A stretch of DNA of 64,000 nucleotides from Crocinitomicaceae bacterium (GCA_037189645.1 JBBCIY010000002.1:460922-524921); one strand, 5' to 3'; shown: positions 1-64,000, numbered from the stretch's first letter. Made by a program: numbers and translations. Notes: a model not told the origin generated them from the letters alone.

Positions 1-45
1 AGCAGGACTGTTATCATCCACGTTTTGAGATTGATCTTACTCATG
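1..45 (-). CDS. Partial CDS (N-terminal 15 aa only; gene continues leftward out of window), hypothetical membrane/secreted protein
   Basis: Reverse complement of 1-45 reads ATG-MSKINLKTWMITVLL..., hydrophobic like a signal/TM start. It lies just downstream (on - strand) of the terminator hairpin at 104-144. Confidence 0.25.
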
Positions 46-103
46 TTGATTTGGTTTAATGAAACAATTAAAAAATAAAGAGCAGGTTTTCACAGTGGCA
101 GCA

Positions 104-144
104 TAAAAAACGCAACACCAAGTTTTGATGCCCGGTGTTGCGTT
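104..144 (-). terminator. Rho-independent terminator of the 933-aa T9SS cargo gene
   Basis: Perfect 11-bp inverted repeat AACGCAACACC (109-119) / GGTGTTGCGTT (134-144). On the minus strand the hairpin is followed by a TTTTTTAT run (plus-strand A-run 104-110). It sits immediately 3' of the stop at 166. Confidence 0.6.
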
Positions 145-165
145 AGTTTTCAGAATGGTTTTTAT

Positions 166-2967
166 TTATTTTTTAAGGATCTTGTCGGTGATCGTAAACG
201 TATCGGTTTGAACGTTCAGCTGGTAGATTCCCGCTGAAAAACCGGAGAAATCAATGCTGACAGATGCTGTATTTGAATAGTTGCCGGAAAAGACCTGCTT
301 CCCGATCTGGTCAATCACCTGCACGGTTGCTGAAGCTGCGTTCTGTCCGAATGAAACCGTTACAAGATCGGTCGCAGGGTTGGGATAAACAAGGATATTG
401 TTTTCCAGTGTTTCCAACCCTACAGACGAAATGTTCACTGTAATTTCGATCTCATCGTATTTGGTGTTGTCCTCAACGGAAGTTGCCCTTACGATCGCAG
501 TTCCGTTTGCCAGGGCAGATACCAGCCCGTTCGCATCAACGGAAACGACGGTGCTTCCGCTTTCAACACTCCAGGTCACATCCTGGCTTACAGTGGAAGG
601 ATTCACGGTTGCGATCAATTGTAAAGTCCCGTTCGCAGTAGTGATTACCGGCGCTGCGTCATTCAGTACAGATACAATGACCTCGTCTACTTCAACAACA
701 ACGGGGAAGCTGACTGTGATTTCAATTTCATCGGATTTGTTATAATCTTCCACGGATGTAGCCCGTACAACCGCAGTTCCGTTTGCCAAAGCCGTTACCA
801 GTCCGTTCGCGTCAACAGAAACAACAGCTCCTCCGCTCTGAACGGTCCAGATCACATCCTGGCTTGAAATTTCGTTGGTCACTGTCGCAACTAGCTGCAA
901 GGTTCCGTTCGCAGTAGTAATCTCTGCCGGTACGTTGTTTTCGGTAGTGACAACTACAGTCAGCTCTTCTGGTTCTCCTGTTCCCGGGATGGTCAGTGAG
1001 AAATTGTCGATCGCAGCAGGTAAGCCGTTTGATCCGTTGATGTTTCTCCATGTGAAGATTACGCGGATGGTTTGCCCGGCAAATGAAGAAATGTCAAAAT
1101 TGGTATTCGTATAAGTAATGAACGCATTCTGGTTGAGGAAATCACCATTCTGATCATTCCCCGCGATCTTGACTCCGCCTGAAACAAAGTTTCCTCCTGT
1201 CGGTGTGTAGTTGGCAGGAGTGATATGTACCTGCATATAGTTGTATGCATCGTATCCCCATCCGCCATCGTAAAAATCACCTTGCGACCTCCAGTCAAAG
1301 GACAATTCTGCGATTGTTGCTCCCTGTGGAATAATGATATCGCGGTATGCGTGTACTGTTTGTACAATGCTCAGGTCTGCGGATAAGGTTGCTCCGTCAT
1401 CATTTGAAACATACAGGGACTGAGTGCCGCCATTGCTGACTGCATTCCCGATCACCCATTTTGTTGTTCTGTTTTCCTGGTTCACGAACGTCCAGTCTGA
1501 ATTTGTTTCGAAGTCATCTGTAAAAGGAACCGTGGCAGGTGTTTGAGGGATGTTTACTGTAACGACAATTTCGTCGTATTTGGTATTGTCCTCGTCAGAT
1601 GTCGCTCTTACGGTCACACTTCCGTTTGCGATGGCAGTAACCAACCCGTTCTGGTCTACAGAAGCGGCTGTTCCGCTTTCAATGCTCCATGTTACATCCT
1701 GTGGCGCTGTTGCAACAGGTAAAACTGTAGCGATCAACTGCAGCGTGCCGTTTGCAGTTGTGATTGTTGCAGGAACATTGTTTTCCGTAGTGACTTCAAC
1801 TTCGTGAACAGAACTTGATTCGGTGATGTTCAGTGTATAATCCTCTACCTGTCCCCGTGGAAAGAAAGGATTGGTACACGGAGAGTTGGAAGGCGCGTTT
1901 ATGTTTTTTACAATACGCATCCCGATAGGGCCGACAAAGGCATCTGTGGGAATGGTCACCGTGTGGATCATTTGCTGCTCATCCGCACCATCACTGTTGA
2001 TAATTGCAGTTGTATGCTGGTGTTTTTCCGGCTGATTGGTCAGCTGTTGCTGTGCCGCCGCATCTGCGGGAGTTGCATTGGAAAAGGTTCCGTCTCCGTT
2101 CCAGTCAAAATAGACCGTAATGTAGTTGGTGTTGTTACCGTTTGTGTTCGCCTTTACCAGCAGTGTGTACGATTCTCCCCTTACAACATCCATTGAAATG
2201 CTGGAAAAGTCTTCATGTCTCGGCGTTGTTGTTGAAACTTCATTTACGGAAGAATTGTTGATTGCTCCGGGAGCACCTTCCGCTACTCCAAGCTGAACCA
2301 GTGTGATTGGCTCTGCAGGTTCGTTGATGGCCCAGCCGGTATAGCTCGGTGTGCAGTAAACAGGGGCGGTTGGCGTTGATGACGAGATGGTCACTGTGTA
2401 GTCTTCTGTCTGTCCGGAACGGTATGAACCGCACGCGCCTGTAATGGAGCTGGCAGCATTCGGGTCACTGTATGCGGCGATGTTTGTGTTTTTCAATACC
2501 CGCATTCTTGTTGCCCCGCTCACTGCGTTTGCCGGAATAACGATGTCTCCTGTAATGGTATGCGCATTGGCAGGGTTGGCACTTGCAAGCCTCCCGATGT
2601 AGAAACTTTCTCCCGCGTCATCAAACGACCCGTTCTGGTTGAAGTCAATGAACACCACCACATCACTCGGAAAGGTGCTTGATGGCCCTTTTACAGAGAT
2701 CGGGTAGGTATTCCCGGTTTCCACAGTGGTAGACTGAGCGGTAAAATCTTCATAATCAGGTGTGGTTCCTGAGGTAAATGGAGATGTTTGGTTGATGTCG
2801 CCAAAAATAACCTGTGTGATCATGTTGCCGTCAGCGTTGTACTCCCATGACGGTGAACAGTAAGTTTGTCCCTTTGCACTGATAAAAGGAGCAATTACTG
2901 TCAGAACAAATACGGCAATACGTGCGGTTATTTGTTTTGACAGGATGGTTGTGTACGTTTTCATCAT
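166..2967 (-). CDS. Large secreted cell-surface protein, T9SS type-A cargo
   Basis: 933-aa ORF with an N-terminal signal peptide. Two GEVED-like motifs (GQTEDYTVTI, RGQVEDYTLNI). Three Big_2-like Ig repeats (NGLVTAxANGTxxVRATS). A MAM/CBM-like beta-sandwich segment. C-terminal Por_Secre_tail (LVYPNPATDLVTVSF...GIYQLNVQTDTFTITDKILKK). Confidence 0.85.
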   Translation of the reverse strand: MMKTYTTILSKQITARIAVFVLTVIAPFISAKGQTYCSPSWEYNADGNMITQVIFGDINQTSPFTSGTTPDYEDFTAQSTTVETGNTYPISVKGPSSTFPSDVVVFIDFNQNGSFDDAGESFYIGRLASANPANAHTITGDIVIPANAVSGATRMRVLKNTNIAAYSDPNAASSITGACGSYRSGQTEDYTVTISSSTPTAPVYCTPSYTGWAINEPAEPITLVQLGVAEGAPGAINNSSVNEVSTTTPRHEDFSSISMDVVRGESYTLLVKANTNGNNTNYITVYFDWNGDGTFSNATPADAAAQQQLTNQPEKHQHTTAIINSDGADEQQMIHTVTIPTDAFVGPIGMRIVKNINAPSNSPCTNPFFPRGQVEDYTLNITESSSVHEVEVTTENNVPATITTANGTLQLIATVLPVATAPQDVTWSIESGTAASVDQNGLVTAIANGSVTVRATSDEDNTKYDEIVVTVNIPQTPATVPFTDDFETNSDWTFVNQENRTTKWVIGNAVSNGGTQSLYVSNDDGATLSADLSIVQTVHAYRDIIIPQGATIAELSFDWRSQGDFYDGGWGYDAYNYMQVHITPANYTPTGGNFVSGGVKIAGNDQNGDFLNQNAFITYTNTNFDISSFAGQTIRVIFTWRNINGSNGLPAAIDNFSLTIPGTGEPEELTVVVTTENNVPAEITTANGTLQLVATVTNEISSQDVIWTVQSGGAVVSVDANGLVTALANGTAVVRATSVEDYNKSDEIEITVSFPVVVEVDEVIVSVLNDAAPVITTANGTLQLIATVNPSTVSQDVTWSVESGSTVVSVDANGLVSALANGTAIVRATSVEDNTKYDEIEITVNISSVGLETLENNILVYPNPATDLVTVSFGQNAASATVQVIDQIGKQVFSGNYSNTASVSIDFSGFSAGIYQLNVQTDTFTITDKILKK

Positions 2968-3119
2968 ACTGATTGGATTAAATAATTAAAAAATACGCGT
3001 CTGTTAATTTATATTAAGTCTAAATAAATTAAATTTGTGCAAAATTATTGCTGTTGATTCTTTATCGGATGGTTTAAAACGGATGCATAGTTAGCATTTG
3101 CGGATTATTCTGCTGAGGT

Positions 3120-4061
3120 GTGGTTAGGTTTTTGGAAATGAGACGAGAAGATATTGAAGGAAAGGGATTGGGTGTCCGGTCGCTCCTTGGTGCGGGTTTT
3201 GAAGAGAAGAAAAACACTTTTTTTGAATCGGAGCGTTTTAGTTTTTGTGAGTTGAAACCGGGGAAAGGCGTGCTTGTTGTTCCCGGAATTCATTCTCCTG
3301 TTGTTCATTCGGTGTTTTCTCTTTCTGAAGAAAGCCGGGTGGAGGTCAAATGCGGATCCGGACGTTTATCGGTTGGTGGTGGAGCTCATACGATTGTTGT
3401 ATTGAATGATGTGGGTTGCCTGAAAATGAATGCGGCCGGTTTTTCCGACAGGTCGTTTTATCTTTCGTTTTCCCCGGAATTCTTCAGCCGGTTCATGGAG
3501 GGTGATTTTTCCGGTTTTAACCAGGGGGAAAATGCTGGTAAGCACATGAGGGTCCTGGTAAAGGAAGGGATGCGGGTTACTCCGGAAATGCGTTCTGTTA
3601 TTGAAGAGCTGATCACCTGTAAAAGGACCGGAGTTTTGAAGAAGATGTTTTTGGAGGCGAAAGTATTGAAATTGCTGATGCTGCAATTGGAGCAATACGA
3701 ATTGCTGAGCAGGAAGGAAGACCTGAAATATGTCAGGGAATATGATGTGGATAAGATCCATCTGGCAAAAACGATCCTCGATAATAGTATTTCTGCCTCA
3801 ATTTCTGTTATTGAGCTGGCGCACAGAGTCGGGTTAAATGACTTCAAGCTGAAAAGAGGATTTAAGGAGATTTTCAAAACTACGGTATACAACTATCTCT
3901 ATGAGCTGCGTATGCAGGAGGCAAAACGGTTGCTTCTGAATACCGATCAGTCGGTGAATGAAATCGCGGCTTACTGCAGTTATGAATTTGTGCAGAGTTT
4001 TATAAAGGCGTTCAAGCGGAAATACGGCATTCCTCCTGAAAAATTCAGGCATTCCGGCTGA
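3120..4061 (+). CDS. AraC/XylS-family transcriptional regulator
   Basis: C-terminal double HTH typical of AraC (ELAHRVGLNDFKLKRGFKEIFKTTVYNYLYELRMQEAKRLL...SVNEIAAYCSYEFVQSFIKAFKRKYGIPP). The true start may be an internal Met (e.g. 3138). Confidence 0.8.
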   Translation: MVRFLEMRREDIEGKGLGVRSLLGAGFEEKKNTFFESERFSFCELKPGKGVLVVPGIHSPVVHSVFSLSEESRVEVKCGSGRLSVGGGAHTIVVLNDVGCLKMNAAGFSDRSFYLSFSPEFFSRFMEGDFSGFNQGENAGKHMRVLVKEGMRVTPEMRSVIEELITCKRTGVLKKMFLEAKVLKLLMLQLEQYELLSRKEDLKYVREYDVDKIHLAKTILDNSISASISVIELAHRVGLNDFKLKRGFKEIFKTTVYNYLYELRMQEAKRLLLNTDQSVNEIAAYCSYEFVQSFIKAFKRKYGIPPEKFRHSG

Positions 4062-4098
4062 ACGGGATCATCCTGTTGATTTCTTTTTTTGTAAGGTA

Positions 4099-4126
4099 GA
4101 GGTGGCTTTCGGGCCGCCTTTTTTAT
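4099..4126 (+). terminator. Putative intrinsic terminator after the AraC gene
   Basis: GAGGTGGC (4099-4106) pairs with GCCGCCTT (4113-4120) allowing two G-U wobbles, loop TTTCGG, followed by TTTTTTATT. Confidence 0.45.
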
Positions 4127-4200
4127 TGCCTGTCAATAAAAACGGACTGGATATAAATTCCGGATAAGCCATCCATATTGGAAATGATTTTTCAACAATT

Positions 4201-4339
4201 ACCACTTTTTACCACTATTATAAAAATCGTTAAAATGCTTTATTTTTCAGTATTTTTTGATAATTTAATGAAACTTTTATTCCTTTGTTGCGTTAATAGT
4301 TATCAACAATTACTATTTTGGTGGTAAAAAGTGGTAAAT
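4201..4339. promoter_or_regulatory. mraZ promoter region with two inverted arrays of GTGGT-N5-GTGGT (MraZ-box-like direct repeats)
   Basis: ACCACTTTTTACCAC at 4201-4215 and its exact reverse complement GTGGTAAAAAGTGGT at 4322-4336, 32 bp upstream of the mraZ ATG. Each is two GTGGT pentamers separated by a 5-nt spacer, resembling the MraZ DRs (GTGGG-N5 repeats) of E. coli. Both copies are preceded by TCAACAATTAC. Confidence 0.45.
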
Positions 4340-4367
4340 AGTCTTTATTTTTACCCATTATTACATC

Positions 4368-4829
4368 ATGGCAGGCTTAGTAGGAGAATATGAAGTAAAG
4401 TTGGACGCGAAAGGGCGTTTCTTGTTTCCGGCAGGTTTACGGAAGCAGCTTCCTCCTGTATCCCAGAATGATTTCATGCTGAACAAGGGATTTGAAGACT
4501 GTCTCACGCTGTACCCGCTTGTAGAGTGGGAAAAGATCAGCGAGAGGTTGTCAAAGATGAATTTGTTCAAGCCGAAGAACCGAATGTTTTACCGGTTGTT
4601 CCACCAGGGAGCGAAACAGGTTTCACTGGATAACGCGGGCAGGATTCTGATCCCGTCAACCCATGTGGAACGTGTCGGTATCAAACAGGATGTTATGCTC
4701 ATTGCTTACAATGACCGCATTGAAATCTGGGATAAAGCCAAATACTTCGCATTGATCGAAGAGAACATGGTGGATTTCGCTGATCTGGCGGATGAAGTAA
4801 TGGGAGATCTAAATGACGGAGACGAATAA
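4368..4829 (+). CDS. mraZ: Transcriptional regulator MraZ
   Basis: 153 aa. N-terminus MAGLVGEYEVKLDAKGRFLFPAGLRKQL is the canonical MraZ start. Duplicated MraZ/SpoVT-AbrB fold. First gene of the dcw cluster. Confidence 0.95.
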   Translation: MAGLVGEYEVKLDAKGRFLFPAGLRKQLPPVSQNDFMLNKGFEDCLTLYPLVEWEKISERLSKMNLFKPKNRMFYRLFHQGAKQVSLDNAGRILIPSTHVERVGIKQDVMLIAYNDRIEIWDKAKYFALIEENMVDFADLADEVMGDLNDGDE

Positions 4830-5739
4830 AACATATCATGTTCCGGTAATGCTTCAGGAATGCCTGGAAGGATTGAATATCAATCCTGATGGCGTTTATG
4901 TGGATGTAACCTTTGGTGGAGGCGGGCATTCCCGTGCGATTTTCGAACGGTTGAGCCCCAAGGGACAGCTGATTGTTTTTGATCAGGATCCGGACGCTAA
5001 GCGCAATGCGTGGGACGCACCTAATTTTCACTTTGTAGCGGCCAATTTCTCTTTTTTACAGAATCATTTGCGATTGCTCGGGATTAAGGAAGTGGACGGC
5101 ATCCTTGCTGACCTGGGAGTTTCTTCTCACCAGTTCGACGAAGAGCAGCGTGGGTTTTCCATTCGTGGGAACGCTCCGCTGGATATGCGGATGAATCAGA
5201 ACGGTGAGCTCACAGCTGAAAAGCTTGTGAACGAGTACGAAGAAACCGAATTGATCCGCATTTTCCGCAATTACGGAGAACTGAAAAATGCACGCAACAT
5301 TGCGCAGACCATCGTTTCCAGGAGGGAATCCGGCAGGATAAAGACAACGCAGGAACTGATGGACGCACTTCTGAAATGTGCTCCGAAATTCAAAGACCAT
5401 AAGTTTTTTGCCCAGGTATTCCAGGCGATCCGTATCGAAGTGAATCAGGAAATGGATGTGCTGGAACGCTTTTTATTGCAGACCGGGAATGTCATTAAGA
5501 CAGGAGGGAGATTGGTGGTGATGTCCTATCATTCCCTGGAAGACCGTTTAGTGAAAAACTATATGAAACGCGGTAACCTGGATGGAGCGATCGAAAAAGA
5601 TTTCTTCGGAAATGTACTGAAGCCTTTTGATGAGGTGGTGCGCCACCCTGTTGTTCCATCAGAGGAAGAATGCCGGCGGAACTCAAGAGCGCGGAGTGCG
5701 AAGTTGAGGATAGCAGAGAGAAGGAAGTTAAAAGATTAA
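4813..5739 (+). CDS. rsmH: 16S rRNA (cytosine1402-N4)-methyltransferase RsmH (MraW)
   Basis: 308 aa with the HVPVMLQE...YVDVTFGGGGHS...DLGVSSHQ motifs. Overlaps the mraZ stop. Conserved dcw position. Confidence 0.95.
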   Translation: MTETNKTYHVPVMLQECLEGLNINPDGVYVDVTFGGGGHSRAIFERLSPKGQLIVFDQDPDAKRNAWDAPNFHFVAANFSFLQNHLRLLGIKEVDGILADLGVSSHQFDEEQRGFSIRGNAPLDMRMNQNGELTAEKLVNEYEETELIRIFRNYGELKNARNIAQTIVSRRESGRIKTTQELMDALLKCAPKFKDHKFFAQVFQAIRIEVNQEMDVLERFLLQTGNVIKTGGRLVVMSYHSLEDRLVKNYMKRGNLDGAIEKDFFGNVLKPFDEVVRHPVVPSEEECRRNSRARSAKLRIAERRKLKD

Positions 5740-5756
5740 AAAGGGAAGATTTATCT

Positions 5757-5774
5757 CCCCTCCTTGAGGAGGGG
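5757..5774. repeat. Palindromic intergenic element, copy A (CCCCTCC-TTGA-GGAGGGG)
   Basis: Perfect 7-bp stem with loop TTGA, followed by CGGGGGAGG. Near-identical copy at 12972-12989. No T-run on either side, so not a canonical terminator. Confidence 0.5.
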
Positions 5775-5813
5775 CGGGGGAGGTGACTTTCACTATAAAT
5801 AAAAACAAAAGAG

Positions 5814-6143
5814 ATGAAAAAATTAAAATTATTAACTCTCACAATCATTGCTCTGACAGCAATAATCTTTACTGATGTGAAAGCACAGGAAACGGTTGTT
5901 ATTCGTACGCTGGAAACCCAAGTGAAGCTTATAGGGGATGCTGAGATTGTTACAGTAACTCCTGACGGAAGGGTGGAGCAGACTCTATTGGTAAAAGGAC
6001 CGATGCCAAAAGTTATCGAAGACAATAGTATTCTGATTCGGAATGAGATTGTTAAATGGAGAAATCAGGGATTCAGGATGGTGAGCTCGACAGCGGCAGC
6101 ACACGATAATTTTTTGGTAACAACCTACATCCTTGAAAAATAA
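5814..6143 (+). CDS. Small secreted hypothetical protein inserted between rsmH and ftsL
   Basis: 109 aa with a clear signal peptide (MKKLKLLTLTIIALTAIIFTDVKAQ). Coding-like composition. No recognisable family. Confidence 0.4.
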   Translation: MKKLKLLTLTIIALTAIIFTDVKAQETVVIRTLETQVKLIGDAEIVTVTPDGRVEQTLLVKGPMPKVIEDNSILIRNEIVKWRNQGFRMVSSTAAAHDNFLVTTYILEK

Positions 6144-6176
6144 CACTCTGCGCCCTTTGCACCTTTGCATTAAAAA

Positions 6177-6593
6177 ATGGATAACGAATTTGTAAAAAAG
6201 CCCGAACCGGAAGTGGTGAAAGAAAAGCCACGGAAGTCTGCGAAAAAAAAGGCATCGGCCGATCGTGGAAAAACATCGCGTGCTTTGACGCAGATCCTGA
6301 ACGGAGATTTTTTGACAAAGGAGTTTGTGCTGAACAACCTCAATTTCATCTTCTTTATCATTTTCCTGCTGTTGGTTACCGTAGGGAAAGGATATTACGG
6401 AAAACAGCTCTCCAAAGATGTGGAACGTACGCAAAAGGAGCTGGATGAGGTAACGGCAGAGTACATTGAAGTAAAAGCGAAGCTGGAAGAAGATACACGC
6501 CGGCAGGTGCTGGTAGAGAAGCTGGAAAGCAGAGGGTTGAAGGAAACGGTAAACCCGACCAAAGTGATACGAATTAAAGAAAAGAAAGATTGA
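6177..6593 (+). CDS. ftsL: FtsL-like cell-division protein
   Basis: 138 aa. Lys-rich cytoplasmic N-terminus, single TM (LNNLNFIFFIIFLLLVTVG), then coiled-coil (KELDEVTAEYIEVKAKLEEDTRRQVLVEKLE). Located immediately upstream of ftsI as in dcw clusters. Confidence 0.6.
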   Translation: MDNEFVKKPEPEVVKEKPRKSAKKKASADRGKTSRALTQILNGDFLTKEFVLNNLNFIFFIIFLLLVTVGKGYYGKQLSKDVERTQKELDEVTAEYIEVKAKLEEDTRRQVLVEKLESRGLKETVNPTKVIRIKEKKD

Positions 6594-6618
6594 GATCCTT
6601 CGGGACGATTAACGTGAA

Positions 6619-8727
6619 ATGAAAGAGAACAAGTCCATATACCTGCGTGCCTACCTGATTTACTTCGGGTTTGTTATCATTATGGCGGTCGTGGTGGTTA
6701 AAACCGTCATGCTTCAGTTCGAGGGGCGTACGGAAGTGTTCACTACGAATGACGGAGTACAGGAAAAAATGCCGACCCGGACTGTGAAACGCATTCCCCG
6801 GAGAGGAGAGATCCTGGATGCCAATTACAACCCGATGGTCACCTCTGTTTCCTTTTATGACATTCACATGGATCCGACAGTGGTAGATAAGAAGCTGTTT
6901 GATGAAGGAATCAATGAGCTGGCGCAGGGATTGTCGGAAATGTACCCGACCCGTTCGGCAAGTGAGTGGGAGCGCTACATTCGCTCGGCACGGTCTCAGA
7001 AAAAACGCTACCTGCTGATCAGACGCAAAGCAACCATTGAAGAAAAGAAACAATTGGCTTCGCTTCCGATTTTCAATAAAGGAAGGCTGAAAGGAGGACT
7101 GATCGACTCGGAAGAAACCATTGTCCGGAAACGTCCGCATGGAGAATTGCTGAAAAGAACACTGGGGTATTACCGCCCGAAAGAGGGAAGGGTAGGAGAA
7201 TTGAGAGTAGGGATTGAAGGAGCTTTCAATGATTACCTGGCAGGCGAATACGGAGAGGAAATTGAGCAGAAGTACGGAAACGGATGGAAAAAGACAGGGC
7301 AGATCATCCGTGAATCGGTGGAAGGGGCAAATGTGGTCACTTCGATCGACCTGGAGATCCAGGAAGTGGCACATACGGAACTGGAACGCCAGTTGCGCAA
7401 CCAGGAAGCGAAGCATGGCTCTGTGATCGTAATGGACGTGAAGACGGGGTTTGTGAAGGCAATGGTATCGCTGACAAAGGCGAATGACGGAAATTACTAC
7501 GAAATTTTCAACCATGCGATCGGGACAAAAGAAGTGCCGGGCTCAACGTTCAAGCTGGCTTCTCTGATGGCATTGCTGGAAGATGGAAAAGTGAAGATTA
7601 CCGATGAGGTCAATGCTTCCGGTGAATACCATTTCTTTGACAGGGTGATGAAAGACCACGACGGCGGGTATGGAAAGATCACCATCCAGCAGGCATTTGA
7701 GAAATCATCAAACGTGTTTACAAAGATCGTTTACAACGCGTACAAAGGAAACAGCGAAGCGTTTGTGAACCGCCTGAGAAGCTTCGGGCTGGCGGATTCG
7801 CTCGGATTGGATATTAAAGGAGAGGTAAAGCCGACCATGTATTATCCGAAACATCCGAACTGGTCGGGAGTTTCCCTGCCGTGGATGTCCGTAGGATACG
7901 AAGTTCAGCAGACCCCGATGCAAACGCTGGCATTCTACAATGCTGTTGCGAACAATGGCAAGTATGTGAAGCCCCAGTTTGTTACAGAAGTAAGAAGAGG
8001 ACAGGAAGTCGTTAAGAAATTCGAACCGGTCGTGTTGCGTGAGCAGATCTGCAAGGAATCCACACTGCGCATCCTGAAGATGTGCCTGGAAGGTGTGATG
8101 ACGAACGGAACAGGAAGGGCGTTGAAGTCGTCCTATTTTACCACTGCCGGGAAAACGGGAACAGCACGTATCCTGAATGCGGATAACACGTATGGCGACA
8201 AGGGCAGCTACAAATACCAGGCTTCTTTTGTCGGGTATTTCCCTGCCGACGAGCCGATGTACTCCTGCATTGTGGTGATCTCCGAGCCGAAATCTGAAAT
8301 ATACGGTGCGCGTGTATCGGGAACGGTATTCGCGGCGATCGCTAACAAGGTATATGCTTCCTCACTGAAATACCATGAAGCGATCAACGAAAAGAAAAGA
8401 AGACTGGAAGAAGCTCCTGTTTCAAGGGACGGGAACAGTGTGGATCTGGAAAAAGTGCTGCGCTCGTTCCGCATTCCGCATACCATTCACAACGACGGGG
8501 AATGGCTGAGCACGACCAGGCAGGAGAAAAGCATTGACCTGGAGCCACGATACATTGGAGAAAAAACAGTGCCGAATGTAGTAGGCATGACAGCGAAAGA
8601 CGCTGTATTCCTGATCGAAAAAACAGGAATGAAGGTAAAGCTGAACGGTTACGGGGCGGTTGTTTCCCAATCCATTCCGGCAGGAACGAAAGTAAGTGAT
8701 AACACAGTGGTTTTAACCTTGAGATGA
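6619..8727 (+). CDS. ftsI: Peptidoglycan D,D-transpeptidase FtsI (PBP3) with C-terminal PASTA domain
   Basis: 702 aa. N-terminal TM, PBP dimerisation domain, transpeptidase motifs STFK (GSTFKLASL), SSN (EKSSNVF) and KTGT (GKTGTARI). C-terminal PASTA-like segment (VPNVVGMTAKDAV...). Confidence 0.9.
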   Translation: MKENKSIYLRAYLIYFGFVIIMAVVVVKTVMLQFEGRTEVFTTNDGVQEKMPTRTVKRIPRRGEILDANYNPMVTSVSFYDIHMDPTVVDKKLFDEGINELAQGLSEMYPTRSASEWERYIRSARSQKKRYLLIRRKATIEEKKQLASLPIFNKGRLKGGLIDSEETIVRKRPHGELLKRTLGYYRPKEGRVGELRVGIEGAFNDYLAGEYGEEIEQKYGNGWKKTGQIIRESVEGANVVTSIDLEIQEVAHTELERQLRNQEAKHGSVIVMDVKTGFVKAMVSLTKANDGNYYEIFNHAIGTKEVPGSTFKLASLMALLEDGKVKITDEVNASGEYHFFDRVMKDHDGGYGKITIQQAFEKSSNVFTKIVYNAYKGNSEAFVNRLRSFGLADSLGLDIKGEVKPTMYYPKHPNWSGVSLPWMSVGYEVQQTPMQTLAFYNAVANNGKYVKPQFVTEVRRGQEVVKKFEPVVLREQICKESTLRILKMCLEGVMTNGTGRALKSSYFTTAGKTGTARILNADNTYGDKGSYKYQASFVGYFPADEPMYSCIVVISEPKSEIYGARVSGTVFAAIANKVYASSLKYHEAINEKKRRLEEAPVSRDGNSVDLEKVLRSFRIPHTIHNDGEWLSTTRQEKSIDLEPRYIGEKTVPNVVGMTAKDAVFLIEKTGMKVKLNGYGAVVSQSIPAGTKVSDNTVVLTLR

Positions 8728-10190
8728 TGGAAAAAGTAGTGAGAGATATAATTTACGGCATTTCCCTGAAGCAGGTGATTGGCTCTGCAGAGGTTTCTGT
8801 CCGCTCATTGACGCTTGACTCCCGGAATGCAGGCGAGGGAAGCCTGTTCTTTGCTGTCAGCGGAACCCGTTTCGACGGCCATGATTTCATCCCGCAAGTG
8901 ATCAAGCAGGGCTGTACGGTCATTATTGCAGAAAAAGAAGTTGCCGTTCCGGAAGGAGTAACGCTGATTATTACCCCCAATTCTCACAAGGCGGCAGGAA
9001 TCGTTGCGGGAAATTTTTACGGAGAGCCTTCCAGACAGCTTAAATTAGTGGGAATCACGGGAACGAACGGGAAAACCACCACCACTACGTTATTGTACAA
9101 TTTATTTTCCAGGCTGGGATACAAAACAGGTTTGTTGTCAACGGTGGTGAACAAGATCGGGGAAATGGAGGTTCCGTCCACGCACACCACTCCGGACCCT
9201 GTCGCATTGAATGCGCTGCTGGCAGAGATGGTGGAATCGAACTGTGAATTCTGCTTCATGGAAGTGAGTTCTCATGCCATTCACCAGTACCGCATCGCCG
9301 GGCTGGAATTTGCCGGAGGCGTATTTACCAATATTACACACGATCACCTGGATTATCACAAAACATTCAAAGAATACCTGGATGTCAAAAAACGCTTCTT
9401 TGATGAATTGCCGGCTGCTGCTTTTGCGCTGACAAACATTGATGATAAGAACGGCCGGGTGATGGTGCAGAACACACGTGCGGAGATCGTTACCTATGCA
9501 ATGAAAACACCTGCGGATTACAAAGTAAAGGTGCTGGAAAACCAGTTTTCAGGATTGGTGCTGAACATCAACGGAAAGGAGGTGTGGTCAAGGCTGGTTG
9601 GTGATTTCAATGCGTATAATCTTCTGACGGCTTACGCAGTAAGTATTCTGCTGGGAGAGGACGAAGACGAAGTATTGCGGGTACTGAGCGCTTTGGAGTC
9701 TGTTGAAGGCCGGTTCCAGTATTTCGTATCTGAAAGCGGAGTGGTGGCGATCATCGACTACGCGCATACACCGGACGCGTTGGAAAACGTGTTGAAAACG
9801 ATCGCGAATATCCGTACAAAAAACGAAACACTTTACACCATTGTAGGATGTGGCGGGGACAGGGATAAGGCGAAACGTCCTGAAATGGCACGGATCGCCT
9901 GTGAATGGAGCGACAAAGTGATCCTTACTTCCGATAATCCGCGTTCGGAAGACCCGAACCAGATCATTGAAGAAATGAATGCCGGAGTTCCTGGGTATCA
10001 CTTTAAAAAAACATTGTCAGTAGTGGACAGGAAGCAGGCGATCAAAACAGCGATTTCCATGGCAGAAAAAGGGGACATCATCCTGATTGCGGGGAAAGGG
10101 CACGAAAAATACCAGGAGATCAATGGCGTGAAGCACGACTTTGACGACCGGCAGATAGCGTTTGAATTGTTTGAACAAATGAAAAATTAA
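8724..10190 (+). CDS. murE: UDP-N-acetylmuramoyl-L-alanyl-D-glutamate--2,6-diaminopimelate ligase MurE
   Basis: 488 aa. Mur ligase P-loop GITGTNGKTTTT. DNPR motif (TSDNPRSEDP) indicating meso-DAP specificity. Overlaps the ftsI stop. Confidence 0.95.
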   Translation: MMEKVVRDIIYGISLKQVIGSAEVSVRSLTLDSRNAGEGSLFFAVSGTRFDGHDFIPQVIKQGCTVIIAEKEVAVPEGVTLIITPNSHKAAGIVAGNFYGEPSRQLKLVGITGTNGKTTTTTLLYNLFSRLGYKTGLLSTVVNKIGEMEVPSTHTTPDPVALNALLAEMVESNCEFCFMEVSSHAIHQYRIAGLEFAGGVFTNITHDHLDYHKTFKEYLDVKKRFFDELPAAAFALTNIDDKNGRVMVQNTRAEIVTYAMKTPADYKVKVLENQFSGLVLNINGKEVWSRLVGDFNAYNLLTAYAVSILLGEDEDEVLRVLSALESVEGRFQYFVSESGVVAIIDYAHTPDALENVLKTIANIRTKNETLYTIVGCGGDRDKAKRPEMARIACEWSDKVILTSDNPRSEDPNQIIEEMNAGVPGYHFKKTLSVVDRKQAIKTAISMAEKGDIILIAGKGHEKYQEINGVKHDFDDRQIAFELFEQMKN

Positions 10191-10257
10191 TACTGAATGA
10201 TGAATATTGAATGGGGCATTCTGTATTCAATATTCATCATTCAAAATTAAAAAAGTT

Positions 10258-11502
10258 ATGTTGTACTATTTATTTAATTACTTAGACGAGCTGAACTTCC
10301 CGGGAGCAGGACTGTTCGATTACATTTCTTTCAGAGCTGCGATGGCGTTGATTACATCGCTGATCATTTCCATCATCTTCGGAAAACGCATCATCAATTT
10401 ATTGCGCAAGCAGCAGATCGGTGAAACGGTTCGTGACCTGGGCCTGCAGGGACAGCTTGAAAAGTCAGGAACCCCGACAATGGGCGGGATCATCATTCTG
10501 AGCGCGATCTTTGTCCCGACATTATTGTTCGCAAAGCTCGATAACATCTACGTGATTACGATGCTGATCGCAACGATCTGGCTGGGAACGATCGGTTTTC
10601 TGGACGACTACATCAAAGTATTCAGGAAGAACAAGGAAGGGCTTGCCGGCAGATTCAAGATTGTAGGCCAGGTTGGAGTCGGGTTGATCGTCGGGTGCAT
10701 GTTGTATTTCTCCGATGATGTAAAAGTGCATAAGAAAGTTTCTGCGGATTACGAGATCCAGACCGATGAGCGGGTTGTTACGCACATGCATGCAGACGCA
10801 GGCGACGGTATGATGTGGATAGAAGCGGATCACATGACCACGACCATTCCGTTCATCAAAGGAAATGAATTCAATTACAACTGGCTGCTGGGAGAAAACG
10901 GGAGCACACCTTATGGCTGGCTGATCTTCATCCCGATCGTGATCTTTATTGTGACGGCCGTTTCCAATGGAGCGAACATGACGGATGGACTGGACGGACT
11001 GGCAACGGGAACGTCAGCGATCATCGGTATTGCCCTGGCGGTCCTGGCGTACGTGAGCTCACACGTAAAATTCGCGGACTACCTGAATGTAATGTACATC
11101 CCGCACGCGGAAGAAATGGTAATTTTCATTTCGGCATTTGTCGGAGCATGCGTCGGTTTCCTCTGGTACAATTCTTACCCTGCCCAGGTTTTTATGGGAG
11201 ATACCGGGAGTCTCGCATTGGGAGGGATCATTGCCGTTTTCGCGATCGCTATCCGCAAAGAGTTATTGATTCCGGTATTGTGCGGTGTGTTCCTGATTGA
11301 GAATTTATCTGTGATGATGCAGGTCGGCTATTTCAAATACACCAAAAAGAAATTCGGGGAAGGAAGGCGGATCTTCAGGATGGCTCCACTGCATCACCAT
11401 TACCAGAAACTGGGGATGCATGAAGCCAAGATCGTTGCCCGCTTCTGGATCGTTGCGGTCTTGCTGGCAGTGATCTCCATTGTAACCCTGAAAGTGAGAT
11501 AA
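10258..11502 (+). CDS. mraY: Phospho-N-acetylmuramoyl-pentapeptide transferase MraY
   Basis: Canonical MraY start MLYYLFNYL; the six-frame ORF starts further upstream at 10207. Multiple TMs, DD and HHH(YQ) motifs ([11 protein letters not shown]). Contains the long periplasmic insertion typical of Bacteroidota MraY. Confidence 0.9.
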
Positions 11503-11503
11503 G

Positions 11504-12853
11504 ATGAAGCCGTACGGAACGAAATACATTGTTGTCCTGGGCGCCGGTGAATCCGGTGTGGGAGCAGCCATTCTTGCGAAGAAAGAAGGGTGGGATGTGT
11601 TCGTATCTGATTACGGGACTATCAAGAATTCGTTCCGGCAGGAACTGGATGAAAGAGGGATTGAATGGGAAGAAGGAAAACACACCGAAGAACGTGTTTT
11701 AAATGCTGAGATCGTGGTGAAATCCCCGGGAATACCGGATAAATCACCGATCATAAAAAAACTGAAGGAAAAAAAGATCCCGGTGATCTCCGAAATTGAG
11801 TTTGCAGGGTACTACAATACGGCAAAAACGATTTGTATCACGGGAAGCAACGGCAAAACGACTACAACCATGCTTACTTACCACATCCTGAAAAAAGCAG
11901 GGATCAGGGTAGGGTTGGCCGGAAACGTGGGGCAGAGCTTTGCCAAGCAGGTAGCGGAAGAATCAGTTGACTGGTATGTGATCGAGCTGAGCTCTTTCCA
12001 GCTGGACGGGATGTTTGACTTCAAAGCCGATATCGCGATTTTGACGAACATCACACCGGATCACCTGGACCGCTATGAATACCAGCTGCAAAACTATGTG
12101 GACAGCAAGTTCCGCATTTTGCAGAACATGACTCAGTACGATTGGTTCATTTACAATGCAGATGACAAGATCATCGAAGAGGAGATGGCCCGGCGTACGG
12201 TTGCGGCGCAACTTGCGCCATTCTCACTGAACAGGGAACTGGAGCAGGGAGGATACTTAAAAGACGAACAAATAACAATAACAACTAATAAAGAACAATT
12301 CACTATGTCAATTCATGAATTAGCCTTAAAAGGGAAGCACAACGCACAAAATTCGTTAGCTTCCGGAATCGCATCCCGTTTACTGGAGATCCGAAAAGAA
12401 ACTGTACGCGAAAGTCTTTCCGACTTCGTGAACGTTGAACACCGTTTGGAATTCGTTGCCAAAGTGCACGGAATAGAGTTCATCAACGACTCAAAAGCGA
12501 CAAACGTGAACTCAACCTGGTTTGCTTTGGAAAGCATGGAGAAGCCGACTGTATGGATCGTTGGCGGTGTGGACAAAGGAAACGACTACTCTGAACTAAC
12601 CGGATTGGTGCGGGACCGTGTAAAAGCAATCATCTGCCTGGGGGTGGACAATTCCAAGATCATTGAAGCATTTACGGGAGTGGTGGACACGATCGTTGAA
12701 GCGAGATCGGCAATGGAAGCTGTGGCTTATGGTTACCGCCTGGCAAAAAAGGATGAAACAGTATTGCTCTCACCGGCTTGCGCATCCTTCGACCTGTTTG
12801 AAAACTACGAAGAAAGAGGAAACTTATTCAAAGAAGCGGTAAGAGCGCTTTGA
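11504..12853 (+). CDS. murD: UDP-N-acetylmuramoylalanine--D-glutamate ligase MurD
   Basis: 449 aa. Mur ligase P-loop ITGSNGKTTTT and Rossmann N-domain. Follows mraY with a 1-bp gap. Confidence 0.95.
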   Translation: MKPYGTKYIVVLGAGESGVGAAILAKKEGWDVFVSDYGTIKNSFRQELDERGIEWEEGKHTEERVLNAEIVVKSPGIPDKSPIIKKLKEKKIPVISEIEFAGYYNTAKTICITGSNGKTTTTMLTYHILKKAGIRVGLAGNVGQSFAKQVAEESVDWYVIELSSFQLDGMFDFKADIAILTNITPDHLDRYEYQLQNYVDSKFRILQNMTQYDWFIYNADDKIIEEEMARRTVAAQLAPFSLNRELEQGGYLKDEQITITTNKEQFTMSIHELALKGKHNAQNSLASGIASRLLEIRKETVRESLSDFVNVEHRLEFVAKVHGIEFINDSKATNVNSTWFALESMEKPTVWIVGGVDKGNDYSELTGLVRDRVKAIICLGVDNSKIIEAFTGVVDTIVEARSAMEAVAYGYRLAKKDETVLLSPACASFDLFENYEERGNLFKEAVRAL

Positions 12854-12971
12854 CCAGCTACTTTCTGAATTGATACAGTTTTTTAGATAAATGCATGTGT
12901 GGAACATTCATTCCACGCGGATTGTTTCGGCCGTTTCTGTTGCGCTGCTGCATCTTGCAGGAACGGCTGTT

Positions 12972-12989
12972 CCTCTCCTTGAGGAGAGG
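12972..12989. repeat. Palindromic intergenic element, copy B (CCTCTCC-TTGA-GGAGAGG)
   Basis: Perfect 7-bp stem with loop TTGA, followed by CCGGGAG. Shares the core CTCCTTGAGGAG with copy A at 5757-5774. No flanking T-run. Confidence 0.5.
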
Positions 12990-13028
12990 CCGGGAGAAAA
13001 AACATAGCCCGATAAAATGTTTGTCAGA

Positions 13029-13060
13029 TAAAAAAATCCTCCGTCGTTCAACAGAGGATC
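13029..13060 (-). terminator. Rho-independent terminator of the YoaK-like gene
   Basis: On the minus strand GATCCTC-N12-GAGGAT is followed by TTTTTTT (plus-strand A-run 13030-13036), 46 bp past the stop of the 13107-13892 gene. Confidence 0.5.
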
Positions 13061-13106
13061 ACTTATCATTAACACATGTTTAGTTAAAAAGAATGAAAGG
13101 CTGGTT

Positions 13107-13892
13107 TTAGTTATGCTCTGCCAGCTGCGGCTCTTTCCGCGCCATTCGCTTCAGTTCCCGTTCCTGCCGGTGCCTTTTCAAAATGAATTTGAAGTAACGG
13201 ATCTTTGAGAAATCATACAGCAGCACGATAACAAGAACAAAGCAGACAATGTAAAAGATCTTGAATTTTATGATGTTGAAGTAATAGCTTGCTACGATTG
13301 CTCCGACAACATATGATATGAAGATCGAAAAGATCAGTTTCGCCTTGTCTTTGATCACCTGGTTGTTTCGGAAACGTTTTTTGGTGAACATCGAAAAGAA
13401 GATCCCCAGGTCAGTGGTTGCACCTGTAAGGTGTGTTGTCTTTACCGAGAAATTCGAGATGCTTGCAGTGAGCCCGTTCTGGAGTCCCATCGCAAAGAGC
13501 ATGACGGACACCAGGACTTCTGTTTCCCGGAGTGTTTCCTGGTAAAAGAAATCGCCGTAGATCCCGATGAACATCAGGCACAGGATTTCCAGGACGATGG
13601 GCAGTGAATGTGCCAGGTACGTGTTTCTGTTATTGAGAGAAATCACGATCAGGTTGGAAACGAATCCGCCGAAGAAAAACAGGAAGATCCACGACAGAAC
13701 GATCAGTACCTGGTATATGTTCCCTTTTACGATCTCGGAAGCCAGGATGGCATAATATCCCGTCACATTCGAAGTGAATGAGAAAAAGATGATAAGTGAG
13801 GAGACATTTACCATTCCCGCTACGAACGCCGTGAGGATTCCCAGCTTGAGGTTGTCGTTCAAAGATCTGTGTTGACTATATTTTCTAAGCAT
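13107..13892 (-). CDS. YoaK/DUF1275-family inner-membrane protein
   Basis: 261 aa, polytopic. DUF1275 hallmarks (TGNxxxxA, HLTGATTDLG). First gene of the insert that splits the dcw cluster. Confidence 0.7.
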   Translation of the reverse strand: MLRKYSQHRSLNDNLKLGILTAFVAGMVNVSSLIIFFSFTSNVTGYYAILASEIVKGNIYQVLIVLSWIFLFFFGGFVSNLIVISLNNRNTYLAHSLPIVLEILCLMFIGIYGDFFYQETLRETEVLVSVMLFAMGLQNGLTASISNFSVKTTHLTGATTDLGIFFSMFTKKRFRNNQVIKDKAKLIFSIFISYVVGAIVASYYFNIIKFKIFYIVCFVLVIVLLYDFSKIRYFKFILKRHRQERELKRMARKEPQLAEHN

Positions 13893-13926
13893 TTTGAATG
13901 ATTAATATAAATGAGCAAAGTGATTG

Positions 13927-14397
13927 TTAATGATTGCATCTTTTGAAGGTCATGCTCGCCAGCCCCTTTACCTGGATGTCCAGCTCAAAGCTCAGGGACA
14001 GGGAGTCTTTGCTGATGTGTGTAATTTTGTAATGTTCCAATGGTCTGTTATTCTCATCTTTTATCACCAGCATATCGCCTTTTCCTTTCAATCGCCAGTG
14101 CAAGACCTGAGGCTCTTTATTCGCGGAAGAGATGTGCAATTTCCCGCTCGGGAGAAAAGACCACGTTTCATGTTCATGCAATACCAATCCTTTTCCGAGG
14201 TATCCTTTCAGTGTGCTGGAAAGTGAATCCTTGCAGACGTTTTTCTTTTGTTCGGGTGAAGCTGCCCGCTCATACTTCCACGAAGATTCATTCCAGTCTC
14301 CTGTGATCAGATCCTCAGGACTGTTCATATTGATCCTCATAAATGAGTACCCGATAATGCAGATTGTCAGGAAAATGAAAATATAACTCAATCTCAT
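13927..14397 (-). CDS. Hypothetical exported/lipoprotein-like protein
   Basis: 156 aa with an N-terminal hydrophobic signal (MRLSYIFIFLTICIIGYS). No family recognised. Confidence 0.45.
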   Translation of the reverse strand: MRLSYIFIFLTICIIGYSFMRINMNSPEDLITGDWNESSWKYERAASPEQKKNVCKDSLSSTLKGYLGKGLVLHEHETWSFLPSGKLHISSANKEPQVLHWRLKGKGDMLVIKDENNRPLEHYKITHISKDSLSLSFELDIQVKGLASMTFKRCNH

Positions 14398-14400
14398 GAT

Positions 14401-14898
14401 TTACGATAGTTTAACTGTATTCAGGAACAATTCCGAAAAACTTTCCGTATTTTCTTCCTGCTTTTCGGTGAACTGGACGAGTGAAACGTTTTCGCAGCAC
14501 TTGTGGATGTAAGGTGCCAGGTCGAAGCTGCGTTTTGTGGCTTTCCTGTTGTTCAATCCCACCGGGATGTACACATTGTCAATCCGGTTGCTGGAAATAT
14601 AGGATTTAAAAGCCCTCTTGTTCAATCCATGGAACAGGTCGATCTTTACCTGGCTGAGCTGTGAAGCGTACTTGTTTTTTAATAAGTCACAACCTTCATA
14701 GAACGAGGGGGGAACGATCTGGTTCAGGATGTCTTTCTTGGAGTGAAAGAGCAGGTCGGAAATGCTGTCGGTCAGGTAATAACCGTGCAGCAGTGTGATT
14801 GTTGCGGTTTCTCCGTCTTTCAGATCGTGGACCACTTTTTTGATGATGTTCAGTGAATCCATTTGAAAATCCGTAGGTATTAAAACATTTTTATGCAT
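14401..14898 (-). CDS. Universal stress protein (UspA)-like protein
   Basis: 165 aa. N-terminus MHKNVLIPTDFQMDSLNIIKKVV matches the USP start pattern (MKKILVPTDFS...). Size and alpha/beta profile are consistent, but the ATP-binding motif is degenerate. Confidence 0.4.
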   Translation of the reverse strand: MHKNVLIPTDFQMDSLNIIKKVVHDLKDGETATITLLHGYYLTDSISDLLFHSKKDILNQIVPPSFYEGCDLLKNKYASQLSQVKIDLFHGLNKRAFKSYISSNRIDNVYIPVGLNNRKATKRSFDLAPYIHKCCENVSLVQFTEKQEENTESFSELFLNTVKLS

Positions 14899-15008
14899 CG
14901 CGTATAAGTTTATTTTGTTTACGATGCAAAAATGAATCAGCCAGATTAGAGAGAAATAAGAACGGGATTAGAATTCACTTAAAATTACATTAGAATGAGA
15001 TTAGAAAA

Positions 15009-16361
15009 TCAGTGCTGAGGACAAATCGGAAGATTGATTCTTACGATGGTTCCCTGGTTTACAGCAGATTGAACGAAGATCTCGCCTTTGTGCAGGTCGA
15101 TGATGTTCCTGGTGAGCGGCAGCCCGATTCCGAAACCTTCGTATGTTTTTGTATTGGACGCCCGGAAGAACGGATCGTAGATGAATTTCAGCTCTTCTGT
15201 CGGGATCCCGATGCCCGAATCGTTGATAAGGATATAAACCGCCTTGTCGGAAGCTCCGATTGATACGATGACTTCCTGGTAATTGGAGTATTTGCTGGCG
15301 TTGGTGATGATGTTGGAAAGTGCCAGCTGCAACAACTGATAGTTTCCTTTTACTTTCAGCTTTTTCGGGTTTTCGGGCAATAAAGAGACATTGATGGTAA
15401 TCGAATGGCGCTTGTCCAGCTTTTCAACCAGTTCTTTCGTGTCCCACACCAACTGGTCTATCCTGAGAACATCCTCTTTCTGAACCGTTCCGTTAAATCC
15501 CGTCTGGGCCAGGGCCAGCAAAGCCCGGGTTTTCCCGTCGAGGTTTTCCGCCTCTTCCAGGATAACAGCGATCGTTTCCTTGTATTCTTCCGTGGTCCGT
15601 TCTTTTGCCAGCGCGAGGTCTGCTTCACCGATAATGGTCGTGAGCGGGGTTCTCAGCTCGTGAGAAGCATTGCTCACAAAATTGTTCTGGATCTCAAAGG
15701 CCGTTTCGATCCGGTTCAGCATCTGGTTGAATGTGTCGGCCAGCTCGTTGACTTCATCATTGACAATTTTGGTCGGAAGCCGCAAATGAAGGTTTTCGGA
15801 GCTGATCTGCTTAACCCGTTCCGTAATCTTTACGATAGGGCTGAAAAGATACCTGGATAAAACGAATGAAAAGAACAATGCCAGGAGCAGCGAGATGATG
15901 AATGTATAGATCAGCAGCTGAAACAGGAAAAGATTCAGGTTTCCTTCCAGGTAATTTTCCGCACCGGCAACGATAACATAGTTCTGGGCATCTTTCTGGG
16001 ACTTATGCAGGATTCCGATGTATTTGATCCCGTTTTTTGAAAAATAAGCGGTCTTGTTCTTGATTATTTCGTTTAAAAACCGGGTATCTACCCCGATGGA
16101 ATCCGCCACCGTTTTTAAGTTCTGATCGACGGGAAAATAAAAGTCCTGCTCGTGGAACAGCTTGTCGGATGCCTCTGTTCCGATCGATTCCTGCTGGTCT
16201 ATTGTCCAGCTGGCAATGGATTTTGCCCTTAATTCCAGCAAGGTGTTAAAATCTTTCTCCAGCTGGCGGGAAACGGAAAAATACACGATCATTGAAATCA
16301 GCAGGATCAGTAAAACAAAGACACTCATTAACAGCAGGATGGTTTTACTTTTATTCTTCAT
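15009..16361 (-). CDS. Two-component sensor histidine kinase
   Basis: 450 aa. Two TMs flanking a periplasmic domain. H-box NASHELRTPLTTI. HATPase_c N/G1/G2 boxes (LSNIITNASKYS, DSGIGIP, GFGIGLPL). Confidence 0.85.
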   Translation of the reverse strand: MKNKSKTILLLMSVFVLLILLISMIVYFSVSRQLEKDFNTLLELRAKSIASWTIDQQESIGTEASDKLFHEQDFYFPVDQNLKTVADSIGVDTRFLNEIIKNKTAYFSKNGIKYIGILHKSQKDAQNYVIVAGAENYLEGNLNLFLFQLLIYTFIISLLLALFFSFVLSRYLFSPIVKITERVKQISSENLHLRLPTKIVNDEVNELADTFNQMLNRIETAFEIQNNFVSNASHELRTPLTTIIGEADLALAKERTTEEYKETIAVILEEAENLDGKTRALLALAQTGFNGTVQKEDVLRIDQLVWDTKELVEKLDKRHSITINVSLLPENPKKLKVKGNYQLLQLALSNIITNASKYSNYQEVIVSIGASDKAVYILINDSGIGIPTEELKFIYDPFFRASNTKTYEGFGIGLPLTRNIIDLHKGEIFVQSAVNQGTIVRINLPICPQH

Positions 16362-16364
16362 GTC

Positions 16365-17063
16365 TTATTTCTCCTTCATAATATACCCCATTCCGATCAC
16401 GGTATGAATCAGCTTAGGCTCAAAATTCTGATCGATCTTTTTTCTCAGGTAGTTCACATAGACATCTACCACGTTTGTCCCGAGGTTGAAATTCAGTCCC
16501 CACACATTTTCCAGGATATCCATCCGGGATAAAACAATGTTTTTATTTTCCAGGAAATACATCAGCAAGCGGTATTCCGTACTGGTAAGATTGATCTCCG
16601 TATCGTCCCGCATGACTTTCTTGGCATTGTCATCCACAGTAAGGTTCAGGAACTGGTGCGTATGCGAGTTGGTGGTTGCCGGCTGCTCTCCGCTGAACAG
16701 TTCCGTTCTGCGCAAAAGTGTTTTTATCCTCGCCAGGAACTCAATGAACTTAAAGGGTTTGACAATATAGTCATCCGCGCCGGTGTTCAATCCCAGTACG
16801 ATGTTTTCCGAAGTCCCCAATGCGGTCAGGAACAGAACGGGGATGGTTGTATTCACTTCCCGGATCAGCTTGCACAGTTCGATTCCGTTCTTCCCCGGGA
16901 GCATGATGTCCAGGATGATCAGGTCGAACTGGTTCTGCCTGAACATGTCCCAGCCAATATCGCCGTCAAAGGCGACAGAAACATCATATCCTTCTTCTGC
17001 CAGGCCTTTTTTGATAAAAGACGCAACATGTGCTTCATCTTCTACTAGCAATATTTTTTTCAT
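16365..17063 (-). CDS. OmpR/PhoB-family response regulator
   Basis: 232 aa. Receiver domain (LLVEDEAHV...DLIILDIMLPGKNG). C-terminal winged-helix Trans_reg_C (LTSTEYRLLMYFLENKNIVLSRMDILENVWG). 3-bp gap to the kinase gene, consistent with an operon. Confidence 0.85.
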   Translation of the reverse strand: MKKILLVEDEAHVASFIKKGLAEEGYDVSVAFDGDIGWDMFRQNQFDLIILDIMLPGKNGIELCKLIREVNTTIPVLFLTALGTSENIVLGLNTGADDYIVKPFKFIEFLARIKTLLRRTELFSGEQPATTNSHTHQFLNLTVDDNAKKVMRDDTEINLTSTEYRLLMYFLENKNIVLSRMDILENVWGLNFNLGTNVVDVYVNYLRKKIDQNFEPKLIHTVIGMGYIMKEK

Positions 17064-17327
17064 CGAACGCTATACATGGATATCTGCAAAAATAGGAAAA
17101 ATGAAATAAAGTAGCGAAACACCTTTCAGATGAACGATACAGCCCCGGCCATTTTTACATACCCGGTTTCCAGTCAGTGTTTTAATTTCTTGTTAAGCGA
17201 TTTAATTTGCTTATAATCAATTGTTTGATTTGGTTCTGGTTAATGGGTCTTTAAATCTATTTTAAGAATGCAGTTAACATACAGTTTGGAATTACAAACC
17301 ATCTACATTTGTGTCGTTCAATAAAGT

Positions 17328-19172
17328 TTGAATCGTAATAATCAATTGTATATGAGTAGAATGCAATTAGTTCAGACCAGGGATATCTACCGGGCTGCCA
17401 GGCTGAACAAGCTGGGGTTGCTGGGGATGCCGGTCGCGTGGAGTGTAAAGAACATAAGCGGATTGGCGAAGGCAAATAAAATCTATGCCCGGGGGTTTGA
17501 GAAGAATACGACTGAGTTCCTGCAATTTGTCATTGACGATCTGAATATCGATTTTGAGCTGTACGAAGAGGATCTGAAGCGGATTCCCAAAGAAGGCCCG
17601 TTTGTCATTGTATCCAATCACCCGCTTGGCGCACTGGATGGCATCCTGATGATGCATGTTATCTCAAAGATCCGCCCGGATTTTAAAATAATGGGAAACT
17701 TCTTACTACATAAGATCAAACCGCTCGAACCGATGGTAATCGCTGTGAACCCGTTTGAGACAAGAAAAGAAAAGTTCAGCAGCAGCAAAGGGATCCGGGA
17801 AGCGATCGCGCACATCAAAGATGGCGGTTGTCTTGGAATGTTTCCCGCGGGTGAGGTTTCCGGGAAAGACAAAGATGGTGTGATCAACGACCGGGAATGG
17901 CAGAAGTCGGCCATAAAGCTGGTGCGAAAGCTCAATGTTCCGGTAGTTCCGATGTATTTTCATTCAAGAAACAGCGAATTTTTCTACAGGATGGCAAAAT
18001 TGCATCCGAACCTGCAGACAGCATTGCTGCCAAAAGAAGCTGTCCGTACACGTATGAAACCGGTCTGCATCCGCATCGGGAAGCCTGTTTCATGCAAACA
18101 GCAGGAGGAATTTGAAGATGTACAATCGTTGTCGGCTTTCCTGAGGAAGAAAACCTATTCACTTTCCAACTATTATTCCGGGAAGAAAAAACGGCTGATG
18201 AAGAAGCTCAACATTCCGAAACAGATCCACATCAACAGCAGGTCCCGGAAACCGAAACCGGTCGTTGAGGAGACACCTCATAATTTATTAATTGCCGAAT
18301 TGAATGAACTGCGTTCAAGGGACAAAAAACGGATGTTTGTCAGTAATAATTTTGAGTGCTATTTCGCCAAAGCGAAGGAAATTCCTGGCATCCTGAGGGA
18401 AATAGGGCGTTTGCGGGAGCTGACCTACCGTGAGGTGGGAGAAGGTACGAACCGGGAGATTGACCTCGACCGTTACGACGTGCATTACAACCATTTGTTC
18501 CTGTGGGACACTGATACCGAACGAATTGTAGGCGCTTACCGGATGGCACTGGGCAAAAAAGTATACGAACGATACGGAACAGAAGGATTTTACATGAACG
18601 AGCTGTTTCATTTTGAACCCGAATTCAGGCCGTTCTTTTCTCAATGCATTGAAATGGGGCGTGCGTTTGTCGTTTCCGACTACCAGCAGAAACCCATGCC
18701 TTTGTTTTTATTGTGGCGGGGAGTTGTCCATGTTACATTGCGGAATCCTTCGCATAAATACATTATCGGGAGTGTAAGCATCAGTAACCGGTTTTCCGAT
18801 TTTTCAAAGTCGCTGATGGTGGAATTTATGAAATCGCACTACTACGATCCATACGTGGCACAGTTCGTCCGGGCGAAGAACGAATTCAAGATCCGGCTCA
18901 GGGATGAAGACAAGGATTTCTTTCTTGGAGACAATGATGCGGACCTGAACAAATTTGACAAGCTGATCGACGAGCTGGAACCTGCTTTGCGGCTGCCGGT
19001 ACTTGCAAAAAAATACATCAAGCAGAATGCCCGGGTGATAGGCTTCAACGTCGATCCGAAATTCAACGATGCCGTCGATGGACTGATGTATATCCGGATC
19101 AGCAACCTGCCCGAAAGTACTGTCAAACCTGTATTTGACGAACTACAGGCCGAGATCTGCCGCCAGTTGTGA
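17328..19172 (+). CDS. olsF: OlsF-like bifunctional lipoamino-acid (ornithine/glycine lipid) acyltransferase
   Basis: 614 aa. N-terminal PlsC-type O-acyltransferase (VSNHPLGALDG H-x5-D variant; FPAGEVS). C-terminal hemolysin/OlsB-like N-acyltransferase (Acetyltransf_5-like: LRELTYREVGEGTNREIDLDRYD...FYMNELF). Same domain order as OlsF described in Serratia and Flavobacterium. Confidence 0.7.
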   Translation: MNRNNQLYMSRMQLVQTRDIYRAARLNKLGLLGMPVAWSVKNISGLAKANKIYARGFEKNTTEFLQFVIDDLNIDFELYEEDLKRIPKEGPFVIVSNHPLGALDGILMMHVISKIRPDFKIMGNFLLHKIKPLEPMVIAVNPFETRKEKFSSSKGIREAIAHIKDGGCLGMFPAGEVSGKDKDGVINDREWQKSAIKLVRKLNVPVVPMYFHSRNSEFFYRMAKLHPNLQTALLPKEAVRTRMKPVCIRIGKPVSCKQQEEFEDVQSLSAFLRKKTYSLSNYYSGKKKRLMKKLNIPKQIHINSRSRKPKPVVEETPHNLLIAELNELRSRDKKRMFVSNNFECYFAKAKEIPGILREIGRLRELTYREVGEGTNREIDLDRYDVHYNHLFLWDTDTERIVGAYRMALGKKVYERYGTEGFYMNELFHFEPEFRPFFSQCIEMGRAFVVSDYQQKPMPLFLLWRGVVHVTLRNPSHKYIIGSVSISNRFSDFSKSLMVEFMKSHYYDPYVAQFVRAKNEFKIRLRDEDKDFFLGDNDADLNKFDKLIDELEPALRLPVLAKKYIKQNARVIGFNVDPKFNDAVDGLMYIRISNLPESTVKPVFDELQAEICRQL

Positions 19173-19349
19173 TCCGGAGGAGCGAAGCGACTTTTTAGCA
19201 GGAAGACAGGGAAAAAATACATTCGTTCAGCCCTCCGGGTACGGATCATGCATTTCGGCTGTAAGGAGCCTCAACCGGTTATTATCACTGCATTGTTCAT
19301 AACCAAATTTCATTGCTTTCCATCAAAAAACCTAAAACCTTAATTTTGT

Positions 19350-19841
19350 TTGTCTTTCTATGTAAAAGCACAAAGAGAAACTATGAAACAGGTACAAACA
19401 AATCATAATTTACTGGAGGCCAGAAAAAAGGCGCTGGAAAATGTGGTTAACGGCTCCATACGCCCGCATGGGAAACTCTGGGGAATGGACGTGTTTTCCT
19501 GGGGAAATCCGCATACAGAGCTGATTGCCTCTACCATTCATTCATTTCCTTTCCCGGTCATCTGGCTTGCATCTTCTGAGCTGCTGGCAGCGGTCGTATC
19601 GTTTGATGCGGCTGTATTGAGGAATGCCCACGCGGTCATTTCGTATGCCGGTGGAGCATTGGATGAAGATAAATTCCGTGATGTACCTCATGTTGTTACA
19701 ACAAACGATGTAGAAACAGCGTTTCAGAAGATGAACGAATTGCGTTTGAAAAGAGGTGTTATTTTGTTTTGTCATGCGGGAACGGATGCCGAGCATTATG
19801 AAAATGCATTCAAAGCATACCTTGAACTTCACCAAATATAA
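19350..19841 (+). CDS. Hypothetical protein immediately upstream of ftsW
   Basis: 163-aa ORF (alternative start at 19383, MKQVQ...). Its stop overlaps the ftsW start. No recognisable domain. Confidence 0.4.
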   Translation: MSFYVKAQRETMKQVQTNHNLLEARKKALENVVNGSIRPHGKLWGMDVFSWGNPHTELIASTIHSFPFPVIWLASSELLAAVVSFDAAVLRNAHAVISYAGGALDEDKFRDVPHVVTTNDVETAFQKMNELRLKRGVILFCHAGTDAEHYENAFKAYLELHQI

Positions 19842-21079
19842 TGGACATGGCCGATAATGCAGCAATCATAACATCTAATCCCATATCGGTAAGGCGATTT
19901 TTAAATTACCTCAAAGGTGACCGGGTGATATGGATCATTACATTGCTGATGATGGCATTTTCCCTTGTTACGGTCTTCAGCTTTGTTCCTGTGCTTGTTA
20001 AAGTGGAGGGAGGGACACCGTTTAAGTACCTGTTCAAGCATTTCATCTATATCCTGATCAGCTTTACGGCAATGTTCTGGGTGCACCGGCAGGATCCCAG
20101 GTATTTTTCCCAGGTGTCGAAATTCGCCTTTATACTGGGGATCGGGTTGCTGCTGCTGACGCTTGTTCTTCCCAATGAAGTAAACAACGCAAAACGGTGG
20201 ATCCGCGTTCCGTTCATCGGCTTGACCTTCCAGGCATCTGATTTTGCAAAGCTCGCATTGATCATGTATCTGTCCCGTCAGCTGGTAAAACGCAAGGCGC
20301 AGTTCCTCGACTGGAAAGAAGGTTTTTTGCCGATCGTTGCTCCGATCGTGCTGGTTTGCGGACTGATCGTGAAGGACAATTTTTCAACCGCGGGAATCGT
20401 CTTTATGCTTTCCGTAGCGCTGCTTTTTCTGGGAAAATTTCCTTTTTCACGTCTCCTTGCCATATTCGGAGCGGCCATCGGGGGATTGCTGCTCATTGTG
20501 CTCATTCACAAAGCGCTTCCCGATTTAAACATCCTGCCCCGTTATACAACCTGGGAAAACCGTATCCTGAACCGGATGGATACAGAGAGCAATGTCGTTG
20601 ACAATGCGCAGGCGGTCAATGCCAAACTGGCGATTTACAATGGAAAATTATTCGGGCAGGGAGTAGGAGACGGGAAGCTGAAAGAATTTTTGCCCGAGGC
20701 CTATGCCGATTTTTATTATTCATCGTTTGTCGAGGAATTTGGTTCCATTGCGGCGCTCATATTGGCACTGGCCTACCTGATCCTGCTGTTCAGGGTCATA
20801 CGGATAGGATTGAAATCCGAACATTTATTTGAAACGTATCTATGCATCGGGATCGGGATGCTGATCCTCACCCAGGCGTCTGTCAATATGCTGGTATGCA
20901 CGGGAGTTTTTCCTGTCACCGGGCAGAACATGCCGCTGCTGGCAATGGGAGGGTCTGCGATGATCATGACCTGTGTTTCACTCGGAATGATCCAGTCCAT
21001 TGCGGCAAAACAGGACAAAGGCAGAAAAGCTGCCACGAAAGAAGGTAATGACAACGAATTGATAAACGAAGCAGAATGA
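19841..21079 (+). CDS. ftsW: Peptidoglycan glycosyltransferase FtsW (SEDS family)
   Basis: 412 aa. About 10 TMs and SEDS motifs (RWIRVPFIGLTFQASDFAKLALIMYLS; GGSAMIMTCVSLGM). Confidence 0.9.
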   Translation: MDMADNAAIITSNPISVRRFLNYLKGDRVIWIITLLMMAFSLVTVFSFVPVLVKVEGGTPFKYLFKHFIYILISFTAMFWVHRQDPRYFSQVSKFAFILGIGLLLLTLVLPNEVNNAKRWIRVPFIGLTFQASDFAKLALIMYLSRQLVKRKAQFLDWKEGFLPIVAPIVLVCGLIVKDNFSTAGIVFMLSVALLFLGKFPFSRLLAIFGAAIGGLLLIVLIHKALPDLNILPRYTTWENRILNRMDTESNVVDNAQAVNAKLAIYNGKLFGQGVGDGKLKEFLPEAYADFYYSSFVEEFGSIAALILALAYLILLFRVIRIGLKSEHLFETYLCIGIGMLILTQASVNMLVCTGVFPVTGQNMPLLAMGGSAMIMTCVSLGMIQSIAAKQDKGRKAATKEGNDNELINEAE

Positions 21080-22170
21080 AACGAGTAATCATTTCCGGCG
21101 GAGGGACCGGGGGGCATATTTTTCCCGCTGTCGCGATAGCAGACGAGCTGAAAAGGCAATTTCCCCAGGTTGACATTCTGTTCATTGGTGCGGAAGGTAA
21201 AATGGAAATGGAAAAAGTTCCGCAGGCCGGGTACAGGATCATCGGGTTGCCGATCGTAGGTTTGCAACGAAAGCTGACATTGAAAAACCTTGCTTTACCG
21301 TTTAAGATCATTAAAAGCATGGTGATGGCAAGAAAGACGATCAGGGAATTCGGCCCTGAGGTGGTGATCGGAGTCGGAGGATATGCTTCCGGGCCAACGC
21401 TGAAAACTGCTTCCATGCTCGGAATCCCGACGTTGGTGCAGGAGCAGAATTCCTTTGCCGGAAAGACAAACATGCTGCTTGCAAAGAAAGCGGATCGGTT
21501 ATGTGTTGCTTATGACGGGATGGAAAAATTCTTTCCGGAAGAGAAAATAGTTTTAACAGGAAATCCCGTTCGGCTGGAAGTGACCCGGATTGAAGGAAAA
21601 CGGAGCGAAGCGTTTGAATTTTACGGGTTGGATGCGTCAAAGCCGGCTATCCTGGTGATCGGAGGTTCACTTGGTGCGAGAACACTGAATGAATCCCTGG
21701 CCGGGGGAATTGAAAAATTACAGCAGCAGGGGATTCAGGTGCTGTGGCAGTGCGGTAAATTATACTATGATGAATTGACCAACCGTTTGAAAGGAAAAGA
21801 CTTGAAAGGAATTCACCTGACGCAATTCATTTCCCGGATGGACCTGGCGTATGCGCTGGCAGATGTGATCGTATCCCGTGCAGGTGCGATTTCCGTATCT
21901 GAGTTGTGTCTTGTCCGAAAACCCGCGATCCTGGTTCCTTCTCCCAACGTGGCGGAAGATCACCAGACGCACAACGCGATGGCATTGGTCAGCAGACAGG
22001 CGGCAATTTTGGTGAAAGATATTGACGCAAAAAGTACATTGATTGACGAAGCGATTAAATTAATTAATGATAAAGAATTACAATCGAAATTATCACAGAA
22101 CATTGCACAATTAGGAAAGCCAAACGCGACAAAGGATATTGTAGGGGAAATCTTGAAAATACGAAAATAG
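21076..22170 (+). CDS. murG: UDP-GlcNAc:undecaprenyl-PP-MurNAc-pentapeptide GlcNAc transferase MurG
   Basis: 364 aa. GT28 N- and C-domains. GGTGGHIFPA G-loop and DHQTHNA motif. Overlaps the ftsW stop. Confidence 0.95.
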   Translation: MKRVIISGGGTGGHIFPAVAIADELKRQFPQVDILFIGAEGKMEMEKVPQAGYRIIGLPIVGLQRKLTLKNLALPFKIIKSMVMARKTIREFGPEVVIGVGGYASGPTLKTASMLGIPTLVQEQNSFAGKTNMLLAKKADRLCVAYDGMEKFFPEEKIVLTGNPVRLEVTRIEGKRSEAFEFYGLDASKPAILVIGGSLGARTLNESLAGGIEKLQQQGIQVLWQCGKLYYDELTNRLKGKDLKGIHLTQFISRMDLAYALADVIVSRAGAISVSELCLVRKPAILVPSPNVAEDHQTHNAMALVSRQAAILVKDIDAKSTLIDEAIKLINDKELQSKLSQNIAQLGKPNATKDIVGEILKIRK

Positions 22171-22217
22171 GAGCGTGGTTAAGCTGGAGATACAATAGGA
22201 ATGATCGATTAAACGAT

Positions 22218-22655
22218 ATGCCGAAACGAATCAATATAATACGAATCATTGCTGTCACCGCATTTGTGATATATGTGGTCAGCTTGTTGTTCCCGTATCA
22301 ATATTACAGGGATTACGGTTATTATGAAGAAGGGATTCGTTATTATCCTTCGGGAAAGGGGTATTATTCCGACTATGTTCTTTTTTTGGTCTTCTTTATT
22401 CCTGTACTCGTGTTTTTGCTGGTACGGCATACATTGGCCATGAAAGCCTTTTCATTGATCGCCTGTTCACTATTGTTCGTTTTTGCATGCCTGGCATGGA
22501 GCGAGGATTTTTCAGGAGAATATTCCAAACCCGGAATAGGATTCTATTTATTCTTGCTCAGTGTAGTCACACTGTTGATCCTCTCGGTTATAAAACTTCG
22601 GATACCTGTTCCGAGAAGAATGAGAAAGAACAACGAATTATTGGATGATTTTTGA
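22218..22655 (+). CDS. Hypothetical small membrane protein between murG and murC
   Basis: 145 aa with 4 predicted TMs. No family recognised. Coding-like codon usage. Confidence 0.45.
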   Translation: MPKRINIIRIIAVTAFVIYVVSLLFPYQYYRDYGYYEEGIRYYPSGKGYYSDYVLFLVFFIPVLVFLLVRHTLAMKAFSLIACSLLFVFACLAWSEDFSGEYSKPGIGFYLFLLSVVTLLILSVIKLRIPVPRRMRKNNELLDDF

Positions 22656-22681
22656 TCAGACAGCTAAAAGATTGAAATTGA

Positions 22682-24067
22682 ATGGACATCAGGAAAATAA
22701 ATATCAGTTTAAGTGCTTTTGAAAACATCTATTTCTTGGGAATAGGTGGTATCGGGATGTCCGCGCTTGCCCGTTATTTCAAATCCCTCGGGTGGAATGT
22801 GGCGGGCTATGACAAAACACCTTCTCCTCTGACTGCATCCCTGCAAAGCGAAGGAATTGATGTGCATTACGAAGACCGTAATTCAAGTATCATATCGCCA
22901 TATTGCGATAAGGCGAAAACATTGGTGGTAATAACACCCGCCATTCCGAAAAATATGGGGGAATTACTTCATTTTCAATTCAATGAATTTGAAATTGTAA
23001 AACGCTCCGAAGTGTTGGGGTTGATCACGCAAACGTCGAAAGGGCTTGGAGTTGCAGGTACACACGGAAAAACAACGACAAGCACCATGCTGGCGCACAT
23101 CCTGGACCAGTCGGAAGTCAAGTGTACCGCTTTTTTAGGAGGGATTTCTGCCAATTTCAATTCAAATTTAGTTTTGAATCCGGGGGCTGAATATACCGTG
23201 ATCGAAGCAGACGAATTTGACCGTTCTTTTCTTCGTTTGTCTCCGTTTGCAAGCATTATTACATCTGCCGATCCGGATCACCTGGATATTTACGGCGATG
23301 CGGCTCATTTCAGGGAAGGGTTTGAGTTGTACGCAGGCCTGCATCCTGAAAATGGTATTGTTATTCAGCGTTATGGGTTGAATCTTCCAACTCCGGCAGC
23401 AACATACACGTATGCGGTCGGAAATGCGGAAGCAGATTTTAACGGATATGATCTCAGGTACGAAAATGAGCGTTTTTTAATGAACGTTACGCTGCCCTAT
23501 GAAGGAATGACAGATGTTGAACTGGGAATCCCCGGCTGGCACAATGCGGAAAATGCAGTTGGTTGTATTGCTTTGTGCTATGAGTTGGGACTGGATTTAG
23601 ACACAATCAGAGAAGGTTTACGAACTTTCAGAGGAGTAAAGCGCCGTTTTGAATACATTGTAAAATCGCAGGATTTAATATATATCGACGATTATGCACA
23701 TCATCCGACCGAGATAAAAGCCTTGATCGGTTCCATCCGCCTGATGTACCCGGGCAGAAACGTAACGGGTGTTTTTCAGCCTCATCTGTTTACACGCACC
23801 CGTGATTTTTTCGATGGATTTGCAGAGCAGCTTTCGCGCCTGGATGAAGTGATACTGATGCCGGTATATCCTGCCAGGGAAGAGCCGATTGCAGGTGTTA
23901 CAAGCGATGCGCTGCTCGAAAAGATAACTGCCGGGAAAAAGCAGGTATTATCCCCCGATGAGGTTGTTTCGTACCTATCCGGGAAGAAAGAAGGGGTATT
24001 CCTGACGATCGGGGCGGGAGACATCGACCGGATTGTTGATCGGCTAAAAACAGGATGGAGTGAATAA
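22682..24067 (+). CDS. murC: UDP-N-acetylmuramate--L-alanine ligase MurC
   Basis: 461 aa. YFLGIGGIGMSALA N-domain. P-loop VAGTHGKTTTSTM. Confidence 0.95.
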   Translation: MDIRKINISLSAFENIYFLGIGGIGMSALARYFKSLGWNVAGYDKTPSPLTASLQSEGIDVHYEDRNSSIISPYCDKAKTLVVITPAIPKNMGELLHFQFNEFEIVKRSEVLGLITQTSKGLGVAGTHGKTTTSTMLAHILDQSEVKCTAFLGGISANFNSNLVLNPGAEYTVIEADEFDRSFLRLSPFASIITSADPDHLDIYGDAAHFREGFELYAGLHPENGIVIQRYGLNLPTPAATYTYAVGNAEADFNGYDLRYENERFLMNVTLPYEGMTDVELGIPGWHNAENAVGCIALCYELGLDLDTIREGLRTFRGVKRRFEYIVKSQDLIYIDDYAHHPTEIKALIGSIRLMYPGRNVTGVFQPHLFTRTRDFFDGFAEQLSRLDEVILMPVYPAREEPIAGVTSDALLEKITAGKKQVLSPDEVVSYLSGKKEGVFLTIGAGDIDRIVDRLKTGWSE

Positions 24068-24857
24068 ATGGATAAAAATAGTACTTTGGGTAACTTTCAG
24101 CATCGCTGTTGTTGTGTTGCTTTTCATCACACAGGATGCCCTGAAGAACCTTCCTTTGAAGCCACCGTCCGTGAAGATCAGCGTACATGGAGAAAATTCG
24201 TTTCTGACGGAACAAGAGCTGAAATCACGTCTGGAGCGTAAGAACCTGATCTTTGTCAACCAACGGGTGAAAGACCTGGATCCGGAAAAGGTGGAGCATT
24301 TTATCCGGAGCATGGAAGAAGTAAAAAACGTGGCGGTTTACAACTACCTGGATGGAAGCTGGGACATTGAAATTGAATTGAGAAAGCCCATTGCCCGGAT
24401 TTTCAATACATCCGGACAAAGCTATTTTCTTGATGCCGATGGACATACGATCAGCAGCTCTTCGGAGCACACCGCACGCGTACTCGTTGTGACCGGAATG
24501 ATTCCCGACGGTCCGGGGCAGGAAAGTGTAAACGAAATTATTAACAATGACTCTTTGAAAACTATTCGGAAACTCGATGATGTGTATCGAATTTCGAATT
24601 ATGTTTGCAATGATCCACTAATGCAATCATTAATAGGGCAGATCCACCGGGAAAACAATGGTGATTTTGTTCTGATTCCTTTGGTAGGAGGGCAGAAGAT
24701 TATTTTCGGTTCGGCGTTTTCGGACCAGGAGGTAGCTGAAAAATTTGAAAAATTAAAGATCTTTTACAAAGAAGCGATACCGTACGAGGGATGGAACAAA
24801 TACAGTGAAATTTCTTTAAAGTATGATAAACAGATTGTTTGTAAGAAAAAAGAATAA
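24060..24857 (+). CDS. ftsQ: Cell-division protein FtsQ/DivIB
   Basis: 265 aa. Short cytoplasmic tail, single TM (IVLWVTFSIAVVVLLFI), POTRA-like and beta domains. Dcw position between murC and ftsA. Confidence 0.75.
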   Translation: MNKWIKIVLWVTFSIAVVVLLFITQDALKNLPLKPPSVKISVHGENSFLTEQELKSRLERKNLIFVNQRVKDLDPEKVEHFIRSMEEVKNVAVYNYLDGSWDIEIELRKPIARIFNTSGQSYFLDADGHTISSSSEHTARVLVVTGMIPDGPGQESVNEIINNDSLKTIRKLDDVYRISNYVCNDPLMQSLIGQIHRENNGDFVLIPLVGGQKIIFGSAFSDQEVAEKFEKLKIFYKEAIPYEGWNKYSEISLKYDKQIVCKKKE

Positions 24858-24860
24858 TAT

Positions 24861-26153
24861 ATGTCAAAAGTAGTTGTTGGACTTGATATCGGTACTACGA
24901 AAATAGCTTGTTTCGTAGGAACTCGGAATGAGCACGGGAAGATTGAGATTCTTGCCATGGGACAAGCGGAGTCTCTTGGTGTGGCGCGTGGTATTGTTGA
25001 AAATATCGAAAAAACGATCCAATCCATCAAAACTGCTGTTGAACAGACTCAGGCCAGTATCAGCGGAGAATACGAACTGCAGATCCGGAACGCGTACGTT
25101 GGCGTTGCCGGGCAGCATATCAAGAGCATGCAGCACCGCGGAATGCTGACCAGAAGCAATATTGAGAACGAAATTTCCCAGTTCGACCTGGATGCTTTGG
25201 AAGATGACATGTACAAGATGCTGATGCCTCCCGGGGAGCAGATCATCAAAGTTATCCCAAAGCAATACATCATTGACAACCAGCAGGGCATCAAGGAGCC
25301 GATCGGACACGCGGGTGTAAGGCTGGAAGCCAATTTCCATATCATTACCGGAAACGTGGGGGCATGTACGAATATCATGCGCTGCGCTTCCCGTGCGGGA
25401 CTGGAAGTAAAAGACCTGATCCTGGAGCCGATGGCGTCTGCCGAAGCAGTCCTTTCTGCTGAGGAGAAAGAAGCCGGCGTGGTGCTGGTGGATATCGGAG
25501 GTGGTACGACGGATGTTGCCATTTTTCACGATGGAATTATCCAGCATACAGCGATTATCCCGTTTGGTGGTAACTCCATTACGGAAGACATCAAGGAAGG
25601 GTGTATGATCATGCGCAACCAGGCAGAGCGCCTGAAAGTGAAATTCGGTTCCGCATTGCCGAGCGAAAGCCAGGAAAATGAGATTGTCTGTATTCCGGGG
25701 CTTCGCGGACGTGAGCCGAAAGAGATTTCCGTAAGGAACCTTTCGGGAATCATCAGCGCACGCATGACGGAGATCATTGAGCTGGTAGATTACGAGATCA
25801 TCAATTCAGGATTGAAGAAAAAGCTGATCGGAGGAATTGTGGTAACCGGAGGAGGTGCTCAGCTGAAGCACGTAAAACAGTTATTTGAATACGTTACCGG
25901 AATGGATACCCGCATCGGGTTACCGACAGAGCACCTGGCAAATACGAATGAGCTGGAAAAATTGGCCAGCCCGATGTATTCTACGGGGATCGGACTGGTA
26001 TTGACAGGCTTCAATGATTTAGACCGGAAAAGTCTTGTCAAAGAAGCAAAATCCGACACGGACAGGGTTGCAAGCCAATCTGCGAAACGACGTGGAGGAT
26101 TCTTTGAATCGTTGGTGGAAAAAGGAAAAAGCTGGTTCATGGAAGAAGATTGA
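24861..26153 (+). CDS. ftsA: Cell-division protein FtsA
   Basis: 430 aa, actin-like ATPase (VVGLDIGTTKIACFVG; DIGGGTTDVAIF). C-terminal amphipathic membrane-targeting helix. Confidence 0.95.
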   Translation: MSKVVVGLDIGTTKIACFVGTRNEHGKIEILAMGQAESLGVARGIVENIEKTIQSIKTAVEQTQASISGEYELQIRNAYVGVAGQHIKSMQHRGMLTRSNIENEISQFDLDALEDDMYKMLMPPGEQIIKVIPKQYIIDNQQGIKEPIGHAGVRLEANFHIITGNVGACTNIMRCASRAGLEVKDLILEPMASAEAVLSAEEKEAGVVLVDIGGGTTDVAIFHDGIIQHTAIIPFGGNSITEDIKEGCMIMRNQAERLKVKFGSALPSESQENEIVCIPGLRGREPKEISVRNLSGIISARMTEIIELVDYEIINSGLKKKLIGGIVVTGGGAQLKHVKQLFEYVTGMDTRIGLPTEHLANTNELEKLASPMYSTGIGLVLTGFNDLDRKSLVKEAKSDTDRVASQSAKRRGGFFESLVEKGKSWFMEED

Positions 26154-26214
26154 TTTCTTTTGAAGCCAAAACTATGAGAGACAATTTAACAACAGACAAC
26201 TAAAAGAAAAGAAT

Positions 26215-27870
26215 ATGGAATTTGATTTGCCAAAAGAAAACTCGTCAATCATCAAAGTAATTGGTGTAGGAGGAGGAGGTAGCAATGCCGTAAATCACAT
26301 GTATAATCAGGGGATTATCGGGGTAGACTTTATCGTATGCAATACGGATAAGCAGGCATTGGACATTTCACCGGTACCTTATAAAATCCAGCTGGGACCA
26401 TCCCTTACGGACGGTAGAGGGGCAGGTTCTATTCCTGAGATCGGTAAAAATGCTGCTGTTGAAAACATTGAGGAAATCCGCGAATTGCTGGCCAACAATA
26501 CAAAAATGGTATTTGTTACTGCGGGTATGGGAGGTGGAACCGGAACAGGGGCCGCTCCGGTAATTGCAGGCGTTGCCAAAGAACTTGGAATCCTTACAGT
26601 AGGTATTGTTACTGTACCGTTCAATTTTGAAGGACGTCGCCGCCGTCAGCAGGCAGAGGAAGGACTGGACGCGATGCGCCAGAATGTCGATGCGTTGCTG
26701 ATCATCAACAACGAACGTCTGCGTGAAGTCACAGGAAACCTGACGATCGGAAACGCATTCGCACAGGCCGATGATGTATTGACTGTCGCGGCAAAAGGAA
26801 TTGCGGAGGTGATTTCCGTAACAGGTATCATCAACACGGATTTGAACGACGTGAATACCGTAATGCGTAATTCAGGTGTTGCGATTATGGGTAGCGCGAG
26901 CGCTGAAGGAGAAAACAGATCGCTGCTTGCTGTTCAGCAGGCCTTGTCTTCTCCGTTGTTGAATGACAATGACATCAGGGGCGCGAATTATGTATTGCTG
27001 AACATCACTTACGGTGATGCTGAAATTACAATGGATGAAATGGCAGAAATCACAGACTATATCCAGGATGAAGCAGGTTCAACGGCCGAGATTATTTTCG
27101 GACACGGTTACGATGCTTCTCTGGGCAACAGGTTGAGTGTAACGGTCATTGCGACAGGTTTTGTTTCTTCGCCGATCACGGGTTTTGAAAAAGCCCCGGA
27201 AAAACAACGCACTGTTCTGGAAGATGAGCCAAAGGCAGAAATAAAAGCACCTTTGACTTCTCCGACAGAATCGAATGTTTGGGGCGGAGCAAAAGAAATC
27301 ACGGCAGAGCAGGAAGAGCCTTTTATCAAAAAAGCGGAAGAGCCGGTTGTCCCTAAGACATCGTTCCCGTCGAATCCTTCATCTTCATCAGCTCCGGCTG
27401 ATACCGTGAAGAAAGTCAACCTGGATGACGAGGTTGTGGAACAGAGCTCAATGAATTTTGACTGGGAAATTGCGAATGAAACTGCTCCGGCAGCTCCTGA
27501 AAATAAAGTAGAAGAAGTTGAAACACCTGTTGTAAGCGAAGTAAAACGCTATACACTGGAAGATGATGAAGTGGAGCAGAAAATAGAAGCAGCTGAGGAA
27601 ACAAAGCAGGTGCTTTCACCGGAAGAGCAGCAGAGAAAGCAGCAGGAGCGAATGAACCGCATTCATGAGTTCACTTCCCGCCTGAAAAAAGCGGATGGAA
27701 TCATCCAGTTTGAAAAAGAGCCTGCATACACCCGTCGTAACATCAATGTGGAGAACGGAGGTAACTACAGCTCGGATTCCAATTCTTCCAGGTTCTCTGT
27801 CGATAAGGACGAAAACGGTGAAACACGCCTGAGAGGAGGAAATTCGTTCTTACACGATAATGTTGACTGA
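26215..27870 (+). CDS. ftsZ: Cell-division GTPase FtsZ with long disordered C-terminal linker
   Basis: 551 aa. Tubulin signature GGGTGTG (AGMGGGTGTGAAPVIA). T7 loop NxDFAD-like region. About 230-aa E/P/S/K-rich linker ending in a conserved C-terminal peptide. Confidence 0.95.
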   Translation: MEFDLPKENSSIIKVIGVGGGGSNAVNHMYNQGIIGVDFIVCNTDKQALDISPVPYKIQLGPSLTDGRGAGSIPEIGKNAAVENIEEIRELLANNTKMVFVTAGMGGGTGTGAAPVIAGVAKELGILTVGIVTVPFNFEGRRRRQQAEEGLDAMRQNVDALLIINNERLREVTGNLTIGNAFAQADDVLTVAAKGIAEVISVTGIINTDLNDVNTVMRNSGVAIMGSASAEGENRSLLAVQQALSSPLLNDNDIRGANYVLLNITYGDAEITMDEMAEITDYIQDEAGSTAEIIFGHGYDASLGNRLSVTVIATGFVSSPITGFEKAPEKQRTVLEDEPKAEIKAPLTSPTESNVWGGAKEITAEQEEPFIKKAEEPVVPKTSFPSNPSSSSAPADTVKKVNLDDEVVEQSSMNFDWEIANETAPAAPENKVEEVETPVVSEVKRYTLEDDEVEQKIEAAEETKQVLSPEEQQRKQQERMNRIHEFTSRLKKADGIIQFEKEPAYTRRNINVENGGNYSSDSNSSRFSVDKDENGETRLRGGNSFLHDNVD

Positions 27871-27922
27871 TTTCCTTTTGCTTAACATTCCCTTCAAAGG
27901 GAAAGAAATTTATAGATAGAAC

Positions 27923-28372
27923 ATGAGTTTTACAGATAAAATTAACGCAGATATCAAAGCAGCAATGCTGGCCAAAGAAAAGGAACGCCTGGCTGCGCTG
28001 CGCGACATCAAATCAAAGCTGCTGCTGGAAGCGACCTCGGGAGGTTCCGGTGAGGTAACGGAAGAAGCGGCTGCGAAAATCGTTTTGAAATTGTACAAAC
28101 AACGGATTGATACATACAATCTGTATGTAGAGCAGGGGAGACAGGACCTGGCAGACGAAGAGCTGTTCCAGGCAAAAGTGATCGAAGAGTACATGCCAAA
28201 ACAGCTGACCGAAGATGAAATCAGGGCTGAAGTAAAGTCCGCAATTGCATCTGTCGGCGCATCTGCCCCATCTGATATGGGGAAAGTAATGGGGGTTCTT
28301 ACAGGTAAACTGGCAGGGAAAGCAGACGGAAAAGTCATCTCTGCTATTGTTAAGGAAGAACTTTCCAGGTAA
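27923..28372 (+). CDS. GatB/YqeY-domain protein
   Basis: 149 aa. N-terminus MSFTDKINADIKAAMLAKEKERLAALRDIKS and the rest match the YqeY/GatB_Yqey family. Confidence 0.85.
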   Translation: MSFTDKINADIKAAMLAKEKERLAALRDIKSKLLLEATSGGSGEVTEEAAAKIVLKLYKQRIDTYNLYVEQGRQDLADEELFQAKVIEEYMPKQLTEDEIRAEVKSAIASVGASAPSDMGKVMGVLTGKLAGKADGKVISAIVKEELSR

Positions 28373-28411
28373 TTTGCATTCTACAAAAAACAACGTATAA
28401 TTTTTTCGTTG

Positions 28412-28448
28412 AAAAGTCGTTCCAACTACAGGGGAGCGACTTTTTTGT
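28412..28448 (+). terminator. Intrinsic terminator after the gatB/yqeY gene
   Basis: AAGTCG (28414-28419) pairs with CGACTT (28437-28442) around a 17-nt loop, followed by TTTTTTGTT. Confidence 0.45.
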
Positions 28449-28465
28449 TATAAAAAAAACAGGCC

Positions 28466-28885
28466 ATGAATAAAGAAACGGAAGGCAAATTAATGGATAA
28501 AAATACCAGGCCGACCAGCATGCGGATCCTGGTGTACGATTTCCTGAATACACAGGAGATTGCGTTGTCTTTATCTGAAATAGAGCACCATTTTGACTCC
28601 GCCGACCGGATCACCATTTACCGGACGCTTAAAACATTTGAAGAAAAAGGGATCGTTCACGGTATCCAGGAAGGAAATACGACCAAATACAGGCTTTGTC
28701 ACGACGATTGTGATGAAAATACCCATAAGGACTGGCACCTGCATTTTTATTGCAAAATATGCAAGCAAACGACCTGTAAGGAAGATGTGGTCATCCCGGC
28801 TGATGTGAGGGGAAAATTCAGAATAGATGAGATCCGCTTTTTCGCGAAGGGAATTTGTGAGAATTGCATAGAGGAAGCGGGCTGA
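28466..28885 (+). CDS. Fur-family metal-uptake/efflux regulator (Zur-like)
   Basis: 139 aa. Winged-helix N-domain (MRILVYDFLNT...ITIYRTLKTFEEKGIV). C-terminal metal sites HDDCDENTHKDWHLHFYCKICKQTTC and CENC. An alternative start lies at 28493. Confidence 0.85.
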   Translation: MNKETEGKLMDKNTRPTSMRILVYDFLNTQEIALSLSEIEHHFDSADRITIYRTLKTFEEKGIVHGIQEGNTTKYRLCHDDCDENTHKDWHLHFYCKICKQTTCKEDVVIPADVRGKFRIDEIRFFAKGICENCIEEAG

Positions 28886-28964
28886 AAATTCGTTTATTGA
28901 TTGGCAATGCTGCTTTCCCGGGAATGATATTCTCATAGCGGAAACAGTGATTAATTCCATACTT

Positions 28965-28979
28965 TGCAATAGTATTGCA
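28965..28979. promoter_or_regulatory. Perfect 7-1-7 palindrome TGCAATA-G-TATTGCA, candidate Fur/Zur-family operator of the P-type ATPase gene
   Basis: Seen directly in sequence, 21 bp upstream of the ATPase ATG and 80 bp downstream of the Fur-family gene. AT-rich dyad of the size expected for Fur-family boxes. Confidence 0.5.
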
Positions 28980-28999
28980 CCTTTCTTCTTCCTACTTTT

Positions 29000-31045
29000 G
29001 TGTCATCAGAATCAGATTCATGGAATAAATTAAACAGATTCATCATGGCACACGAGCACATTTACGACGAAAACGGGCAACAACTATGCTGTACACAATC
29101 AGAAAAGATATACGCAAAGGCAGAAGAACATTCCCATCATCATGACGGGCACGATCATGATCACAGCCATGACCATAGCGAAGCAGGTACGTTCAGTTTG
29201 TTTTTGCCTGCGGTTATTTCTTTTGTATTGCTGATGATTGCCATTGCATTTGACAATTGGCTTCCGCAAAGCTGGTTTTCGGGATGGGTACGTATTTTAT
29301 GGTACGTTGTGGCCTATATCCCGGTTGGATTCCCGGTCATAAAAGATGCCGTAACAAGTATCGGGAAAGGTGATGTGTTCTCCGAATTTTTCCTGATGAC
29401 CATTGCAACAGTCGGAGCTTTTGCGATCGGGGAATACCCGGAGGGAGTTGCGGTGATGCTGTTTTACGCAGTGGGTGAGGTGTTTCAGACACTCGCTGTT
29501 TCCCGTGCAAAAGGGAACATCAAATCGCTGCTGGATCAGCGTCCGGATGAAGTGACAATCCTCGAAAATGACGAGGCGAAGACCGTAAAAGCGGAAGAAG
29601 CCCGGATCGGTGACATCATCCAGCTGAGACCAGGAGAAAAGCTGGGACTGGACGGAGAGCTTATTTCTGCCTCTGCTTCGTTCAATACAGCAGCTTTAAC
29701 AGGAGAAAGTAAGCCCGATACGAAGAACCAGGGCGATGTAGTACTGGCCGGGATGATCAACCTGAATACAGTGAGCCGGGTCAGGGTTACGACAGCATAT
29801 ACGGACAGCAAATTGAGCAAGATACTGGAGCTCGTACAAAACGCCACTTCCCAGAAAGCACCTACAGAGCTGTTCATCCGCAAATTTGCCAAGATCTATA
29901 CCCCGATCGTGGTGTTTCTGGCAATCGGGATTTGTTTCCTGCCTTATTTCTTTGTGGATGATTACCAGTTCAATGATTGGTTATACCGGGCGTTGATCTT
30001 CCTCGTGATCTCCTGTCCGTGCGCACTCGTCATTTCCATCCCGCTGGGTTATTTCGGAGGGATCGGTGCTGCCAGCCGGAACGGAATACTGGTAAAAGGA
30101 AGCAATTTCTTGGATGTGCTCGCCTCTGTTCAAAACGTGGTGATGGACAAGACGGGAACCATGACTGAAGGTGTGTTTAAGGTGCAGGAGGTGGTATTTG
30201 CTCCTGAGTTTGACCGGGATGAGATCCTGCGGATGGTCAACGTGCTGGAAAGCCAGAGTACACACCCGATCGCAACGGCTGTCCGTGAGTATGTCGGTGA
30301 GCTGGATAAAACCGTTCAGCTGGAAAATACGGAAGAGATCGCAGGACATGGACTGAAAACAACCATCAACGGGAAAGAATTGCTTGCCGGGAATTTCAAA
30401 TTGATGAATAAATTCAATATCCGGTATGGTATCAATCCTTCGGATATTGTGTACACAACGATCGCAATTGCTTACGACAGTCAGTTTGTCGGATACATTA
30501 CCATTGCCGACAGCATCAAAGAAGATTCACAGAAAACCATTGACCTGCTGCACCAGATGAATGTGAAAGCAACGATGTTGAGTGGTGACAAAAGTACGGT
30601 TGTTAAATACGTTGCCGGACAATTGGGAATCGATAATTCGCATGGAGATTTATTGCCGGAAGATAAGGTAAACAAGGTAAAAGAAATAAAAGCCCGAAAT
30701 GAAAGCGTTGCGTTTGTCGGTGATGGTGTAAACGATGCCCCGGTAATTGCCTTGAGTGATGTAGGGATCGCGATGGGAGGGCTGGGCAGCGATGCAACCA
30801 TTGAAACAGCGGATATTGTTATCCAGGACGATAAACCTTCCAGGATCCCGGTGGCGATCAACATTGGAAAGCAGACAAAAAAGATCGTCTGGCAGAACAT
30901 TATTCTTGCCTTTGGCGTCAAAGCAATTGTGCTGATCCTGGGAGCAGGGGGCCTGGCAACGATGTGGGAAGCCGTTTTTGCAGATGTGGGAGTGGCATTA
31001 CTGGCAATCCTGAATGCAGTGAGGATCCAGCGGATGCAGTTTTGA
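29000..31045 (+). CDS. Heavy-metal (Zn/Cd/Pb-type) translocating P1B-ATPase with His-rich N-terminus
   Basis: 681 aa. TM CPC motif (SCPCALVIS). DKTGT phosphorylation site. GDGVNDAP hinge. HP motif (STHPIA). N-terminal His-rich metal-binding stretch HSHHHDGHDHDHSHDHSE instead of a CxxC HMA domain. Confidence 0.9.
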   Translation: MSSESDSWNKLNRFIMAHEHIYDENGQQLCCTQSEKIYAKAEEHSHHHDGHDHDHSHDHSEAGTFSLFLPAVISFVLLMIAIAFDNWLPQSWFSGWVRILWYVVAYIPVGFPVIKDAVTSIGKGDVFSEFFLMTIATVGAFAIGEYPEGVAVMLFYAVGEVFQTLAVSRAKGNIKSLLDQRPDEVTILENDEAKTVKAEEARIGDIIQLRPGEKLGLDGELISASASFNTAALTGESKPDTKNQGDVVLAGMINLNTVSRVRVTTAYTDSKLSKILELVQNATSQKAPTELFIRKFAKIYTPIVVFLAIGICFLPYFFVDDYQFNDWLYRALIFLVISCPCALVISIPLGYFGGIGAASRNGILVKGSNFLDVLASVQNVVMDKTGTMTEGVFKVQEVVFAPEFDRDEILRMVNVLESQSTHPIATAVREYVGELDKTVQLENTEEIAGHGLKTTINGKELLAGNFKLMNKFNIRYGINPSDIVYTTIAIAYDSQFVGYITIADSIKEDSQKTIDLLHQMNVKATMLSGDKSTVVKYVAGQLGIDNSHGDLLPEDKVNKVKEIKARNESVAFVGDGVNDAPVIALSDVGIAMGGLGSDATIETADIVIQDDKPSRIPVAINIGKQTKKIVWQNIILAFGVKAIVLILGAGGLATMWEAVFADVGVALLAILNAVRIQRMQF

Positions 31046-31057
31046 AAAATGATATAT

Positions 31058-31597
31058 TTACTGATTTACATTACATGAACTGTAACATTTGATTTTATTA
31101 TTGTCCTTTACTTCTTCGTTCCAAGGGCCACTTGATATAACTATCAGTAAATATACGATAGCAAACACAATTATTAAAATAGGAATTGAAATTTTATTTC
31201 TTAAAATTCTTCCCCAGTAGCTGATTTTGTATGTTTTTCCATCTACTACTACTTTTCCTCCATCCGCGAATTTTTGTCCTGTATTAGAGATTAATTTCCA
31301 ATTTTTAGGTTCTGACTCTCTTGATTGTGCCATCCTTACCTGATAAAAGTCAGAATTTCTTTTGTATGTACCGTACCAAGGTAATATAAGAGAAAACCCG
31401 ATAAGCCCAGATATGAAACAAGGTAGATTATAGTTGAACAATAAGTTCTCTTTAAAAGCATTTTGAACAAGGAAACCTAAAAAGATAGTGTGTACCAATA
31501 GGAACGTCGAAAAAATAGTCCACAAAAACTGAGCCTCAAAGATTAAAAGATCGAGAGTCGATTTGTATTTTTCTAAATTCAATTGTTTTTTATTCAT
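31058..31597 (-). CDS. Hypothetical membrane protein (AT-rich orphan)
   Basis: 179 aa with 3-4 TMs. Lies in a markedly AT-rich segment (31050-32900). No family recognised. Confidence 0.4.
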   Translation of the reverse strand: MNKKQLNLEKYKSTLDLLIFEAQFLWTIFSTFLLVHTIFLGFLVQNAFKENLLFNYNLPCFISGLIGFSLILPWYGTYKRNSDFYQVRMAQSRESEPKNWKLISNTGQKFADGGKVVVDGKTYKISYWGRILRNKISIPILIIVFAIVYLLIVISSGPWNEEVKDNNKIKCYSSCNVNQ

Positions 31598-31926
31598 ATG
31601 TCTGCAGAAATAGATTTGTTGCGTAAATTGGGAGCAGTGATTACCTTGTAGAAATTAGTTATTACTTTGATTATCTGATGATAAATTACTAATTTTTTAC
31701 TATAGGTAACAAAACTGTATTCGGTCTCTGGTTATGAGAACGAATAAATACAATCATAATAAAGTTACCTAAATTATAGGATATTACAAAATAATAAACG
31801 CATATTCACAGTAGATGTTGAGTTTCGAATCAAGGCCGCTCATATATGAAGATTATATGAACAGCCTTGCTGATTCATCAATGATTTAACTACATTATAC
31901 TTATATCGTACAGATGTACTATGGTG

Positions 31927-32571
31927 TTATTTTATATTAATTTTTATTTGTCTACCTGCTCCTGCTGCTCCTAAATTGATTACAGAGGGCCGTTCGATCT
32001 GAATATCAGGAGTGTCGATGTCAAATCTTAATTGAGCTGGTCGAATTGCTTTACAAGGGTCGTAATCGCTTAAATCCACTAAATTAAAATTGTATTGAGG
32101 AGGAAAACTTTTAATGAGGTGTCCATCCCATTCTAATGAGAATAAATGTGGGAAACAACCACCACTGTAATTGACATCAACAATCAATTGATTAGCTTTT
32201 TGATTAAATGCTGCCCCTCTTAAATTGGTAAAATTAGCTTGTTTTGTAGTGAAGCTATTAACTTTTTTAACTTTTAGTTGAATAGTTTCATAATCAGATT
32301 CCTTTGGATCCAAGGTGGGTTGGGTGATCTTTACTCCATTAGCATTTTCATTTCCTGTCCATGGTGCTTCTACTGAAAATGGAACCATCATATCAGCACC
32401 AAATACTGAGGTGGGAACTATTTCAAGTGTATATTCCCATATACCATCCTCTGGCTCTTTTACATAAATATGTTCACTAAGTTGAACACTTAAATTAGTT
32501 CTCGAAAGTTGTCCTGATACAACTACTCTTCCATCAGCCGTAATGTCAATTTGTTGAATATAAGCTCTCAT
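31927..32571 (-). CDS. Hypothetical protein (AT-rich orphan)
   Basis: 214-aa ORF with coding-like composition but no recognisable motifs. Preceded by a long AT-rich leader. Confidence 0.4.
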   Translation of the reverse strand: MRAYIQQIDITADGRVVVSGQLSRTNLSVQLSEHIYVKEPEDGIWEYTLEIVPTSVFGADMMVPFSVEAPWTGNENANGVKITQPTLDPKESDYETIQLKVKKVNSFTTKQANFTNLRGAAFNQKANQLIVDVNYSGGCFPHLFSLEWDGHLIKSFPPQYNFNLVDLSDYDPCKAIRPAQLRFDIDTPDIQIERPSVINLGAAGAGRQIKINIK

Positions 32572-32924
32572 TGTTATTATAGATTAATTGTTACAATTTG
32601 TTGCGGACTTACTTATCAGTTATTTGTAAAATAAAACTCTTATAATAGCTTTACATAAGAAATATGAAAGCCAGTTTTTAAATTATTTAGTAAAACAAAT
32701 AACAAGCAATATTCATAAGTATCCTTATTCGTGAGTTCGCTTTTGCCAAAGGTAAATTCTTTTTTTCTTTTTGTTTCAGGTATAAATGACTGGTTTTTAG
32801 AATGGTATAAATGCCTGTTTAATGATTTGGAACCGGAAGGCGTAAATTCCCATACGCATAATGGTCTGCTCTTAATGTGTGATTAAAAGTCAGTTTCAAG
32901 AAGAGTTGATTCTGGTTTTATATA

Positions 32925-33836
32925 TCAGCGAATGTATTCTGAACGGTAATGAAGCCGATACAAATACTCCTGTTCTGCCTGCCCCGGGGTCGGAACCAGG
33001 TTGCCTGTACATTTTAACCGCTTCAGGTCCATCAGCGTAGAGTAACCGCAATAGCTGTGAATGACCTTCGCTTTGTAAAACAGTTCGTCCGTTTCCTGCC
33101 AGTTCTCAGGGGAAATTACACGCCTGTCTTCATGGGGGATTTCAGATAGGATGAAATCCAGATCAGTATTTTGAATGAGTTTTTCCAGTAATTGACGATT
33201 GTATGGATGAGGGCCGTTGCAGACACCCAGTTCAATTGTTTTTTCTACCGTAGAATTGCTTTCAAACCGGCTGAAATGGCCGATGCAGGAGGCATTTTCC
33301 AGGTTTCCTTTCCGGCTTAGCTTTCCAGCCAGCGGGTGTTGCTCATCATCCATGATCCAGATGAAATTGAATTTTTTCATCCACTTTTTATGAAGGAACT
33401 GAGCAGGGAATTGCCACCATTTCAAAGCCAGCTGAACCTGGTGAGTGATGAAAACAGAGGGCATTTTTTTACTGTAAAAACCGTAGCGATGATCAGAAAC
33501 AACCAATGAAACCTGGTGACTGGCAACAAGTTTTTCCACTTCTTGCTGCTCCCACGCAACAAAATCAGTTAATGATTTTCGGCTTTTCAGCAGGTCCGAT
33601 GTAAAATCTCCCGTTCCTGAAAAATGAAACGGGTAGTTTTGAAAAGAAATGTGCTCAACGCCTGGAACATACGCTTTAAGAATTAAAAAATCATCAATGG
33701 AACAAGCGACCAGCAACGTATTGTTCTGACCGGCTAATCTGCGGCAGACATCAATGGAACGTGACAAATGACCCTTCCCCCAATTGAGAAAGGAAAGTAA
33801 GATCCGTTGGTTGTTTATGGATTCAAAGTCGTACAT
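32925..33836 (-). CDS. Putative MurG/GT28-like (GT-B) glycosyltransferase
   Basis: 303 aa. N-terminal G-rich loop (NWGKGHLSRSIDVCRRL). C-terminal nucleotide-sugar binding region ending GQAEQEYLYRL, loosely resembling the MurG/MGT C-domain. Weak assignment. Confidence 0.45.
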   Translation of the reverse strand: MYDFESINNQRILLSFLNWGKGHLSRSIDVCRRLAGQNNTLLVACSIDDFLILKAYVPGVEHISFQNYPFHFSGTGDFTSDLLKSRKSLTDFVAWEQQEVEKLVASHQVSLVVSDHRYGFYSKKMPSVFITHQVQLALKWWQFPAQFLHKKWMKKFNFIWIMDDEQHPLAGKLSRKGNLENASCIGHFSRFESNSTVEKTIELGVCNGPHPYNRQLLEKLIQNTDLDFILSEIPHEDRRVISPENWQETDELFYKAKVIHSYCGYSTLMDLKRLKCTGNLVPTPGQAEQEYLYRLHYRSEYIR

Positions 33837-33906
33837 CTTTTACCGGAAATCCGTGTAGTTAGCTGGGTATGTGCTGAAAGGAACCTTTATGTTCTTTAAC
33901 GGCTTT

Positions 33907-34821
33907 TTAATGTGTTTTTGTCATGTTCGGATTCACGCAAATAATGAATTTAGCCCTCCCGATGTGATCTTTGTCCAGCTGTTTGAAATCTTCCTGTTCG
34001 ATTGTTGTGATCGTTGTGTAGGTCACATGCGGGCGCAGGCGTTTCAGGTACCAGATGATCCCCTGGTCGAAATCGGTATGAAATGCACCATTGAAGTGGA
34101 TGAATTGTGTTCCGGGAGTCCAGTATTGATCAATGAATTTCGCCATTGTGGCATCTTTGATCGCCTGTGCGTGGATGAAATTCAGCCCCTTTGCGTGGTC
34201 GGTTGACATCTGGAGCATCAGCCTGTACTGCGAAAGTGTGGTATCAACCGGAAAATCTTTTTCACACATAAAGGCATATTCGCTCTGTTTTATCGTGTCC
34301 AATGCAGCTCTCCCGTTCCTGAATGTCGTGCTGGCGATCCTCCTGGGGATATTGGAGGCCACACAGAAGATCCCTTTTTCTTTCGCGAATCGTACCAGTG
34401 GACGGTAATCCGTTTTGTAATTCGACCACAGCCGCATGCTGTCCTCAAATGACTTTTCCTCCCGTTTTCCCTGCAGGAAATCCGTCATCAGCGATTGCTG
34501 GTCAGCTTCGAACATTTCAAACCCCAGTGTCAGCTTGTTCCCGTTTTGTGCCGCTAAATCCTTTGTCAGCTCGTATTGCAGCCAGTGAGCGACCGGGTTG
34601 TTGTGGTATTCTCCGAAAAATGTGATCTCTGATTCAGAGGCCGCCTTTAATAATTGCTTATAGCTGATTTTTTTTCCCTTTTCGTTGAAGATAACGTAGG
34701 CTTGCTTGTCCTGTGAAAAAGCGGATGCCATCCAGGCAAAAGCAAACACGAGTGTAACTAATTTATTCATTACTGATTTTTTTCCAAAAATACATGCTAT
34801 TCGGGAGATGAGCAATACCAT
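33907..34821 (-). CDS. ChaN-like (haem-binding uptake/Tiki superfamily, PF04187-like) lipoprotein
   Basis: 304 aa with a signal peptide. FFGEYHNNPVAHWLQYEL matches the GE-H-DNP-HH core of the ChaN/Tiki/TraB fold. Confidence 0.5.
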   Translation of the reverse strand: MVLLISRIACIFGKKSVMNKLVTLVFAFAWMASAFSQDKQAYVIFNEKGKKISYKQLLKAASESEITFFGEYHNNPVAHWLQYELTKDLAAQNGNKLTLGFEMFEADQQSLMTDFLQGKREEKSFEDSMRLWSNYKTDYRPLVRFAKEKGIFCVASNIPRRIASTTFRNGRAALDTIKQSEYAFMCEKDFPVDTTLSQYRLMLQMSTDHAKGLNFIHAQAIKDATMAKFIDQYWTPGTQFIHFNGAFHTDFDQGIIWYLKRLRPHVTYTTITTIEQEDFKQLDKDHIGRAKFIICVNPNMTKTH

Positions 34822-34886
34822 TATTGCGTCACTTTCATTTTAGAACATGTGAACAACGGAAATGTGCAGATATTAACGGGGGCCCT

Positions 34887-35132
34887 TTACGGTCCGTTTT
34901 CTGCAAATAATTCGGAAACATTGATTCCAAGCGCCTTTGTTATCTTCAGCATCGTGCTTACTTTCATCTCTTGTCTCCCCTTGATGTATTTCCTTAAATT
35001 CTCCACATCCATATCTGCATCGTGAGCAACTTCCCTGGTCTTCAGACCTTTCTCCTTTATCAGGAATTCAATTCGCTTTCCAAGCCTGATAATTTCCTCC
35101 GGCATCTCCGTTTTCCGTGCACGTTTTTCCAT
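34887..35132 (-). CDS. XRE-family HTH transcriptional regulator
   Basis: 81 aa with a Cro/C1-type HTH (LGKRIEFLIKEKGLKTREVAHDADMDVENLRKYIKGRQEMKVSTMLKITKALGINVSELF). Confidence 0.7.
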   Translation of the reverse strand: MEKRARKTEMPEEIIRLGKRIEFLIKEKGLKTREVAHDADMDVENLRKYIKGRQEMKVSTMLKITKALGINVSELFAENGP

Positions 35133-35401
35133 GACCGAAAGTTATTTTCAATCAGTTTATTTTATGTGATTTTATACAATCGGTTACTTACAACTGAAAT
35201 TTTGTTAATTTTGTGAAGGAAACATTATTCAATAGGAAGATAGTTGAATAATTTTTGCTATACTTGAATTTTATTGATACTAGTTTACTGAGAAACAGGT
35301 AAGATGCTCACTTATCACCTAAAGCTACTCACTTATGAATTTTAGTTGTTCAATTGGACTTCGACTGACTAACTTCGCGCGCTCAAGTCCTGTAACCAGA
35401 T

Positions 35402-37042
35402 TTGCTATATATGAAAATACGAATTTACTTTAATTTCTGTTCAGTGGAAAAGTCGGCCGCCTCAATGCTGCTTATTCTTTTTATTTTGCTGACAGGGACT
35501 TCAAACGCTCAGAAAAGTGCGGAAGAGCAGCGATTTGACAGCATCTATTTTGAAACGGCAGTGAATGTTTCCGCGAAAGATATAAACAGGGCGATTAATA
35601 TTGCAGATTCCCTGTACCGGCATTCATCACTGGAAATTCACCAGCTGAAAGCACTGATGCTCTCTTCTTCGTTGTTCCAGCAAAAGGGAGATCTAAAGAC
35701 TTCCATTCAATATGCGAAAAAAGCGGATAAGCTTGCCGTGAAGTATAAGTTTTACGACTGGGAAGCAAGGATAGCCGGATTTTTGTCTACCCAATACCGG
35801 TTGATGGGATTGTATGAAGAAGGAGAAGAATACCTTGAGAAAGGGAAACAGGTAAGCCGTAAGGTGGATAACGAACACATAAAGACGCTGTACCTGGGGT
35901 TGATCTATCAGGAAACAGCCTATTATGAAGTGGAATACGAGGATTACAAGGCTGCTTACAAAGCCGCGAAGAGTGCAGATGTATATTTTGGCCAGATCCA
36001 GGATGAGCTGAATAAGAATTATTTCCTGGCGACGAACCAGGAGCTTTTCGGAAGGATCTGCATCGGATTGAAAGAATGGGATGAAGCGCTCGCTCATTTA
36101 AATGAAGCACTGGACAAACTCACACGGGTGACACAGAAAAGTGCGATGCTCAGCGGGTTTATATACAGTGGATTAGGGCGGGTCTATCTTGAGAAGAAAG
36201 ACCTGGCTGCCGCATTTGAAAATCTCCGTAAGGCTGAAGAGCTGGTAGAGCAAGCCGATTACCTGGGACTGAAAATTGAAGTTTACAAAACACTCGCAGA
36301 TTATTACCAGTCGACTGAAGATTACGCCCAATCTTCGCTATACAATACCAAGTATGTTGAAGCATTGGAGTTAAACGAAAAGAAAAAGAAGGAGTCAATT
36401 ACTGACTTTGTCAATTCCACGAAGTCTCAGGGAAAAGTGCTGGCATACAATAGGAATGTGCTGCTGATCGTGTCAATAGTGCTGTGCATTGTAATTATTT
36501 TAACGCTCATCCTGCACAGAAGAAGCCGGAAACGTGATTTTGAACGTTTCAAGGCCGTAATGAACAAAATGAGACAAAACCAGTACCTGAAAGAACAGCT
36601 GCCTGAGAAAGAAATAAATGACAAGAAAGAGCCGGAAAAGAAAAAGCTGATGTCGGATGCGGTTGAATCAAAGATCCTGAATGATCTGGAAGAGTTTGAA
36701 AAGGGAACCAGGTATACGGATAAGCATATTTCACTTACGCTTCTTGCGGGAATGTTGAACACCAATACCAAATATCTTTCTTATGTGCTGAACACACACA
36801 AGAATAAAGATTTTAATACCTATATAAATGAACTCCGCATCAACTATATCATTGAAAAAGTCGAAAAGAACAATGCGTTCAGGAATTATAAGTTAAGCGC
36901 CCTTGCGGATGAATGCGGTTTTTCATCCCACAGTAAATTTTCAGCTGTTTTTAAATCTGTAACGGGCTTTTCCCCGTCCATCTTTTTAGAATACCTGGAA
37001 AAAAGCAGGCTGGGGCAACAGGATGTTTCTGCTGTCAGCTGA
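35402..37042 (+). CDS. TPR-repeat/AraC-family HTH transcriptional regulator (membrane-anchored)
   Basis: 546 aa. Signal/TM, TPR-like repeats, internal TM (VLLIVSIVLCIVIILTLIL). C-terminal AraC HTH (YIIEKVEKNNAFRNYKLSALADECGFSSHSKFSAVFKSVTGFSPSIF). Common Bacteroidota architecture. Confidence 0.8.
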   Translation: MLYMKIRIYFNFCSVEKSAASMLLILFILLTGTSNAQKSAEEQRFDSIYFETAVNVSAKDINRAINIADSLYRHSSLEIHQLKALMLSSSLFQQKGDLKTSIQYAKKADKLAVKYKFYDWEARIAGFLSTQYRLMGLYEEGEEYLEKGKQVSRKVDNEHIKTLYLGLIYQETAYYEVEYEDYKAAYKAAKSADVYFGQIQDELNKNYFLATNQELFGRICIGLKEWDEALAHLNEALDKLTRVTQKSAMLSGFIYSGLGRVYLEKKDLAAAFENLRKAEELVEQADYLGLKIEVYKTLADYYQSTEDYAQSSLYNTKYVEALELNEKKKKESITDFVNSTKSQGKVLAYNRNVLLIVSIVLCIVIILTLILHRRSRKRDFERFKAVMNKMRQNQYLKEQLPEKEINDKKEPEKKKLMSDAVESKILNDLEEFEKGTRYTDKHISLTLLAGMLNTNTKYLSYVLNTHKNKDFNTYINELRINYIIEKVEKNNAFRNYKLSALADECGFSSHSKFSAVFKSVTGFSPSIFLEYLEKSRLGQQDVSAVS

Positions 37043-37362
37043 TGTTTTTTGAAGCGAAGATCAAACCTCAGAAAGATTCAATAAAACAGAGAGGTAGAAT
37101 ACGGATGGAAGAAGTGTTAAATGATTTCAACGCAGCTGACCGGACCGGTTTTCTACGATAAAATAAAAAATGAAGGAAGTTATGAAGAGCTGTTCACTGT
37201 TTGTAATATATGTATTAACGTGTTATTTGTTAGCTTTTTAAATGGTATTTTGTGCTGTCTGAATTCGGTAAAACGGATACAGTTATTTTTTTAGGGCAGG
37301 TTATTTCGTACTACATTTGCGCCTCCATTTCCAAACTGATCACTGAATATGAAAATTAAAAA

Positions 37363-38748
37363 ATGAAAAAGAAAGCAATACTGTTAACTTCTTGTAGCTT
37401 ATGCTTATTTACCACTGTCTTTTTTGGAATGCTGGTATTTACATGTCCTGCGCAAACGAGCGTGACACGTATTTATACTGATCATCAAGGATTTTTTACC
37501 AGCGCTAGCTCCAGTCCTCACAGTGTGGATGTGGCTACGCATCATCTTCTGGCATTCCAGACCGGCTCAACGGTATGGTCAACCGGAGTGAACGATGATG
37601 TGCTGTCTGCAAATACCGTGAATTTTGTACCGCTGGAATTCCAGGCAATGCCCGCAACGGTGCATGGATACCAGACAAATGGCGCGTTTATCGGGATCGG
37701 CCGGCAATATGGCGGTTTCTGGGGTGACAACGGGTGCTCTCCGGCGGTAAGTCCTCCTTTTGGGAATGACATTTCAGCTTATCTTACAGATGGGATCCAG
37801 GGACTTGATTTATCTACGGCAATTTTTAATATAGGAGGAAATATCGCTTATACAGTTAACAATATCTATGAGTTTATGATAGGGGACGGCATCCCCGACA
37901 TCATTGTCACTCAAACAGGTGATGCCGGTGGATCGCAGGACTATTTTCGTTTCCGGGATTCCTATGGTAATATTGTAGGAACACAGAAAGCGATTAATTT
38001 CACCTCCGTTGATGCGGTCGCTTATCCTTTCTGGAAATTCTACAATATGGGAAATCTTGGCTGTGGCGGTTCTGCTGCAGGTACAAGGCCGCTTCGTATT
38101 TTAGCATTCGATCTGGCTGATCTCGGAATTACGGCATCCAATTACATGAACATCGCGACATTCGAGCACCAGCTGAGCCCGACAAGCGATGTGGCTTTTG
38201 TCGCCTACAATACGCTTTCTATTGATATACTCCCGGTTACGCTTGTCAATTTCAATGCGGAAATGCGCGGAAGACAGGTGTTGCTCACCTGGGAAACGGC
38301 GTCCGAAATAAACAATGATCTTTTTACTGTTGAAAGAAGCTCAGACGGTTTTGTCTGGGAAAAGGTATTGACCAGGAAAGGGGCCGGTACATCAAATGAA
38401 CTTTTGTTTTATGAGGAAACAGATCCGTTCCCGTTGCAGGGAACAGCCTATTACCGTCTGAAACAAACAGATTTCAGTGGAAATTATACGTATTCGGATA
38501 TCGTGGCGGTCAACGTAAACAGGGAACTGGAGATCTACCCGAATCCCGTTTCCGGGATACTTTCCATAAGAGGCGGTAATAATGGAGATATCAAAATCGT
38601 GAATGCGTTGGGGGCAGATGTTACGGGGCAGGTTGTATTTGTAAACAAGAGCCCGGGTTTTATACAGGTAAATTTTTCAAACCTTAGGAGAGGATATTAT
38701 TTTATTCATTACGAAGCAGAAGTATATCCTGTTATTGTGATGGATTGA
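37363..38748 (+). CDS. Secreted hypothetical protein, T9SS type-A cargo
   Basis: 461 aa with a signal peptide. C-terminal Por_Secre_tail (LEIYPNPVSGILSIRGG...GYYFIHYEAEVYPVIVMD). Confidence 0.7.
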   Translation: MKKKAILLTSCSLCLFTTVFFGMLVFTCPAQTSVTRIYTDHQGFFTSASSSPHSVDVATHHLLAFQTGSTVWSTGVNDDVLSANTVNFVPLEFQAMPATVHGYQTNGAFIGIGRQYGGFWGDNGCSPAVSPPFGNDISAYLTDGIQGLDLSTAIFNIGGNIAYTVNNIYEFMIGDGIPDIIVTQTGDAGGSQDYFRFRDSYGNIVGTQKAINFTSVDAVAYPFWKFYNMGNLGCGGSAAGTRPLRILAFDLADLGITASNYMNIATFEHQLSPTSDVAFVAYNTLSIDILPVTLVNFNAEMRGRQVLLTWETASEINNDLFTVERSSDGFVWEKVLTRKGAGTSNELLFYEETDPFPLQGTAYYRLKQTDFSGNYTYSDIVAVNVNRELEIYPNPVSGILSIRGGNNGDIKIVNALGADVTGQVVFVNKSPGFIQVNFSNLRRGYYFIHYEAEVYPVIVMD

Positions 38749-38879
38749 CGTTATTGAATGTTATAGTAGTTTCTATTGTTAGCACAGGTTAGGTAAACTT
38801 CAGGGGAGCAGAAATGTTCCCCCGGAGTCTTTTATAAGTAGTGGATGGTTAGTTAAGTAGTAGATTGTGATTTCTACGG

Positions 38880-38912
38880 AAAGGCTGTTTCTTTTTGAAG
38901 CAGCCTTTTTTA
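38880..38912 (+). terminator. Intrinsic terminator downstream of the 37363-38748 gene
   Basis: AAGGCTG (38880-38886) pairs with CAGCCTT (38900-38906), followed by TTTTTTAAT. Sequence is related to the terminator at 49778-49812. Confidence 0.5.
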
Positions 38913-39247
38913 ATGGGTATAGGAAAGTGAAATAATTACAGGATAAAAGAATTACTCCGGGGTGTGGAATACAGAATTTAAAAGAAGGTTTTTTCCATGC
39001 TTTTGAGCTTTTTTTCGCCGGTTTCTATGCCGCGGTATTTTTCCCGGTGATCTGAATAGAGGTAAATAAGCAGAAATAGATTTGTAAAGAAGTAATTGTC
39101 TTGTTTTCAAATGGTAACAGTTGTGTCTGAAAAGGTGAAATGCTGTTTAAATTCATGAATACGGATATACATTCTTAAAAATAAGGACCCATAGCGGTCT
39201 ATCTTCGCACCGAATTTTTTAACAAATCTTAAATAACTATTTTCATT

Positions 39248-39910
39248 ATGAAGAGACTATTAACAACACTTTGTCTTTCATGTATGTATTTATTGGTACA
39301 TGGAAGTCCGGTACATGTTTCATGTGGCGATGATGTTAGTGTCATACAAGACCACTACTCAATTAGTTTTGGTGACGCCATAGAGGCAGGTATCTCAACA
39401 GACCTTTCTTTATCTATTTCATGGAGAGTCGCTCCTCAGGCAGGAGTGAGCAAAACTTCCGGTTTAGGAAAAACCACAGGTAATCTGGTATTTTCCCAGC
39501 CTGGAAAATACCAGATTACTTTCCAGATTCCTGCTCACGGAGATCATCCGGCGAAAACGGAAACGGTTACTGTAGAGGTAAGCAATGTAAAAATGATGTT
39601 TGATACAAAGAACATCGGCTTTTCAAAAGAGCTTACGACAGGAGATGTTTCCGGGATTGTGATGACGGTTCCGGTAACCGTAGAAACGTATGACGGGCAG
39701 GCTTATGGTTATACCGCACGGGAAATTCAGACAACCGGTGTGGCGAAAGTATCCTCACGTCTGAAAGACGGAAGAGTGGTGCTGAAAGACGGGCTTAACG
39801 AGCTGGCCTTTGAATTGTCGGGAGCTGTTTCTCAGCAGGGAAACATCCAGTTCCGTGTTTATGATGACAAAGGAGAAGCTGTATTTTTTAATTATTCAAT
39901 TACTAACTAA
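39248..39910 (+). CDS. Hypothetical secreted protein, co-oriented 5 bp upstream of the giant adhesin
   Basis: 220 aa with a signal peptide (MKRLLTTLCLSCMYLLVHG). Beta-rich. 5-bp gap to the next gene suggests co-transcription. Confidence 0.5.
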   Translation: MKRLLTTLCLSCMYLLVHGSPVHVSCGDDVSVIQDHYSISFGDAIEAGISTDLSLSISWRVAPQAGVSKTSGLGKTTGNLVFSQPGKYQITFQIPAHGDHPAKTETVTVEVSNVKMMFDTKNIGFSKELTTGDVSGIVMTVPVTVETYDGQAYGYTAREIQTTGVAKVSSRLKDGRVVLKDGLNELAFELSGAVSQQGNIQFRVYDDKGEAVFFNYSITN

Positions 39911-39915
39911 CACAC

Positions 39916-42900
39916 ATGAAGAAGAAATTACTTTTCAATAAAGCAAAGTATCTATCCGCGCTCATCGGAGCCGGGTTTATGGCTTTGTTTGCTTCAGAAG
40001 TTCATGCACAGCAGACGGGGTGTAATCCTCTTCAGCCGTATGACCAGATCCAGTCAGGGTTCCATACCACGATCGCGACACGTCCGGATGGTACGTTCCT
40101 GATCTGGGGAGAAGGTGCAAGGGCAGACGGGCCCGGTACGAATGCTGCGGCTAACAATCATTTGTCACCAGTACAGATAGCTCCTAATCCGGGAGTTCCT
40201 GCGGAAGACTATGCTTACACAGGAACACCTTTGTTTGCTACACTGGCGACTCAGGTTAACAATGCTTTCCAGGGGTTTGTATTGTCCACAGACGGCTTAT
40301 GGTCGTGGGGAGCAAACAACGTAGCGGTAGGAACAGATCTGGATAATATTGCCGGGTTTGCCCAGATTAATATGCCGGTTGGAGTAGCACCTGCAGATGT
40401 AAAGAATATGTCCGCTACATGGGGGGCATTGGTGCTGTTGACACATTCGGGAGATATATGGGTAAGCGCACGCCACACTTCCTTTAACGGGATCGGGGGA
40501 ACTGCTCCGGGAGCTGCAGACAATTATTGGTCAAGAGTAACCAGAAGCATAGCGGGAAATCCGCCGTTGACCGGGGTAACTGAGTTCAGGATAACACCGG
40601 CAGGTGTTTTTGCAGTAACTACCACAGGACAGTGGTATACATGGGGACCTGCTACTTATCTCGGAGACGGGTCGGCTGTAGCTGAGCGCAACCGTGCTAC
40701 TCCTATGACGAAGCCGTTTACAGGCAACCCGGTGATGATTGCGATGACACGTGACTGTTCAACTACTAGTATTTCTACTATTACAACTGCTACCAGATCG
40801 AGCTATTATGCCATCGATCCGGTAGACGGTAAGCTGTATGCGCTTGGTGGTAACGCCAGCGGACAGTTGGGACAAAATAACACGACGCATTCTACAGGTT
40901 GGGTGCCTGTTCAGAATCCGACGAATACAGGAGATCTTGATAACGTAATGTTCGTGGCGGGAAATGACCACGATGCGTGGACAACTCAATCCGGAGCTGT
41001 GGCATGTATCCTTACTACCGGAGAATTGTACTCATGGGGGAGCAACAGTAACGGAATGGTCGGTGGACCAGTAGGAACTACAAGATACATGCTTCCGAGA
41101 GTTCCGGGTGGATTTAACCCTGGAGACGTTGCAACGTATGTGGAAGTAGGTGGGCACACAACGGCGACGATGAAACAATGTGCTGAAAGATACTGCTATG
41201 TAGGCCACAAGATTGGTGGTTCGATGGGAGATGGTGTAGCGACAGATCAGAGTATAACATCATTCGACTGTGCCAACACTCCTGAAGGATTCATTTGCGG
41301 ATCAAGTACGTATGATGCAGGAGACGTGCCGCTTTCTTACGAGAACGGAAATCCTGCGACACACTATTATATATGTGGAGATGAAATCTATCTGGGGGCA
41401 ACGCCTCCCGATCCGGATAACGGAATGAACAACAACGTTGCGTCAGGAGCAAACAATATGGGAACAAACGGGGACAATGCGAACGGTGTAGACGAAGACG
41501 GTCTGGATGAATTGACATTGGTTCATTCCGCAGTTAACCCGAATTTCTCGACTACCCTTACATATGTAAATAATTCCACAGATCCTGCTAATATCTATGC
41601 ATGGGTGGACTGGAACGACGATGGTGTCTTCAGCGAAGACGAAAGTTTTATCGCTACAGGACTGGCACCGGATGTGGATCCACAAAACATTAACCTTGTC
41701 TGGAACGGAGTGAATACTTCGTGCGGGTACAAATACATGCGTGTCAGAATTTCAACAAACGCTCTGGCAGATGATCCGGCAACTGTAAACATTGATGAAA
41801 GAAGTTGCCAGCCATTGATCCACGGTGAGGTGGAAGATTACTTCGTAGATGTGGATATCGCATCAAACCCGAATGGAGACTGTGACGGTGACGGAGTATC
41901 AAACGGAGTGGAAATCGCAAACGGAACAAATCCGAACGATCCGTGTAACTTGATTGTAGCAAATCAGGACGTAGCACCAAGTGCAGCTTGGTTGGCAGAT
42001 GATTGTGACGGTGACGGCGTAACGAACGGTCAGGAGGTTACTGACAATACAGATCCGTTTGATCCTTGTGATTTGAATTCAGTACATATTACACTTCCAC
42101 AGGGAGGAGCATGGTTAAACGGAGATTGCGACGGTGACGGCGTAACGAACGGACAGGAAGTTATAGACGGTACAGATCCGACAGACCCTTGTAATTTAAT
42201 TGTCGCAAGTCAAAGCATTCCGCCAAGTGCAGCCTGGAACAACGGAGACTGTGACGGTGACGGAGTAACAAACGGAACAGAAGTTACGAACGGAACAGAT
42301 CTGTTGAACCCATGTGAATACAATCCTGCAAATCAAGTAATCGCAAATGTTACAGCAGCATGGAACAACCTTGACTGTGATGGCGATGGAGTAACGAACG
42401 GACAGGAAATTACGGATGGAACGCAACCATTGAATCCTTGTAATTATCTTGTGGCAAGCCAGGTTATTGCCAATGTTACAGCAGCATGGAACGCGTTAGA
42501 TTGTGACGAAGACGGCGTAACGAACGGTCAGGAAGTTACAGACAATACAGATGTAAACGACCCGTGCGATTACAATGTCGCAAGTCAGAACATTGCGAAC
42601 GTGGGAACACTTTGGAACAATGCGGATTGTGACGGTGATGGTGTAACAAACGGTCAGGAGGTTACAGACAATACAGACGTAAATGATCCGTGCGATTACA
42701 ATGCAGCAAGCCAGGTTATTGCCAATGTTACAGCAGCATGGAACGCATTAGACTGTGACGGCGACGGCGTAACGAACGGTCAGGAAGTTACAGATGGTAC
42801 GAATCCGAACGATCCATGTGATTACAATGCAGCAAACCAGGTTATTGCCAATGTTACAGCAGCATGGAACGCGTTAGACTGTGACGGCGACGGAGTAACA

Positions 42901-45900
42901 AACGGACAAGAGGTTACTGACAATACAGATGTAAATGATCCGTGTGATTACGATGTGGCAAGTCAGGTGATTGCAAACGTTACAGCAACTTGGAACAATG
43001 CAGACTGTGACGGTGATGGTGTAACGAACGGTCAGGAAGTTACAGATAATACAGATGTAAACGATCCGTGTGATTACGATGTGGCGCACCAGAACATTGC
43101 AAATGTAGGAGCACAATGGAATGCGGCAGACTGTGATGGTGATGGTGTAACAAACAGTCAGGAAGTGACGGATAATACAGATCCGAACGACCCGTGTGAT
43201 TACGATGTGGCAAGCCAGGTTATTGCCAATGTTACAGCGGCATGGAACGCATTAGACTGTGACGGCGACGGCGTAACGAATGGTCAGGAAGTTACTGACA
43301 ATACAGACATAAATGATCCGTGTGATTACAATGTAGCAAGTGTTACGCTTCCACAAGGCGGAGCATGGAATGCGGCAGACTGTGACGGCGACGGAGTAAC
43401 GAACGGTGATGAGGTAAATCCTACAGATCCGGGAGACACTCCTACAAATCCATTCGACCCTTGTGATTTGAATTCGGCAGACATTACTCTTGCACAAGGA
43501 GGAGCATGGTTAAACGGCGACTGTGACGGCGATGGTGTAACAAATGGCCAGGAGGTTACAGATAATACAGATGTAAACGACCCGTGTGATTACAATGCAG
43601 CAAGCCAGGTTATTGCCAATGTTACAGCAGCATGGAACGCATTAGACTGTGACGGCGATGGTGTAACAAACGGACAAGAGGTTACAGACGGAACGAATCC
43701 AAATGATCCTTGTAGCTATGATCTTGCAAGCTTTAATCTTGCAAATGTTGGTGCAGGATGGAACGCAGCAGACTGCGACGGCGACGGCGTAACGAATGGT
43801 CAGGAAGTTACAGACAATACAGACTTCAACGATCCGTGTGATCTTGTGGTTGCAAATCAAACACCAGGACTGGCAAGTACAGCTTGGAATAACGGCGACT
43901 GTGACGGTGACGGAGTAACGAATGAGGATGAGGTGAATGACAATACAGATCCATTAGATCCATGTGACCTTGTTGTAGCAAGTCAAACACCAGGACTGGC
44001 AAGTGCAGCTTGGAACAACGGCGACTGTGACGGCGACGGAGTAACGAATGAGGACGAGGTTACTGATAATACAGACATCAACGATCCGTGTGATTTTGTT
44101 ACCGGACACCAGACATTGACTCCTGATCCGGTGGCGTGGGATAACGCAGACTGTGATGGTGACGGAGTAACAAACGGACAAGAAATCGCAGACGGAACAG
44201 ATCCAAACGATCCTTGTAATTACAATGTAGCAAGTCAGGTTCTTGCAAATGTTGGTGCAGGATGGAACAACGCAGACTGTGACGGCGATGGTGTAACAAA
44301 CGGTCAGGAAGTTACTGACAATACAGATCCATTAGATCCATGTGACCTTGTAGTTGCAAATCAAACACCAGGACTGGCAAGCACAGCATGGAATAACGGC
44401 GACTGTGATGGTGACGGAGTAACGAATGAGGACGAGTTGTCTGACAATACAGATCCATTAGATCCATGTGACCTTGTTGTAGCAAGTCAAACACCAGGGC
44501 TGGCAAGTGCAGCATGGAACGCGGCAGACTGTGACGGTGACGGAATAACGAACGGTGATGAGGTTACTGATAATACAGATGTAAATGATCCGTGTGATTA
44601 CAATCCTGCAAACTTTGACATTGTAAATGTTGGTGCAGCATGGAACGCGGCAGACTGCGACGGTGACGGAGTAACAAACGGACAAGAGGTTACTGACAAT
44701 ACAGACTTCAACGATCCGTGTGATCTTGTGGTTGCAAATCAAACACCAGGACTGGCAAGTACAGCTTGGAATAACGGCGACTGCGATGGTGATGGTGTAA
44801 CAAATGAAGACGAGTTGTCTGATAATACAGACATTCACGATCCATGTGACCTTGTTGTAGCAAGTCAAACACCAGGGCTGGCAAGTGCAGCATGGAACGC
44901 GGCAGACTGTGACGGTGACGGAGTAACGAACGAAGACGAGGTTACTGATAATACAGATGTAAATGATCCGTGTGATTACAATCCTGCAAACTTTGACATT
45001 GTAAATGTTGGTGCAGCATGGAACGCAGCAGACTGTGACGGTGACGGAGTAACCAACGGTGACGAAGTTGCGGACGGTACAGACTTCAACGATCCATGTA
45101 GCCTTGTTGTAACACATCAGACAGTAGCGCCAAGCACAGCTTGGAACAACGGTGACTGCGATGGTGACGGAGTAACAAACGAAGACGAGCTGGATGATGA
45201 CACAGACATTCACGATCCGTGTGACCTTGTTGTAGCACATCAAACAGTAGCACCAAGTGCAGCATGGAACACGGCAGACTGTGATGGCGATGGAGTAACC
45301 AACGGTGACGAGCTGAATGACAATACAGATGTAAATGATCCGTGTGACCTTGTTGTAACACATCAAACAGTAGCACCAAGTGCAGCATGGAACGCGGCCG
45401 ACTGTGATGGCGATGGAGTAACCAACGGTGACGAGCTGAATGATGACACAGACATCAACGATCCATGTGATTACTTGTTTACAAGCGTAACAGCAACGCC
45501 AAGTGCAGCATGGAACGCAGCAGATTGTGACGGCGATGGAGTAACCAACGGTGACGAAGTAGCTGACGGAACAGATCCGAACGATCCATGTGATTTTGTA
45601 ACGTTAAGCCAGACAGTAACACCAGGCGCAGCATGGAACGACCTTGACTGTGACGGTGATGGAGTAACCAATGGTGATGAATTAACGAACGGCAATGATC
45701 CGAACGATCCATGTGACTTCACACTGGCAAGCCAGACTGTAACGCCAAGCACAGCATGGAATAACGGAGACTGTGATGGTGACGGTGTAACCAATGGTAA
45801 CGAAGTTACAGACGGTACGAATCCGAACGATCCGTGTGATTACCTGTCAGGAAGCGTAACAGTAACACCAACTACGGTTTGGAACGATGCAGACTGCGAC

Positions 45901-46506
45901 GGTGACGGTGTTACAAATGGCCAGGAGGTTACAGACGGTACAAATCCGAATGATCCATGTGATTACCTGATTGCGAACGTAACGCTTACACAGGGAGGTG
46001 CCTGGAGCGCAGCGGATTGTGACGGTGACGGTGTAACGAATGGAAATGAAGCTACAGACGGTACGAATCCGTTTGACGGATGTGACTTCTTAGTGACAAG
46101 CCAGACTGTTACGCCAAGTGATGAGTGGAACAACGGAGACTGTGACGGCGATGGAATCACGAACGGTGAAGAAACTGGAGGAGGTTCAAACCCACTTGAT
46201 CCATGCGATCCGAAAACATGCGGTATTGATATACCGAATGCGTTTACACCGGATGGTGACGGCATCAACGACGTATGGGTAATTGAAGGAATCGAAAATT
46301 ATCCGGACAACCAGCTGACAGTTTACAACCGATGGGGTAATGTGGTTTACACTGCGGACGGATACCTGAACACATGGGACGGTACGTCAAACAGTAACCT
46401 GAATATTGGCGGCGGAGAGCTTCCTACAGGAACATATTACTATGTCATCGAGACAAATGACGAGACTGTCGGTGTATTGAAAGGATATGTATATATCCAG
46501 CGTTAA
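39916..46506 (+). CDS. Giant cell-surface adhesin: RCC1-like beta-propeller + ~34 tandem TSP3-like Ca-binding repeats + T9SS type-B C-terminal domain
   Basis: 2196 aa. Signal peptide. RCC1-type repeats (GGNASGQLGQNNTTHSTGW; GSNSNGMVGGPVG). About 34 repeats of a 42-aa unit WNxxDCDGDGVTNGQEVTDNTDxNDPCDYxVASQxIANVTAA (DxDxDG Ca-binding, 2 Cys per unit). C-terminal gliding-motility/type-B CTD (CGIDIPNAFTPDGDGINDVWVIEGI...GTYYYVIETNDETVGVLKGYVYIQR). Confidence 0.9.
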   Translation: MKKKLLFNKAKYLSALIGAGFMALFASEVHAQQTGCNPLQPYDQIQSGFHTTIATRPDGTFLIWGEGARADGPGTNAAANNHLSPVQIAPNPGVPAEDYAYTGTPLFATLATQVNNAFQGFVLSTDGLWSWGANNVAVGTDLDNIAGFAQINMPVGVAPADVKNMSATWGALVLLTHSGDIWVSARHTSFNGIGGTAPGAADNYWSRVTRSIAGNPPLTGVTEFRITPAGVFAVTTTGQWYTWGPATYLGDGSAVAERNRATPMTKPFTGNPVMIAMTRDCSTTSISTITTATRSSYYAIDPVDGKLYALGGNASGQLGQNNTTHSTGWVPVQNPTNTGDLDNVMFVAGNDHDAWTTQSGAVACILTTGELYSWGSNSNGMVGGPVGTTRYMLPRVPGGFNPGDVATYVEVGGHTTATMKQCAERYCYVGHKIGGSMGDGVATDQSITSFDCANTPEGFICGSSTYDAGDVPLSYENGNPATHYYICGDEIYLGATPPDPDNGMNNNVASGANNMGTNGDNANGVDEDGLDELTLVHSAVNPNFSTTLTYVNNSTDPANIYAWVDWNDDGVFSEDESFIATGLAPDVDPQNINLVWNGVNTSCGYKYMRVRISTNALADDPATVNIDERSCQPLIHGEVEDYFVDVDIASNPNGDCDGDGVSNGVEIANGTNPNDPCNLIVANQDVAPSAAWLADDCDGDGVTNGQEVTDNTDPFDPCDLNSVHITLPQGGAWLNGDCDGDGVTNGQEVIDGTDPTDPCNLIVASQSIPPSAAWNNGDCDGDGVTNGTEVTNGTDLLNPCEYNPANQVIANVTAAWNNLDCDGDGVTNGQEITDGTQPLNPCNYLVASQVIANVTAAWNALDCDEDGVTNGQEVTDNTDVNDPCDYNVASQNIANVGTLWNNADCDGDGVTNGQEVTDNTDVNDPCDYNAASQVIANVTAAWNALDCDGDGVTNGQEVTDGTNPNDPCDYNAANQVIANVTAAWNALDCDGDGVTNGQEVTDNTDVNDPCDYDVASQVIANVTATWNNADCDGDGVTNGQEVTDNTDVNDPCDYDVAHQNIANVGAQWNAADCDGDGVTNSQEVTDNTDPNDPCDYDVASQVIANVTAAWNALDCDGDGVTNGQEVTDNTDINDPCDYNVASVTLPQGGAWNAADCDGDGVTNGDEVNPTDPGDTPTNPFDPCDLNSADITLAQGGAWLNGDCDGDGVTNGQEVTDNTDVNDPCDYNAASQVIANVTAAWNALDCDGDGVTNGQEVTDGTNPNDPCSYDLASFNLANVGAGWNAADCDGDGVTNGQEVTDNTDFNDPCDLVVANQTPGLASTAWNNGDCDGDGVTNEDEVNDNTDPLDPCDLVVASQTPGLASAAWNNGDCDGDGVTNEDEVTDNTDINDPCDFVTGHQTLTPDPVAWDNADCDGDGVTNGQEIADGTDPNDPCNYNVASQVLANVGAGWNNADCDGDGVTNGQEVTDNTDPLDPCDLVVANQTPGLASTAWNNGDCDGDGVTNEDELSDNTDPLDPCDLVVASQTPGLASAAWNAADCDGDGITNGDEVTDNTDVNDPCDYNPANFDIVNVGAAWNAADCDGDGVTNGQEVTDNTDFNDPCDLVVANQTPGLASTAWNNGDCDGDGVTNEDELSDNTDIHDPCDLVVASQTPGLASAAWNAADCDGDGVTNEDEVTDNTDVNDPCDYNPANFDIVNVGAAWNAADCDGDGVTNGDEVADGTDFNDPCSLVVTHQTVAPSTAWNNGDCDGDGVTNEDELDDDTDIHDPCDLVVAHQTVAPSAAWNTADCDGDGVTNGDELNDNTDVNDPCDLVVTHQTVAPSAAWNAADCDGDGVTNGDELNDDTDINDPCDYLFTSVTATPSAAWNAADCDGDGVTNGDEVADGTDPNDPCDFVTLSQTVTPGAAWNDLDCDGDGVTNGDELTNGNDPNDPCDFTLASQTVTPSTAWNNGDCDGDGVTNGNEVTDGTNPNDPCDYLSGSVTVTPTTVWNDADCDGDGVTNGQEVTDGTNPNDPCDYLIANVTLTQGGAWSAADCDGDGVTNGNEATDGTNPFDGCDFLVTSQTVTPSDEWNNGDCDGDGITNGEETGGGSNPLDPCDPKTCGIDIPNAFTPDGDGINDVWVIEGIENYPDNQLTVYNRWGNVVYTADGYLNTWDGTSNSNLNIGGGELPTGTYYYVIETNDETVGVLKGYVYIQR
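41860..46215 (+). repeat. In-frame tandem DNA repeat array, period 126 bp (about 34 copies, many near-identical)
   Basis: Recurrent blocks such as gcagcatggaacgc(a/g)ttagactgtgacggcgacgg(c/a)gtaac(g/a)aacggtcaggaagttac(a/t)ga(c/t)aatacagatgtaaa(c/t)gatccgtgtgattac recur at 126-bp spacing (e.g. 42487, 42613, 42739). Coding: the period is a multiple of 3 and there are no non-repeat spacers. Copy-number variation and assembly collapse are possible. Confidence 0.85.
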
Positions 46507-46541
46507 GAGTGAAATTTTTCAAAAATTGAAAAAAAATAAAA

Positions 46542-47465
46542 ATGAAAACAATTAAGTTTTTAGCAGGTTGTTTTACACTGGTGCTTCTTGGAAGCACCAG
46601 TGCAACCGCGCAGCAAGACCCTCATTATACACAGTATTTTGACAACATGCTGTTTATCAACCCGGCTTATGCAGGAAGCCGCGGGATGTTGAACATGACC
46701 GGGATACACCGTGAGCAGTGGGTAGGATTTGACGGACGTCCGCGTTCATCCACATTCAGCATTCATTCACCTTTATCCTACGAATCAGTAGGGCTGGGGC
46801 TGACAGCAGTGAACGACAACATCGGGCCGATGAACCAGACAATGTTTTACGCGGATGCGTCCTATACCGTAAAATTTAAGAACCATAAAGGGAAGCTGGC
46901 ATTTGGTGTAAAAGGAGGGATCAACCTGATCAACATCGGGAGAGACGGACTGAACACAGATAATCCGAATGATCCTAAATTGTTGCAGAACATCCGTAAC
47001 AATATCAATCCGAACTTCGGATTCGGGATCTATTACCATACTCCAGGATTCTTTATCGGAGTAAGTACACCGAAGATTCTGGAACAAAGCTATGACGAGC
47101 TGAGTACAACCAACCTGGAACGCCGTCACTACTTTGGAACAATCGGAGGGGTTATTCCCGTATCGGACAAATGGAAGCTGAGACCAACTTCATTGATAAA
47201 AATAACAGAAGGAGCTCCATTGAGCCTGGACCTGACAATGGCTGCGATCTATAACGAAAAACTGTGGTTGGGAGCAAATTACCGTTTGCTGGCAGCTTTT
47301 GGAGCGTTTGTACAGGTACAGATTTCTCCTCAGTTCAAGATCGGGGTAGCAAGTGATTTCGGTACACAGAAATTGAGAAACTATAACCACGGATCTTTTG
47401 AGATCATGTTGTCTTACGACTTCACGTTCAAAAAAGAAGGTATTCGTTCACCTCGTTATTTCTAA
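46542..47465 (+). CDS. porP: T9SS membrane protein PorP/SprF family
   Basis: 307 aa. Signal peptide then the family-defining start QQDPHYTQYFDNMLFINPAYAG. Beta-barrel profile. Immediately downstream of the type-B CTD adhesin, as for SprB/SprF. Confidence 0.85.
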   Translation: MKTIKFLAGCFTLVLLGSTSATAQQDPHYTQYFDNMLFINPAYAGSRGMLNMTGIHREQWVGFDGRPRSSTFSIHSPLSYESVGLGLTAVNDNIGPMNQTMFYADASYTVKFKNHKGKLAFGVKGGINLINIGRDGLNTDNPNDPKLLQNIRNNINPNFGFGIYYHTPGFFIGVSTPKILEQSYDELSTTNLERRHYFGTIGGVIPVSDKWKLRPTSLIKITEGAPLSLDLTMAAIYNEKLWLGANYRLLAAFGAFVQVQISPQFKIGVASDFGTQKLRNYNHGSFEIMLSYDFTFKKEGIRSPRYF

Positions 47466-47483
47466 CCAAACAGACAAAAGAAA

Positions 47484-49742
47484 ATGAAAGCAATATTATT
47501 AGTAGTAGCATGTAGTTTATCGTTGTCCTTGTTTGGGCAAGCCGGAAAATTGAAGAAGGCGGATAATTATTTCAACCGCCTGTCCTATGCGTATGCGGCA
47601 GAATTGTATGAAGAGCTGATCGGTTCGGAAGTCGACAGCCCTGAATTGAAAAGCAAGCTGGCGTACAGTTACCTGAAAATGGATAACTATACGAAATCTG
47701 TTGAGTATTACGGAAAGATGATCGAATCTTCGGAAGCAAAGCCGGAAGATTATTACCATTATTCCTATGTGCTGAAGCAGACCGGGAATTATTCTGAAAG
47801 TGACAAGTGGATGAACAAATTCAGCCAGTCTGTTACAGCAGATACCAGGAGCCAGTTGTTTTTGTCCAATACGGCATACAAGTCGAAGATAGAAAAGAAC
47901 CAGCCGTTCTTTTCACTGGAGAACCTTTCCCTGAACACTTCTTCCGCTGATTTCGGAGGATATTACAACCCGGCACAGGATCGCATGTATTTCATTACGG
48001 CGCGAAGAAAACGGGCATTTGTTAAAAATGAATGGTCATGGGATGCGAGAAGATTCCTCGATTTGTACCAGGTTTCCGTCAGCCAGGAAAATAAACTGGG
48101 CGATCCGAAACGGGTTTCCAAGGTAAATACCAAATTCCACGAGGGACCGGTTGCGTTTGCACCGGACGGGAAAAAGGTTTATTTCACTAGAAACAATATT
48201 TCGTCCGGAAGCAAGCGACGTGACGGGCAGAAAATTCAGAACCTGAAATTATATATTGCCGACGTTGATGAAAAGGGAAATTGGATAAATGAACAGGAAT
48301 TCCCGTACAATTCGAAGGATTATTCAGTAGGGCATCCGACCATTACCCAGGACGGAAAAACAATATACCTGGTATCCGACAAGCCGGGAGGAATCGGTGG
48401 AGCGGATATTTACAAAGTAGCAATCCAGGAAGACGGGACATTCGGAGAAATGATTAACCTCGGAAACAAGATCAACACGGAAGGACAGGAAATGTTCCCG
48501 TTCATTGATTCCGAAGGAAGACTGTTCTTCTCAACGGATGGCCACCCGGGACTGGGAGGACTGGATGTGTTCGTTGCTTTCTTTGAAAACGGAAACGCCG
48601 GGAAGATCCACAACGTTGGGTTGCCGATCAACAGCCAGTACGATGATTTTGCATTCAACATGTCAAAAGACTTCAAAACAGGCTTTCTTTCTTCCAACCG
48701 TGAAGGCGGAAAGGGAGGAGATGACATCTATTCGGTGCAGTTGATTCGTCCGTTTGTATTTGGCGTAACCATCAAAGGAACGGCAAAAGACAAGAAAGGT
48801 GAAATCGTTCCGTTCGCAAAAATCGACCTGAAAGATGACAAAGGAAACATCATCGAAACGGTTACGGCTGACGAAAACGGAGCCTATACATTTGAAGCGG
48901 AATACGAGAAGAATTACGGTCTGGGAGGTTCAAAAGCAGACTACTTCGACGGGAAGAATACAGCAAGCACATTCACGGATGAGCAAGTTGTGATCGCAGA
49001 TGTTGTATTGGAAAAAGACCCTGGTTTGTCTTTGTACGCATTGATCACCGACAAGAAAACAGGACAGCCTCTGGAAGGAGTACAGGTTTACCTGGTTGAC
49101 AACATGACAGACAAGTCGAAGAAAATCGTAACACCTGTAACGGGAGATTTCAGAGAAGCACTGTTTGGCAAGAAACTGAACGACAGAGGAAGCTATAACC
49201 TCATTCTTCAGAAAGAAGGGTATTTTTCCAAGACAGTGACTTACAATACACTGTTTGAAAGACCTGGACAGTACGACATTCACGCGATTCTTGATCTGGG
49301 ACTGGATCCGGAGGTAAAGGATTTGTCTGAAATGGTACAGATCAACCCGATCAACTTCGACCTGAACAAGTATAACATTCGCCCTGACGCTGCGAAAGAG
49401 CTGGATAAGATCGTAGAAGTGATGAACAAATACCCGCACATGGTAGTGGAATTAGGTTCACACACCGACTGTCGCGCCTCAAAGGCATATAACATGAAAT
49501 TGTCTGATAACCGTGCAAAATCATCGGCTGAGTATATCAAGAAAAGGATTACCAACCCGGAGCGCATCTACGGTAAAGGATACGGGGAATCCCGTTTGCT
49601 GAACGGATGCGAATGTGAAGGGAACGTGAAATCCGATTGCCCGGAAGAAGAGCATGAAAAGAACAGACGTACAGAATTTAAAGTAATCTCTACAGGTGAT
49701 GATAAGCTAAAAGTGAACAACACCAGTACAGACAGTTTTTAG
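47484..49742 (+). CDS. OmpA-family protein with TPR, PD40/WD40-like beta-propeller and C-terminal OmpA peptidoglycan-binding domain
   Basis: 752 aa. Signal peptide. TPR-like N-terminus. Tol-Pal-type PD40 repeats (GGADIY, GGLDVF, GGDDIY). CarboxypepD_reg-like Ig domains. OmpA_C (NFDLNKYNIRPDAAKELDKIVEVMNKYPHMVVELGSHTDCRASKAYNMKLSDNRAKSSAEYI). Third member of the usual CTD-B / PorP / OmpA triad. Confidence 0.85.
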   Translation: MKAILLVVACSLSLSLFGQAGKLKKADNYFNRLSYAYAAELYEELIGSEVDSPELKSKLAYSYLKMDNYTKSVEYYGKMIESSEAKPEDYYHYSYVLKQTGNYSESDKWMNKFSQSVTADTRSQLFLSNTAYKSKIEKNQPFFSLENLSLNTSSADFGGYYNPAQDRMYFITARRKRAFVKNEWSWDARRFLDLYQVSVSQENKLGDPKRVSKVNTKFHEGPVAFAPDGKKVYFTRNNISSGSKRRDGQKIQNLKLYIADVDEKGNWINEQEFPYNSKDYSVGHPTITQDGKTIYLVSDKPGGIGGADIYKVAIQEDGTFGEMINLGNKINTEGQEMFPFIDSEGRLFFSTDGHPGLGGLDVFVAFFENGNAGKIHNVGLPINSQYDDFAFNMSKDFKTGFLSSNREGGKGGDDIYSVQLIRPFVFGVTIKGTAKDKKGEIVPFAKIDLKDDKGNIIETVTADENGAYTFEAEYEKNYGLGGSKADYFDGKNTASTFTDEQVVIADVVLEKDPGLSLYALITDKKTGQPLEGVQVYLVDNMTDKSKKIVTPVTGDFREALFGKKLNDRGSYNLILQKEGYFSKTVTYNTLFERPGQYDIHAILDLGLDPEVKDLSEMVQINPINFDLNKYNIRPDAAKELDKIVEVMNKYPHMVVELGSHTDCRASKAYNMKLSDNRAKSSAEYIKKRITNPERIYGKGYGESRLLNGCECEGNVKSDCPEEEHEKNRRTEFKVISTGDDKLKVNNTSTDSF

Positions 49743-49777
49743 GTGGTTAGGTGAAGTAGTAAGTAGTAGTAGATGGG

Positions 49778-49812
49778 AAAGGCTGCCTTTATAGGCAGCC
49801 TTTCTTTCATTT
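49778..49812 (+). terminator. Rho-independent terminator after the OmpA-family gene
   Basis: Perfect 10-bp inverted repeat AAAGGCTGCC (49778-49787) / GGCAGCCTTT (49794-49803), loop TTTATA, followed by CTTTCATTT. Confidence 0.6.
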
Positions 49813-49879
49813 AACTGTTTAATGTTTCACCGTAAATTATAATTATCTGATTGATTTTTTAGGACACGATCAAGCAGGA

Positions 49880-50119
49880 TCATTTTTTAGGTTGGGCGAT
49901 GTTTCCTTTATTGTTATCATATTCCCTGGTTTCGTTTTTGAAGAAAAAAGATAAAATGATCAGTAAGAAAAAAGAAACACCCAAGATGATCACGAGTGTA
50001 ATTAACGTCTTTTTTATGTTTTCCGAACTCATTATATCTATTCCCCAGATGCCCAGAATAAAATAGGTGGCAATAAAAAGAATAACAGAGGTAACAATAA
50101 TTCCAATAATATATTTCAT
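49880..50119 (-). CDS. Small two-TM membrane protein (last gene of the minus-strand module)
   Basis: 79 aa, two hydrophobic helices separated by a short loop. 20 bp downstream of the SPFH gene on the same strand. Confidence 0.35.
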   Translation of the reverse strand: MKYIIGIIVTSVILFIATYFILGIWGIDIMSSENIKKTLITLVIILGVSFFLLIILSFFFKNETREYDNNKGNIAQPKK

Positions 50120-50139
50120 TTTGACGAGTATTTATCTGG

Positions 50140-51141
50140 TTAAAGATTGTTTAACAGTTCTTTCTTCTTTTCCTCATAATCAGCAAGTGTAATAATGTTT
50201 TCGTCCAGAAGAATTTTTAGTTTTCTTAATTTTTCAGCCACACCATCAGAGTTTTTTGAGATCAGTTCATCGGTCTGATCACTGAATTTCTTGCCTAATT
50301 CCATTCCAACACCGAGTTGAATTCCGGCGCCGGCCACACCTCCTTCATTTTTTGCTGCATCGCGTAAGGCTCTCAGTTTTTCCAGTTCACTATAACTCAA
50401 ACCTGCCTCCTGCGCAGCCTGAACATCGGTAGTAATGTCGGCTATTCTGGCGATGCGTTTTTGGGTTTCGCTGTCAAATTGACTTCCATTTATTCGGAAA
50501 TCGGTTAATTCCAACCCCAGCGATGAGAAATCCTTTTTAAGGATTGAGAACAGCTTTTGGGAAATAGTATTTAACTGCGAATCTATTTCCTGAAAAGAAT
50601 ATTTTTCACTAGCAATTAAAGAAGTGATCTGCTGTGGAAAACGTTCGGAAAGAACAGTTCTCAAATCATCTGCTGTATAGTGGTTTTTGCTTCCTATTAC
50701 ATTGATAAATAAATCGTTGATGGAGATTATTTGATAGGAGAAATTGCCGTTTAACCCCAGTTCAACAGGGATGTTATAAATAGCATCAATGTATTTCAAA
50801 GGGCTTGGAGTACCCCATCCTTGATTAAGTATTTGAGCCTTCCTAAAGAAATAAATATGTAATTTATGTTCACTTTCAAAACTTTTTCTCAGATTAACTA
50901 GTGTTGTGATGAACGGATGATTATCAGTTTTGAGATTGTAAATTCCATCCTTATCAAGGATCTCTGATATTTTCCCTTCATAGACCAATACACATCCCTG
51001 ACCGGGAGCAATGATCAGCTTACTCGAATTTTTTATTTCGTCTTCTTCTGACGGAAATTTATACCAGAGTAGTTCCGGATTTTGATCTTTCCATTGAATA
51101 ACAGATGAAAGTTGTCTGCGAAATAGATTAAATAGTTTCAT
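50140..51141 (-). CDS. SPFH/Band-7 (PF13421-like, YdjI-type) protein with C-terminal SHOCT domain
   Basis: 333 aa. N-terminus MKLFNLFRRQLSSVIQWKDQNPELLWYKFP matches the Band_7_1/YdjI-type SPFH start pattern. C-terminal LADYEEKKKELLNNL is a SHOCT-like oligomerisation tail. Confidence 0.65.
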   Translation of the reverse strand: MKLFNLFRRQLSSVIQWKDQNPELLWYKFPSEEDEIKNSSKLIIAPGQGCVLVYEGKISEILDKDGIYNLKTDNHPFITTLVNLRKSFESEHKLHIYFFRKAQILNQGWGTPSPLKYIDAIYNIPVELGLNGNFSYQIISINDLFINVIGSKNHYTADDLRTVLSERFPQQITSLIASEKYSFQEIDSQLNTISQKLFSILKKDFSSLGLELTDFRINGSQFDSETQKRIARIADITTDVQAAQEAGLSYSELEKLRALRDAAKNEGGVAGAGIQLGVGMELGKKFSDQTDELISKNSDGVAEKLRKLKILLDENIITLADYEEKKKELLNNL

Positions 51142-51198
51142 AAGGTTGAATGTTTATGCGGTTTAATTTTAAACTTAAAAATGGCAGATTGGTTTTCT

Positions 51199-52557
51199 TT
51201 ATTCATACATTAAGTTATATATAGGATTGTGAAATGTATCCATCAGGTTAATTGTTTGTCCATCTGTTTCATTAACGAGCCAAACCTTTCCGTTTTGTGC
51301 TGTTAGCAGATACCCGCCTTCTACGATGGTAGCTGACGCATTACTGAACCCCTTTTCCAAAGGAACGGTCCATTTGATTTCTCCGTTTTGTGCATTTATC
51401 AGTTGAAGGTTGTAGCCGGATTCTGATGAAAGTGTAGGCTTAAAAGATATAAGTACACTTTTTTCATTATAGGCGAGTAGATTTGGAGAAAAATAGAATC
51501 GTCCGGGAGTAAAATTCGAATAAGAAATAAGCCTTGCGTTTTTAGAAGTAAAAAAATCACTGAATGAAGGATTGTCTGAGCTTTCGTTTCGGACAGTAAA
51601 TATGGCTTTTTTTGTAGGATATCCAACCTGTTGGAATTGGTTATATTTAATTAAGAAAACCCTTTCTTTGGCGTGAGGGGCTACTAATCCTGTAAATGTA
51701 TAAGCAGTTCTTTTTTGTGCTTTAGGTAATTTTTCGTTCCCTGTACTTCCGGGATATACCTTTCCAATAATCGGATAGTAATAAGGTTGCTTTCCTGTTT
51801 CGGTCAGCAGATAAAAACCATCTCCGTCGTATTCAGGAACAAAACGGATTTCTATAAATCCTGATTCCATACCCGGAAGATGATTATAGGTTTCCGGAGA
51901 AACTTCCGAGATATCATACGACTGCTGGTTGAATTTGTATAGTTTGTTCCCATTGAAAATACAGTATATATCTCCATTTTCAAATTGACGGATATCTATA
52001 TAATTGGAACTGGCGGATGAGAAGTTAATCCCTTCTATTGGCTTAGAGAAGACCTGTTTACCGTTTGAAACATCATAAATACTTATTATGGATTCCATGG
52101 ATTCTTTATAAGGGGAGACCTTTATTTTCCTTTCTTTATTTCCAAAAACACATGCGAAGGGTCTGTTGTCTGAGTTTACAAATCCAAAGACTTTTATGAC
52201 ATTTGTATCGATCTCTTCCTTTTCAGTGTCAATCGTACGACTAGGTGCCGTTTTGTTTGAAAATGATTTATCTGAAGTCGGTAAAACTGTTATATAGCTG
52301 GAAAATATCCCTATTATAACAGACCCGATTATACCTATGTATATCCATTTCTTCTGTGTATTTGCAGAAGCGGCCTGAGAAGTATTTTCAGTTGTGTGCT
52401 CATCTCCGTTGTGATGATAGTGATTGATGTTTACATCTCCGCTGTCCAGAATAAAGTGAGCTCCACAATTATTGCAGCTGTAACGGTCTCTCCTGAGTTT
52501 TGTATTCTTGACGCTCCCGCACTGAGGACATTTAATTACCTTAAATTTATCTGCCAT
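51199..52557 (-). CDS. Zinc-ribbon / TM / beta-propeller-like membrane protein (paralog 2)
   Basis: 452 aa. N-terminal CPxCG...CxxCG zinc ribbon (KCPQCGSVKNT...YSCNNCGAHF), His-rich segment, one TM (WIYIGIIGSVIIGIFSSYITVL). About 350-aa extracytoplasmic beta-rich domain with PQQ/BamB-like C-terminal repeats. Confidence 0.6.
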   Translation of the reverse strand: MADKFKVIKCPQCGSVKNTKLRRDRYSCNNCGAHFILDSGDVNINHYHHNGDEHTTENTSQAASANTQKKWIYIGIIGSVIIGIFSSYITVLPTSDKSFSNKTAPSRTIDTEKEEIDTNVIKVFGFVNSDNRPFACVFGNKERKIKVSPYKESMESIISIYDVSNGKQVFSKPIEGINFSSASSNYIDIRQFENGDIYCIFNGNKLYKFNQQSYDISEVSPETYNHLPGMESGFIEIRFVPEYDGDGFYLLTETGKQPYYYPIIGKVYPGSTGNEKLPKAQKRTAYTFTGLVAPHAKERVFLIKYNQFQQVGYPTKKAIFTVRNESSDNPSFSDFFTSKNARLISYSNFTPGRFYFSPNLLAYNEKSVLISFKPTLSSESGYNLQLINAQNGEIKWTVPLEKGFSNASATIVEGGYLLTAQNGKVWLVNETDGQTINLMDTFHNPIYNLMYE

Positions 52558-52722
52558 AGTTGTTGTATAGGTCTATTGTAAACAAATATATAAGAAACTG
52601 TTTTATTTCAATCTTTTGGAAGCAATAAAAATCATTCAGTCGCAATTTATGCAAACTTCTTTCACATTTTGCCGGTTGATGTCGTAGTAATGTGATTTCC
52701 GGCGTATCATTGTGATGGGGGA

Positions 52723-54057
52723 TTACAGTTGATTAAAGTCTGTTGAATGAACCGTTTCACCAGTACTTTTATTGATCAGCCAGGAATGTTTGTGTCCGAT
52801 AATTAAATAACCGTTTTCAGCTACTACAGCTTTTACAGTATTTACATTTTCTTCCCAAGGAATGGTCCATTTGATTTCGGCATTTTCAGCATTTATTAAT
52901 TGGAGTTGGGGAAGAGCATCAGGGGCCATTGAGGGTTTAAAGTATATCAGTACATTGTTTTTATCAAAGGTTAATACACTTGCGGAGAAGTAAAGTCGTC
53001 CAGGTGTGAAGTCAGAGAAAGAGATTACTCTTGCACGTTCTTTGGACCATGGGCGCAGAAGTACTTTTTTATAAGGAGAACGGTCCGTGAATATTCCTGA
53101 GCCGCCATAATCTTTTACCCATTCAAATCTGGGAGTATCTCTTGGAAATCCTGATAGGAAGAAGTAATTATATTTTATCAGCTGGATTTTTTCTTCAGAA
53201 AAATCCAATGACCTGGCAGAAAATCTGTAAGCGGTTCTTGTTTCCACCTGAGATGTTGTTTCTGTTATTGCTGAATCAAACTGATCTTTGTTATAGATTT
53301 TTCGGATCAGGGGATAGTAGTAGCGTTCTTTTCCACTGTTTGTCATTAATTTAAAGCCATCTCCATAATTGTCATATACGAATTCAATGAATGCAAATCC
53401 TGATTCCATATCAGGTAAATCCTTGTATGTTTCGGGAGACACTTCGGAGAAGGAGAACGATTGGGGATTGATGCTGAATAATTTTGTTTTATTGATAATG
53501 AAATACATATCTCCGTTTTCAAATTGACGGATACTGACATCGGATAATTTCGGGGCAGCTTCAATGGGTTTCATTGAAAGTTGTTTCCCGTCAACCGGGT
53601 CATAAATACCGATATGCGGAATTTTATTTCCGACTGAAGAGGAGTCGGAAATCTGATTTCCGATAACACATATAAATGATTTTTTATCCTTATTCACAAA
53701 TCCGCAGATTTTTTGAATATCCCATTTGATGACTTCTTTTTTGACCTCTTCTCTTTTGTAGGTTGAATAGGTCGTCTTGCTGGAAGGAGGGGAAGTGAAT
53801 AACGAGCTGATAATCGAATATACGATCGATACAACTATAAAGCTGAGAGTTGTATACCCGATAATTTTAAGAGTCAGAAGTTGATTTAACGGGGAACTCT
53901 GGCGGTCATTATGGTAATAATGATTGATGTTAATGTCATCATTGTCAATAAAAAAATCAGTTCCACAACTTCTGCATTGATAAAGATCAGCTTTGATTTC
54001 CGTGTTTTTGACACTTCCGCATTGTGGACATTTGATTGCTTTTATCTGTTTAGCCAT
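52723..54057 (-). CDS. Zinc-ribbon / TM / beta-propeller-like membrane protein (paralog 1)
   Basis: 444 aa with the same architecture as 51199-52557 (KCPQCGSVKNTEIKADLYQCRSCGTDF; TM LSFIVVSIVYSIISSLF). About 40-55% identical by eye across the full length, including conserved blocks IRQFENGD, SEVSPETY, DGFxL and YYYP. Confidence 0.6.
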   Translation of the reverse strand: MAKQIKAIKCPQCGSVKNTEIKADLYQCRSCGTDFFIDNDDININHYYHNDRQSSPLNQLLTLKIIGYTTLSFIVVSIVYSIISSLFTSPPSSKTTYSTYKREEVKKEVIKWDIQKICGFVNKDKKSFICVIGNQISDSSSVGNKIPHIGIYDPVDGKQLSMKPIEAAPKLSDVSIRQFENGDMYFIINKTKLFSINPQSFSFSEVSPETYKDLPDMESGFAFIEFVYDNYGDGFKLMTNSGKERYYYPLIRKIYNKDQFDSAITETTSQVETRTAYRFSARSLDFSEEKIQLIKYNYFFLSGFPRDTPRFEWVKDYGGSGIFTDRSPYKKVLLRPWSKERARVISFSDFTPGRLYFSASVLTFDKNNVLIYFKPSMAPDALPQLQLINAENAEIKWTIPWEENVNTVKAVVAENGYLIIGHKHSWLINKSTGETVHSTDFNQL

Positions 54058-54211
54058 AAAAATATAAGTCGTTATTTGTTACCAAATTTAGTAAGAAATC
54101 CACTATGGCTTATTTTGTTTTAAACGGGAATACGTTTTTTAGACGTTCTGACAAGTTATTTTTACGCTGGATTTCAGGTTAAATTCTATACTTGTATTAA
54201 TTTTACATCTG

Positions 54212-55396
54212 ATGAGTGATCTGAAGCAATACATTGTCCAACGTTCGGAAGAATTGTTTGAGAAAGTACGGGGGTATCGTGAGCACCTGCACCGTTACCC
54301 GGAATTGTCGTACCAGGAATTTGAAACGATGAAATTTGTTTCCGGTCGGCTGGCAGAACTGGGGATCGAGCACCAGGCCGGGATCGGAGGGACAGGAGTT
54401 GTCGGGATGATCCACGCATCACATCATACAGATGATATGGATGCTGTTGGGTTGCGGGCAGACATGGACGCGCTGCCGATCAAAGAAGAGAACGAAGTCC
54501 CGTACAGGTCCACGGTGGAAGGGGTGATGCACGCCTGCGGGCACGATGTGCATACGTCTGTTTTGCTGGGAGCTGCTGAAATTCTCAATGAATTGAAAGA
54601 ACAGCTGCCACATCCCGTAAAGTTGATCTTTCAGCCAGGAGAGGAAAAAAATCCGGGAGGAGCTTCACTGATGATCCGGGATAAAGTGCTGGAAAACCCG
54701 GCGGTGAGATCCATTTATGCATTGCATGTTTTTCCCGATCTTCCCGTTGGAAAGACAGGATTTAAAGGAGGACTGTACATGGCGAGCTGTGACGAAATCT
54801 ACATCACCATCCACGGAAAAGGAGGGCATGGAGCTACACCACATCAGTGTATTGACCCGATCGTGATCGGCGCGGAACTGGTTCTGAATTTGCAGACGAT
54901 CGTAAGCAGAAAGTGCGACCCGAAGATTCCGTGTGTGCTGACATTCGGCCATTTTGAAGCATTGGGAGCAACCAATGTCATTCCCCCGAAAGCGGTTTTG
55001 AAAGGAACTTTCCGCACGATGAACGAAGCATGGAGGGCAGAAGCATTGCAGCTGATCGAAAAACATGCGCGGGCGATCGTTGAAGGAAACGGCGGACGAT
55101 TGGAAATAGAGATCAGCAAAGGGTATCCGTTCCTGGAAAACGATGAGGAGCTGACCGAAGAGCTCAGGCAAAAAGCTATTGACCTGCTGGGCGCGGACCA
55201 GGTAGAGGACTTACCCATCCGGTTGACTGCAGAGGATTTCTCGTTCTATGCACAGGAAATCCCCGCTTGTTTCTTCCGCATTGGAGTGAGAAATGAAGAA
55301 AAGGGAATAACAGCCGGAGTGCATCACCCACGTTTTGACATTGATGCGAACGCGTTGAAAACAGGAATGCAGATGATGTGCCTGGCGGCTTTTTGA
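54212..55396 (+). CDS. M20D-family amidohydrolase (N-acyl-L-amino-acid amidohydrolase / hippurate hydrolase-like)
   Basis: 394 aa. Metal-binding motifs HACGHDVHTS and ...E.. of M20 peptidases. Dimerisation lid domain. Confidence 0.85.
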   Translation: MSDLKQYIVQRSEELFEKVRGYREHLHRYPELSYQEFETMKFVSGRLAELGIEHQAGIGGTGVVGMIHASHHTDDMDAVGLRADMDALPIKEENEVPYRSTVEGVMHACGHDVHTSVLLGAAEILNELKEQLPHPVKLIFQPGEEKNPGGASLMIRDKVLENPAVRSIYALHVFPDLPVGKTGFKGGLYMASCDEIYITIHGKGGHGATPHQCIDPIVIGAELVLNLQTIVSRKCDPKIPCVLTFGHFEALGATNVIPPKAVLKGTFRTMNEAWRAEALQLIEKHARAIVEGNGGRLEIEISKGYPFLENDEELTEELRQKAIDLLGADQVEDLPIRLTAEDFSFYAQEIPACFFRIGVRNEEKGITAGVHHPRFDIDANALKTGMQMMCLAAF

Positions 55397-55443
55397 ATGG
55401 CGAAACACGTAGCGATGGAAGTAAGAAGTATTTAATTGAAGAG

Positions 55444-56019
55444 ATGAATAAATTAGTGATCATATTGACTTGCCTGATCTGGTTTTCCTGCGGAAAGAAA
55501 GCCGGGGAAGAGCTTCCCGTAACGGATATTCACCACATCCAGGACTTGGGGACGCTGGCAACGACCGAATATACATTTGGAAAGATCGTTCACCTGAACG
55601 ATGATAAGGACTGGTACCGGTTCGGGGACAGGAAGATACTGATCAGGGTGAAGGCAAAAGCGAAAGCGGGTATTGACCTGACCAAAATGAATGACAAGGA
55701 CGTGGAAGTGACCGATGAAGGAAAAACAGTTAAATTGCTGCTTCCCGCTCCTGAAATCATCTCGTTTGAGATGAATCCAAATGACATCCGCACTGAAATG
55801 ACAGATGTGAACGGGTTCCGGTTTGAATTTTCCCAGGAAGAGAAAATGAAAGTGCTGCAATTGGGAGAAAAGAGCATTCGGGAAGAAATGAAAGAGAGTA
55901 ATATTTTAACGGACGCAAAAAGGAACGCACGTGTTTTTCTCAAAGATTTTTACCAGGACATGGGTTATGAACATGTAATTATTGACTTTAAACCTTCAGA
56001 AGAAAGTGGCAGGAAATAA
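55444..56019 (+). CDS. DUF4230-like lipoprotein
   Basis: Lipoprotein signal (LTCLIWFSCGKK). The KAKAGIDLTKM block is typical of DUF4230. Start chosen at the internal Met (55444) of the 55378 ORF. Confidence 0.5.
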   Translation: MNKLVIILTCLIWFSCGKKAGEELPVTDIHHIQDLGTLATTEYTFGKIVHLNDDKDWYRFGDRKILIRVKAKAKAGIDLTKMNDKDVEVTDEGKTVKLLLPAPEIISFEMNPNDIRTEMTDVNGFRFEFSQEEKMKVLQLGEKSIREEMKESNILTDAKRNARVFLKDFYQDMGYEHVIIDFKPSEESGRK

Positions 56020-56659
56020 AAGAGCAGAAATTATCCGGCTGATTATCAATGGTACGGTCATCGCTGCAATAATTGTTGGAGTCGTATTTCTTGTGCGAAA
56101 ATGCAACGCGGGGGAAAATTCGGAATGGGAACTGGAAAATCATCCGCTGAAAATTGAGAACATCCGTAAAATCGCTGAATTGAGCACGGTCAGCTACCTG
56201 GATGAAGTGGTGGTCGATACCATTGAATACTACGACGGGCTGGGCGAGCAGATTACGGGTAACGTAAAAAAGCTGTCGGACATTGAGAACTGGAAATATT
56301 CCATTCGCGGATCAGCAATTAAACGCCGCCTGACGCTGATCGTTGGCGGAGAGGTCCGTTACGGTTTCGACTTAAAAGACACCACTTTCCATACACGTTT
56401 CTCGGGAGATTCTGTTTTTGTTACGGTTGCCCAACCGAAAATCCTGGATATTCTTGTTCCTCCATCGAAAACAACCGTGTTCCAGGAGCACGGTAAATGG
56501 CACGACAGTGCACGGAGAAAGCTGCAGCAGAAAGCTGTCAACACACTGTCGCATCGTTCTAAGCAGCTGGGACTGGAGGAAAAATCAAAGAAACAGCTGG
56601 AATCCCTGCTTCAAAAGCTGATAACCGAAAAACGAACTTTAATTATGACGTACCAATGA
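55982..56659 (+). CDS. DUF4230-like membrane-anchored protein (tandem paralog)
   Basis: 225 aa. N-terminal TM (IINGTVIAAIIVGVVFLV). The RYGFDLKD block parallels the upstream gene. Overlaps the previous gene by 38 bp. Confidence 0.5.
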   Translation: MTLNLQKKVAGNKRAEIIRLIINGTVIAAIIVGVVFLVRKCNAGENSEWELENHPLKIENIRKIAELSTVSYLDEVVVDTIEYYDGLGEQITGNVKKLSDIENWKYSIRGSAIKRRLTLIVGGEVRYGFDLKDTTFHTRFSGDSVFVTVAQPKILDILVPPSKTTVFQEHGKWHDSARRKLQQKAVNTLSHRSKQLGLEEKSKKQLESLLQKLITEKRTLIMTYQ

Positions 56660-57066
56660 AAAGACTGGCTATCCTGTTGATGTTGACGTTTGCAGCCGGT
56701 TGCTCGAAAGAGATACAGAACAACCGTGCACTGGACGGAGACTGGAAATCGGTAGATTTGTCAGTGTTTGACTACAGCGGATTAAAGACCAAACCGGAAT
56801 GTACAGGCAATATGCAGTTTAAAAGCGATGGTAAGAGATCCAGCACAGGAACGTATCGTTTCAGTCTTTACTTCGAGTACAACCAGTCGCCATTGAATTT
56901 TATTGAGCAGGGAACTTATTATATTGAGAATAAAAATAACATCAAGCTGCTTTCATCTGACGGAGAGGAAAAGATCGTAACTTTGGTCTACCATACGAAA
57001 GAAGACCTGGTGCTGGATTTTCCGAATGTTCACTACCTGGCATATTATATTGTATTAAAAAAATGA
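56656..57066 (+). CDS. Hypothetical lipoprotein (lipocalin-like size)
   Basis: 136 aa. Lipobox LTFAAGCSK. No family recognised. Confidence 0.45.
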   Translation: MKRLAILLMLTFAAGCSKEIQNNRALDGDWKSVDLSVFDYSGLKTKPECTGNMQFKSDGKRSSTGTYRFSLYFEYNQSPLNFIEQGTYYIENKNNIKLLSSDGEEKIVTLVYHTKEDLVLDFPNVHYLAYYIVLKK

Positions 57067-57080
57067 ACAGATAAATACTT

Positions 57081-57506
57081 ATGAATAGACTACTACTGAT
57101 TGTGAGCTGCCTGCTCATTTGTGCATGCCCTGCCTTGTCCCAGGAAAAAACCACAGACCGGGCTTTCAGCGAAGATTCCATATTCGGAATTACCGATGAG
57201 ATCGCTTCTTACCCGGGAGGATACAAGGAACTGATGCACTTCCTTTCTCAGAATATCAAGTATCCGGAAACTGCTCTTGAAAATGGCATTGAAGGAAGAG
57301 TTGATTTAAGATTCATCATTGAAAAAGACGGGAGTGTCGGAGAAGTTCAGGTACTGAGGGGAGTTCCGGGCTGCCCTGAGTGTGACCGGGAAGCTGTCCG
57401 GGTAGTCAGGCTGATGCCTGAGTGGAACCCTGCAAAAGTAGATGAGAATCCTGTCCGGAGTTATTTTCTCCTGCCGGTCAATTATAAAATGGTAACATTT
57501 AAATGA
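57081..57506 (+). CDS. TonB C-terminal-domain (energy transducer TonB-like) protein
   Basis: 141 aa. Signal peptide then TonB_C signature (ASYPGGYKELMHFLSQNIKYPETALENGIEGRVDLRFIIEKDGSVGEVQVLRG...). Confidence 0.7.
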   Translation: MNRLLLIVSCLLICACPALSQEKTTDRAFSEDSIFGITDEIASYPGGYKELMHFLSQNIKYPETALENGIEGRVDLRFIIEKDGSVGEVQVLRGVPGCPECDREAVRVVRLMPEWNPAKVDENPVRSYFLLPVNYKMVTFK

Positions 57507-58777
57507 TAACTGCTACTTTACTTATGAAACTCACTTTTGTTATACTACTTCTTTCTTTTTCTCCACTCCGCGCCCAGGTGGCGGGTTGTACGGATCCATT
57601 GGCCAGTAACTACAATGAATTTGCCAGTATCAATAACGGAACGTGCGCTTATTCCACCGTTGAGCTTGTTCCCGATATAAGTATGGTGCTGCCTGCTGAA
57701 ATGAATGAAACATCCGGATTACTGCTCCTTAACGACCGGCTTTTCACCCATAATGACGATACGGATACGAACCTGTATTCATTCGATCCCTACAATCCGT
57801 CCGATTTTACCATTTTTCCCATTCCTTTCGTGACAAACAAAGATTGGGAGGATATAGCAGAAGATGAAACGTACATTTACATCGGTGATTTCGGGAACAA
57901 TGGAACTGGAAACAGGACAGACCTGAGGATTTTCCGGATCGCTAAGTCAGATCTGGAGCAGAATCCGGTTGCAGACACGATCCTGTTCAGTTATGAAGAC
58001 CAGACAGATTTTGCTTCGCATGACCCCAACACTACTGATTTTGATTGTGAAGCGTTTATCGTTACAGAAAATAAGATTTACCTTTTTACGAAGGAGTGGA
58101 TCAGTAAAAAAACGACCGTTTATGAACTGGAGAAAACTCCCGGTACACACATTGCATACATGAAAAGCACGTTTAATGTACAGGGACTGATTACGGGGGC
58201 AACTCACCTGGAAGACCGGCAGCTGGTCGTGCTTTCGGGGTATTCTATAGTTTTACAGCCATTTGTTTACTTGTTATATGACTTCCCGGACAATGATTTT
58301 TTTGGTGGCAATAAAAGAAAGATTCCGATCAGTCTGCCTTTTCACCAGGTGGAAGGAATCACTACCTCAGACGGGCTTCATTATTTCCTTTCGAATGAGC
58401 AATTCAACCAGGGAAGCATTGCGATTGATCCAAAGATCCTGCATCTTGACCTCGAATCTTATCTTTCGGCTTATTTATCGGCTGATCCCTTATCTGTACC
58501 GGAGCTCCATGGAAAAGAGCTTTCTTCCATTCTGGTTTATCCCAATCCTGCAAGTGATTTTATTGTCGTCAGTATCCCGGAAACAAGCATGAAGAACGAT
58601 GAATTATCAATGGATATTGTTGATCCGGCCGGGAAAAAAATAATGACTCAGCAGGTTAGTTGCCCACTGACTGTTATCGACCTAGGTAATCTCTCGCATT
58701 CGCCCGGAATATTCCATGTGCTGATCCGGAATAAACCGGACATGGTTGTTTCAAGGTTGCCCGTTTACATTCATTAA
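57503..58777 (+). CDS. Secreted hypothetical protein, T9SS type-A cargo
   Basis: 424 aa with a signal peptide and beta-propeller-like body. C-terminal Por_Secre_tail (SILVYPNPASDFIVVSIPE...GIFHVLIRNKPDMVVSRLPVYIH). Confidence 0.7.
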   Translation: MITATLLMKLTFVILLLSFSPLRAQVAGCTDPLASNYNEFASINNGTCAYSTVELVPDISMVLPAEMNETSGLLLLNDRLFTHNDDTDTNLYSFDPYNPSDFTIFPIPFVTNKDWEDIAEDETYIYIGDFGNNGTGNRTDLRIFRIAKSDLEQNPVADTILFSYEDQTDFASHDPNTTDFDCEAFIVTENKIYLFTKEWISKKTTVYELEKTPGTHIAYMKSTFNVQGLITGATHLEDRQLVVLSGYSIVLQPFVYLLYDFPDNDFFGGNKRKIPISLPFHQVEGITTSDGLHYFLSNEQFNQGSIAIDPKILHLDLESYLSAYLSADPLSVPELHGKELSSILVYPNPASDFIVVSIPETSMKNDELSMDIVDPAGKKIMTQQVSCPLTVIDLGNLSHSPGIFHVLIRNKPDMVVSRLPVYIH

Positions 58778-58873
58778 GAGAGGTATGGAAGAATAAATCA
58801 GTGTTTGCTGAACAGGCAAGAATTTATTTTTTCTATATTTATTCTTCATTGTAATCGACGTAACTGCTACTTT

Positions 58874-59927
58874 ATGAAAACGATCACTGGTTCGCCCCTG
58901 GTTTTTTGGTTATGTTGCTACATCAGCGGTATTCTTGTTTCATTGACAGGAGAATGGCTGTTACTTTCCGTGATTTCCATAGCTGTCTTTTTAGCTGGTG
59001 TACTTCTTCCGTATCTGTCCGCTACTCTGAGAGCGTACATTGTTTTCGCTCCCTTGTTCTTCATTACAGGCTCGTTGTCGATGGAACGCGTGTTCCCGAA
59101 GCAGAATGACGCATTGACCAACGGAGAAAACTATTACGTCGGAACGATCGAACAGCAGCTCACCTCAGGAAAAATATGGAGCACCAACCTTATTCGGCTT
59201 CAATCAGGGATGCGGAAGAATGGAAAATGGGAACAGACCAATGAACGGGTGTTGCTGCTGACAGAAAACGGCGAAATCTTATTGAACCAGAATGATGTGA
59301 TCCTTTTTAAGACCGGGTTCAAAGAAATTACGACAGCGAACAATCCTGGCGAGTTCAATGCAAAAATGTACTGGTATTCCAAAGGAATAAGATACCAGGG
59401 ATTCGGGGCATCAGAGCAGATCAAGCTCATAGAACCCGTCCCTTTGGGATGGTTTGACCAGTTGCTGGAATCGGTGAGAAACTATTCAACAGCAGTGCTG
59501 GACAGGTGGGTAGGTCAGAAAGATGCTCCGCTGATAAAAGCGATTCTGCTGGGCGATAAGAGTGACCTGGATACGGAAACAAAGCGTGTCTTTACAAATA
59601 CAGGCGCGATGCACATGCTGGCTGTTTCCGGAATGCACATCGGGCTGATTGTCGTGCTCCTCGGAGGGATCTTCAAAGTGCTGTTCTTTTACAGGGGAAG
59701 GACCATTGCCTTGTGGCTGATGATAGTCCTCTTGTGGTTTTATGCCTTTTTAACCGGTTTTTCAGCTTCTGTTACCCGTGCGGTTGTGATGTTTACCATA
59801 CTTAATCTGGGCCGGGTTTATGCGAAGAGGGTACCAGCCGGTCAATGCGTTGTCTGCTGCTGCATTTTTCATCCTGGTATGGGACCCCAAAGAGGAGAGA
59901 TTTCAAACCTTTTGTAGGGAAATTTAG
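58874..59927 (+). pseudogene. comEC: comEC/rec2 (DNA internalisation competence channel), 5' portion only: frameshifted near 59830 and truncated at the island junction
   Basis: N-terminal TMs and the Competence domain hallmark (TGAMHMLAVSGMHIGLIVVLLGG...FSASVTRAVVMFTIL). After ...RVYAKR the conserved continuation (Y)QPVNALSAAAFFILVWDPKE is readable only in the +1 frame from about 59832. Both frames stop by 59927. The expected ~300-aa C-terminal half with the MBL domain is absent. Confidence 0.7.
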
Positions 59928-60004
59928 AGGATATTTTGAAAAATGAAAAGGAATTAAATCATTATTTTTTATAATAATTTTATATTGCAAACAACAAATA
60001 GATT

Positions 60005-61000
60005 TTAGTGTACAGAGAAATCTAAAAAATAATTCTCATCATCTATTTTATAAAATGTAATATCTGTACGTCCATACTTTAGAAGATCTTCTTTTCGGAC
60101 AAATGCTCCATTACTTAGCCCAAGACGGAATCTAAAATATTCTCCGATTAAAGAATTGTTAAGTGTGGAGTGAATGGCCTTACCGCCATCTTGAGCTCGC
60201 ACACAAATAATTTGTTTGTCATCGTCTGTAATAACTGTGAATGTTTCATAACGCTCAGGAAAGAATCCAGAGCGCCCTATGGCAGCTGGGATGTTGATAT
60301 AAGCCTGATTGGGATTTCTTCCCTCTCTTTGTCCCCAGTTCAAGCCTGATCTAGTTGGAACCTCACCATATTTATCTACCAGTGGCAATATAACTTTAGG
60401 TAAATTAAGTATATCTGTACTAATAGCAGTTTTTGCTTCTCCTGCTTCAGAACTTAATCTTTCAGTTTCCTGAACTGGTTTGCGATCAAATATATCAATC
60501 AGTTCATGTACATTCTCAGCATTACAGTTAATGGACTCATCTTCCAAACTCTTATAATAATCATAACACTTTAATGAATCTTGAAGTGTTAAAACTTCTC
60601 TCATTGAAGGGCTGAATGCGTTTTGAGTATAATTTGCAGACCCTACAAATCCTAAAATGGGGTCATCATCTTTATACCAAGAATATACCTTTGAATGGAC
60701 TGGTGGACGTCCAAAAATATAGTTGCATTTAAAATTAACGTCAAATTTTGATGTTTGTAATTCCTTAAAGGCTGTGTGATTTTTTTGTTCAATACCATCA
60801 AAAGGACACATTCCGACAATTAATTCTATAGACAAATCCTTTTTCAGCCTTTTAGAAAATTCAATGTGACGCATTGCCATCAAGGCTGTAGCATACCCCG
60901 AAACGATATAGAGTTTATTGGCATTGTGCTGAACTAGTGGTTCAATCAACGCTTTGTCAAACAGTTCACTGGTTATCATTGTACTCATACTTTCAAACAC
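60005..61000 (-). CDS. PLD-family (NgoFVII/BfiI-like) restriction endonuclease candidate
   Basis: 331 aa. N-terminal PLD/Nuc-like HKD-type motif HSKVYSWYKDDDPILGFVGSANYTQNAF (H-x-K...GSxN). C-terminal half consistent with a B3-like DNA-binding domain. Overlaps the upstream C5-MTase gene by 16 bp on the same strand. Confidence 0.6.
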   Translation of the reverse strand: MFESMSTMITSELFDKALIEPLVQHNANKLYIVSGYATALMAMRHIEFSKRLKKDLSIELIVGMCPFDGIEQKNHTAFKELQTSKFDVNFKCNYIFGRPPVHSKVYSWYKDDDPILGFVGSANYTQNAFSPSMREVLTLQDSLKCYDYYKSLEDESINCNAENVHELIDIFDRKPVQETERLSSEAGEAKTAISTDILNLPKVILPLVDKYGEVPTRSGLNWGQREGRNPNQAYINIPAAIGRSGFFPERYETFTVITDDDKQIICVRAQDGGKAIHSTLNNSLIGEYFRFRLGLSNGAFVRKEDLLKYGRTDITFYKIDDENYFLDFSVH

Positions 61001-62073
61001 TCTTCAACTGGATGCAAATGGTTGAGTTCAATATTTGGTTCAGTACTGTCATACGTGATGCCTGCAAATGTCTTTAAAATTGCTTCAAATATAATTTTGG
61101 CGCCTTTTACGGGAACAGCCATGCCAATTTGTTTTCTAACACTTTCCTTAGAGCCATGAAAAACAAAATTATCAGGAAAAGTTTGAAGTCTTGCTCTTTC
61201 TCTGTTTGTTAATGCTCTGTTTTCTTCCCAATGGTAAACATGTGTCCCTCCGCCACCGCTTCCTGTGACTGTATATGCGGGTTTATTAGGATCAAGTCTT
61301 TTATATATTTGACTTATCTGAGCACCTTTAATATTGAGTTGTAAATGTGCTGGCAACTGAGCTGTAAAAGCATTTTCACCAGGTTTAATAAACTTTAATC
61401 TTTCTACAACAATTTCAGATTGCTTTGTTAGCTCATTATTAGGAGAATTAGTTTCAATTGGCGGATTTTCAATTGCTTGTTTGGCAGTAATTATTTTGGG
61501 ATTTTTAATAACAGGAACATTGAACTTAAGTCCTAAATCTTTACGAATACCAACAATTATAATACGGTGTCGCGCTTGAGGAACTTCATAATTTTCAAAT
61601 TTATACAAATGTGCCGTAACATTGTACCCTGTATTAATTAAATCTTTTAAAATCATCTGAAAGGACTTGCCGTCATTGGAATTTTTTAGTCCTCCAACAT
61701 TTTCTGCCAAAAAGAAAGCTGGCTGAAATTTTTTCAAAACCTTAACACCATATGAATATAAAGGTCCAAAAACACCATTCATTCCTTTTTGCTCACCAAC
61801 TATTGAAAAATCATTACAGGGGAAACCAAAAGCAAGGCCATCTATTTCTGTAAGCTTATCAATATCTAATTTCCTTACATCTTTACAAATAACCGATTTG
61901 ATATTATCGGGGCAAATATTTTTTCCATAAGTTTCACAAGTGTCCTTGTCAAAATCATTAGCCCATTCATGTTTTATAGAATACTCTTCATTATCATGTA
62001 TGAACCCTGCTGACATCGCTCCTAAAGCAATTCCACCTGGTCCGCAAAATAATTCACCCAATCGAAAATTCAT
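60985..62073 (-). CDS. DNA (cytosine-5)-methyltransferase
   Basis: 362 aa. Motif I FCGPGG. Motif IV GFPCNDFS (PC dipeptide). Motif VI ENV (FLAENVGGL). Motif VIII QARHRIIIVG. Motif X-like GMAVPV. Confidence 0.9.
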   Translation of the reverse strand: MNFRLGELFCGPGGIALGAMSAGFIHDNEEYSIKHEWANDFDKDTCETYGKNICPDNIKSVICKDVRKLDIDKLTEIDGLAFGFPCNDFSIVGEQKGMNGVFGPLYSYGVKVLKKFQPAFFLAENVGGLKNSNDGKSFQMILKDLINTGYNVTAHLYKFENYEVPQARHRIIIVGIRKDLGLKFNVPVIKNPKIITAKQAIENPPIETNSPNNELTKQSEIVVERLKFIKPGENAFTAQLPAHLQLNIKGAQISQIYKRLDPNKPAYTVTGSGGGGTHVYHWEENRALTNRERARLQTFPDNFVFHGSKESVRKQIGMAVPVKGAKIIFEAILKTFAGITYDSTEPNIELNHLHPVEECLKV

Positions 62074-62358
62074 ATCTATTTTTTTAAATTAAACAAATAA
62101 CTGGTAAAACAGTGCTTTTTTATTTAAACATTTTTGAAAAAAATTTTCGCACAATACAAAAGTATAATTAATATCTGTTGTATTTCCAAAGCATGTATAA
62201 ACGTTTTCAACCAATAATGTTAATATCATTATTACCAATTATCACTGTGACTGAATACAAAATTATTTTAGCTCTACGTAATCTATTTACGGTTTTAGTA
62301 ATTTTTTTAGTATATTTCTTAAATTTTAAAGTAATTTATTCTTATATGAATTTATATC

Positions 62359-63135
62359 ATGCCTCAAATTCAAATTACACTCAGTCCTGAACAATGTGAG
62401 AAAGCAATTCAGTTTGGTGAAGAAATAATAATGAAAAATGCTCAAAGCCCTAAAGACTTTGGAAGCAGGCATATCAGAGATTATTCTGATAATGTTGCAG
62501 ATATAATTGAAGGGAAAATCGCAGAGATTGGGTTTGCTCAGTTTTATGAACTTAAAACAAATAATAGGATAATTTTAGATTTTAATGTATATCCTGGCTC
62601 ATTAACAATAGATTATGGGCAAGACTTCGATAAGCTTGTCATCAACTCAAAAGTATACTTTGTAAAGAATCGTATTGATATAAAAGCTACTAAAATATAT
62701 TCTAAATGGCTTTTAGTCGAAAGTCATAAGTTTTGGTCTGATGCCTACATATTAGTAAAAGTAGACATCCCCAATGATAGCGAATCCAATCGTAATAAAT
62801 TATATAGCTGGATCAAAAATCACGGTGTGAGAATTACTATATCTGGATTTGCATACTATTTTGATTTAATTGACAACATTACCAAGAAACCTTTTATAGA
62901 GTTCAGCCAAAATGAACGATTATTCAAACCAGACAAGTTAAGTAATATTGCTCATTGGTCTCCAGATTCAATAAAGGAGTTTATAAGTGAAAACCCTCAT
63001 GATTTTCCACCGATAGGACCAATTTTGAAAGCCCCAAAAAATTTTGGTATACCAATCTCCAAACTTAGAAACTCGGATAAAGACTGGGCTATTTTTTTTA
63101 GTTGGGTTCATGCTTCCTTAGAAGAGGAAATTTAA
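62359..63135 (+). CDS. Hypothetical protein in R-M island (possible PD-(D/E)xK-like nuclease or accessory factor)
   Basis: 258-aa ORF divergent from the MTase gene and convergent with vsr, overlapping it by 4 bp. Contains D...IDIK (QDFDKLVINSKVYFVKNRIDIKATK), compatible with but not proof of a PD-(D/E)xK core. No confident family. Confidence 0.45.
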   Translation: MPQIQITLSPEQCEKAIQFGEEIIMKNAQSPKDFGSRHIRDYSDNVADIIEGKIAEIGFAQFYELKTNNRIILDFNVYPGSLTIDYGQDFDKLVINSKVYFVKNRIDIKATKIYSKWLLVESHKFWSDAYILVKVDIPNDSESNRNKLYSWIKNHGVRITISGFAYYFDLIDNITKKPFIEFSQNERLFKPDKLSNIAHWSPDSIKEFISENPHDFPPIGPILKAPKNFGIPISKLRNSDKDWAIFFSWVHASLEEEI

Positions 63136-63539
63136 TTCTTTATCATATCCAAAATAAAATCAGAAAAGCTACCGTTTTTAATTTGGCATTCCCATATTAC
63201 TATAACCTTATATTTCATTTCTTTTAATTTACTGTGGGCAACAGAATCTTTTTTTATGTTTTTTTCTATTTTATCGGACCAGTATTCAACATTGGATTTG
63301 GGCAAACGATAATATTTGCATTGTTCATGTCCGTGCCAAAAACATCCATTTACAAAAATTGCTGTATTATATTTTTTTAGTATAATGTCTGGTTTTCCAG
63401 GAAGTTTTTTATCATGTAGCCTAAAACGCAGACCATGGGAAAATAGAAATTTACGCACAATAATTTCAGGTATCGTATTTTTTGATCTGATACGGCTCAT
63501 ATTGTAGCTTCTTTGCTCGTTAGTTTTGTTATCGGCCAT
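63132..63539 (-). CDS. vsr: Very-short-patch-repair DNA mismatch endonuclease Vsr
   Basis: 135 aa. RSYNMSRIRSKNTIPE and FVNGCFWHGHE motifs are diagnostic of Vsr. Confidence 0.85.
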   Translation of the reverse strand: MADNKTNEQRSYNMSRIRSKNTIPEIIVRKFLFSHGLRFRLHDKKLPGKPDIILKKYNTAIFVNGCFWHGHEQCKYYRLPKSNVEYWSDKIEKNIKKDSVAHSKLKEMKYKVIVIWECQIKNGSFSDFILDMIKN

Positions 63540-63923
63540 GTGTAAATTTAATTTTTCTTATAGACAGAGAAAGGTAACAAGTTGTTTAATTATCATTATT
63601 TTAGAAAGAAGAATGATAAATGATTCATTTTTAACTTTATCATACTATTTTCCGTGGCGATGGAGTCCGTTAATATGACCTCTACTGTGCTCTCATAAGC
63701 TAATTTTGCGGATTTGCTTATCAAGCAACAGTATTATCTTAAAAATACTTCTTTCTGGAGCCAAATAATCTAAATTCGTATTCCAAATTTAGTATTTTAT
63801 TAACAATGGATATAAGTTTTGAAGAAATCTGCTCTCTGGAATGTAGAGTGTTATTAAGTGGCTGCCAGGATAGTACCAGCTATCGCCAGCACCATCCATC
63901 TGCCTATGCATTTCATATTAGGT

Positions 63924-64000
63924 TTATCTTTTGATTAATTTTTTTACAATATACGTATTATTGGCAAAGATACGGACAAAATAAGTTCCTGCCGCATAAG
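63924..64000 (-). CDS. 3' end (C-terminal 24 aa + stop) of a T9SS type-A cargo gene continuing beyond the window
   Basis: Minus-strand reading from 63998 gives YAAGTYFVRIFANNTYIVKKLIKR* (stop at 63924-63926). This is a classic Por_Secre_tail terminus (GxYFVRI...KKLIK). Confidence 0.5.
   Translation of the reverse strand, partial: YAAGTYFVRIFANNTYIVKKLIKR

Follow-up and report, generated by a model that had tools for sequence, protein, structure and literature searches.

A compact operon of zinc-ribbon propeller proteins, an SPFH protein and a two-TM mini-protein, widespread in Bacteroidota and with a predicted role at the cell envelope

What could be the task of a small group of genes in which two large zinc-ribbon membrane proteins, an SPFH protein and a very small membrane protein are encoded side by side? 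The question arose from a sequence-only reading of a 64,000-nucleotide stretch of a Crocinitomicaceae bacterium (GCA_037189645.1 JBBCIY010000002.1:460922-524921; hereafter the window, with positions counted from its first letter), which hesitated between a membrane-stress or surface-sensing system and a phage-defence module. An ORF check of the window found the four co-oriented minus-strand genes exactly where that reading had placed them (Table 1), in the order A1, A2, B and C and with intergenic gaps of 165, 57 and 20 bp. The low GC content originally pointed out for the module was also confirmed, with a value of 0.363 versus a window mean of 0.439 (the 8th lowest among 300 equal-sized windows), and with a GC3 of 0.33-0.37 in the module genes versus 0.49-0.55 in the adjoining ones. 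These four genes make up one self-contained compact operon, of a type that is widespread in Bacteroidota. Elsewhere in the window, a type II restriction-modification (R-M) system lies 6 kb from the module.

Table 1. Positions in the window of the module genes and of the regulatory elements around them
Feature	Position	Strand	Basis or remark
A1, promoter-proximal paralog, 444 aa	52723..54057	-	ORF; 40% identity to A2; A-family profile
A2, B-adjacent paralog, 452 aa, same architecture as A1	51199..52557	-	
B, soluble SPFH protein, 333 aa	50140..51141	-	PF13421 profile, hydropathy, model
C, 79-aa two-TM hairpin protein	49880..50119	-	ORF; two hydrophobic segments
Divergent intergenic region 5' of A1	54058..54211	-	sequence and motif scan
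-7 box TAAATTTG, Bacteroidota-type	54083-54090	-	33 nt upstream of A1 ATG; motif scan
A1-A2 intergenic region	52558..52722	-	sequence and motif scan
Second -7 box TATATTTG	52583-52590	-	33 nt upstream of A2 ATG; motif scan
GC-rich hairpin separating C (-) from the convergent OmpA-like gene (+)	49778..49812	.	RNA fold

A motif scan of the upstream regions detected the TAnnTTTG box in 8 out of 25 cases, versus 2.1 expected from shuffles. Both A1 and A2 carry this -7 box at the same distance from their start codons, so that A2, B and C may have their own transcription, with the A1-A2 gap acting as a possible internal promoter. At the other end of the module, the strong terminator described as its boundary is a real hairpin, with a folding energy of -28.1 kcal/mol (z=-6.8) on the plus strand and -22.7 kcal/mol (z=-6.3) on the minus strand, and it is absent from the output of a consensus terminator scan. 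Its U-tract occurs on the plus strand only, indicating that this element chiefly ends transcription of the OmpA-like gene that converges on the module.

The two A proteins are clear paralogs, as previously suggested, with 40% identity across their full length (E=5e-106). A1 matches the A-family profile (E=1.4e-172) and finds its nearest relatives in other genera, Limimorpha and a Bacteroidales MAG, at 43-44% identity, A2 being the more divergent copy of the pair. The zinc ribbon of A1 is built by four cysteines (C10, C13, C28 and C31) with a CxxC-x14-CxxC spacing, in which 13 residues separate the CPQCG and CNNCG motifs. This spacing is identical in 100 of the 104 family members and replaces the 17-residue one initially proposed. 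The His-rich spacer that had been listed as a feature is not a family trait either, as homologs alternate Asn, His and Tyr in this segment. A single TM segment follows (approximately residues 60-91 in A1 and 71-94 in A2 by hydropathy), and then a beta-propeller of about 330 residues. The absence of a signal peptide in the A proteins, together with the N-terminal position of the ribbon and the presence of just one TM segment, points to a topology with the ribbon in the cytoplasm and the propeller in the periplasm. The fold of this ectodomain matches propellers in general, in agreement with the earlier description, but its PQQ/BamB character was not sustained, since the profile match covers only about 60 residues and stays sub-threshold (E=0.002). 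In this regard, the A proteins have no above-cut-off PQQ profile, lipoprotein signal or PQQ-dehydrogenase active site, and they did not match any characterised enzyme family.

The B protein shows a Band_7_1 domain (residues 27-232), behind which come a helical part, a Gly-rich stretch of high conservation (around 266-285) and a SHOCT-like two-helix tail (303-330). Its assignment to PF13421 is above the gathering cut-off (E=4.2e-34), with PF01145 as a secondary match beneath it (E=2.6e-7). The SHOCT domain of the window copy scores 19.3 bits (E=9e-4), under the Pfam cut-off of 27, although PF09851 is precomputed for many homologs 55-65% identical to B, the range of identity found across Bacteroidota, and the two C-terminal helices are visible in the structural model. 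No TM or hydrophobic segment was detected in B (maximum KD19 of 0.80). An AlphaFold2 model of the protein (pLDDT 77.6) gave Foldseek matches to stomatin, prohibitin, HflK/C, erlin, flotillin and QmcA, with E-values from 6e-8 to 1e-5. As for C, both termini are placed on the cytoplasmic side of its predicted hairpin, and a consensus of 77 sequences reveals a conserved basic cytoplasmic tail (FF..GYD..kG.vAqpk).

Are these genes a true functional unit? A genome search with B alone, covering 185,579 species genomes, recovered 268 pattern-matched loci, from which 80 loci spanning 23 genus-level groups were retained for neighbourhood analysis. An A-family ORF adjoins B in every one of them (80/80), and a C homolog comes immediately after B in 71 of the 80, covering 22 of the 23 groups. 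All-against-all clustering gave the same picture, with A and B present in 23/23 groups and C in 22/23, while no other real neighbour family occurred in more than 3 of the 23. The same gene order is found in nine independent metagenomic or genomic contexts. C is missing from one subgroup of Pedobacter, and thus it is not indispensable. Moreover, the gammaproteobacterium Moraxella canis harbours the whole A-B-C trio with a GC of 0.37 compared to 0.45 in its flanks, and with a C closely similar to that of Capnocytophaga, indicating that the trio was transferred as a unit. The constant pairing of A and B, the recurrence of the three families in almost all groups and in the nine contexts, and the Moraxella trio altogether characterise the module as a unit of selection. 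A chance juxtaposition, in which A1 and A2 would be periplasmic BamB/PQQ-like proteins devoted to outer-membrane biogenesis or dehydrogenase activity and unrelated to B and C, is hardly credible in the light of the 80/80 association, which effectively refutes it, and of A proteins carrying a TM anchor instead of a lipoprotein signal, with all PQQ-enzyme families below cut-off. The architecture, deemed undescribed in the sequence-only reading, is indeed missing from Pfam, from NCBIfam and from the literature that could be searched. Its occurrence in no fewer than 268 species genomes and 623 clusters (50% identity) shows, however, that it is common and not peculiar to this genome. Of the two outcomes that the sequence-only reading had named as its refutation, a lack of conserved co-occurrence and a match of the propellers to a characterised enzyme family, neither came about.

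Duplication of the zinc-ribbon propeller protein, already seen in the window, turned out to be a recurrent trait of the A family, with 1 to 4 copies, whereas B and C are single. These duplicates vary in age, their pairwise identity ranging from 98.6%, a very recent event at one locus, down to less than 30%. An orphan A copy of Myroides sits beside genes for a Dam methylase and a HATPase_c protein. On the whole, the occurrence of the module is patchy (the 268 loci mentioned above), and a foreign composition is clear in this window, Tannerella, Limimorpha and Moraxella, a combination that an accessory conflict system could show as well. In most genera, on the other hand, module and flanks do not differ in GC and synteny is kept within the genus.

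These traits bring us to the suggested role in phage defence. In such an anti-phage or superinfection-exclusion (abortive) module, the propellers would detect phage attachment or injection, C would be a holin-like effector restrained by B, and additional A copies would widen the range of recognition. The patchy distribution and the horizontal transfer even across phyla could be understood in this way, and so could the foreign GC of the window module and the repeated, at times very recent, duplication of the sensor-like A alone. C resembles a class II holin in size and layout and gives a weak match to SieB (E=0.003, below cut-off), and the surroundings of the Myroides orphan and of the window module (a type II R-M system) point in the same direction. 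However, when the four proteins were compared with the 5027 models of PADLOC-DB 2.0, only chance-level matches of the zinc ribbon to Cas12 were obtained (E of 0.004 or weaker). No enrichment in defence islands was observed among 95 neighbours from 17 genera, where 12 PADLOC families were matched by just 1-2 proteins each and where housekeeping genes predominate, with TonB receptors, AraC regulators and metabolic enzymes as the commonest neighbours by Pfam. Most genera, as said, keep the module at the GC of its flanks and in conserved synteny, the propeller is under purifying and not diversifying selection (dN/dS of 0.05-0.18 within genera), and no link of such SPFH modules to defence was found in the literature searched. 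The proposal thus gained no positive support, and we regard it as improbable.

Conservation is very unequal along the module. Between genera, identity reaches 66% in the zinc-ribbon segment and 58% in B, but drops to 32% in the propeller and 20% in the linker and TM region. All parts are under purifying selection, with within-genus dN/dS values of 0.02 for the ribbon and 0.02-0.12 for B, to be added to those of the propeller given above. The ribbon and B show, consequently, a coupled conservation. This pattern bears on a different explanation, transmembrane signalling to gene expression, where A would behave like an anti-sigma factor or a one-component regulator whose ribbon binds DNA or a transcription factor, with B and C as accessories. 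An N-in zinc domain followed by a TM segment and a periplasmic sensor resembles many anti-sigma factors, and the ribbon is labelled 'TFIIB-type' in the source-database annotation. Nevertheless, ribbon conservation tracks that of B, no more than some 45 residues of A are structured on the cytoplasmic side, the ribbon has the form of a CxxC-x14-CxxC knuckle pair and not of the HxxxCxxC ZAS motif, and no sigma factor or other regulator gene is conserved beside the module in the 23 genus-level groups, all of which makes this explanation quite remote.

Most likely, the operon monitors or organises the cell envelope. We propose that B, an SPFH protein located in the cytoplasm and of the YdjI/SamI type (PF13421), would oligomerise as other SPFH proteins do, into a ring- or cage-like assembly lying against the cytoplasmic side of the inner membrane. 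This anchorless protein would be held there by the zinc ribbon that A exposes to the cytoplasm, by the conserved cytoplasmic tail of C, or by both. The periplasmic propeller of each A might bind an envelope component or ligand, and the complex would then couple a periplasmic cue to how the inner membrane is locally organised or stabilised, so that the module would serve in envelope homeostasis or stress. Where A is present in several copies, as with A1 and A2 here, these would offer alternative periplasmic heads on one B/C scaffold. The model draws on the behaviour of the genes as a unit of selection, on the topology predicted for A, B and C, on the coupled constraint of ribbon and B, and on the B. 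subtilis precedent discussed below. The stoichiometric logic of a module where only A is multiplied also favours it, as does the fold match of B to the QmcA-YbbJ and HflK/C-FtsH cages, which keep their membrane partners inside or under the cage. The latter similarity could also be read as an SPFH cage that regulates a protease or enzyme encoded elsewhere, following the logic of HflK/C-FtsH or stomatin-NfeD, with A and C as substrates or adaptors instead of anchors and sensors. B indeed matches HflK/C, prohibitin and QmcA-YbbJ assemblies that enclose proteases or NfeD partners, and operons with membrane partners are typical for SPFH genes, but neither A nor C contains a protease or NfeD domain, none is conserved nearby, and the N-terminal TM or hairpin that HflK/C, stomatin and QmcA possess is missing from B. 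We consider this second role of the cage unlikely, and keep the envelope scaffold as the working model.

The comparison with known SPFH systems helps to delimit this model. In HflK/C-FtsH and prohibitin cages, as in B, a helical region comes after the SPFH fold, a likeness that suggests for B, too, a ring or cage sitting on one face of a membrane. Those cages, however, use TM helices of their own as anchors; moreover, the HflK/C cage is periplasmic and encloses a protease, whereas B is predicted to be cytoplasmic and has no linked protease. In the SPFH-NfeD operons (E. coli QmcA-YbbJ, B. subtilis FloT-YuaF and FloA-YqeZ, and archaeal stomatin-STOPP), the SPFH scaffold shares its transcript with a small membrane partner, as here, and the predicted fold of B matches both QmcA (8z5g) and stomatin. 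B is, however, a PF13421 protein without an N-terminal TM or hairpin, C has no OB-fold/NfeD, and the propeller protein A has no counterpart in those operons. In line with this, PF01145 is only a secondary match of B, which has no TM of its own, and no NfeD match was found in A or C at E-values up to 1. More distantly, a B homolog with 27.7% identity, annotated as SPFH or 'ydjI', is encoded with small membrane proteins on a Ralstonia megaplasmid, within the proteobacterial DUF350-SPFH-DUF4178-SpeD operons of polyamine metabolism (PMC11237479), whose partners (DUF350, DUF4178 and AdoMet decarboxylase) are wholly different and do not include a zinc-ribbon propeller protein. The PF13421-PF09851 architecture of B itself is the commonest context of SHOCT (PMC3581485), and the novelty of the module resides in the obligate partners A and C.

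The closest parallel is found in the SamGHI/YdjGHI system of B. subtilis. There, YdjI/SamI, a soluble SPFH protein, depends on YdjG and YdjH for its membrane localisation, and YdjG has N-terminal zinc ribbons, starting with MIISYKCPNC as deduced from a cloning primer (PMC8581546; PMC11237479; bioRxiv 10.64898/2026.02.06.704340). In both cases an anchorless, soluble PF13421 protein is encoded at the operon end after a membrane protein with an N-terminal Cys4 ribbon, and in B. subtilis this SPFH protein relies on operon-encoded membrane proteins (PMC8581546; bioRxiv 10.64898/2026.02.06.704340). Induction by envelope stress (sigma-W) and a membrane-fluidity phenotype are further traits of the B. 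subtilis type. The putative homology of B and YdjI is drawn from the Pfam family that published work gives for them and from transferred annotation. By two-hybrid data from B. subtilis, YdjI is anchored directly by the TPM-domain protein YdjH and not by the zinc-ribbon YdjG, and the analogy is thus no proof of a ribbon-B contact. No TPM domain occurs in A, B or C or is conserved among the neighbours in the 23 genus-level groups. In Olivibacter only, a lone 62-aa TPM fragment follows C. Similarly, no PspA/IM30 (ESCRT-III) gene, which heads the operon in the B. subtilis type, appears in the Pfam-annotated contexts or among the families common to genera. The comparison with YdjG/YdjI drawn at the outset therefore holds for its logic, a soluble PF13421 SPFH protein next to a ribbon membrane protein, but not for its link to PspA. 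YdjG, here compared by its published description and its first 10 residues, combines two ribbons, an NTF2/YpeB-like domain and a TM, whereas A has one ribbon, one TM and a propeller. In YdjI a low-complexity region leads to a C-terminal zinc finger, whereas B ends in a SHOCT-like two-helix tail without a C-terminal Cys motif. Compared to SamGHI, moreover, the module adds the two-TM mini-protein C, often multiplies A, and resides in diderm Bacteroidota instead of Firmicutes. With these differences in mind, the module is best read as a PspA-less remote analogue of B. subtilis SamGHI/YdjGHI, in which A and/or C would tether the B scaffold to the inner membrane, and we give this envelope-scaffold model about an even chance.

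The four genes studied here (two paralogous zinc-ribbon/TM/propeller proteins, A1 and A2, the SPFH protein B and the two-TM mini-protein C) represent an uncharacterised and widespread Bacteroidota operon arranged around a YdjI-type SPFH protein, whose zinc-ribbon/propeller membrane partners constitute a new family. The searchable literature gave no account of this module. The sequence-only reading had noticed four minus-strand genes of low GC, and this was confirmed with small corrections: the ORFs, occupying 49880-54057, are separated by 165, 57 and 20 bp (A1-A2, A2-B and B-C, respectively), and their GC of 0.363 against 0.439 for the window ranks 8th lowest among 300 equal-sized windows, with a GC3 of 0.33-0.37 compared with 0.49-0.55 in the adjacent genes. 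Both A1 and A2 are preceded by a Bacteroidota -7 box (TAnnTTTG), exactly 33 nt ahead of the ATG (54083-54090 and 52583-52590, respectively), and two promoters are predicted there. A consensus promoter and terminator scan gave counts equal to the shuffled expectation, the sigma-70 consensus used being unsuited to Bacteroidota. As for the strong terminator previously proposed at 49778-49812, fold computation indicates a genuine hairpin (dG -28.1 kcal/mol, z=-6.8), but its U-tract lies on the plus strand, so that it terminates chiefly the convergent OmpA-like gene.

Module genes in the window, and conservation between and within genera for each module part
Feature	Position	Strand	Description	Between-genus identity	Within-genus dN/dS
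A1	52723-54057	minus	ORF, 444 aa		
A2	51199-52557	minus	ORF, 452 aa		
A zinc ribbon	residues 1-45			66%	0.02
A linker/TM				20%	
A propeller				32%	0.05-0.18
B	50140-51141	minus	ORF, 333 aa	58% (Gly-rich 241-290 segment 74%)	0.02-0.12
C	49880-50119	minus	ORF, 79 aa	39%	

Beside the module there is a convergent cluster of T9SS cargo genes (39916-49742, plus strand), the first of which encodes a product of 2196 aa that combines numerous bacterial TSP3 repeats with an RCC1-like propeller and a CHU_C sorting domain; a PorP/SprF and then an OmpA/PD40/CarboxypepD_reg protein come next. These T9SS genes mark the host as a Bacteroidota. On the other flank we find a divergent M20 peptidase, then a tandem DUF4230 pair (55468-56659, plus strand) and a small lipoprotein-like ORF without family match (56656-57066). 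A type II restriction-modification pair, made of an NgoFVII-like PLD endonuclease (PF09565+PF20731) and a C5 cytosine methylase (PF00145), maps ~6 kb from the module (60005-62073, minus strand), within a second low-GC island (GC 0.30-0.35 across 60-64 kb). The ORF next to this island (58805-59917, 370 aa) shows DUF4131 and no more than a partial ComEC 'Competence' domain, and comEC may therefore be truncated or interrupted by the island. A third lower-GC stretch (0.38-0.40) at 30000-34900 holds three minus-strand ORFs (31927-32571, 32925-33836 and 33907-34821).

A1 and A2 share 40% identity across their entire length (E=5e-106), and a profile scan of both with Pfam and NCBIfam gave no model at cut-off. 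Below threshold, there were only weak zinc-ribbon matches, a PQQ_2/BamB match over 60 residues (E=0.002) and, at the C-terminus, the NCBIfam 'PA2928 family' at E=1e-5 (25 bits for a cut-off of 70). An alignment of 15 A homologs revealed that C10, C13, C28 and C31 are invariant, and the CxxC-x14-CxxC spacing is kept in 100 of 104 family members. The absence of a signal peptide together with the N-terminal position of this Cys4 ribbon indicates an N-in, propeller-out topology. Protein B matches Band_7_1 (PF13421, E=4e-34), and its residues 303-330 resemble SHOCT at a sub-threshold score; this PF13421+SHOCT architecture has already been reported as the commonest context of SHOCT (PMC3581485). No hydrophobic segment was detected in B by hydropathy, and phmmer gave no solved structure related to it by sequence, its structural relatives being reached through the fold only: the B model (pLDDT 77.6) matches the cage-forming SPFH proteins stomatin, prohibitin, HflK/C, erlin, flotillin and QmcA-YbbJ, with E values from 6e-8 to 1e-5. 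In C, two TM segments form a hairpin, and the cytoplasmic tail is conserved (consensus FF..GYD..kG.vAqpk).

A word-seeded homolog search with A2 as query detected 15 relatives, a figure limited by the sensitivity of the method. The idea of A as a very rare family was rejected in view of a profile search over 1.84 billion representatives, which gave 623 matches (235 below 1e-30), and of the 268 loci obtained when the B alignment was scanned against one genome per species. The A family thus has hundreds of members, yet no Pfam or NCBIfam model describes it. For B there were 935 matches below 1e-10, the best 120 of which span Bacteroidota at 53-65% identity, barring one fragment 98% identical; B is much better conserved than A. 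The sequence-only reading had set conserved co-occurrence in other genomes as its check, and this was clearly found: among the 80 loci retained for analysis, an A-family ORF adjoins B in every one, and C directly follows B in 71. Moreover, all-against-all ORF clustering recovered A and B in 23 of 23 genus-level groups and C in 22, the next real family being common to at most three of them. These co-occurrence data rule out a chance juxtaposition of a BamB-like protein with B and C. The same gene order was observed in about ten further metagenome or genome contexts, of which one, a human-associated lineage, counts 524 member sequences. Among the bearers of the A family are oral and gut Bacteroidota of humans and animals, namely Tannerella forsythia, Porphyromonas crevioricanis, Prevotella/Hoylesella and Capnocytophaga. 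The flanks differ between genera and consist mostly of TonB-dependent receptors, AraC regulators and metabolic genes; neither PspA nor a TPM-domain protein, a sigma factor or a protease was linked to the module in them.

Some loci depart from this general layout. A subgroup of Pedobacter (L004, L008, L061, L065, L066 and other loci) keeps A and B and lacks C, with convergent xseB/xseA genes directly downstream of B, a natural variant useful for probing the role of C. Parapedobacter tibetensis (L001, 7275-8000) and two other genera have a gene directly before A, abutting its start, for a DUF1266 protein with an N-terminal TM, and an MscS-type mechanosensitive channel gene follows C. Each was found in 2 of 95 sampled neighbours, and both may be occasional accessory partners.

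Within the module only A is multiplied. The window has two copies, as have several loci of Flavobacterium, Sphingobacterium, Myroides, Pedobacter, Mucilaginibacter and Dysgonomonas, and in some loci an extra copy lies downstream of C. A1 is closer to orthologs elsewhere than A2 (44% vs 35% identity). Four copies occur in a metagenome contig (L005 1182-8124, ERZ14214030 NODE_1333), as tandem paralogs followed by B and C, and in a Flavobacteriaceae MAG (L027), whose copies are 28-38% identical. Two of the L005 paralogs share 98.6% identity, compared with 53-59% between them and the rest, which indicates an ongoing amplification of the propeller component, and the full range of paralog identities, from 98.6% down to <30%, argues for recurrent duplication. 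An orphan A-family gene, with neither B nor C adjoining, was found in Myroides sp. LJL116 (L003 8001-9398). Genes for a Dam-type methyltransferase, two HATPase_c proteins and two giant products of 1485 and 1453 aa flank it, surroundings that look like a defence island.

All parts of the module are functional and under purifying selection, and the conservation of the A ribbon is coupled to that of B: this cytoplasmic ribbon is as tightly constrained as B, with the periplasmic domain freer to change. Diversifying selection on the propeller was considered and rejected gene-wide on the pairwise dN/dS values within four genera.

A complete A-B-C trio was also detected in a gammaproteobacterium, Moraxella canis (CP139961.1, L091 4406-7293), where the nqr operon lies on one side of it and a hisA-like (His_biosynth) gene on the other. 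With a GC of 0.37 where the flanks have 0.45, and a C protein very similar to the one in Capnocytophaga, the locus looks like a cross-phylum transfer between dog oral bacteria. Such a joint move of three genes from one phylum to another speaks strongly for a functional unit that is self-sufficient. That the module should be of low GC by nature was considered and rejected, since the mean difference to the flanks is -0.005 over 79 loci and a low value is limited to the window, Tannerella, Limimorpha and Moraxella. A tblastn search with B gave two weak phage matches and otherwise only remote homologs, carried by megaplasmids of Ralstonia and others in another type of operon, so that the module itself is not a cargo of the plasmids or phages in the collections covered.

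A patchy distribution, horizontal transfer, the foreign GC in the window, a multiplied sensor-like gene and a holin-like C would all fit a phage-exclusion or abortive system, as the sequence-only reading had suggested. This suggestion had no positive support, however: the four proteins match none of the PADLOC models, the 95 neighbours scanned do not form defence islands, and the pattern of selection does not favour it either, so that we regard such a role as unlikely. We hold equally doubtful a more elaborate scheme, in which the trio would be a horizontally mobile, PspA-less envelope surveillance system whose one to four interchangeable propeller receptors per operon dock through the ribbon on one SPFH cage controlling the holin-like C, leading to phage exclusion or abortive infection, or to a new inner-membrane gating by periplasmic cues.

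In the most likely mechanism, proposed from the fold of B and by analogy with the pspA-ydjGHI (samGHI) system of Bacillus subtilis, B would assemble into an oligomeric scaffold at the inner membrane, on its cytoplasmic face, where the A zinc ribbon, the C tail or both would keep it in place. The A propeller would bind a periplasmic component as its ligand, and additional A paralogs could provide alternative periplasmic heads on a single scaffold. The analysis shows the architectures, topology, folds, co-occurrence and coupled conservation, from which the contacts, oligomer, ligand and output are inferred. Alternatively, B could be a cage regulating a protease, which the data support less well and which we find improbable, or the module could signal to transcription, also less well supported and very unlikely in our opinion. 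The data point to no categorically new principle, and we infer the mechanism by analogy. With three parts and a clear predicted topology the module is testable, and natural experiments are already available in the varying copy number of A, in those Pedobacter that have lost C and in the transfer into Moraxella. Altogether, it is a tractable entry to the coupling of SPFH scaffolds with periplasmic sensing in diderm bacteria.

PF13421 proteins are widespread and poorly understood, and to our knowledge the only one studied is YdjI/SamI of Bacillus subtilis, always in a PspA context. The closest studied system to our module is accordingly pspA-ydjGHI (samGHI) of this bacterium, where the soluble YdjI/SamI requires YdjG (two N-terminal zinc ribbons, an NTF2-like domain and a TM helix) and YdjH (a TPM domain) for membrane localisation, recruits PspA, and is thought to form a membrane stress sensor with its partners (PMC8581546; PMC11237479; bioRxiv 10.64898/2026.02.06.704340). 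Both systems have the PF13421 scaffold in common, and the conserved pairing of such a protein with a zinc-ribbon partner bears out that part of the sequence-only interpretation, but the PspA link did not hold: the module has neither PspA nor a TPM protein. Moreover, B ends in SHOCT whereas YdjI/SamI ends in a zinc finger, and A has a propeller and one ribbon in place of the NTF2-like domain and two ribbons of YdjG. Since several defining features are lacking, the module is a functional analogue only and not a member of the YdjGHI/PspA system. A single 62-aa ORF with a TPM_phosphatase match, just after C in Olivibacter ginsenosidimutans (L002 10806-10994), could be a remnant of a link to a YdjH-type system. 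Neither is the module an SPFH-NfeD pair, since B has no TM and the NfeD domain is absent. A distant PF13421 homolog (27.7% identity) on a Ralstonia solanacearum megaplasmid (CP144383.1, L093 3569-7161), labelled in one Ralstonia record as 'ydjI: antifreeze protein, type I', lies in the order DUF350-SPFH-DUF4178-small ORF-SpeD, that is, in the polyamine-type DUF350-SPFH-DUF4178-SpeD operon described by Ravi et al. (PMC11237479), which shows that scaffolds of the PF13421 type occur with several different sets of partners. In our module, the same type of scaffold is strictly partnered with different membrane proteins and without PspA, and recruitment of PspA is therefore not a general role of PF13421 proteins.

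What the first reader, a model, noticed from the sequence alone, without database searches (positions are those of the whole stretch)
59928..63923. AT-rich R-M/Vsr island sits exactly where the competence channel gene comEC breaks off
comEC (58874-59927) is intact through the Competence domain, then frameshifts and ends where base composition switches to AT-rich. The next ~4 kb encodes a C5-cytosine MTase, a PLD-family nuclease, an unknown protein and Vsr. The right flank is the 3' end of an unrelated convergent T9SS cargo gene, with no comEC MBL-domain remnant. A restriction-modification island appears to have inserted into, or deleted part of, the DNA-uptake channel gene. That would be a neat case of a selfish defence module knocking out natural transformation. 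No integrase or transposase is visible, so the mobilisation mechanism is unknown.
Basis: partly seen in the sequence, partly recalled or inferred. Interest (0 to 1): 0.75.

Follow-up and report, generated by a model that had tools for sequence, protein, structure and literature searches.

The report
Restriction-modification island truncating the comEC gene
In this Taishania-like flavobacterium, a foreign AT-rich block of about 4 kb carrying a restriction-modification system and a Vsr repair gene replaces the second half of the DNA-uptake channel gene comEC, which is a real but fairly ordinary kind of strain-specific gene loss.

Summary
The core observation holds. A metagenomic relative (L001, 93.6% nt identity over 5.7 kb) has an intact 648-aa ComEC. 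Homology to the window stops exactly at 59887 (codon 338), where GC falls from about 0.45 to 0.32.

comEC also has a +1 frameshift at 59804, the only coding indel in 9.4 kb aligned. Its dN/dS is 0.09, so inactivation is recent.

- The Competence domain is cut at about 110 of 270 positions, not intact.
- This ComEC lineage has no Pfam-detectable MBL domain, so a missing remnant means nothing.
- The right-flank T9SS gene is not the ancestral neighbour, so the island's right edge and full size are unknown.

The island holds four genes:
- an NgoFVII-type PLD/B3 restriction endonuclease
- a C5 methyltransferase
- Vsr
- an "unknown" protein that is a predicted PD-(D/E)xK nuclease, linked to NgoFVII-type enzymes in four other contexts

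I found no integrase, target duplication, inverted repeats or tRNA in the visible 4 kb. The same module sits in unrelated contexts elsewhere, never at comEC, so the hit looks incidental. R-M-linked rearrangements and mobile elements disrupting competence genes are both documented. Natural competence of this organism is untested.

The parts
58874..59887 (+). comEC remnant, covering codons 1-338 of an ancestral 648. It has DUF4131 plus the first ~110 of 270 positions of the Competence domain, and is a pseudogene.
   Evidence: Pfam and NCBIfam (TIGR00361 scores 84 bits against a cut-off of 190). tblastn of intact P0036. Alignment to L001 ends at 59887. dN/dS over codons 1-310 is 0.09.
59804..59804 (+). 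+1 bp insertion (cttAatctgg) that shifts the comEC frame at codon 310.
   Evidence: Pairwise alignment with L001. It is the only indel inside a coding region in 9.4 kb aligned. The same frameshifted tail occurs in protein P0001, which is recorded from both NCBI and Logan assemblies.
59888..60004 (.). Left junction and a 117-bp AT-rich spacer (GC 0.22). Homology to the relative stops after ...GGTATGGGACCC.
   Evidence: No similarity to L001 or to the DNA downstream of the REase gene in L005.
60005..61000 (-). NgoFVII-type Type II restriction endonuclease, with an N-terminal PLD nuclease domain (HSK...GSAN motif) and a C-terminal B3-like DNA-binding domain.
   Evidence: Pfam PF09565 (1.2e-40) and PF20731 (1.5e-38). 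PADLOC REase_II. PDB 4rct R.NgoVII, C-terminal domain only. The motif was read from the translation.
60985..62073 (-). C5-cytosine DNA methyltransferase. It overlaps the REase gene by 16 bp, which suggests one operon.
   Evidence: Pfam PF00145 (7e-76), TIGR00675. PADLOC MTase_II (7e-119). The closest solved structure is M.HaeIII.
62074..62358 (.). 285-bp divergent intergenic region (GC 0.20) between the MTase gene and the 258-aa gene. No controller-protein ORF is present.
62359..63135 (+). 258-aa predicted PD-(D/E)xK-fold nuclease from an uncharacterised family. It recurs as a neighbour of NgoFVII-type REases.
63132..63539 (-). Vsr very-short-patch T:G mismatch endonuclease. Its 3' end overlaps the 258-aa gene by 4 bp, and the two genes converge.
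   Evidence: Pfam PF03852 (3.5e-32), TIGR00632 at 138.6 bits against a cut-off of 97.85. Aligns to E. coli Vsr 1cw0 with the PGxPD and GCFWH motifs kept.
63540..63923 (.). 384-bp non-coding stretch. It contains a patch of host-like GC (about 63840-63919, GC 0.47-0.50) with a 20-codon minus-strand ORF (63854-63916, MKCIGRWMVLAIAGTILAAT*) that starts 7 nt after the T9SS gene stop. This may be the stub of a truncated host gene and so the true right junction, but that is unverified.
   Evidence: No similarity to L001. No Rfam or tRNA hit.
63924..64000 (-). Last 24 codons plus stop of a T9SS-cargo-type gene that runs off the window. It is not the orthologue of the gene downstream of comEC in L001 and L004.
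   Evidence: Sequence read. Compared with the L001 and L004 C-termini. GC 0.286, the 3.6th percentile of host 77-bp windows.

Best explanation
SHOWN
- This strain carries horizontally acquired, AT-rich DNA that begins at 59888.
- That DNA starts with a complete-looking NgoFVII-type Type II restriction-modification unit.
- It takes the place of the 3' 310 codons of comEC and of at least the start of the DNA that ancestrally followed it.
- What remains of comEC is a recent pseudogene. It is truncated inside the channel-forming Competence domain and has one further frameshift.

INFERRED: HOW THE MODULE WORKS
- The C5 methyltransferase marks the host's own sites.
- The PLD/B3 endonuclease cuts unmarked DNA at the same sites. 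By family this is probably a GCSGC-like site, but that is untested.
- Vsr repairs the T:G mismatches that deamination of 5-methylcytosine creates.
- The divergent 258-aa PD-(D/E)xK protein is a second nuclease that works with the PLD enzyme.

INFERRED: HOW IT ARRIVED
- Arrival was by illegitimate recombination, or by recombination anchored in homology on one side only, with loss of resident DNA. This is the 'substitution' type of R-M-linked rearrangement, not site-specific integration.
- The hit on comEC was incidental.
- If this bacterium was transformable, the truncation would abolish DNA uptake.
For: - **Empty-site comparison.** L001 has the same nine upstream genes in the same order and an intact comEC. 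Nucleotide identity is 93.6% up to 59887 and absent beyond it.
- **Ancestral state.** More distant Taishania contigs also have full-length comEC.
- **Domain cut.** The Competence domain is covered over 1-110/270 here, against 1-268/270 in P0036.
- **Recent loss.** dN/dS is 0.09, like the neighbouring genes at 0.03-0.23, and there is only one coding indel.
- **Foreign composition**.
- **Strain-specific.** The 90%-identity clusters of the three island proteins found in the collection each have a single member, recorded from this genome's NCBI assembly and a Logan assembly.
- **Gene identities**. Catalytic motifs are intact (HSK/GSAN, FCGPGG/PC/ENV, PGKPD/GCFWH), read.
- **No mobility signatures.** No target-site duplication or terminal inverted repeats beyond AT-rich chance matches, no tRNA, and no integrase or transposase ORF.
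- **Lost neighbour.** The downstream neighbour seen in L001 and L004 is not at the right flank.
- **Module moves as a unit.** It is found in unrelated contexts.
- **Junction is real.** It is reproduced in two assemblies through the P0001 tail.
- **Known framework.** R-M-linked substitutions and insertions without mobility genes are described in PMC2853133.
Against: - The right junction is not identified. The window ends 77 bp into the next gene, and I could not retrieve the rest of the 524,921-bp contig.
- I therefore cannot separate 'replacement with deletion' from 'larger island with the comEC 3' half on its far side'.
- The last 77 bp are AT-rich, which fits foreign DNA continuing. A host-like GC patch at 63840-63919 points the other way.
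- The recombination mechanism is inferred only from the absence of mobility signatures.
- Recognition sequence, enzyme activities and the organism's competence are all untested.
- The two assemblies may come from the same reads.
Confidence: 0.65

Rival explanations
1. The visible 4 kb is only the left end of a much larger integrated element, such as an ICE, conjugative transposon or genomic island. It inserted into comEC by site-specific recombination. The integrase, the far att site and the intact comEC 3' half would lie beyond position 64000.
For: - The right-flank T9SS gene is not the ancestral neighbour, and its visible 77 bp are as AT-rich as the island.
- In L005 the homologous R-M module lies next to RteC, a regulator typical of Bacteroidota conjugative transposons.
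- Genomic islands inserted in comEC are documented in S. pneumoniae (PMC12378983).
Against: - No integrase, relaxase or transfer gene lies in the 4.1 kb seen.
- There is no repeat of the junction sequence.
- A host-like GC patch at 63840-63919 sits just before the T9SS gene.
- The comEC frameshift 84 bp upstream of the junction is not something a clean integration explains, though it could be later decay.
Confidence: 0.2
2. The junction is an assembly chimera. DNA of a different, AT-rich organism was joined to this contig inside comEC.
For: - The lineage is known mostly from metagenome-assembled genomes.
- The GC change is abrupt.
- I could not inspect reads.
Against: - Protein P0001, whose last nine residues are encoded across and beyond the junction, is recorded from both an NCBI assembly and a Logan assembly. 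So are the MTase, the 258-aa protein and Vsr.
- No repeat at the junction could mislead an assembler.
- An independent frameshift in comEC fits a true pseudogene.
- The closest homologues of the module come from contigs with Bacteroidota-type neighbours, RteC and T9SS cargo genes.
Confidence: 0.05
3. The disruption is adaptive for the island. The R-M module, or its carrier, preferentially lands in or is retained in comEC, because loss of transformation stops the host from curing it by recombination with island-free DNA.
For: - The conceptual framework and precedents exist for prophages, ICEs and islands in competence genes, including comEC (PMC4774983 and PMC12378983).
- ComEC is essential for transformation in another flavobacterium, Riemerella anatipestifer (PMC8459023).
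- comEC was under purifying selection until recently.
Against: - This is a single occurrence.
- The homologous module in four other contexts is never at comEC.
- No site-specific machinery is seen.
- Competence is not demonstrated for this genus.
- An R-M unit already enforces its own retention by post-segregational killing (general knowledge, not tested here).
Confidence: 0.07
4. This comEC is a decayed paralogue. A functional full-length copy exists elsewhere in the genome, so nothing is lost.
For: Only 64 kb of the genome can be seen.
Against: - The copy is the positional orthologue. Nine upstream genes are collinear with L001 and L002 at 93-96% identity.
- No second ComEC-like sequence is in the window.
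- The related contigs seen here each show one comEC, but none is a complete genome, so copy number in this lineage is not established.
Confidence: 0.03

Closest known systems
NgoFVII / AspCNI cluster of PLD-family Type II restriction enzymes (GCSGC) with their C5 methyltransferases
   Same: The REase has both Pfam domains that define the family, the NgoFVII N-terminal PLD domain and the C-terminal B3-like domain, at E about 1e-40. It keeps the HxK...GSxN motif and is translationally coupled to a C5 MTase. PMC4081073 describes the cluster.
   Different: The recognition site was not determined. This version carries a conserved extra PD-(D/E)xK gene and a Vsr gene. A 39%-identical M+R pair on a Bacillus cytotoxicus plasmid lacks any annotated homologue of the extra gene within 4 kb.
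CglI / NgoAVII ATP-dependent restriction systems (M + R + DEAD-helicase N/H subunit)
   Same: The R-protein has the same PLD + B3-like architecture. The only PDB sequence match is R.NgoVII, 4rct. Both are three-gene systems in which the PLD protein has a partner (PMC4267653).
   Different: The partner here is a 258-aa PD-(D/E)xK-fold protein with no ATPase or helicase domain. No helicase gene is present in the island.
R-M-linked genome rearrangements (Furuta, Abe and Kobayashi 2010, PMC2853133)
   Same: Comparison of close relatives shows a strain-specific R-M unit with a compositional break and loss of resident DNA. No mobility gene is next to it.
   Different: That paper's categories are defined from both junctions: long target duplication, inverted-repeat transposon-like units, tRNA-integrating units and allelic substitution. 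Only the left junction is visible here, so the category cannot be assigned firmly.
Mobile elements that disrupt competence genes, for example the genomic island in S. pneumoniae comEC and others tabulated in PMC12378983; concept in PMC4774983
   Same: A horizontally acquired block interrupts a core DNA-uptake gene.
   Different: The documented cases are prophages, ICEs, transposons or islands with their own integration machinery, and many hit the same gene repeatedly. Here no such machinery is seen, the event is a single case, and the host's competence is unknown.
Dcm-Vsr pairing (C5 methyltransferase with very-short-patch repair endonuclease)
   Same: A canonical Vsr, above the curated cut-offs and alignable to E. 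coli Vsr, lies within 1.1 kb of a C5 MTase.
   Different: Vsr is not part of the conserved module. None of the homologous modules in L005, L006, L011 or the JGI contig has a Vsr. It appears to have been added separately.

Membership tests
ComEC/Rec2 (functional DNA-uptake channel) | N-terminal DUF4131/OB domain | tested here: met
   PF13567, E 1.5e-14, profile positions 8-162 of 165.
ComEC/Rec2 (functional DNA-uptake channel) | Complete multi-pass Competence domain (PF03772) and a whole-protein score above the curated cut-off | tested here: not met
   PF03772 is covered only over 1-110 of 270. TIGR00361 scores 84.1 bits against a cut-off of 190. Intact relative P0036 covers 1-268 of 270. The reading frame is broken at 59804 and homology ends at 59887.
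ComEC/Rec2 (functional DNA-uptake channel) | C-terminal metallo-beta-lactamase nuclease domain | tested here: not met
   Absent in the window. Also not detected by Pfam in intact P0036 or the L003 ComEC at E<=1, so this is a lineage trait and not a result of the truncation.
NgoFVII-type PLD Type II restriction-modification system | REase with NgoFVII PLD domain plus B3-like C-terminal DNA-binding domain | tested here: met
   PF09565 at 138.9 bits and PF20731 at 132.2 bits, both against a cut-off of 23.8.
NgoFVII-type PLD Type II restriction-modification system | PLD catalytic HxK...GSxN motif | tested here: met
   The sequence ...PPVHSKVYSW...GFVGSANYT... is read from the translation.
NgoFVII-type PLD Type II restriction-modification system | Adjacent cognate C5 methyltransferase | tested here: met
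   PF00145 at 256 bits. The genes overlap by 16 bp.
NgoFVII-type PLD Type II restriction-modification system | Recognition of GCSGC and cleavage activity | not testable with these tools
   There are zero GCSGC sites in the island, but only about 0.85 are expected at this GC content, so this says nothing.
CglI/NgoAVII ATP-dependent restriction system | DEAD/SF2 helicase-like N/H subunit encoded next to the R-protein | tested here: not met
   No helicase or ATPase ORF lies in 59888-63923. The third gene has a PD-(D/E)xK fold.
Vsr very-short-patch repair endonuclease | Vsr domain above curated thresholds with catalytic-region motifs | tested here: met
   PF03852 at 110.5 bits (cut-off 27) and TIGR00632 at 138.6 bits (cut-off 97.85). 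Alignment to 1cw0 keeps PGxPD and GCFWH.
PD-(D/E)xK nuclease superfamily (258-aa protein) | Restriction-endonuclease-like alpha/beta core fold | tested here: inconclusive
PD-(D/E)xK nuclease superfamily (258-aa protein) | Conserved D ... (D/E)xK acidic/lysine motif | tested here: met
   D89, D107, K109 and E121 are invariant in 11 sequences spanning 37-73% identity.
Self-mobile element (IS, transposon, integrative island, ICE) | Integrase, transposase or recombinase gene | tested here: not met
   None among the ORFs of 59888-64000. This applies only to the visible 4.1 kb.
Self-mobile element (IS, transposon, integrative island, ICE) | Target-site duplication, terminal inverted repeats, or a tRNA/att target | tested here: not met
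   Only short AT-rich matches at chance level. No tRNA in the window. The right end is not located, so the test is incomplete.
Competence-gene-targeting genetic parasite (anti-curing strategy) | Recurrent insertion of the same element type into the competence gene | tested here: not met
   The homologous module occurs in L005/L006, L011/L012, a JGI contig and L017/L018 with other neighbours. None is at comEC.

The most novel reading that the evidence does not exclude
The conserved 258-aa PD-(D/E)xK protein might not be a spare restriction enzyme. It could be an obligate partner of the PLD/B3 endonuclease, or the module's own break-making 'homing-like' nuclease. In that case REase, MTase and nuclease would form an integrase-free unit that mobilises itself, which would explain how it landed inside comEC without any recombinase. 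Loss of DNA uptake would then shield it from being cured by transformation.
Probability: 0.07. Interest if true: 0.75.

Novelty: new member of a known kind. Interest (0 to 1): 0.35.

Why it matters
This is a clean, comparison-backed example of a defence island costing its host a core DNA-uptake gene, in the Crocinitomicaceae-like flavobacteria where competence has hardly been studied. It adds one data point to the debate on conflict between mobile or selfish DNA and natural transformation. On its own it does not show targeting or a fitness effect.

The more useful by-product concerns the "unknown" gene. In this Bacteroidota clade, NgoFVII-type PLD restriction enzymes repeatedly travel with an uncharacterised PD-(D/E)xK nuclease. 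That same domain also occurs fused to UvrD-like helicases and to a C5 methyltransferase. This suggests a two-nuclease variant of a poorly characterised restriction family, which could be tested biochemically.

Tried and rejected
**Retrieving DNA beyond position 64000**
- Exact look-ups of Vsr, P0001 and the MTase in the contig index all failed.
- The genome-contig scan returned only two other Taishania MAGs, so this genome is not a species representative there.
- The metagenome scan gave only a 52% relative and a 28-residue fragment.
- I tried to recover the right-flank T9SS protein from its 24 visible residues. The query was too short.

**P0037 as a possible second comEC disruption**
- Rejected. 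Its odd tail KIGRAHV is the Illumina adapter at a contig end.

**Mobility and RNA signatures**
- Repeat search for target duplications or inverted repeats found only AT-rich chance matches.
- Rfam, tRNA and promoter/terminator scans found nothing informative.

**Is the T9SS gene part of the module?**
- The module also sits beside a T9SS gene in L005 and L011.
- Rejected. Those T9SS proteins are unrelated apart from the sorting domain.

**The 258-aa protein**
- Direct PDB sequence search, Foldseek against PDB, the phage collection and IMG/VR gave no useful hit.
- The weak Pfam GvpD P-loop hit, below its cut-off, was disregarded because the fold and motif point to a nuclease.

**Error in my own work**
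- My translation used the wrong frame and should be ignored. The correct frame was read by hand.

Full report
**1. What is in the sequence**

The ORF map and the Pfam and NCBIfam scans show a comEC-like gene starting at 58874. After it come four genes:
- 60005-61000(-), an NgoFVII-type restriction endonuclease (PF09565 PLD domain plus PF20731 B3-like domain)
- 60985-62073(-), a C5-cytosine methyltransferase that overlaps the REase gene by 16 bp
- 62359-63135(+), a 258-aa protein with no family assignment
- 63132-63539(-), Vsr

The window ends with the last 24 codons of a minus-strand gene whose tail (YAAGTYFVRIFANNTYIVKKLIKR*, stop at 63924-63926) looks like a T9SS sorting domain.

GC is 0.323 for 59888-63923, against 0.443 +/- 0.029 (minimum 0.362) for host 4-kb windows. 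The tetranucleotide distance to bulk is 0.478, against a median of 0.189. The compositional break is real.

**2. The empty site**

The 90%-identity cluster of the truncated ComEC (P0001) also contains a 648-aa member, P0036. Its contig L001 (Logan SRR33913860) has the same nine upstream genes in the same order, an intact comEC, and then a convergent T9SS gene.

blastn aligns L001 3850-9550 to window 54188-59887 at 93.6% identity, and nothing aligns beyond that. The base-level alignment shows identity up to ...GGTATGGGACCC and unrelated sequence afterwards.

tblastn of P0036 finds residues 1-310 in one frame and 310-338 in the next. Residues 339-648 are nowhere in the window.

More distant Taishania contigs (63% and 52% ComEC identity) also have full-length genes of 647-650 aa. 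Intact comEC is therefore the ancestral state.

The 90%-identity clusters of the MTase, the 258-aa protein and Vsr each have a single member, recorded from this genome's NCBI assembly and a Logan assembly. The REase sequence as I delimited it is not in the collection.

**3. State of comEC**

- The cut falls inside the Competence domain, not after it. PF03772 is covered over 1-110/270 here, against residues 224-490 (1-268/270) in P0036.
- There is one further lesion, a 1-bp insertion at 59804. It is the only indel inside a coding region in 9.4 kb of alignment with L001. The other three indels are intergenic. General indel noise in the assembly is therefore an unlikely cause.
- dN/dS of codons 1-310 against L001 is 0.09, within the range of the neighbouring genes (0.03-0.23). 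The gene was under purifying selection for nearly all of the divergence, so it died recently.
- Intact ComEC of this lineage has no Pfam-detectable MBL domain.

**4. The right side is unresolved**

In L001, and in the more distant L004, the T9SS gene downstream of comEC ends ...PVKLIIQ* or ...PVKLVIQ*. The gene at the window's right edge ends differently, and L001's downstream DNA has no match in the window.

At least the comEC 3' half, the intergenic DNA and the 3' end of the ancestral neighbour are therefore missing or displaced. Two weak clues point in opposite directions:
- The last 77 bp have GC 0.286. That is the 3.6th percentile of host windows but typical of the island.
- A host-like patch at 63840-63919 (GC 0.47-0.50) holds a 20-codon ORF resembling a signal peptide or membrane helix, starting 7 nt after the T9SS stop. 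It could be the stub of a truncated host gene.

I could not obtain DNA beyond 64000.

**5. Mobility**

Within 59888-64000 there is no integrase or transposase, no tRNA, no Rfam element, and no target duplication or terminal inverted repeat above AT-rich chance level.

DNA from the MTase gene through the 258-aa gene (61027-63127) is 72.5% identical to two ENA metagenome contigs (L005 and L006). There the same REase-MTase-258aa module, in the same arrangement, sits next to RteC.

In L011/L012 and a JGI contig the order is M, then R, then the 253/255-aa homologue, all co-directional. In L017/L018 the homologue lies 5 bp after the REase gene.

The neighbours differ in every case and none is comEC. 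The T9SS genes beside the module in L005 and L011 are unrelated to each other.

The module therefore moves as a unit without a constant mobility gene. This matches the R-M-linked rearrangements catalogued by Furuta et al. (PMC2853133).

I infer, but have not shown, that it arrived by illegitimate recombination, or by recombination anchored in homology on one side only, with loss of resident DNA.

**6. The 'unknown' protein**

- It belongs to a family with 358 representatives at the 50%-identity level.
- Eleven members spanning 37-73% identity keep D89, D107-x-K109 and E121 invariant.
- An AlphaFold model from that alignment has pLDDT 88.
- The domain also occurs at the N-terminus of UvrD-like helicases of about 1,100 aa. 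Part of it is fused to a C5 methyltransferase.
- All five members at or above 49% identity whose context I could see lie next to an NgoFVII-type REase (window).
- A 40% member sits alone in a phage-like contig with terminase and Mom genes.
- A 39%-identical M+R pair on a Bacillus cytotoxicus plasmid has no such annotated gene nearby.

It is best read as a second nuclease functionally tied to this clade of PLD restriction enzymes. It is not the helicase-type partner of the related CglI/NgoAVII systems (PMC4267653).

Vsr is not part of the conserved module. It is a canonical Vsr of the kind that accompanies C5 methyltransferases.

**7. Interpretation and comparison**

The REase family is the partly characterised NgoFVII/AspCNI cluster (GCSGC; PMC4081073).

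Mobile elements that disrupt competence genes are a recognised theme. Examples include a genomic island in S. pneumoniae comEC (PMC12378983; PMC4774983).

ComEC is essential for transformation in the flavobacterium Riemerella anatipestifer (PMC8459023). Nothing is known about competence in this genus.

With a single occurrence and no sign of targeting, the simplest reading is an incidental hit. It would abolish DNA uptake if the strain was competent.

**8. Rivals**

| Rival | Confidence | Main points |
|---|---|---|
| Larger integrated element whose integrase and the comEC 3' half lie beyond the window | 0.2 | Cannot be excluded without the rest of the contig |
| Assembly chimera | 0.05 | The junction-spanning protein tail and three of the four island proteins are recorded from two assemblies; no repeat at the junction |
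| Adaptive, targeted knock-out | 0.07 | Single case; module never at comEC elsewhere |
| Decayed paralogue | 0.03 | Contradicted by collinearity with L001 and L002 |

**9. Verdict**

Several details were wrong: the domain was not intact, the MBL expectation did not apply, and the right boundary is not established. The evolutionary story of a selfish knock-out is not demonstrated.

This is a new instance of known phenomena and is of moderate interest. The recurrent PLD plus PD-(D/E)xK pairing is the most testable novelty.

Noticed in passing
window 49808-54187: This is a second strain-specific insertion of 4.4 kb (GC 0.359). It is absent from both relatives L001 and L002 and lies between an OmpA-family gene and an M20 peptidase gene. 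It holds four minus-strand genes: a 79-aa membrane protein (weak SieB-like hit), an SPFH/Band-7 protein with a SHOCT tail, and two paralogous ~450-aa proteins with an N-terminal zinc ribbon and a membrane helix. It may be another defence or exclusion module.
   Followed up: partly
window about 42000-46000: A long array of diverged repeats of about 110-130 bp. The first 133 bases of L001 hit many positions in this region. It has the most deviant tetranucleotide composition in the window. It is probably a gene built from repeated domains.
   Followed up: no
window 62359-63135; proteins P0073, P0098, P0112, P0195: The 258-aa nuclease-like domain also occurs as the N-terminal domain of UvrD-like SF1 helicases of about 1,100 aa. 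Its first ~120 residues are fused to a C5 DNA methyltransferase in P0195. This points to an uncharacterised nuclease family used in several defence-like architectures.
   Followed up: partly
L002 8701-9549 (protein P0037): A database 'truncated ComEC' of 282 aa is an artefact. Its tail KIGRAHV translates the Illumina adapter AGATCGGAAGAGCACACGTC at the end of a Logan contig.
   Followed up: yes
window 63854-63916 (-): A 20-codon ORF (MKCIGRWMVLAIAGTILAAT*) lies in a host-like GC patch 7 nt downstream of the T9SS gene stop. It is either a small membrane peptide or the N-terminal stub of a gene cut by the island's right junction.
   Followed up: partly
L001, L003 and L004, downstream of comEC: The DNA after comEC varies among relatives. 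L001 has a T9SS cargo gene, L004 has a 207-aa gene and then a T9SS gene, and L003 has a cysteine-desulfurase-like gene. The comEC 3' flank may therefore be a generally variable spot in this lineage.
   Followed up: partly
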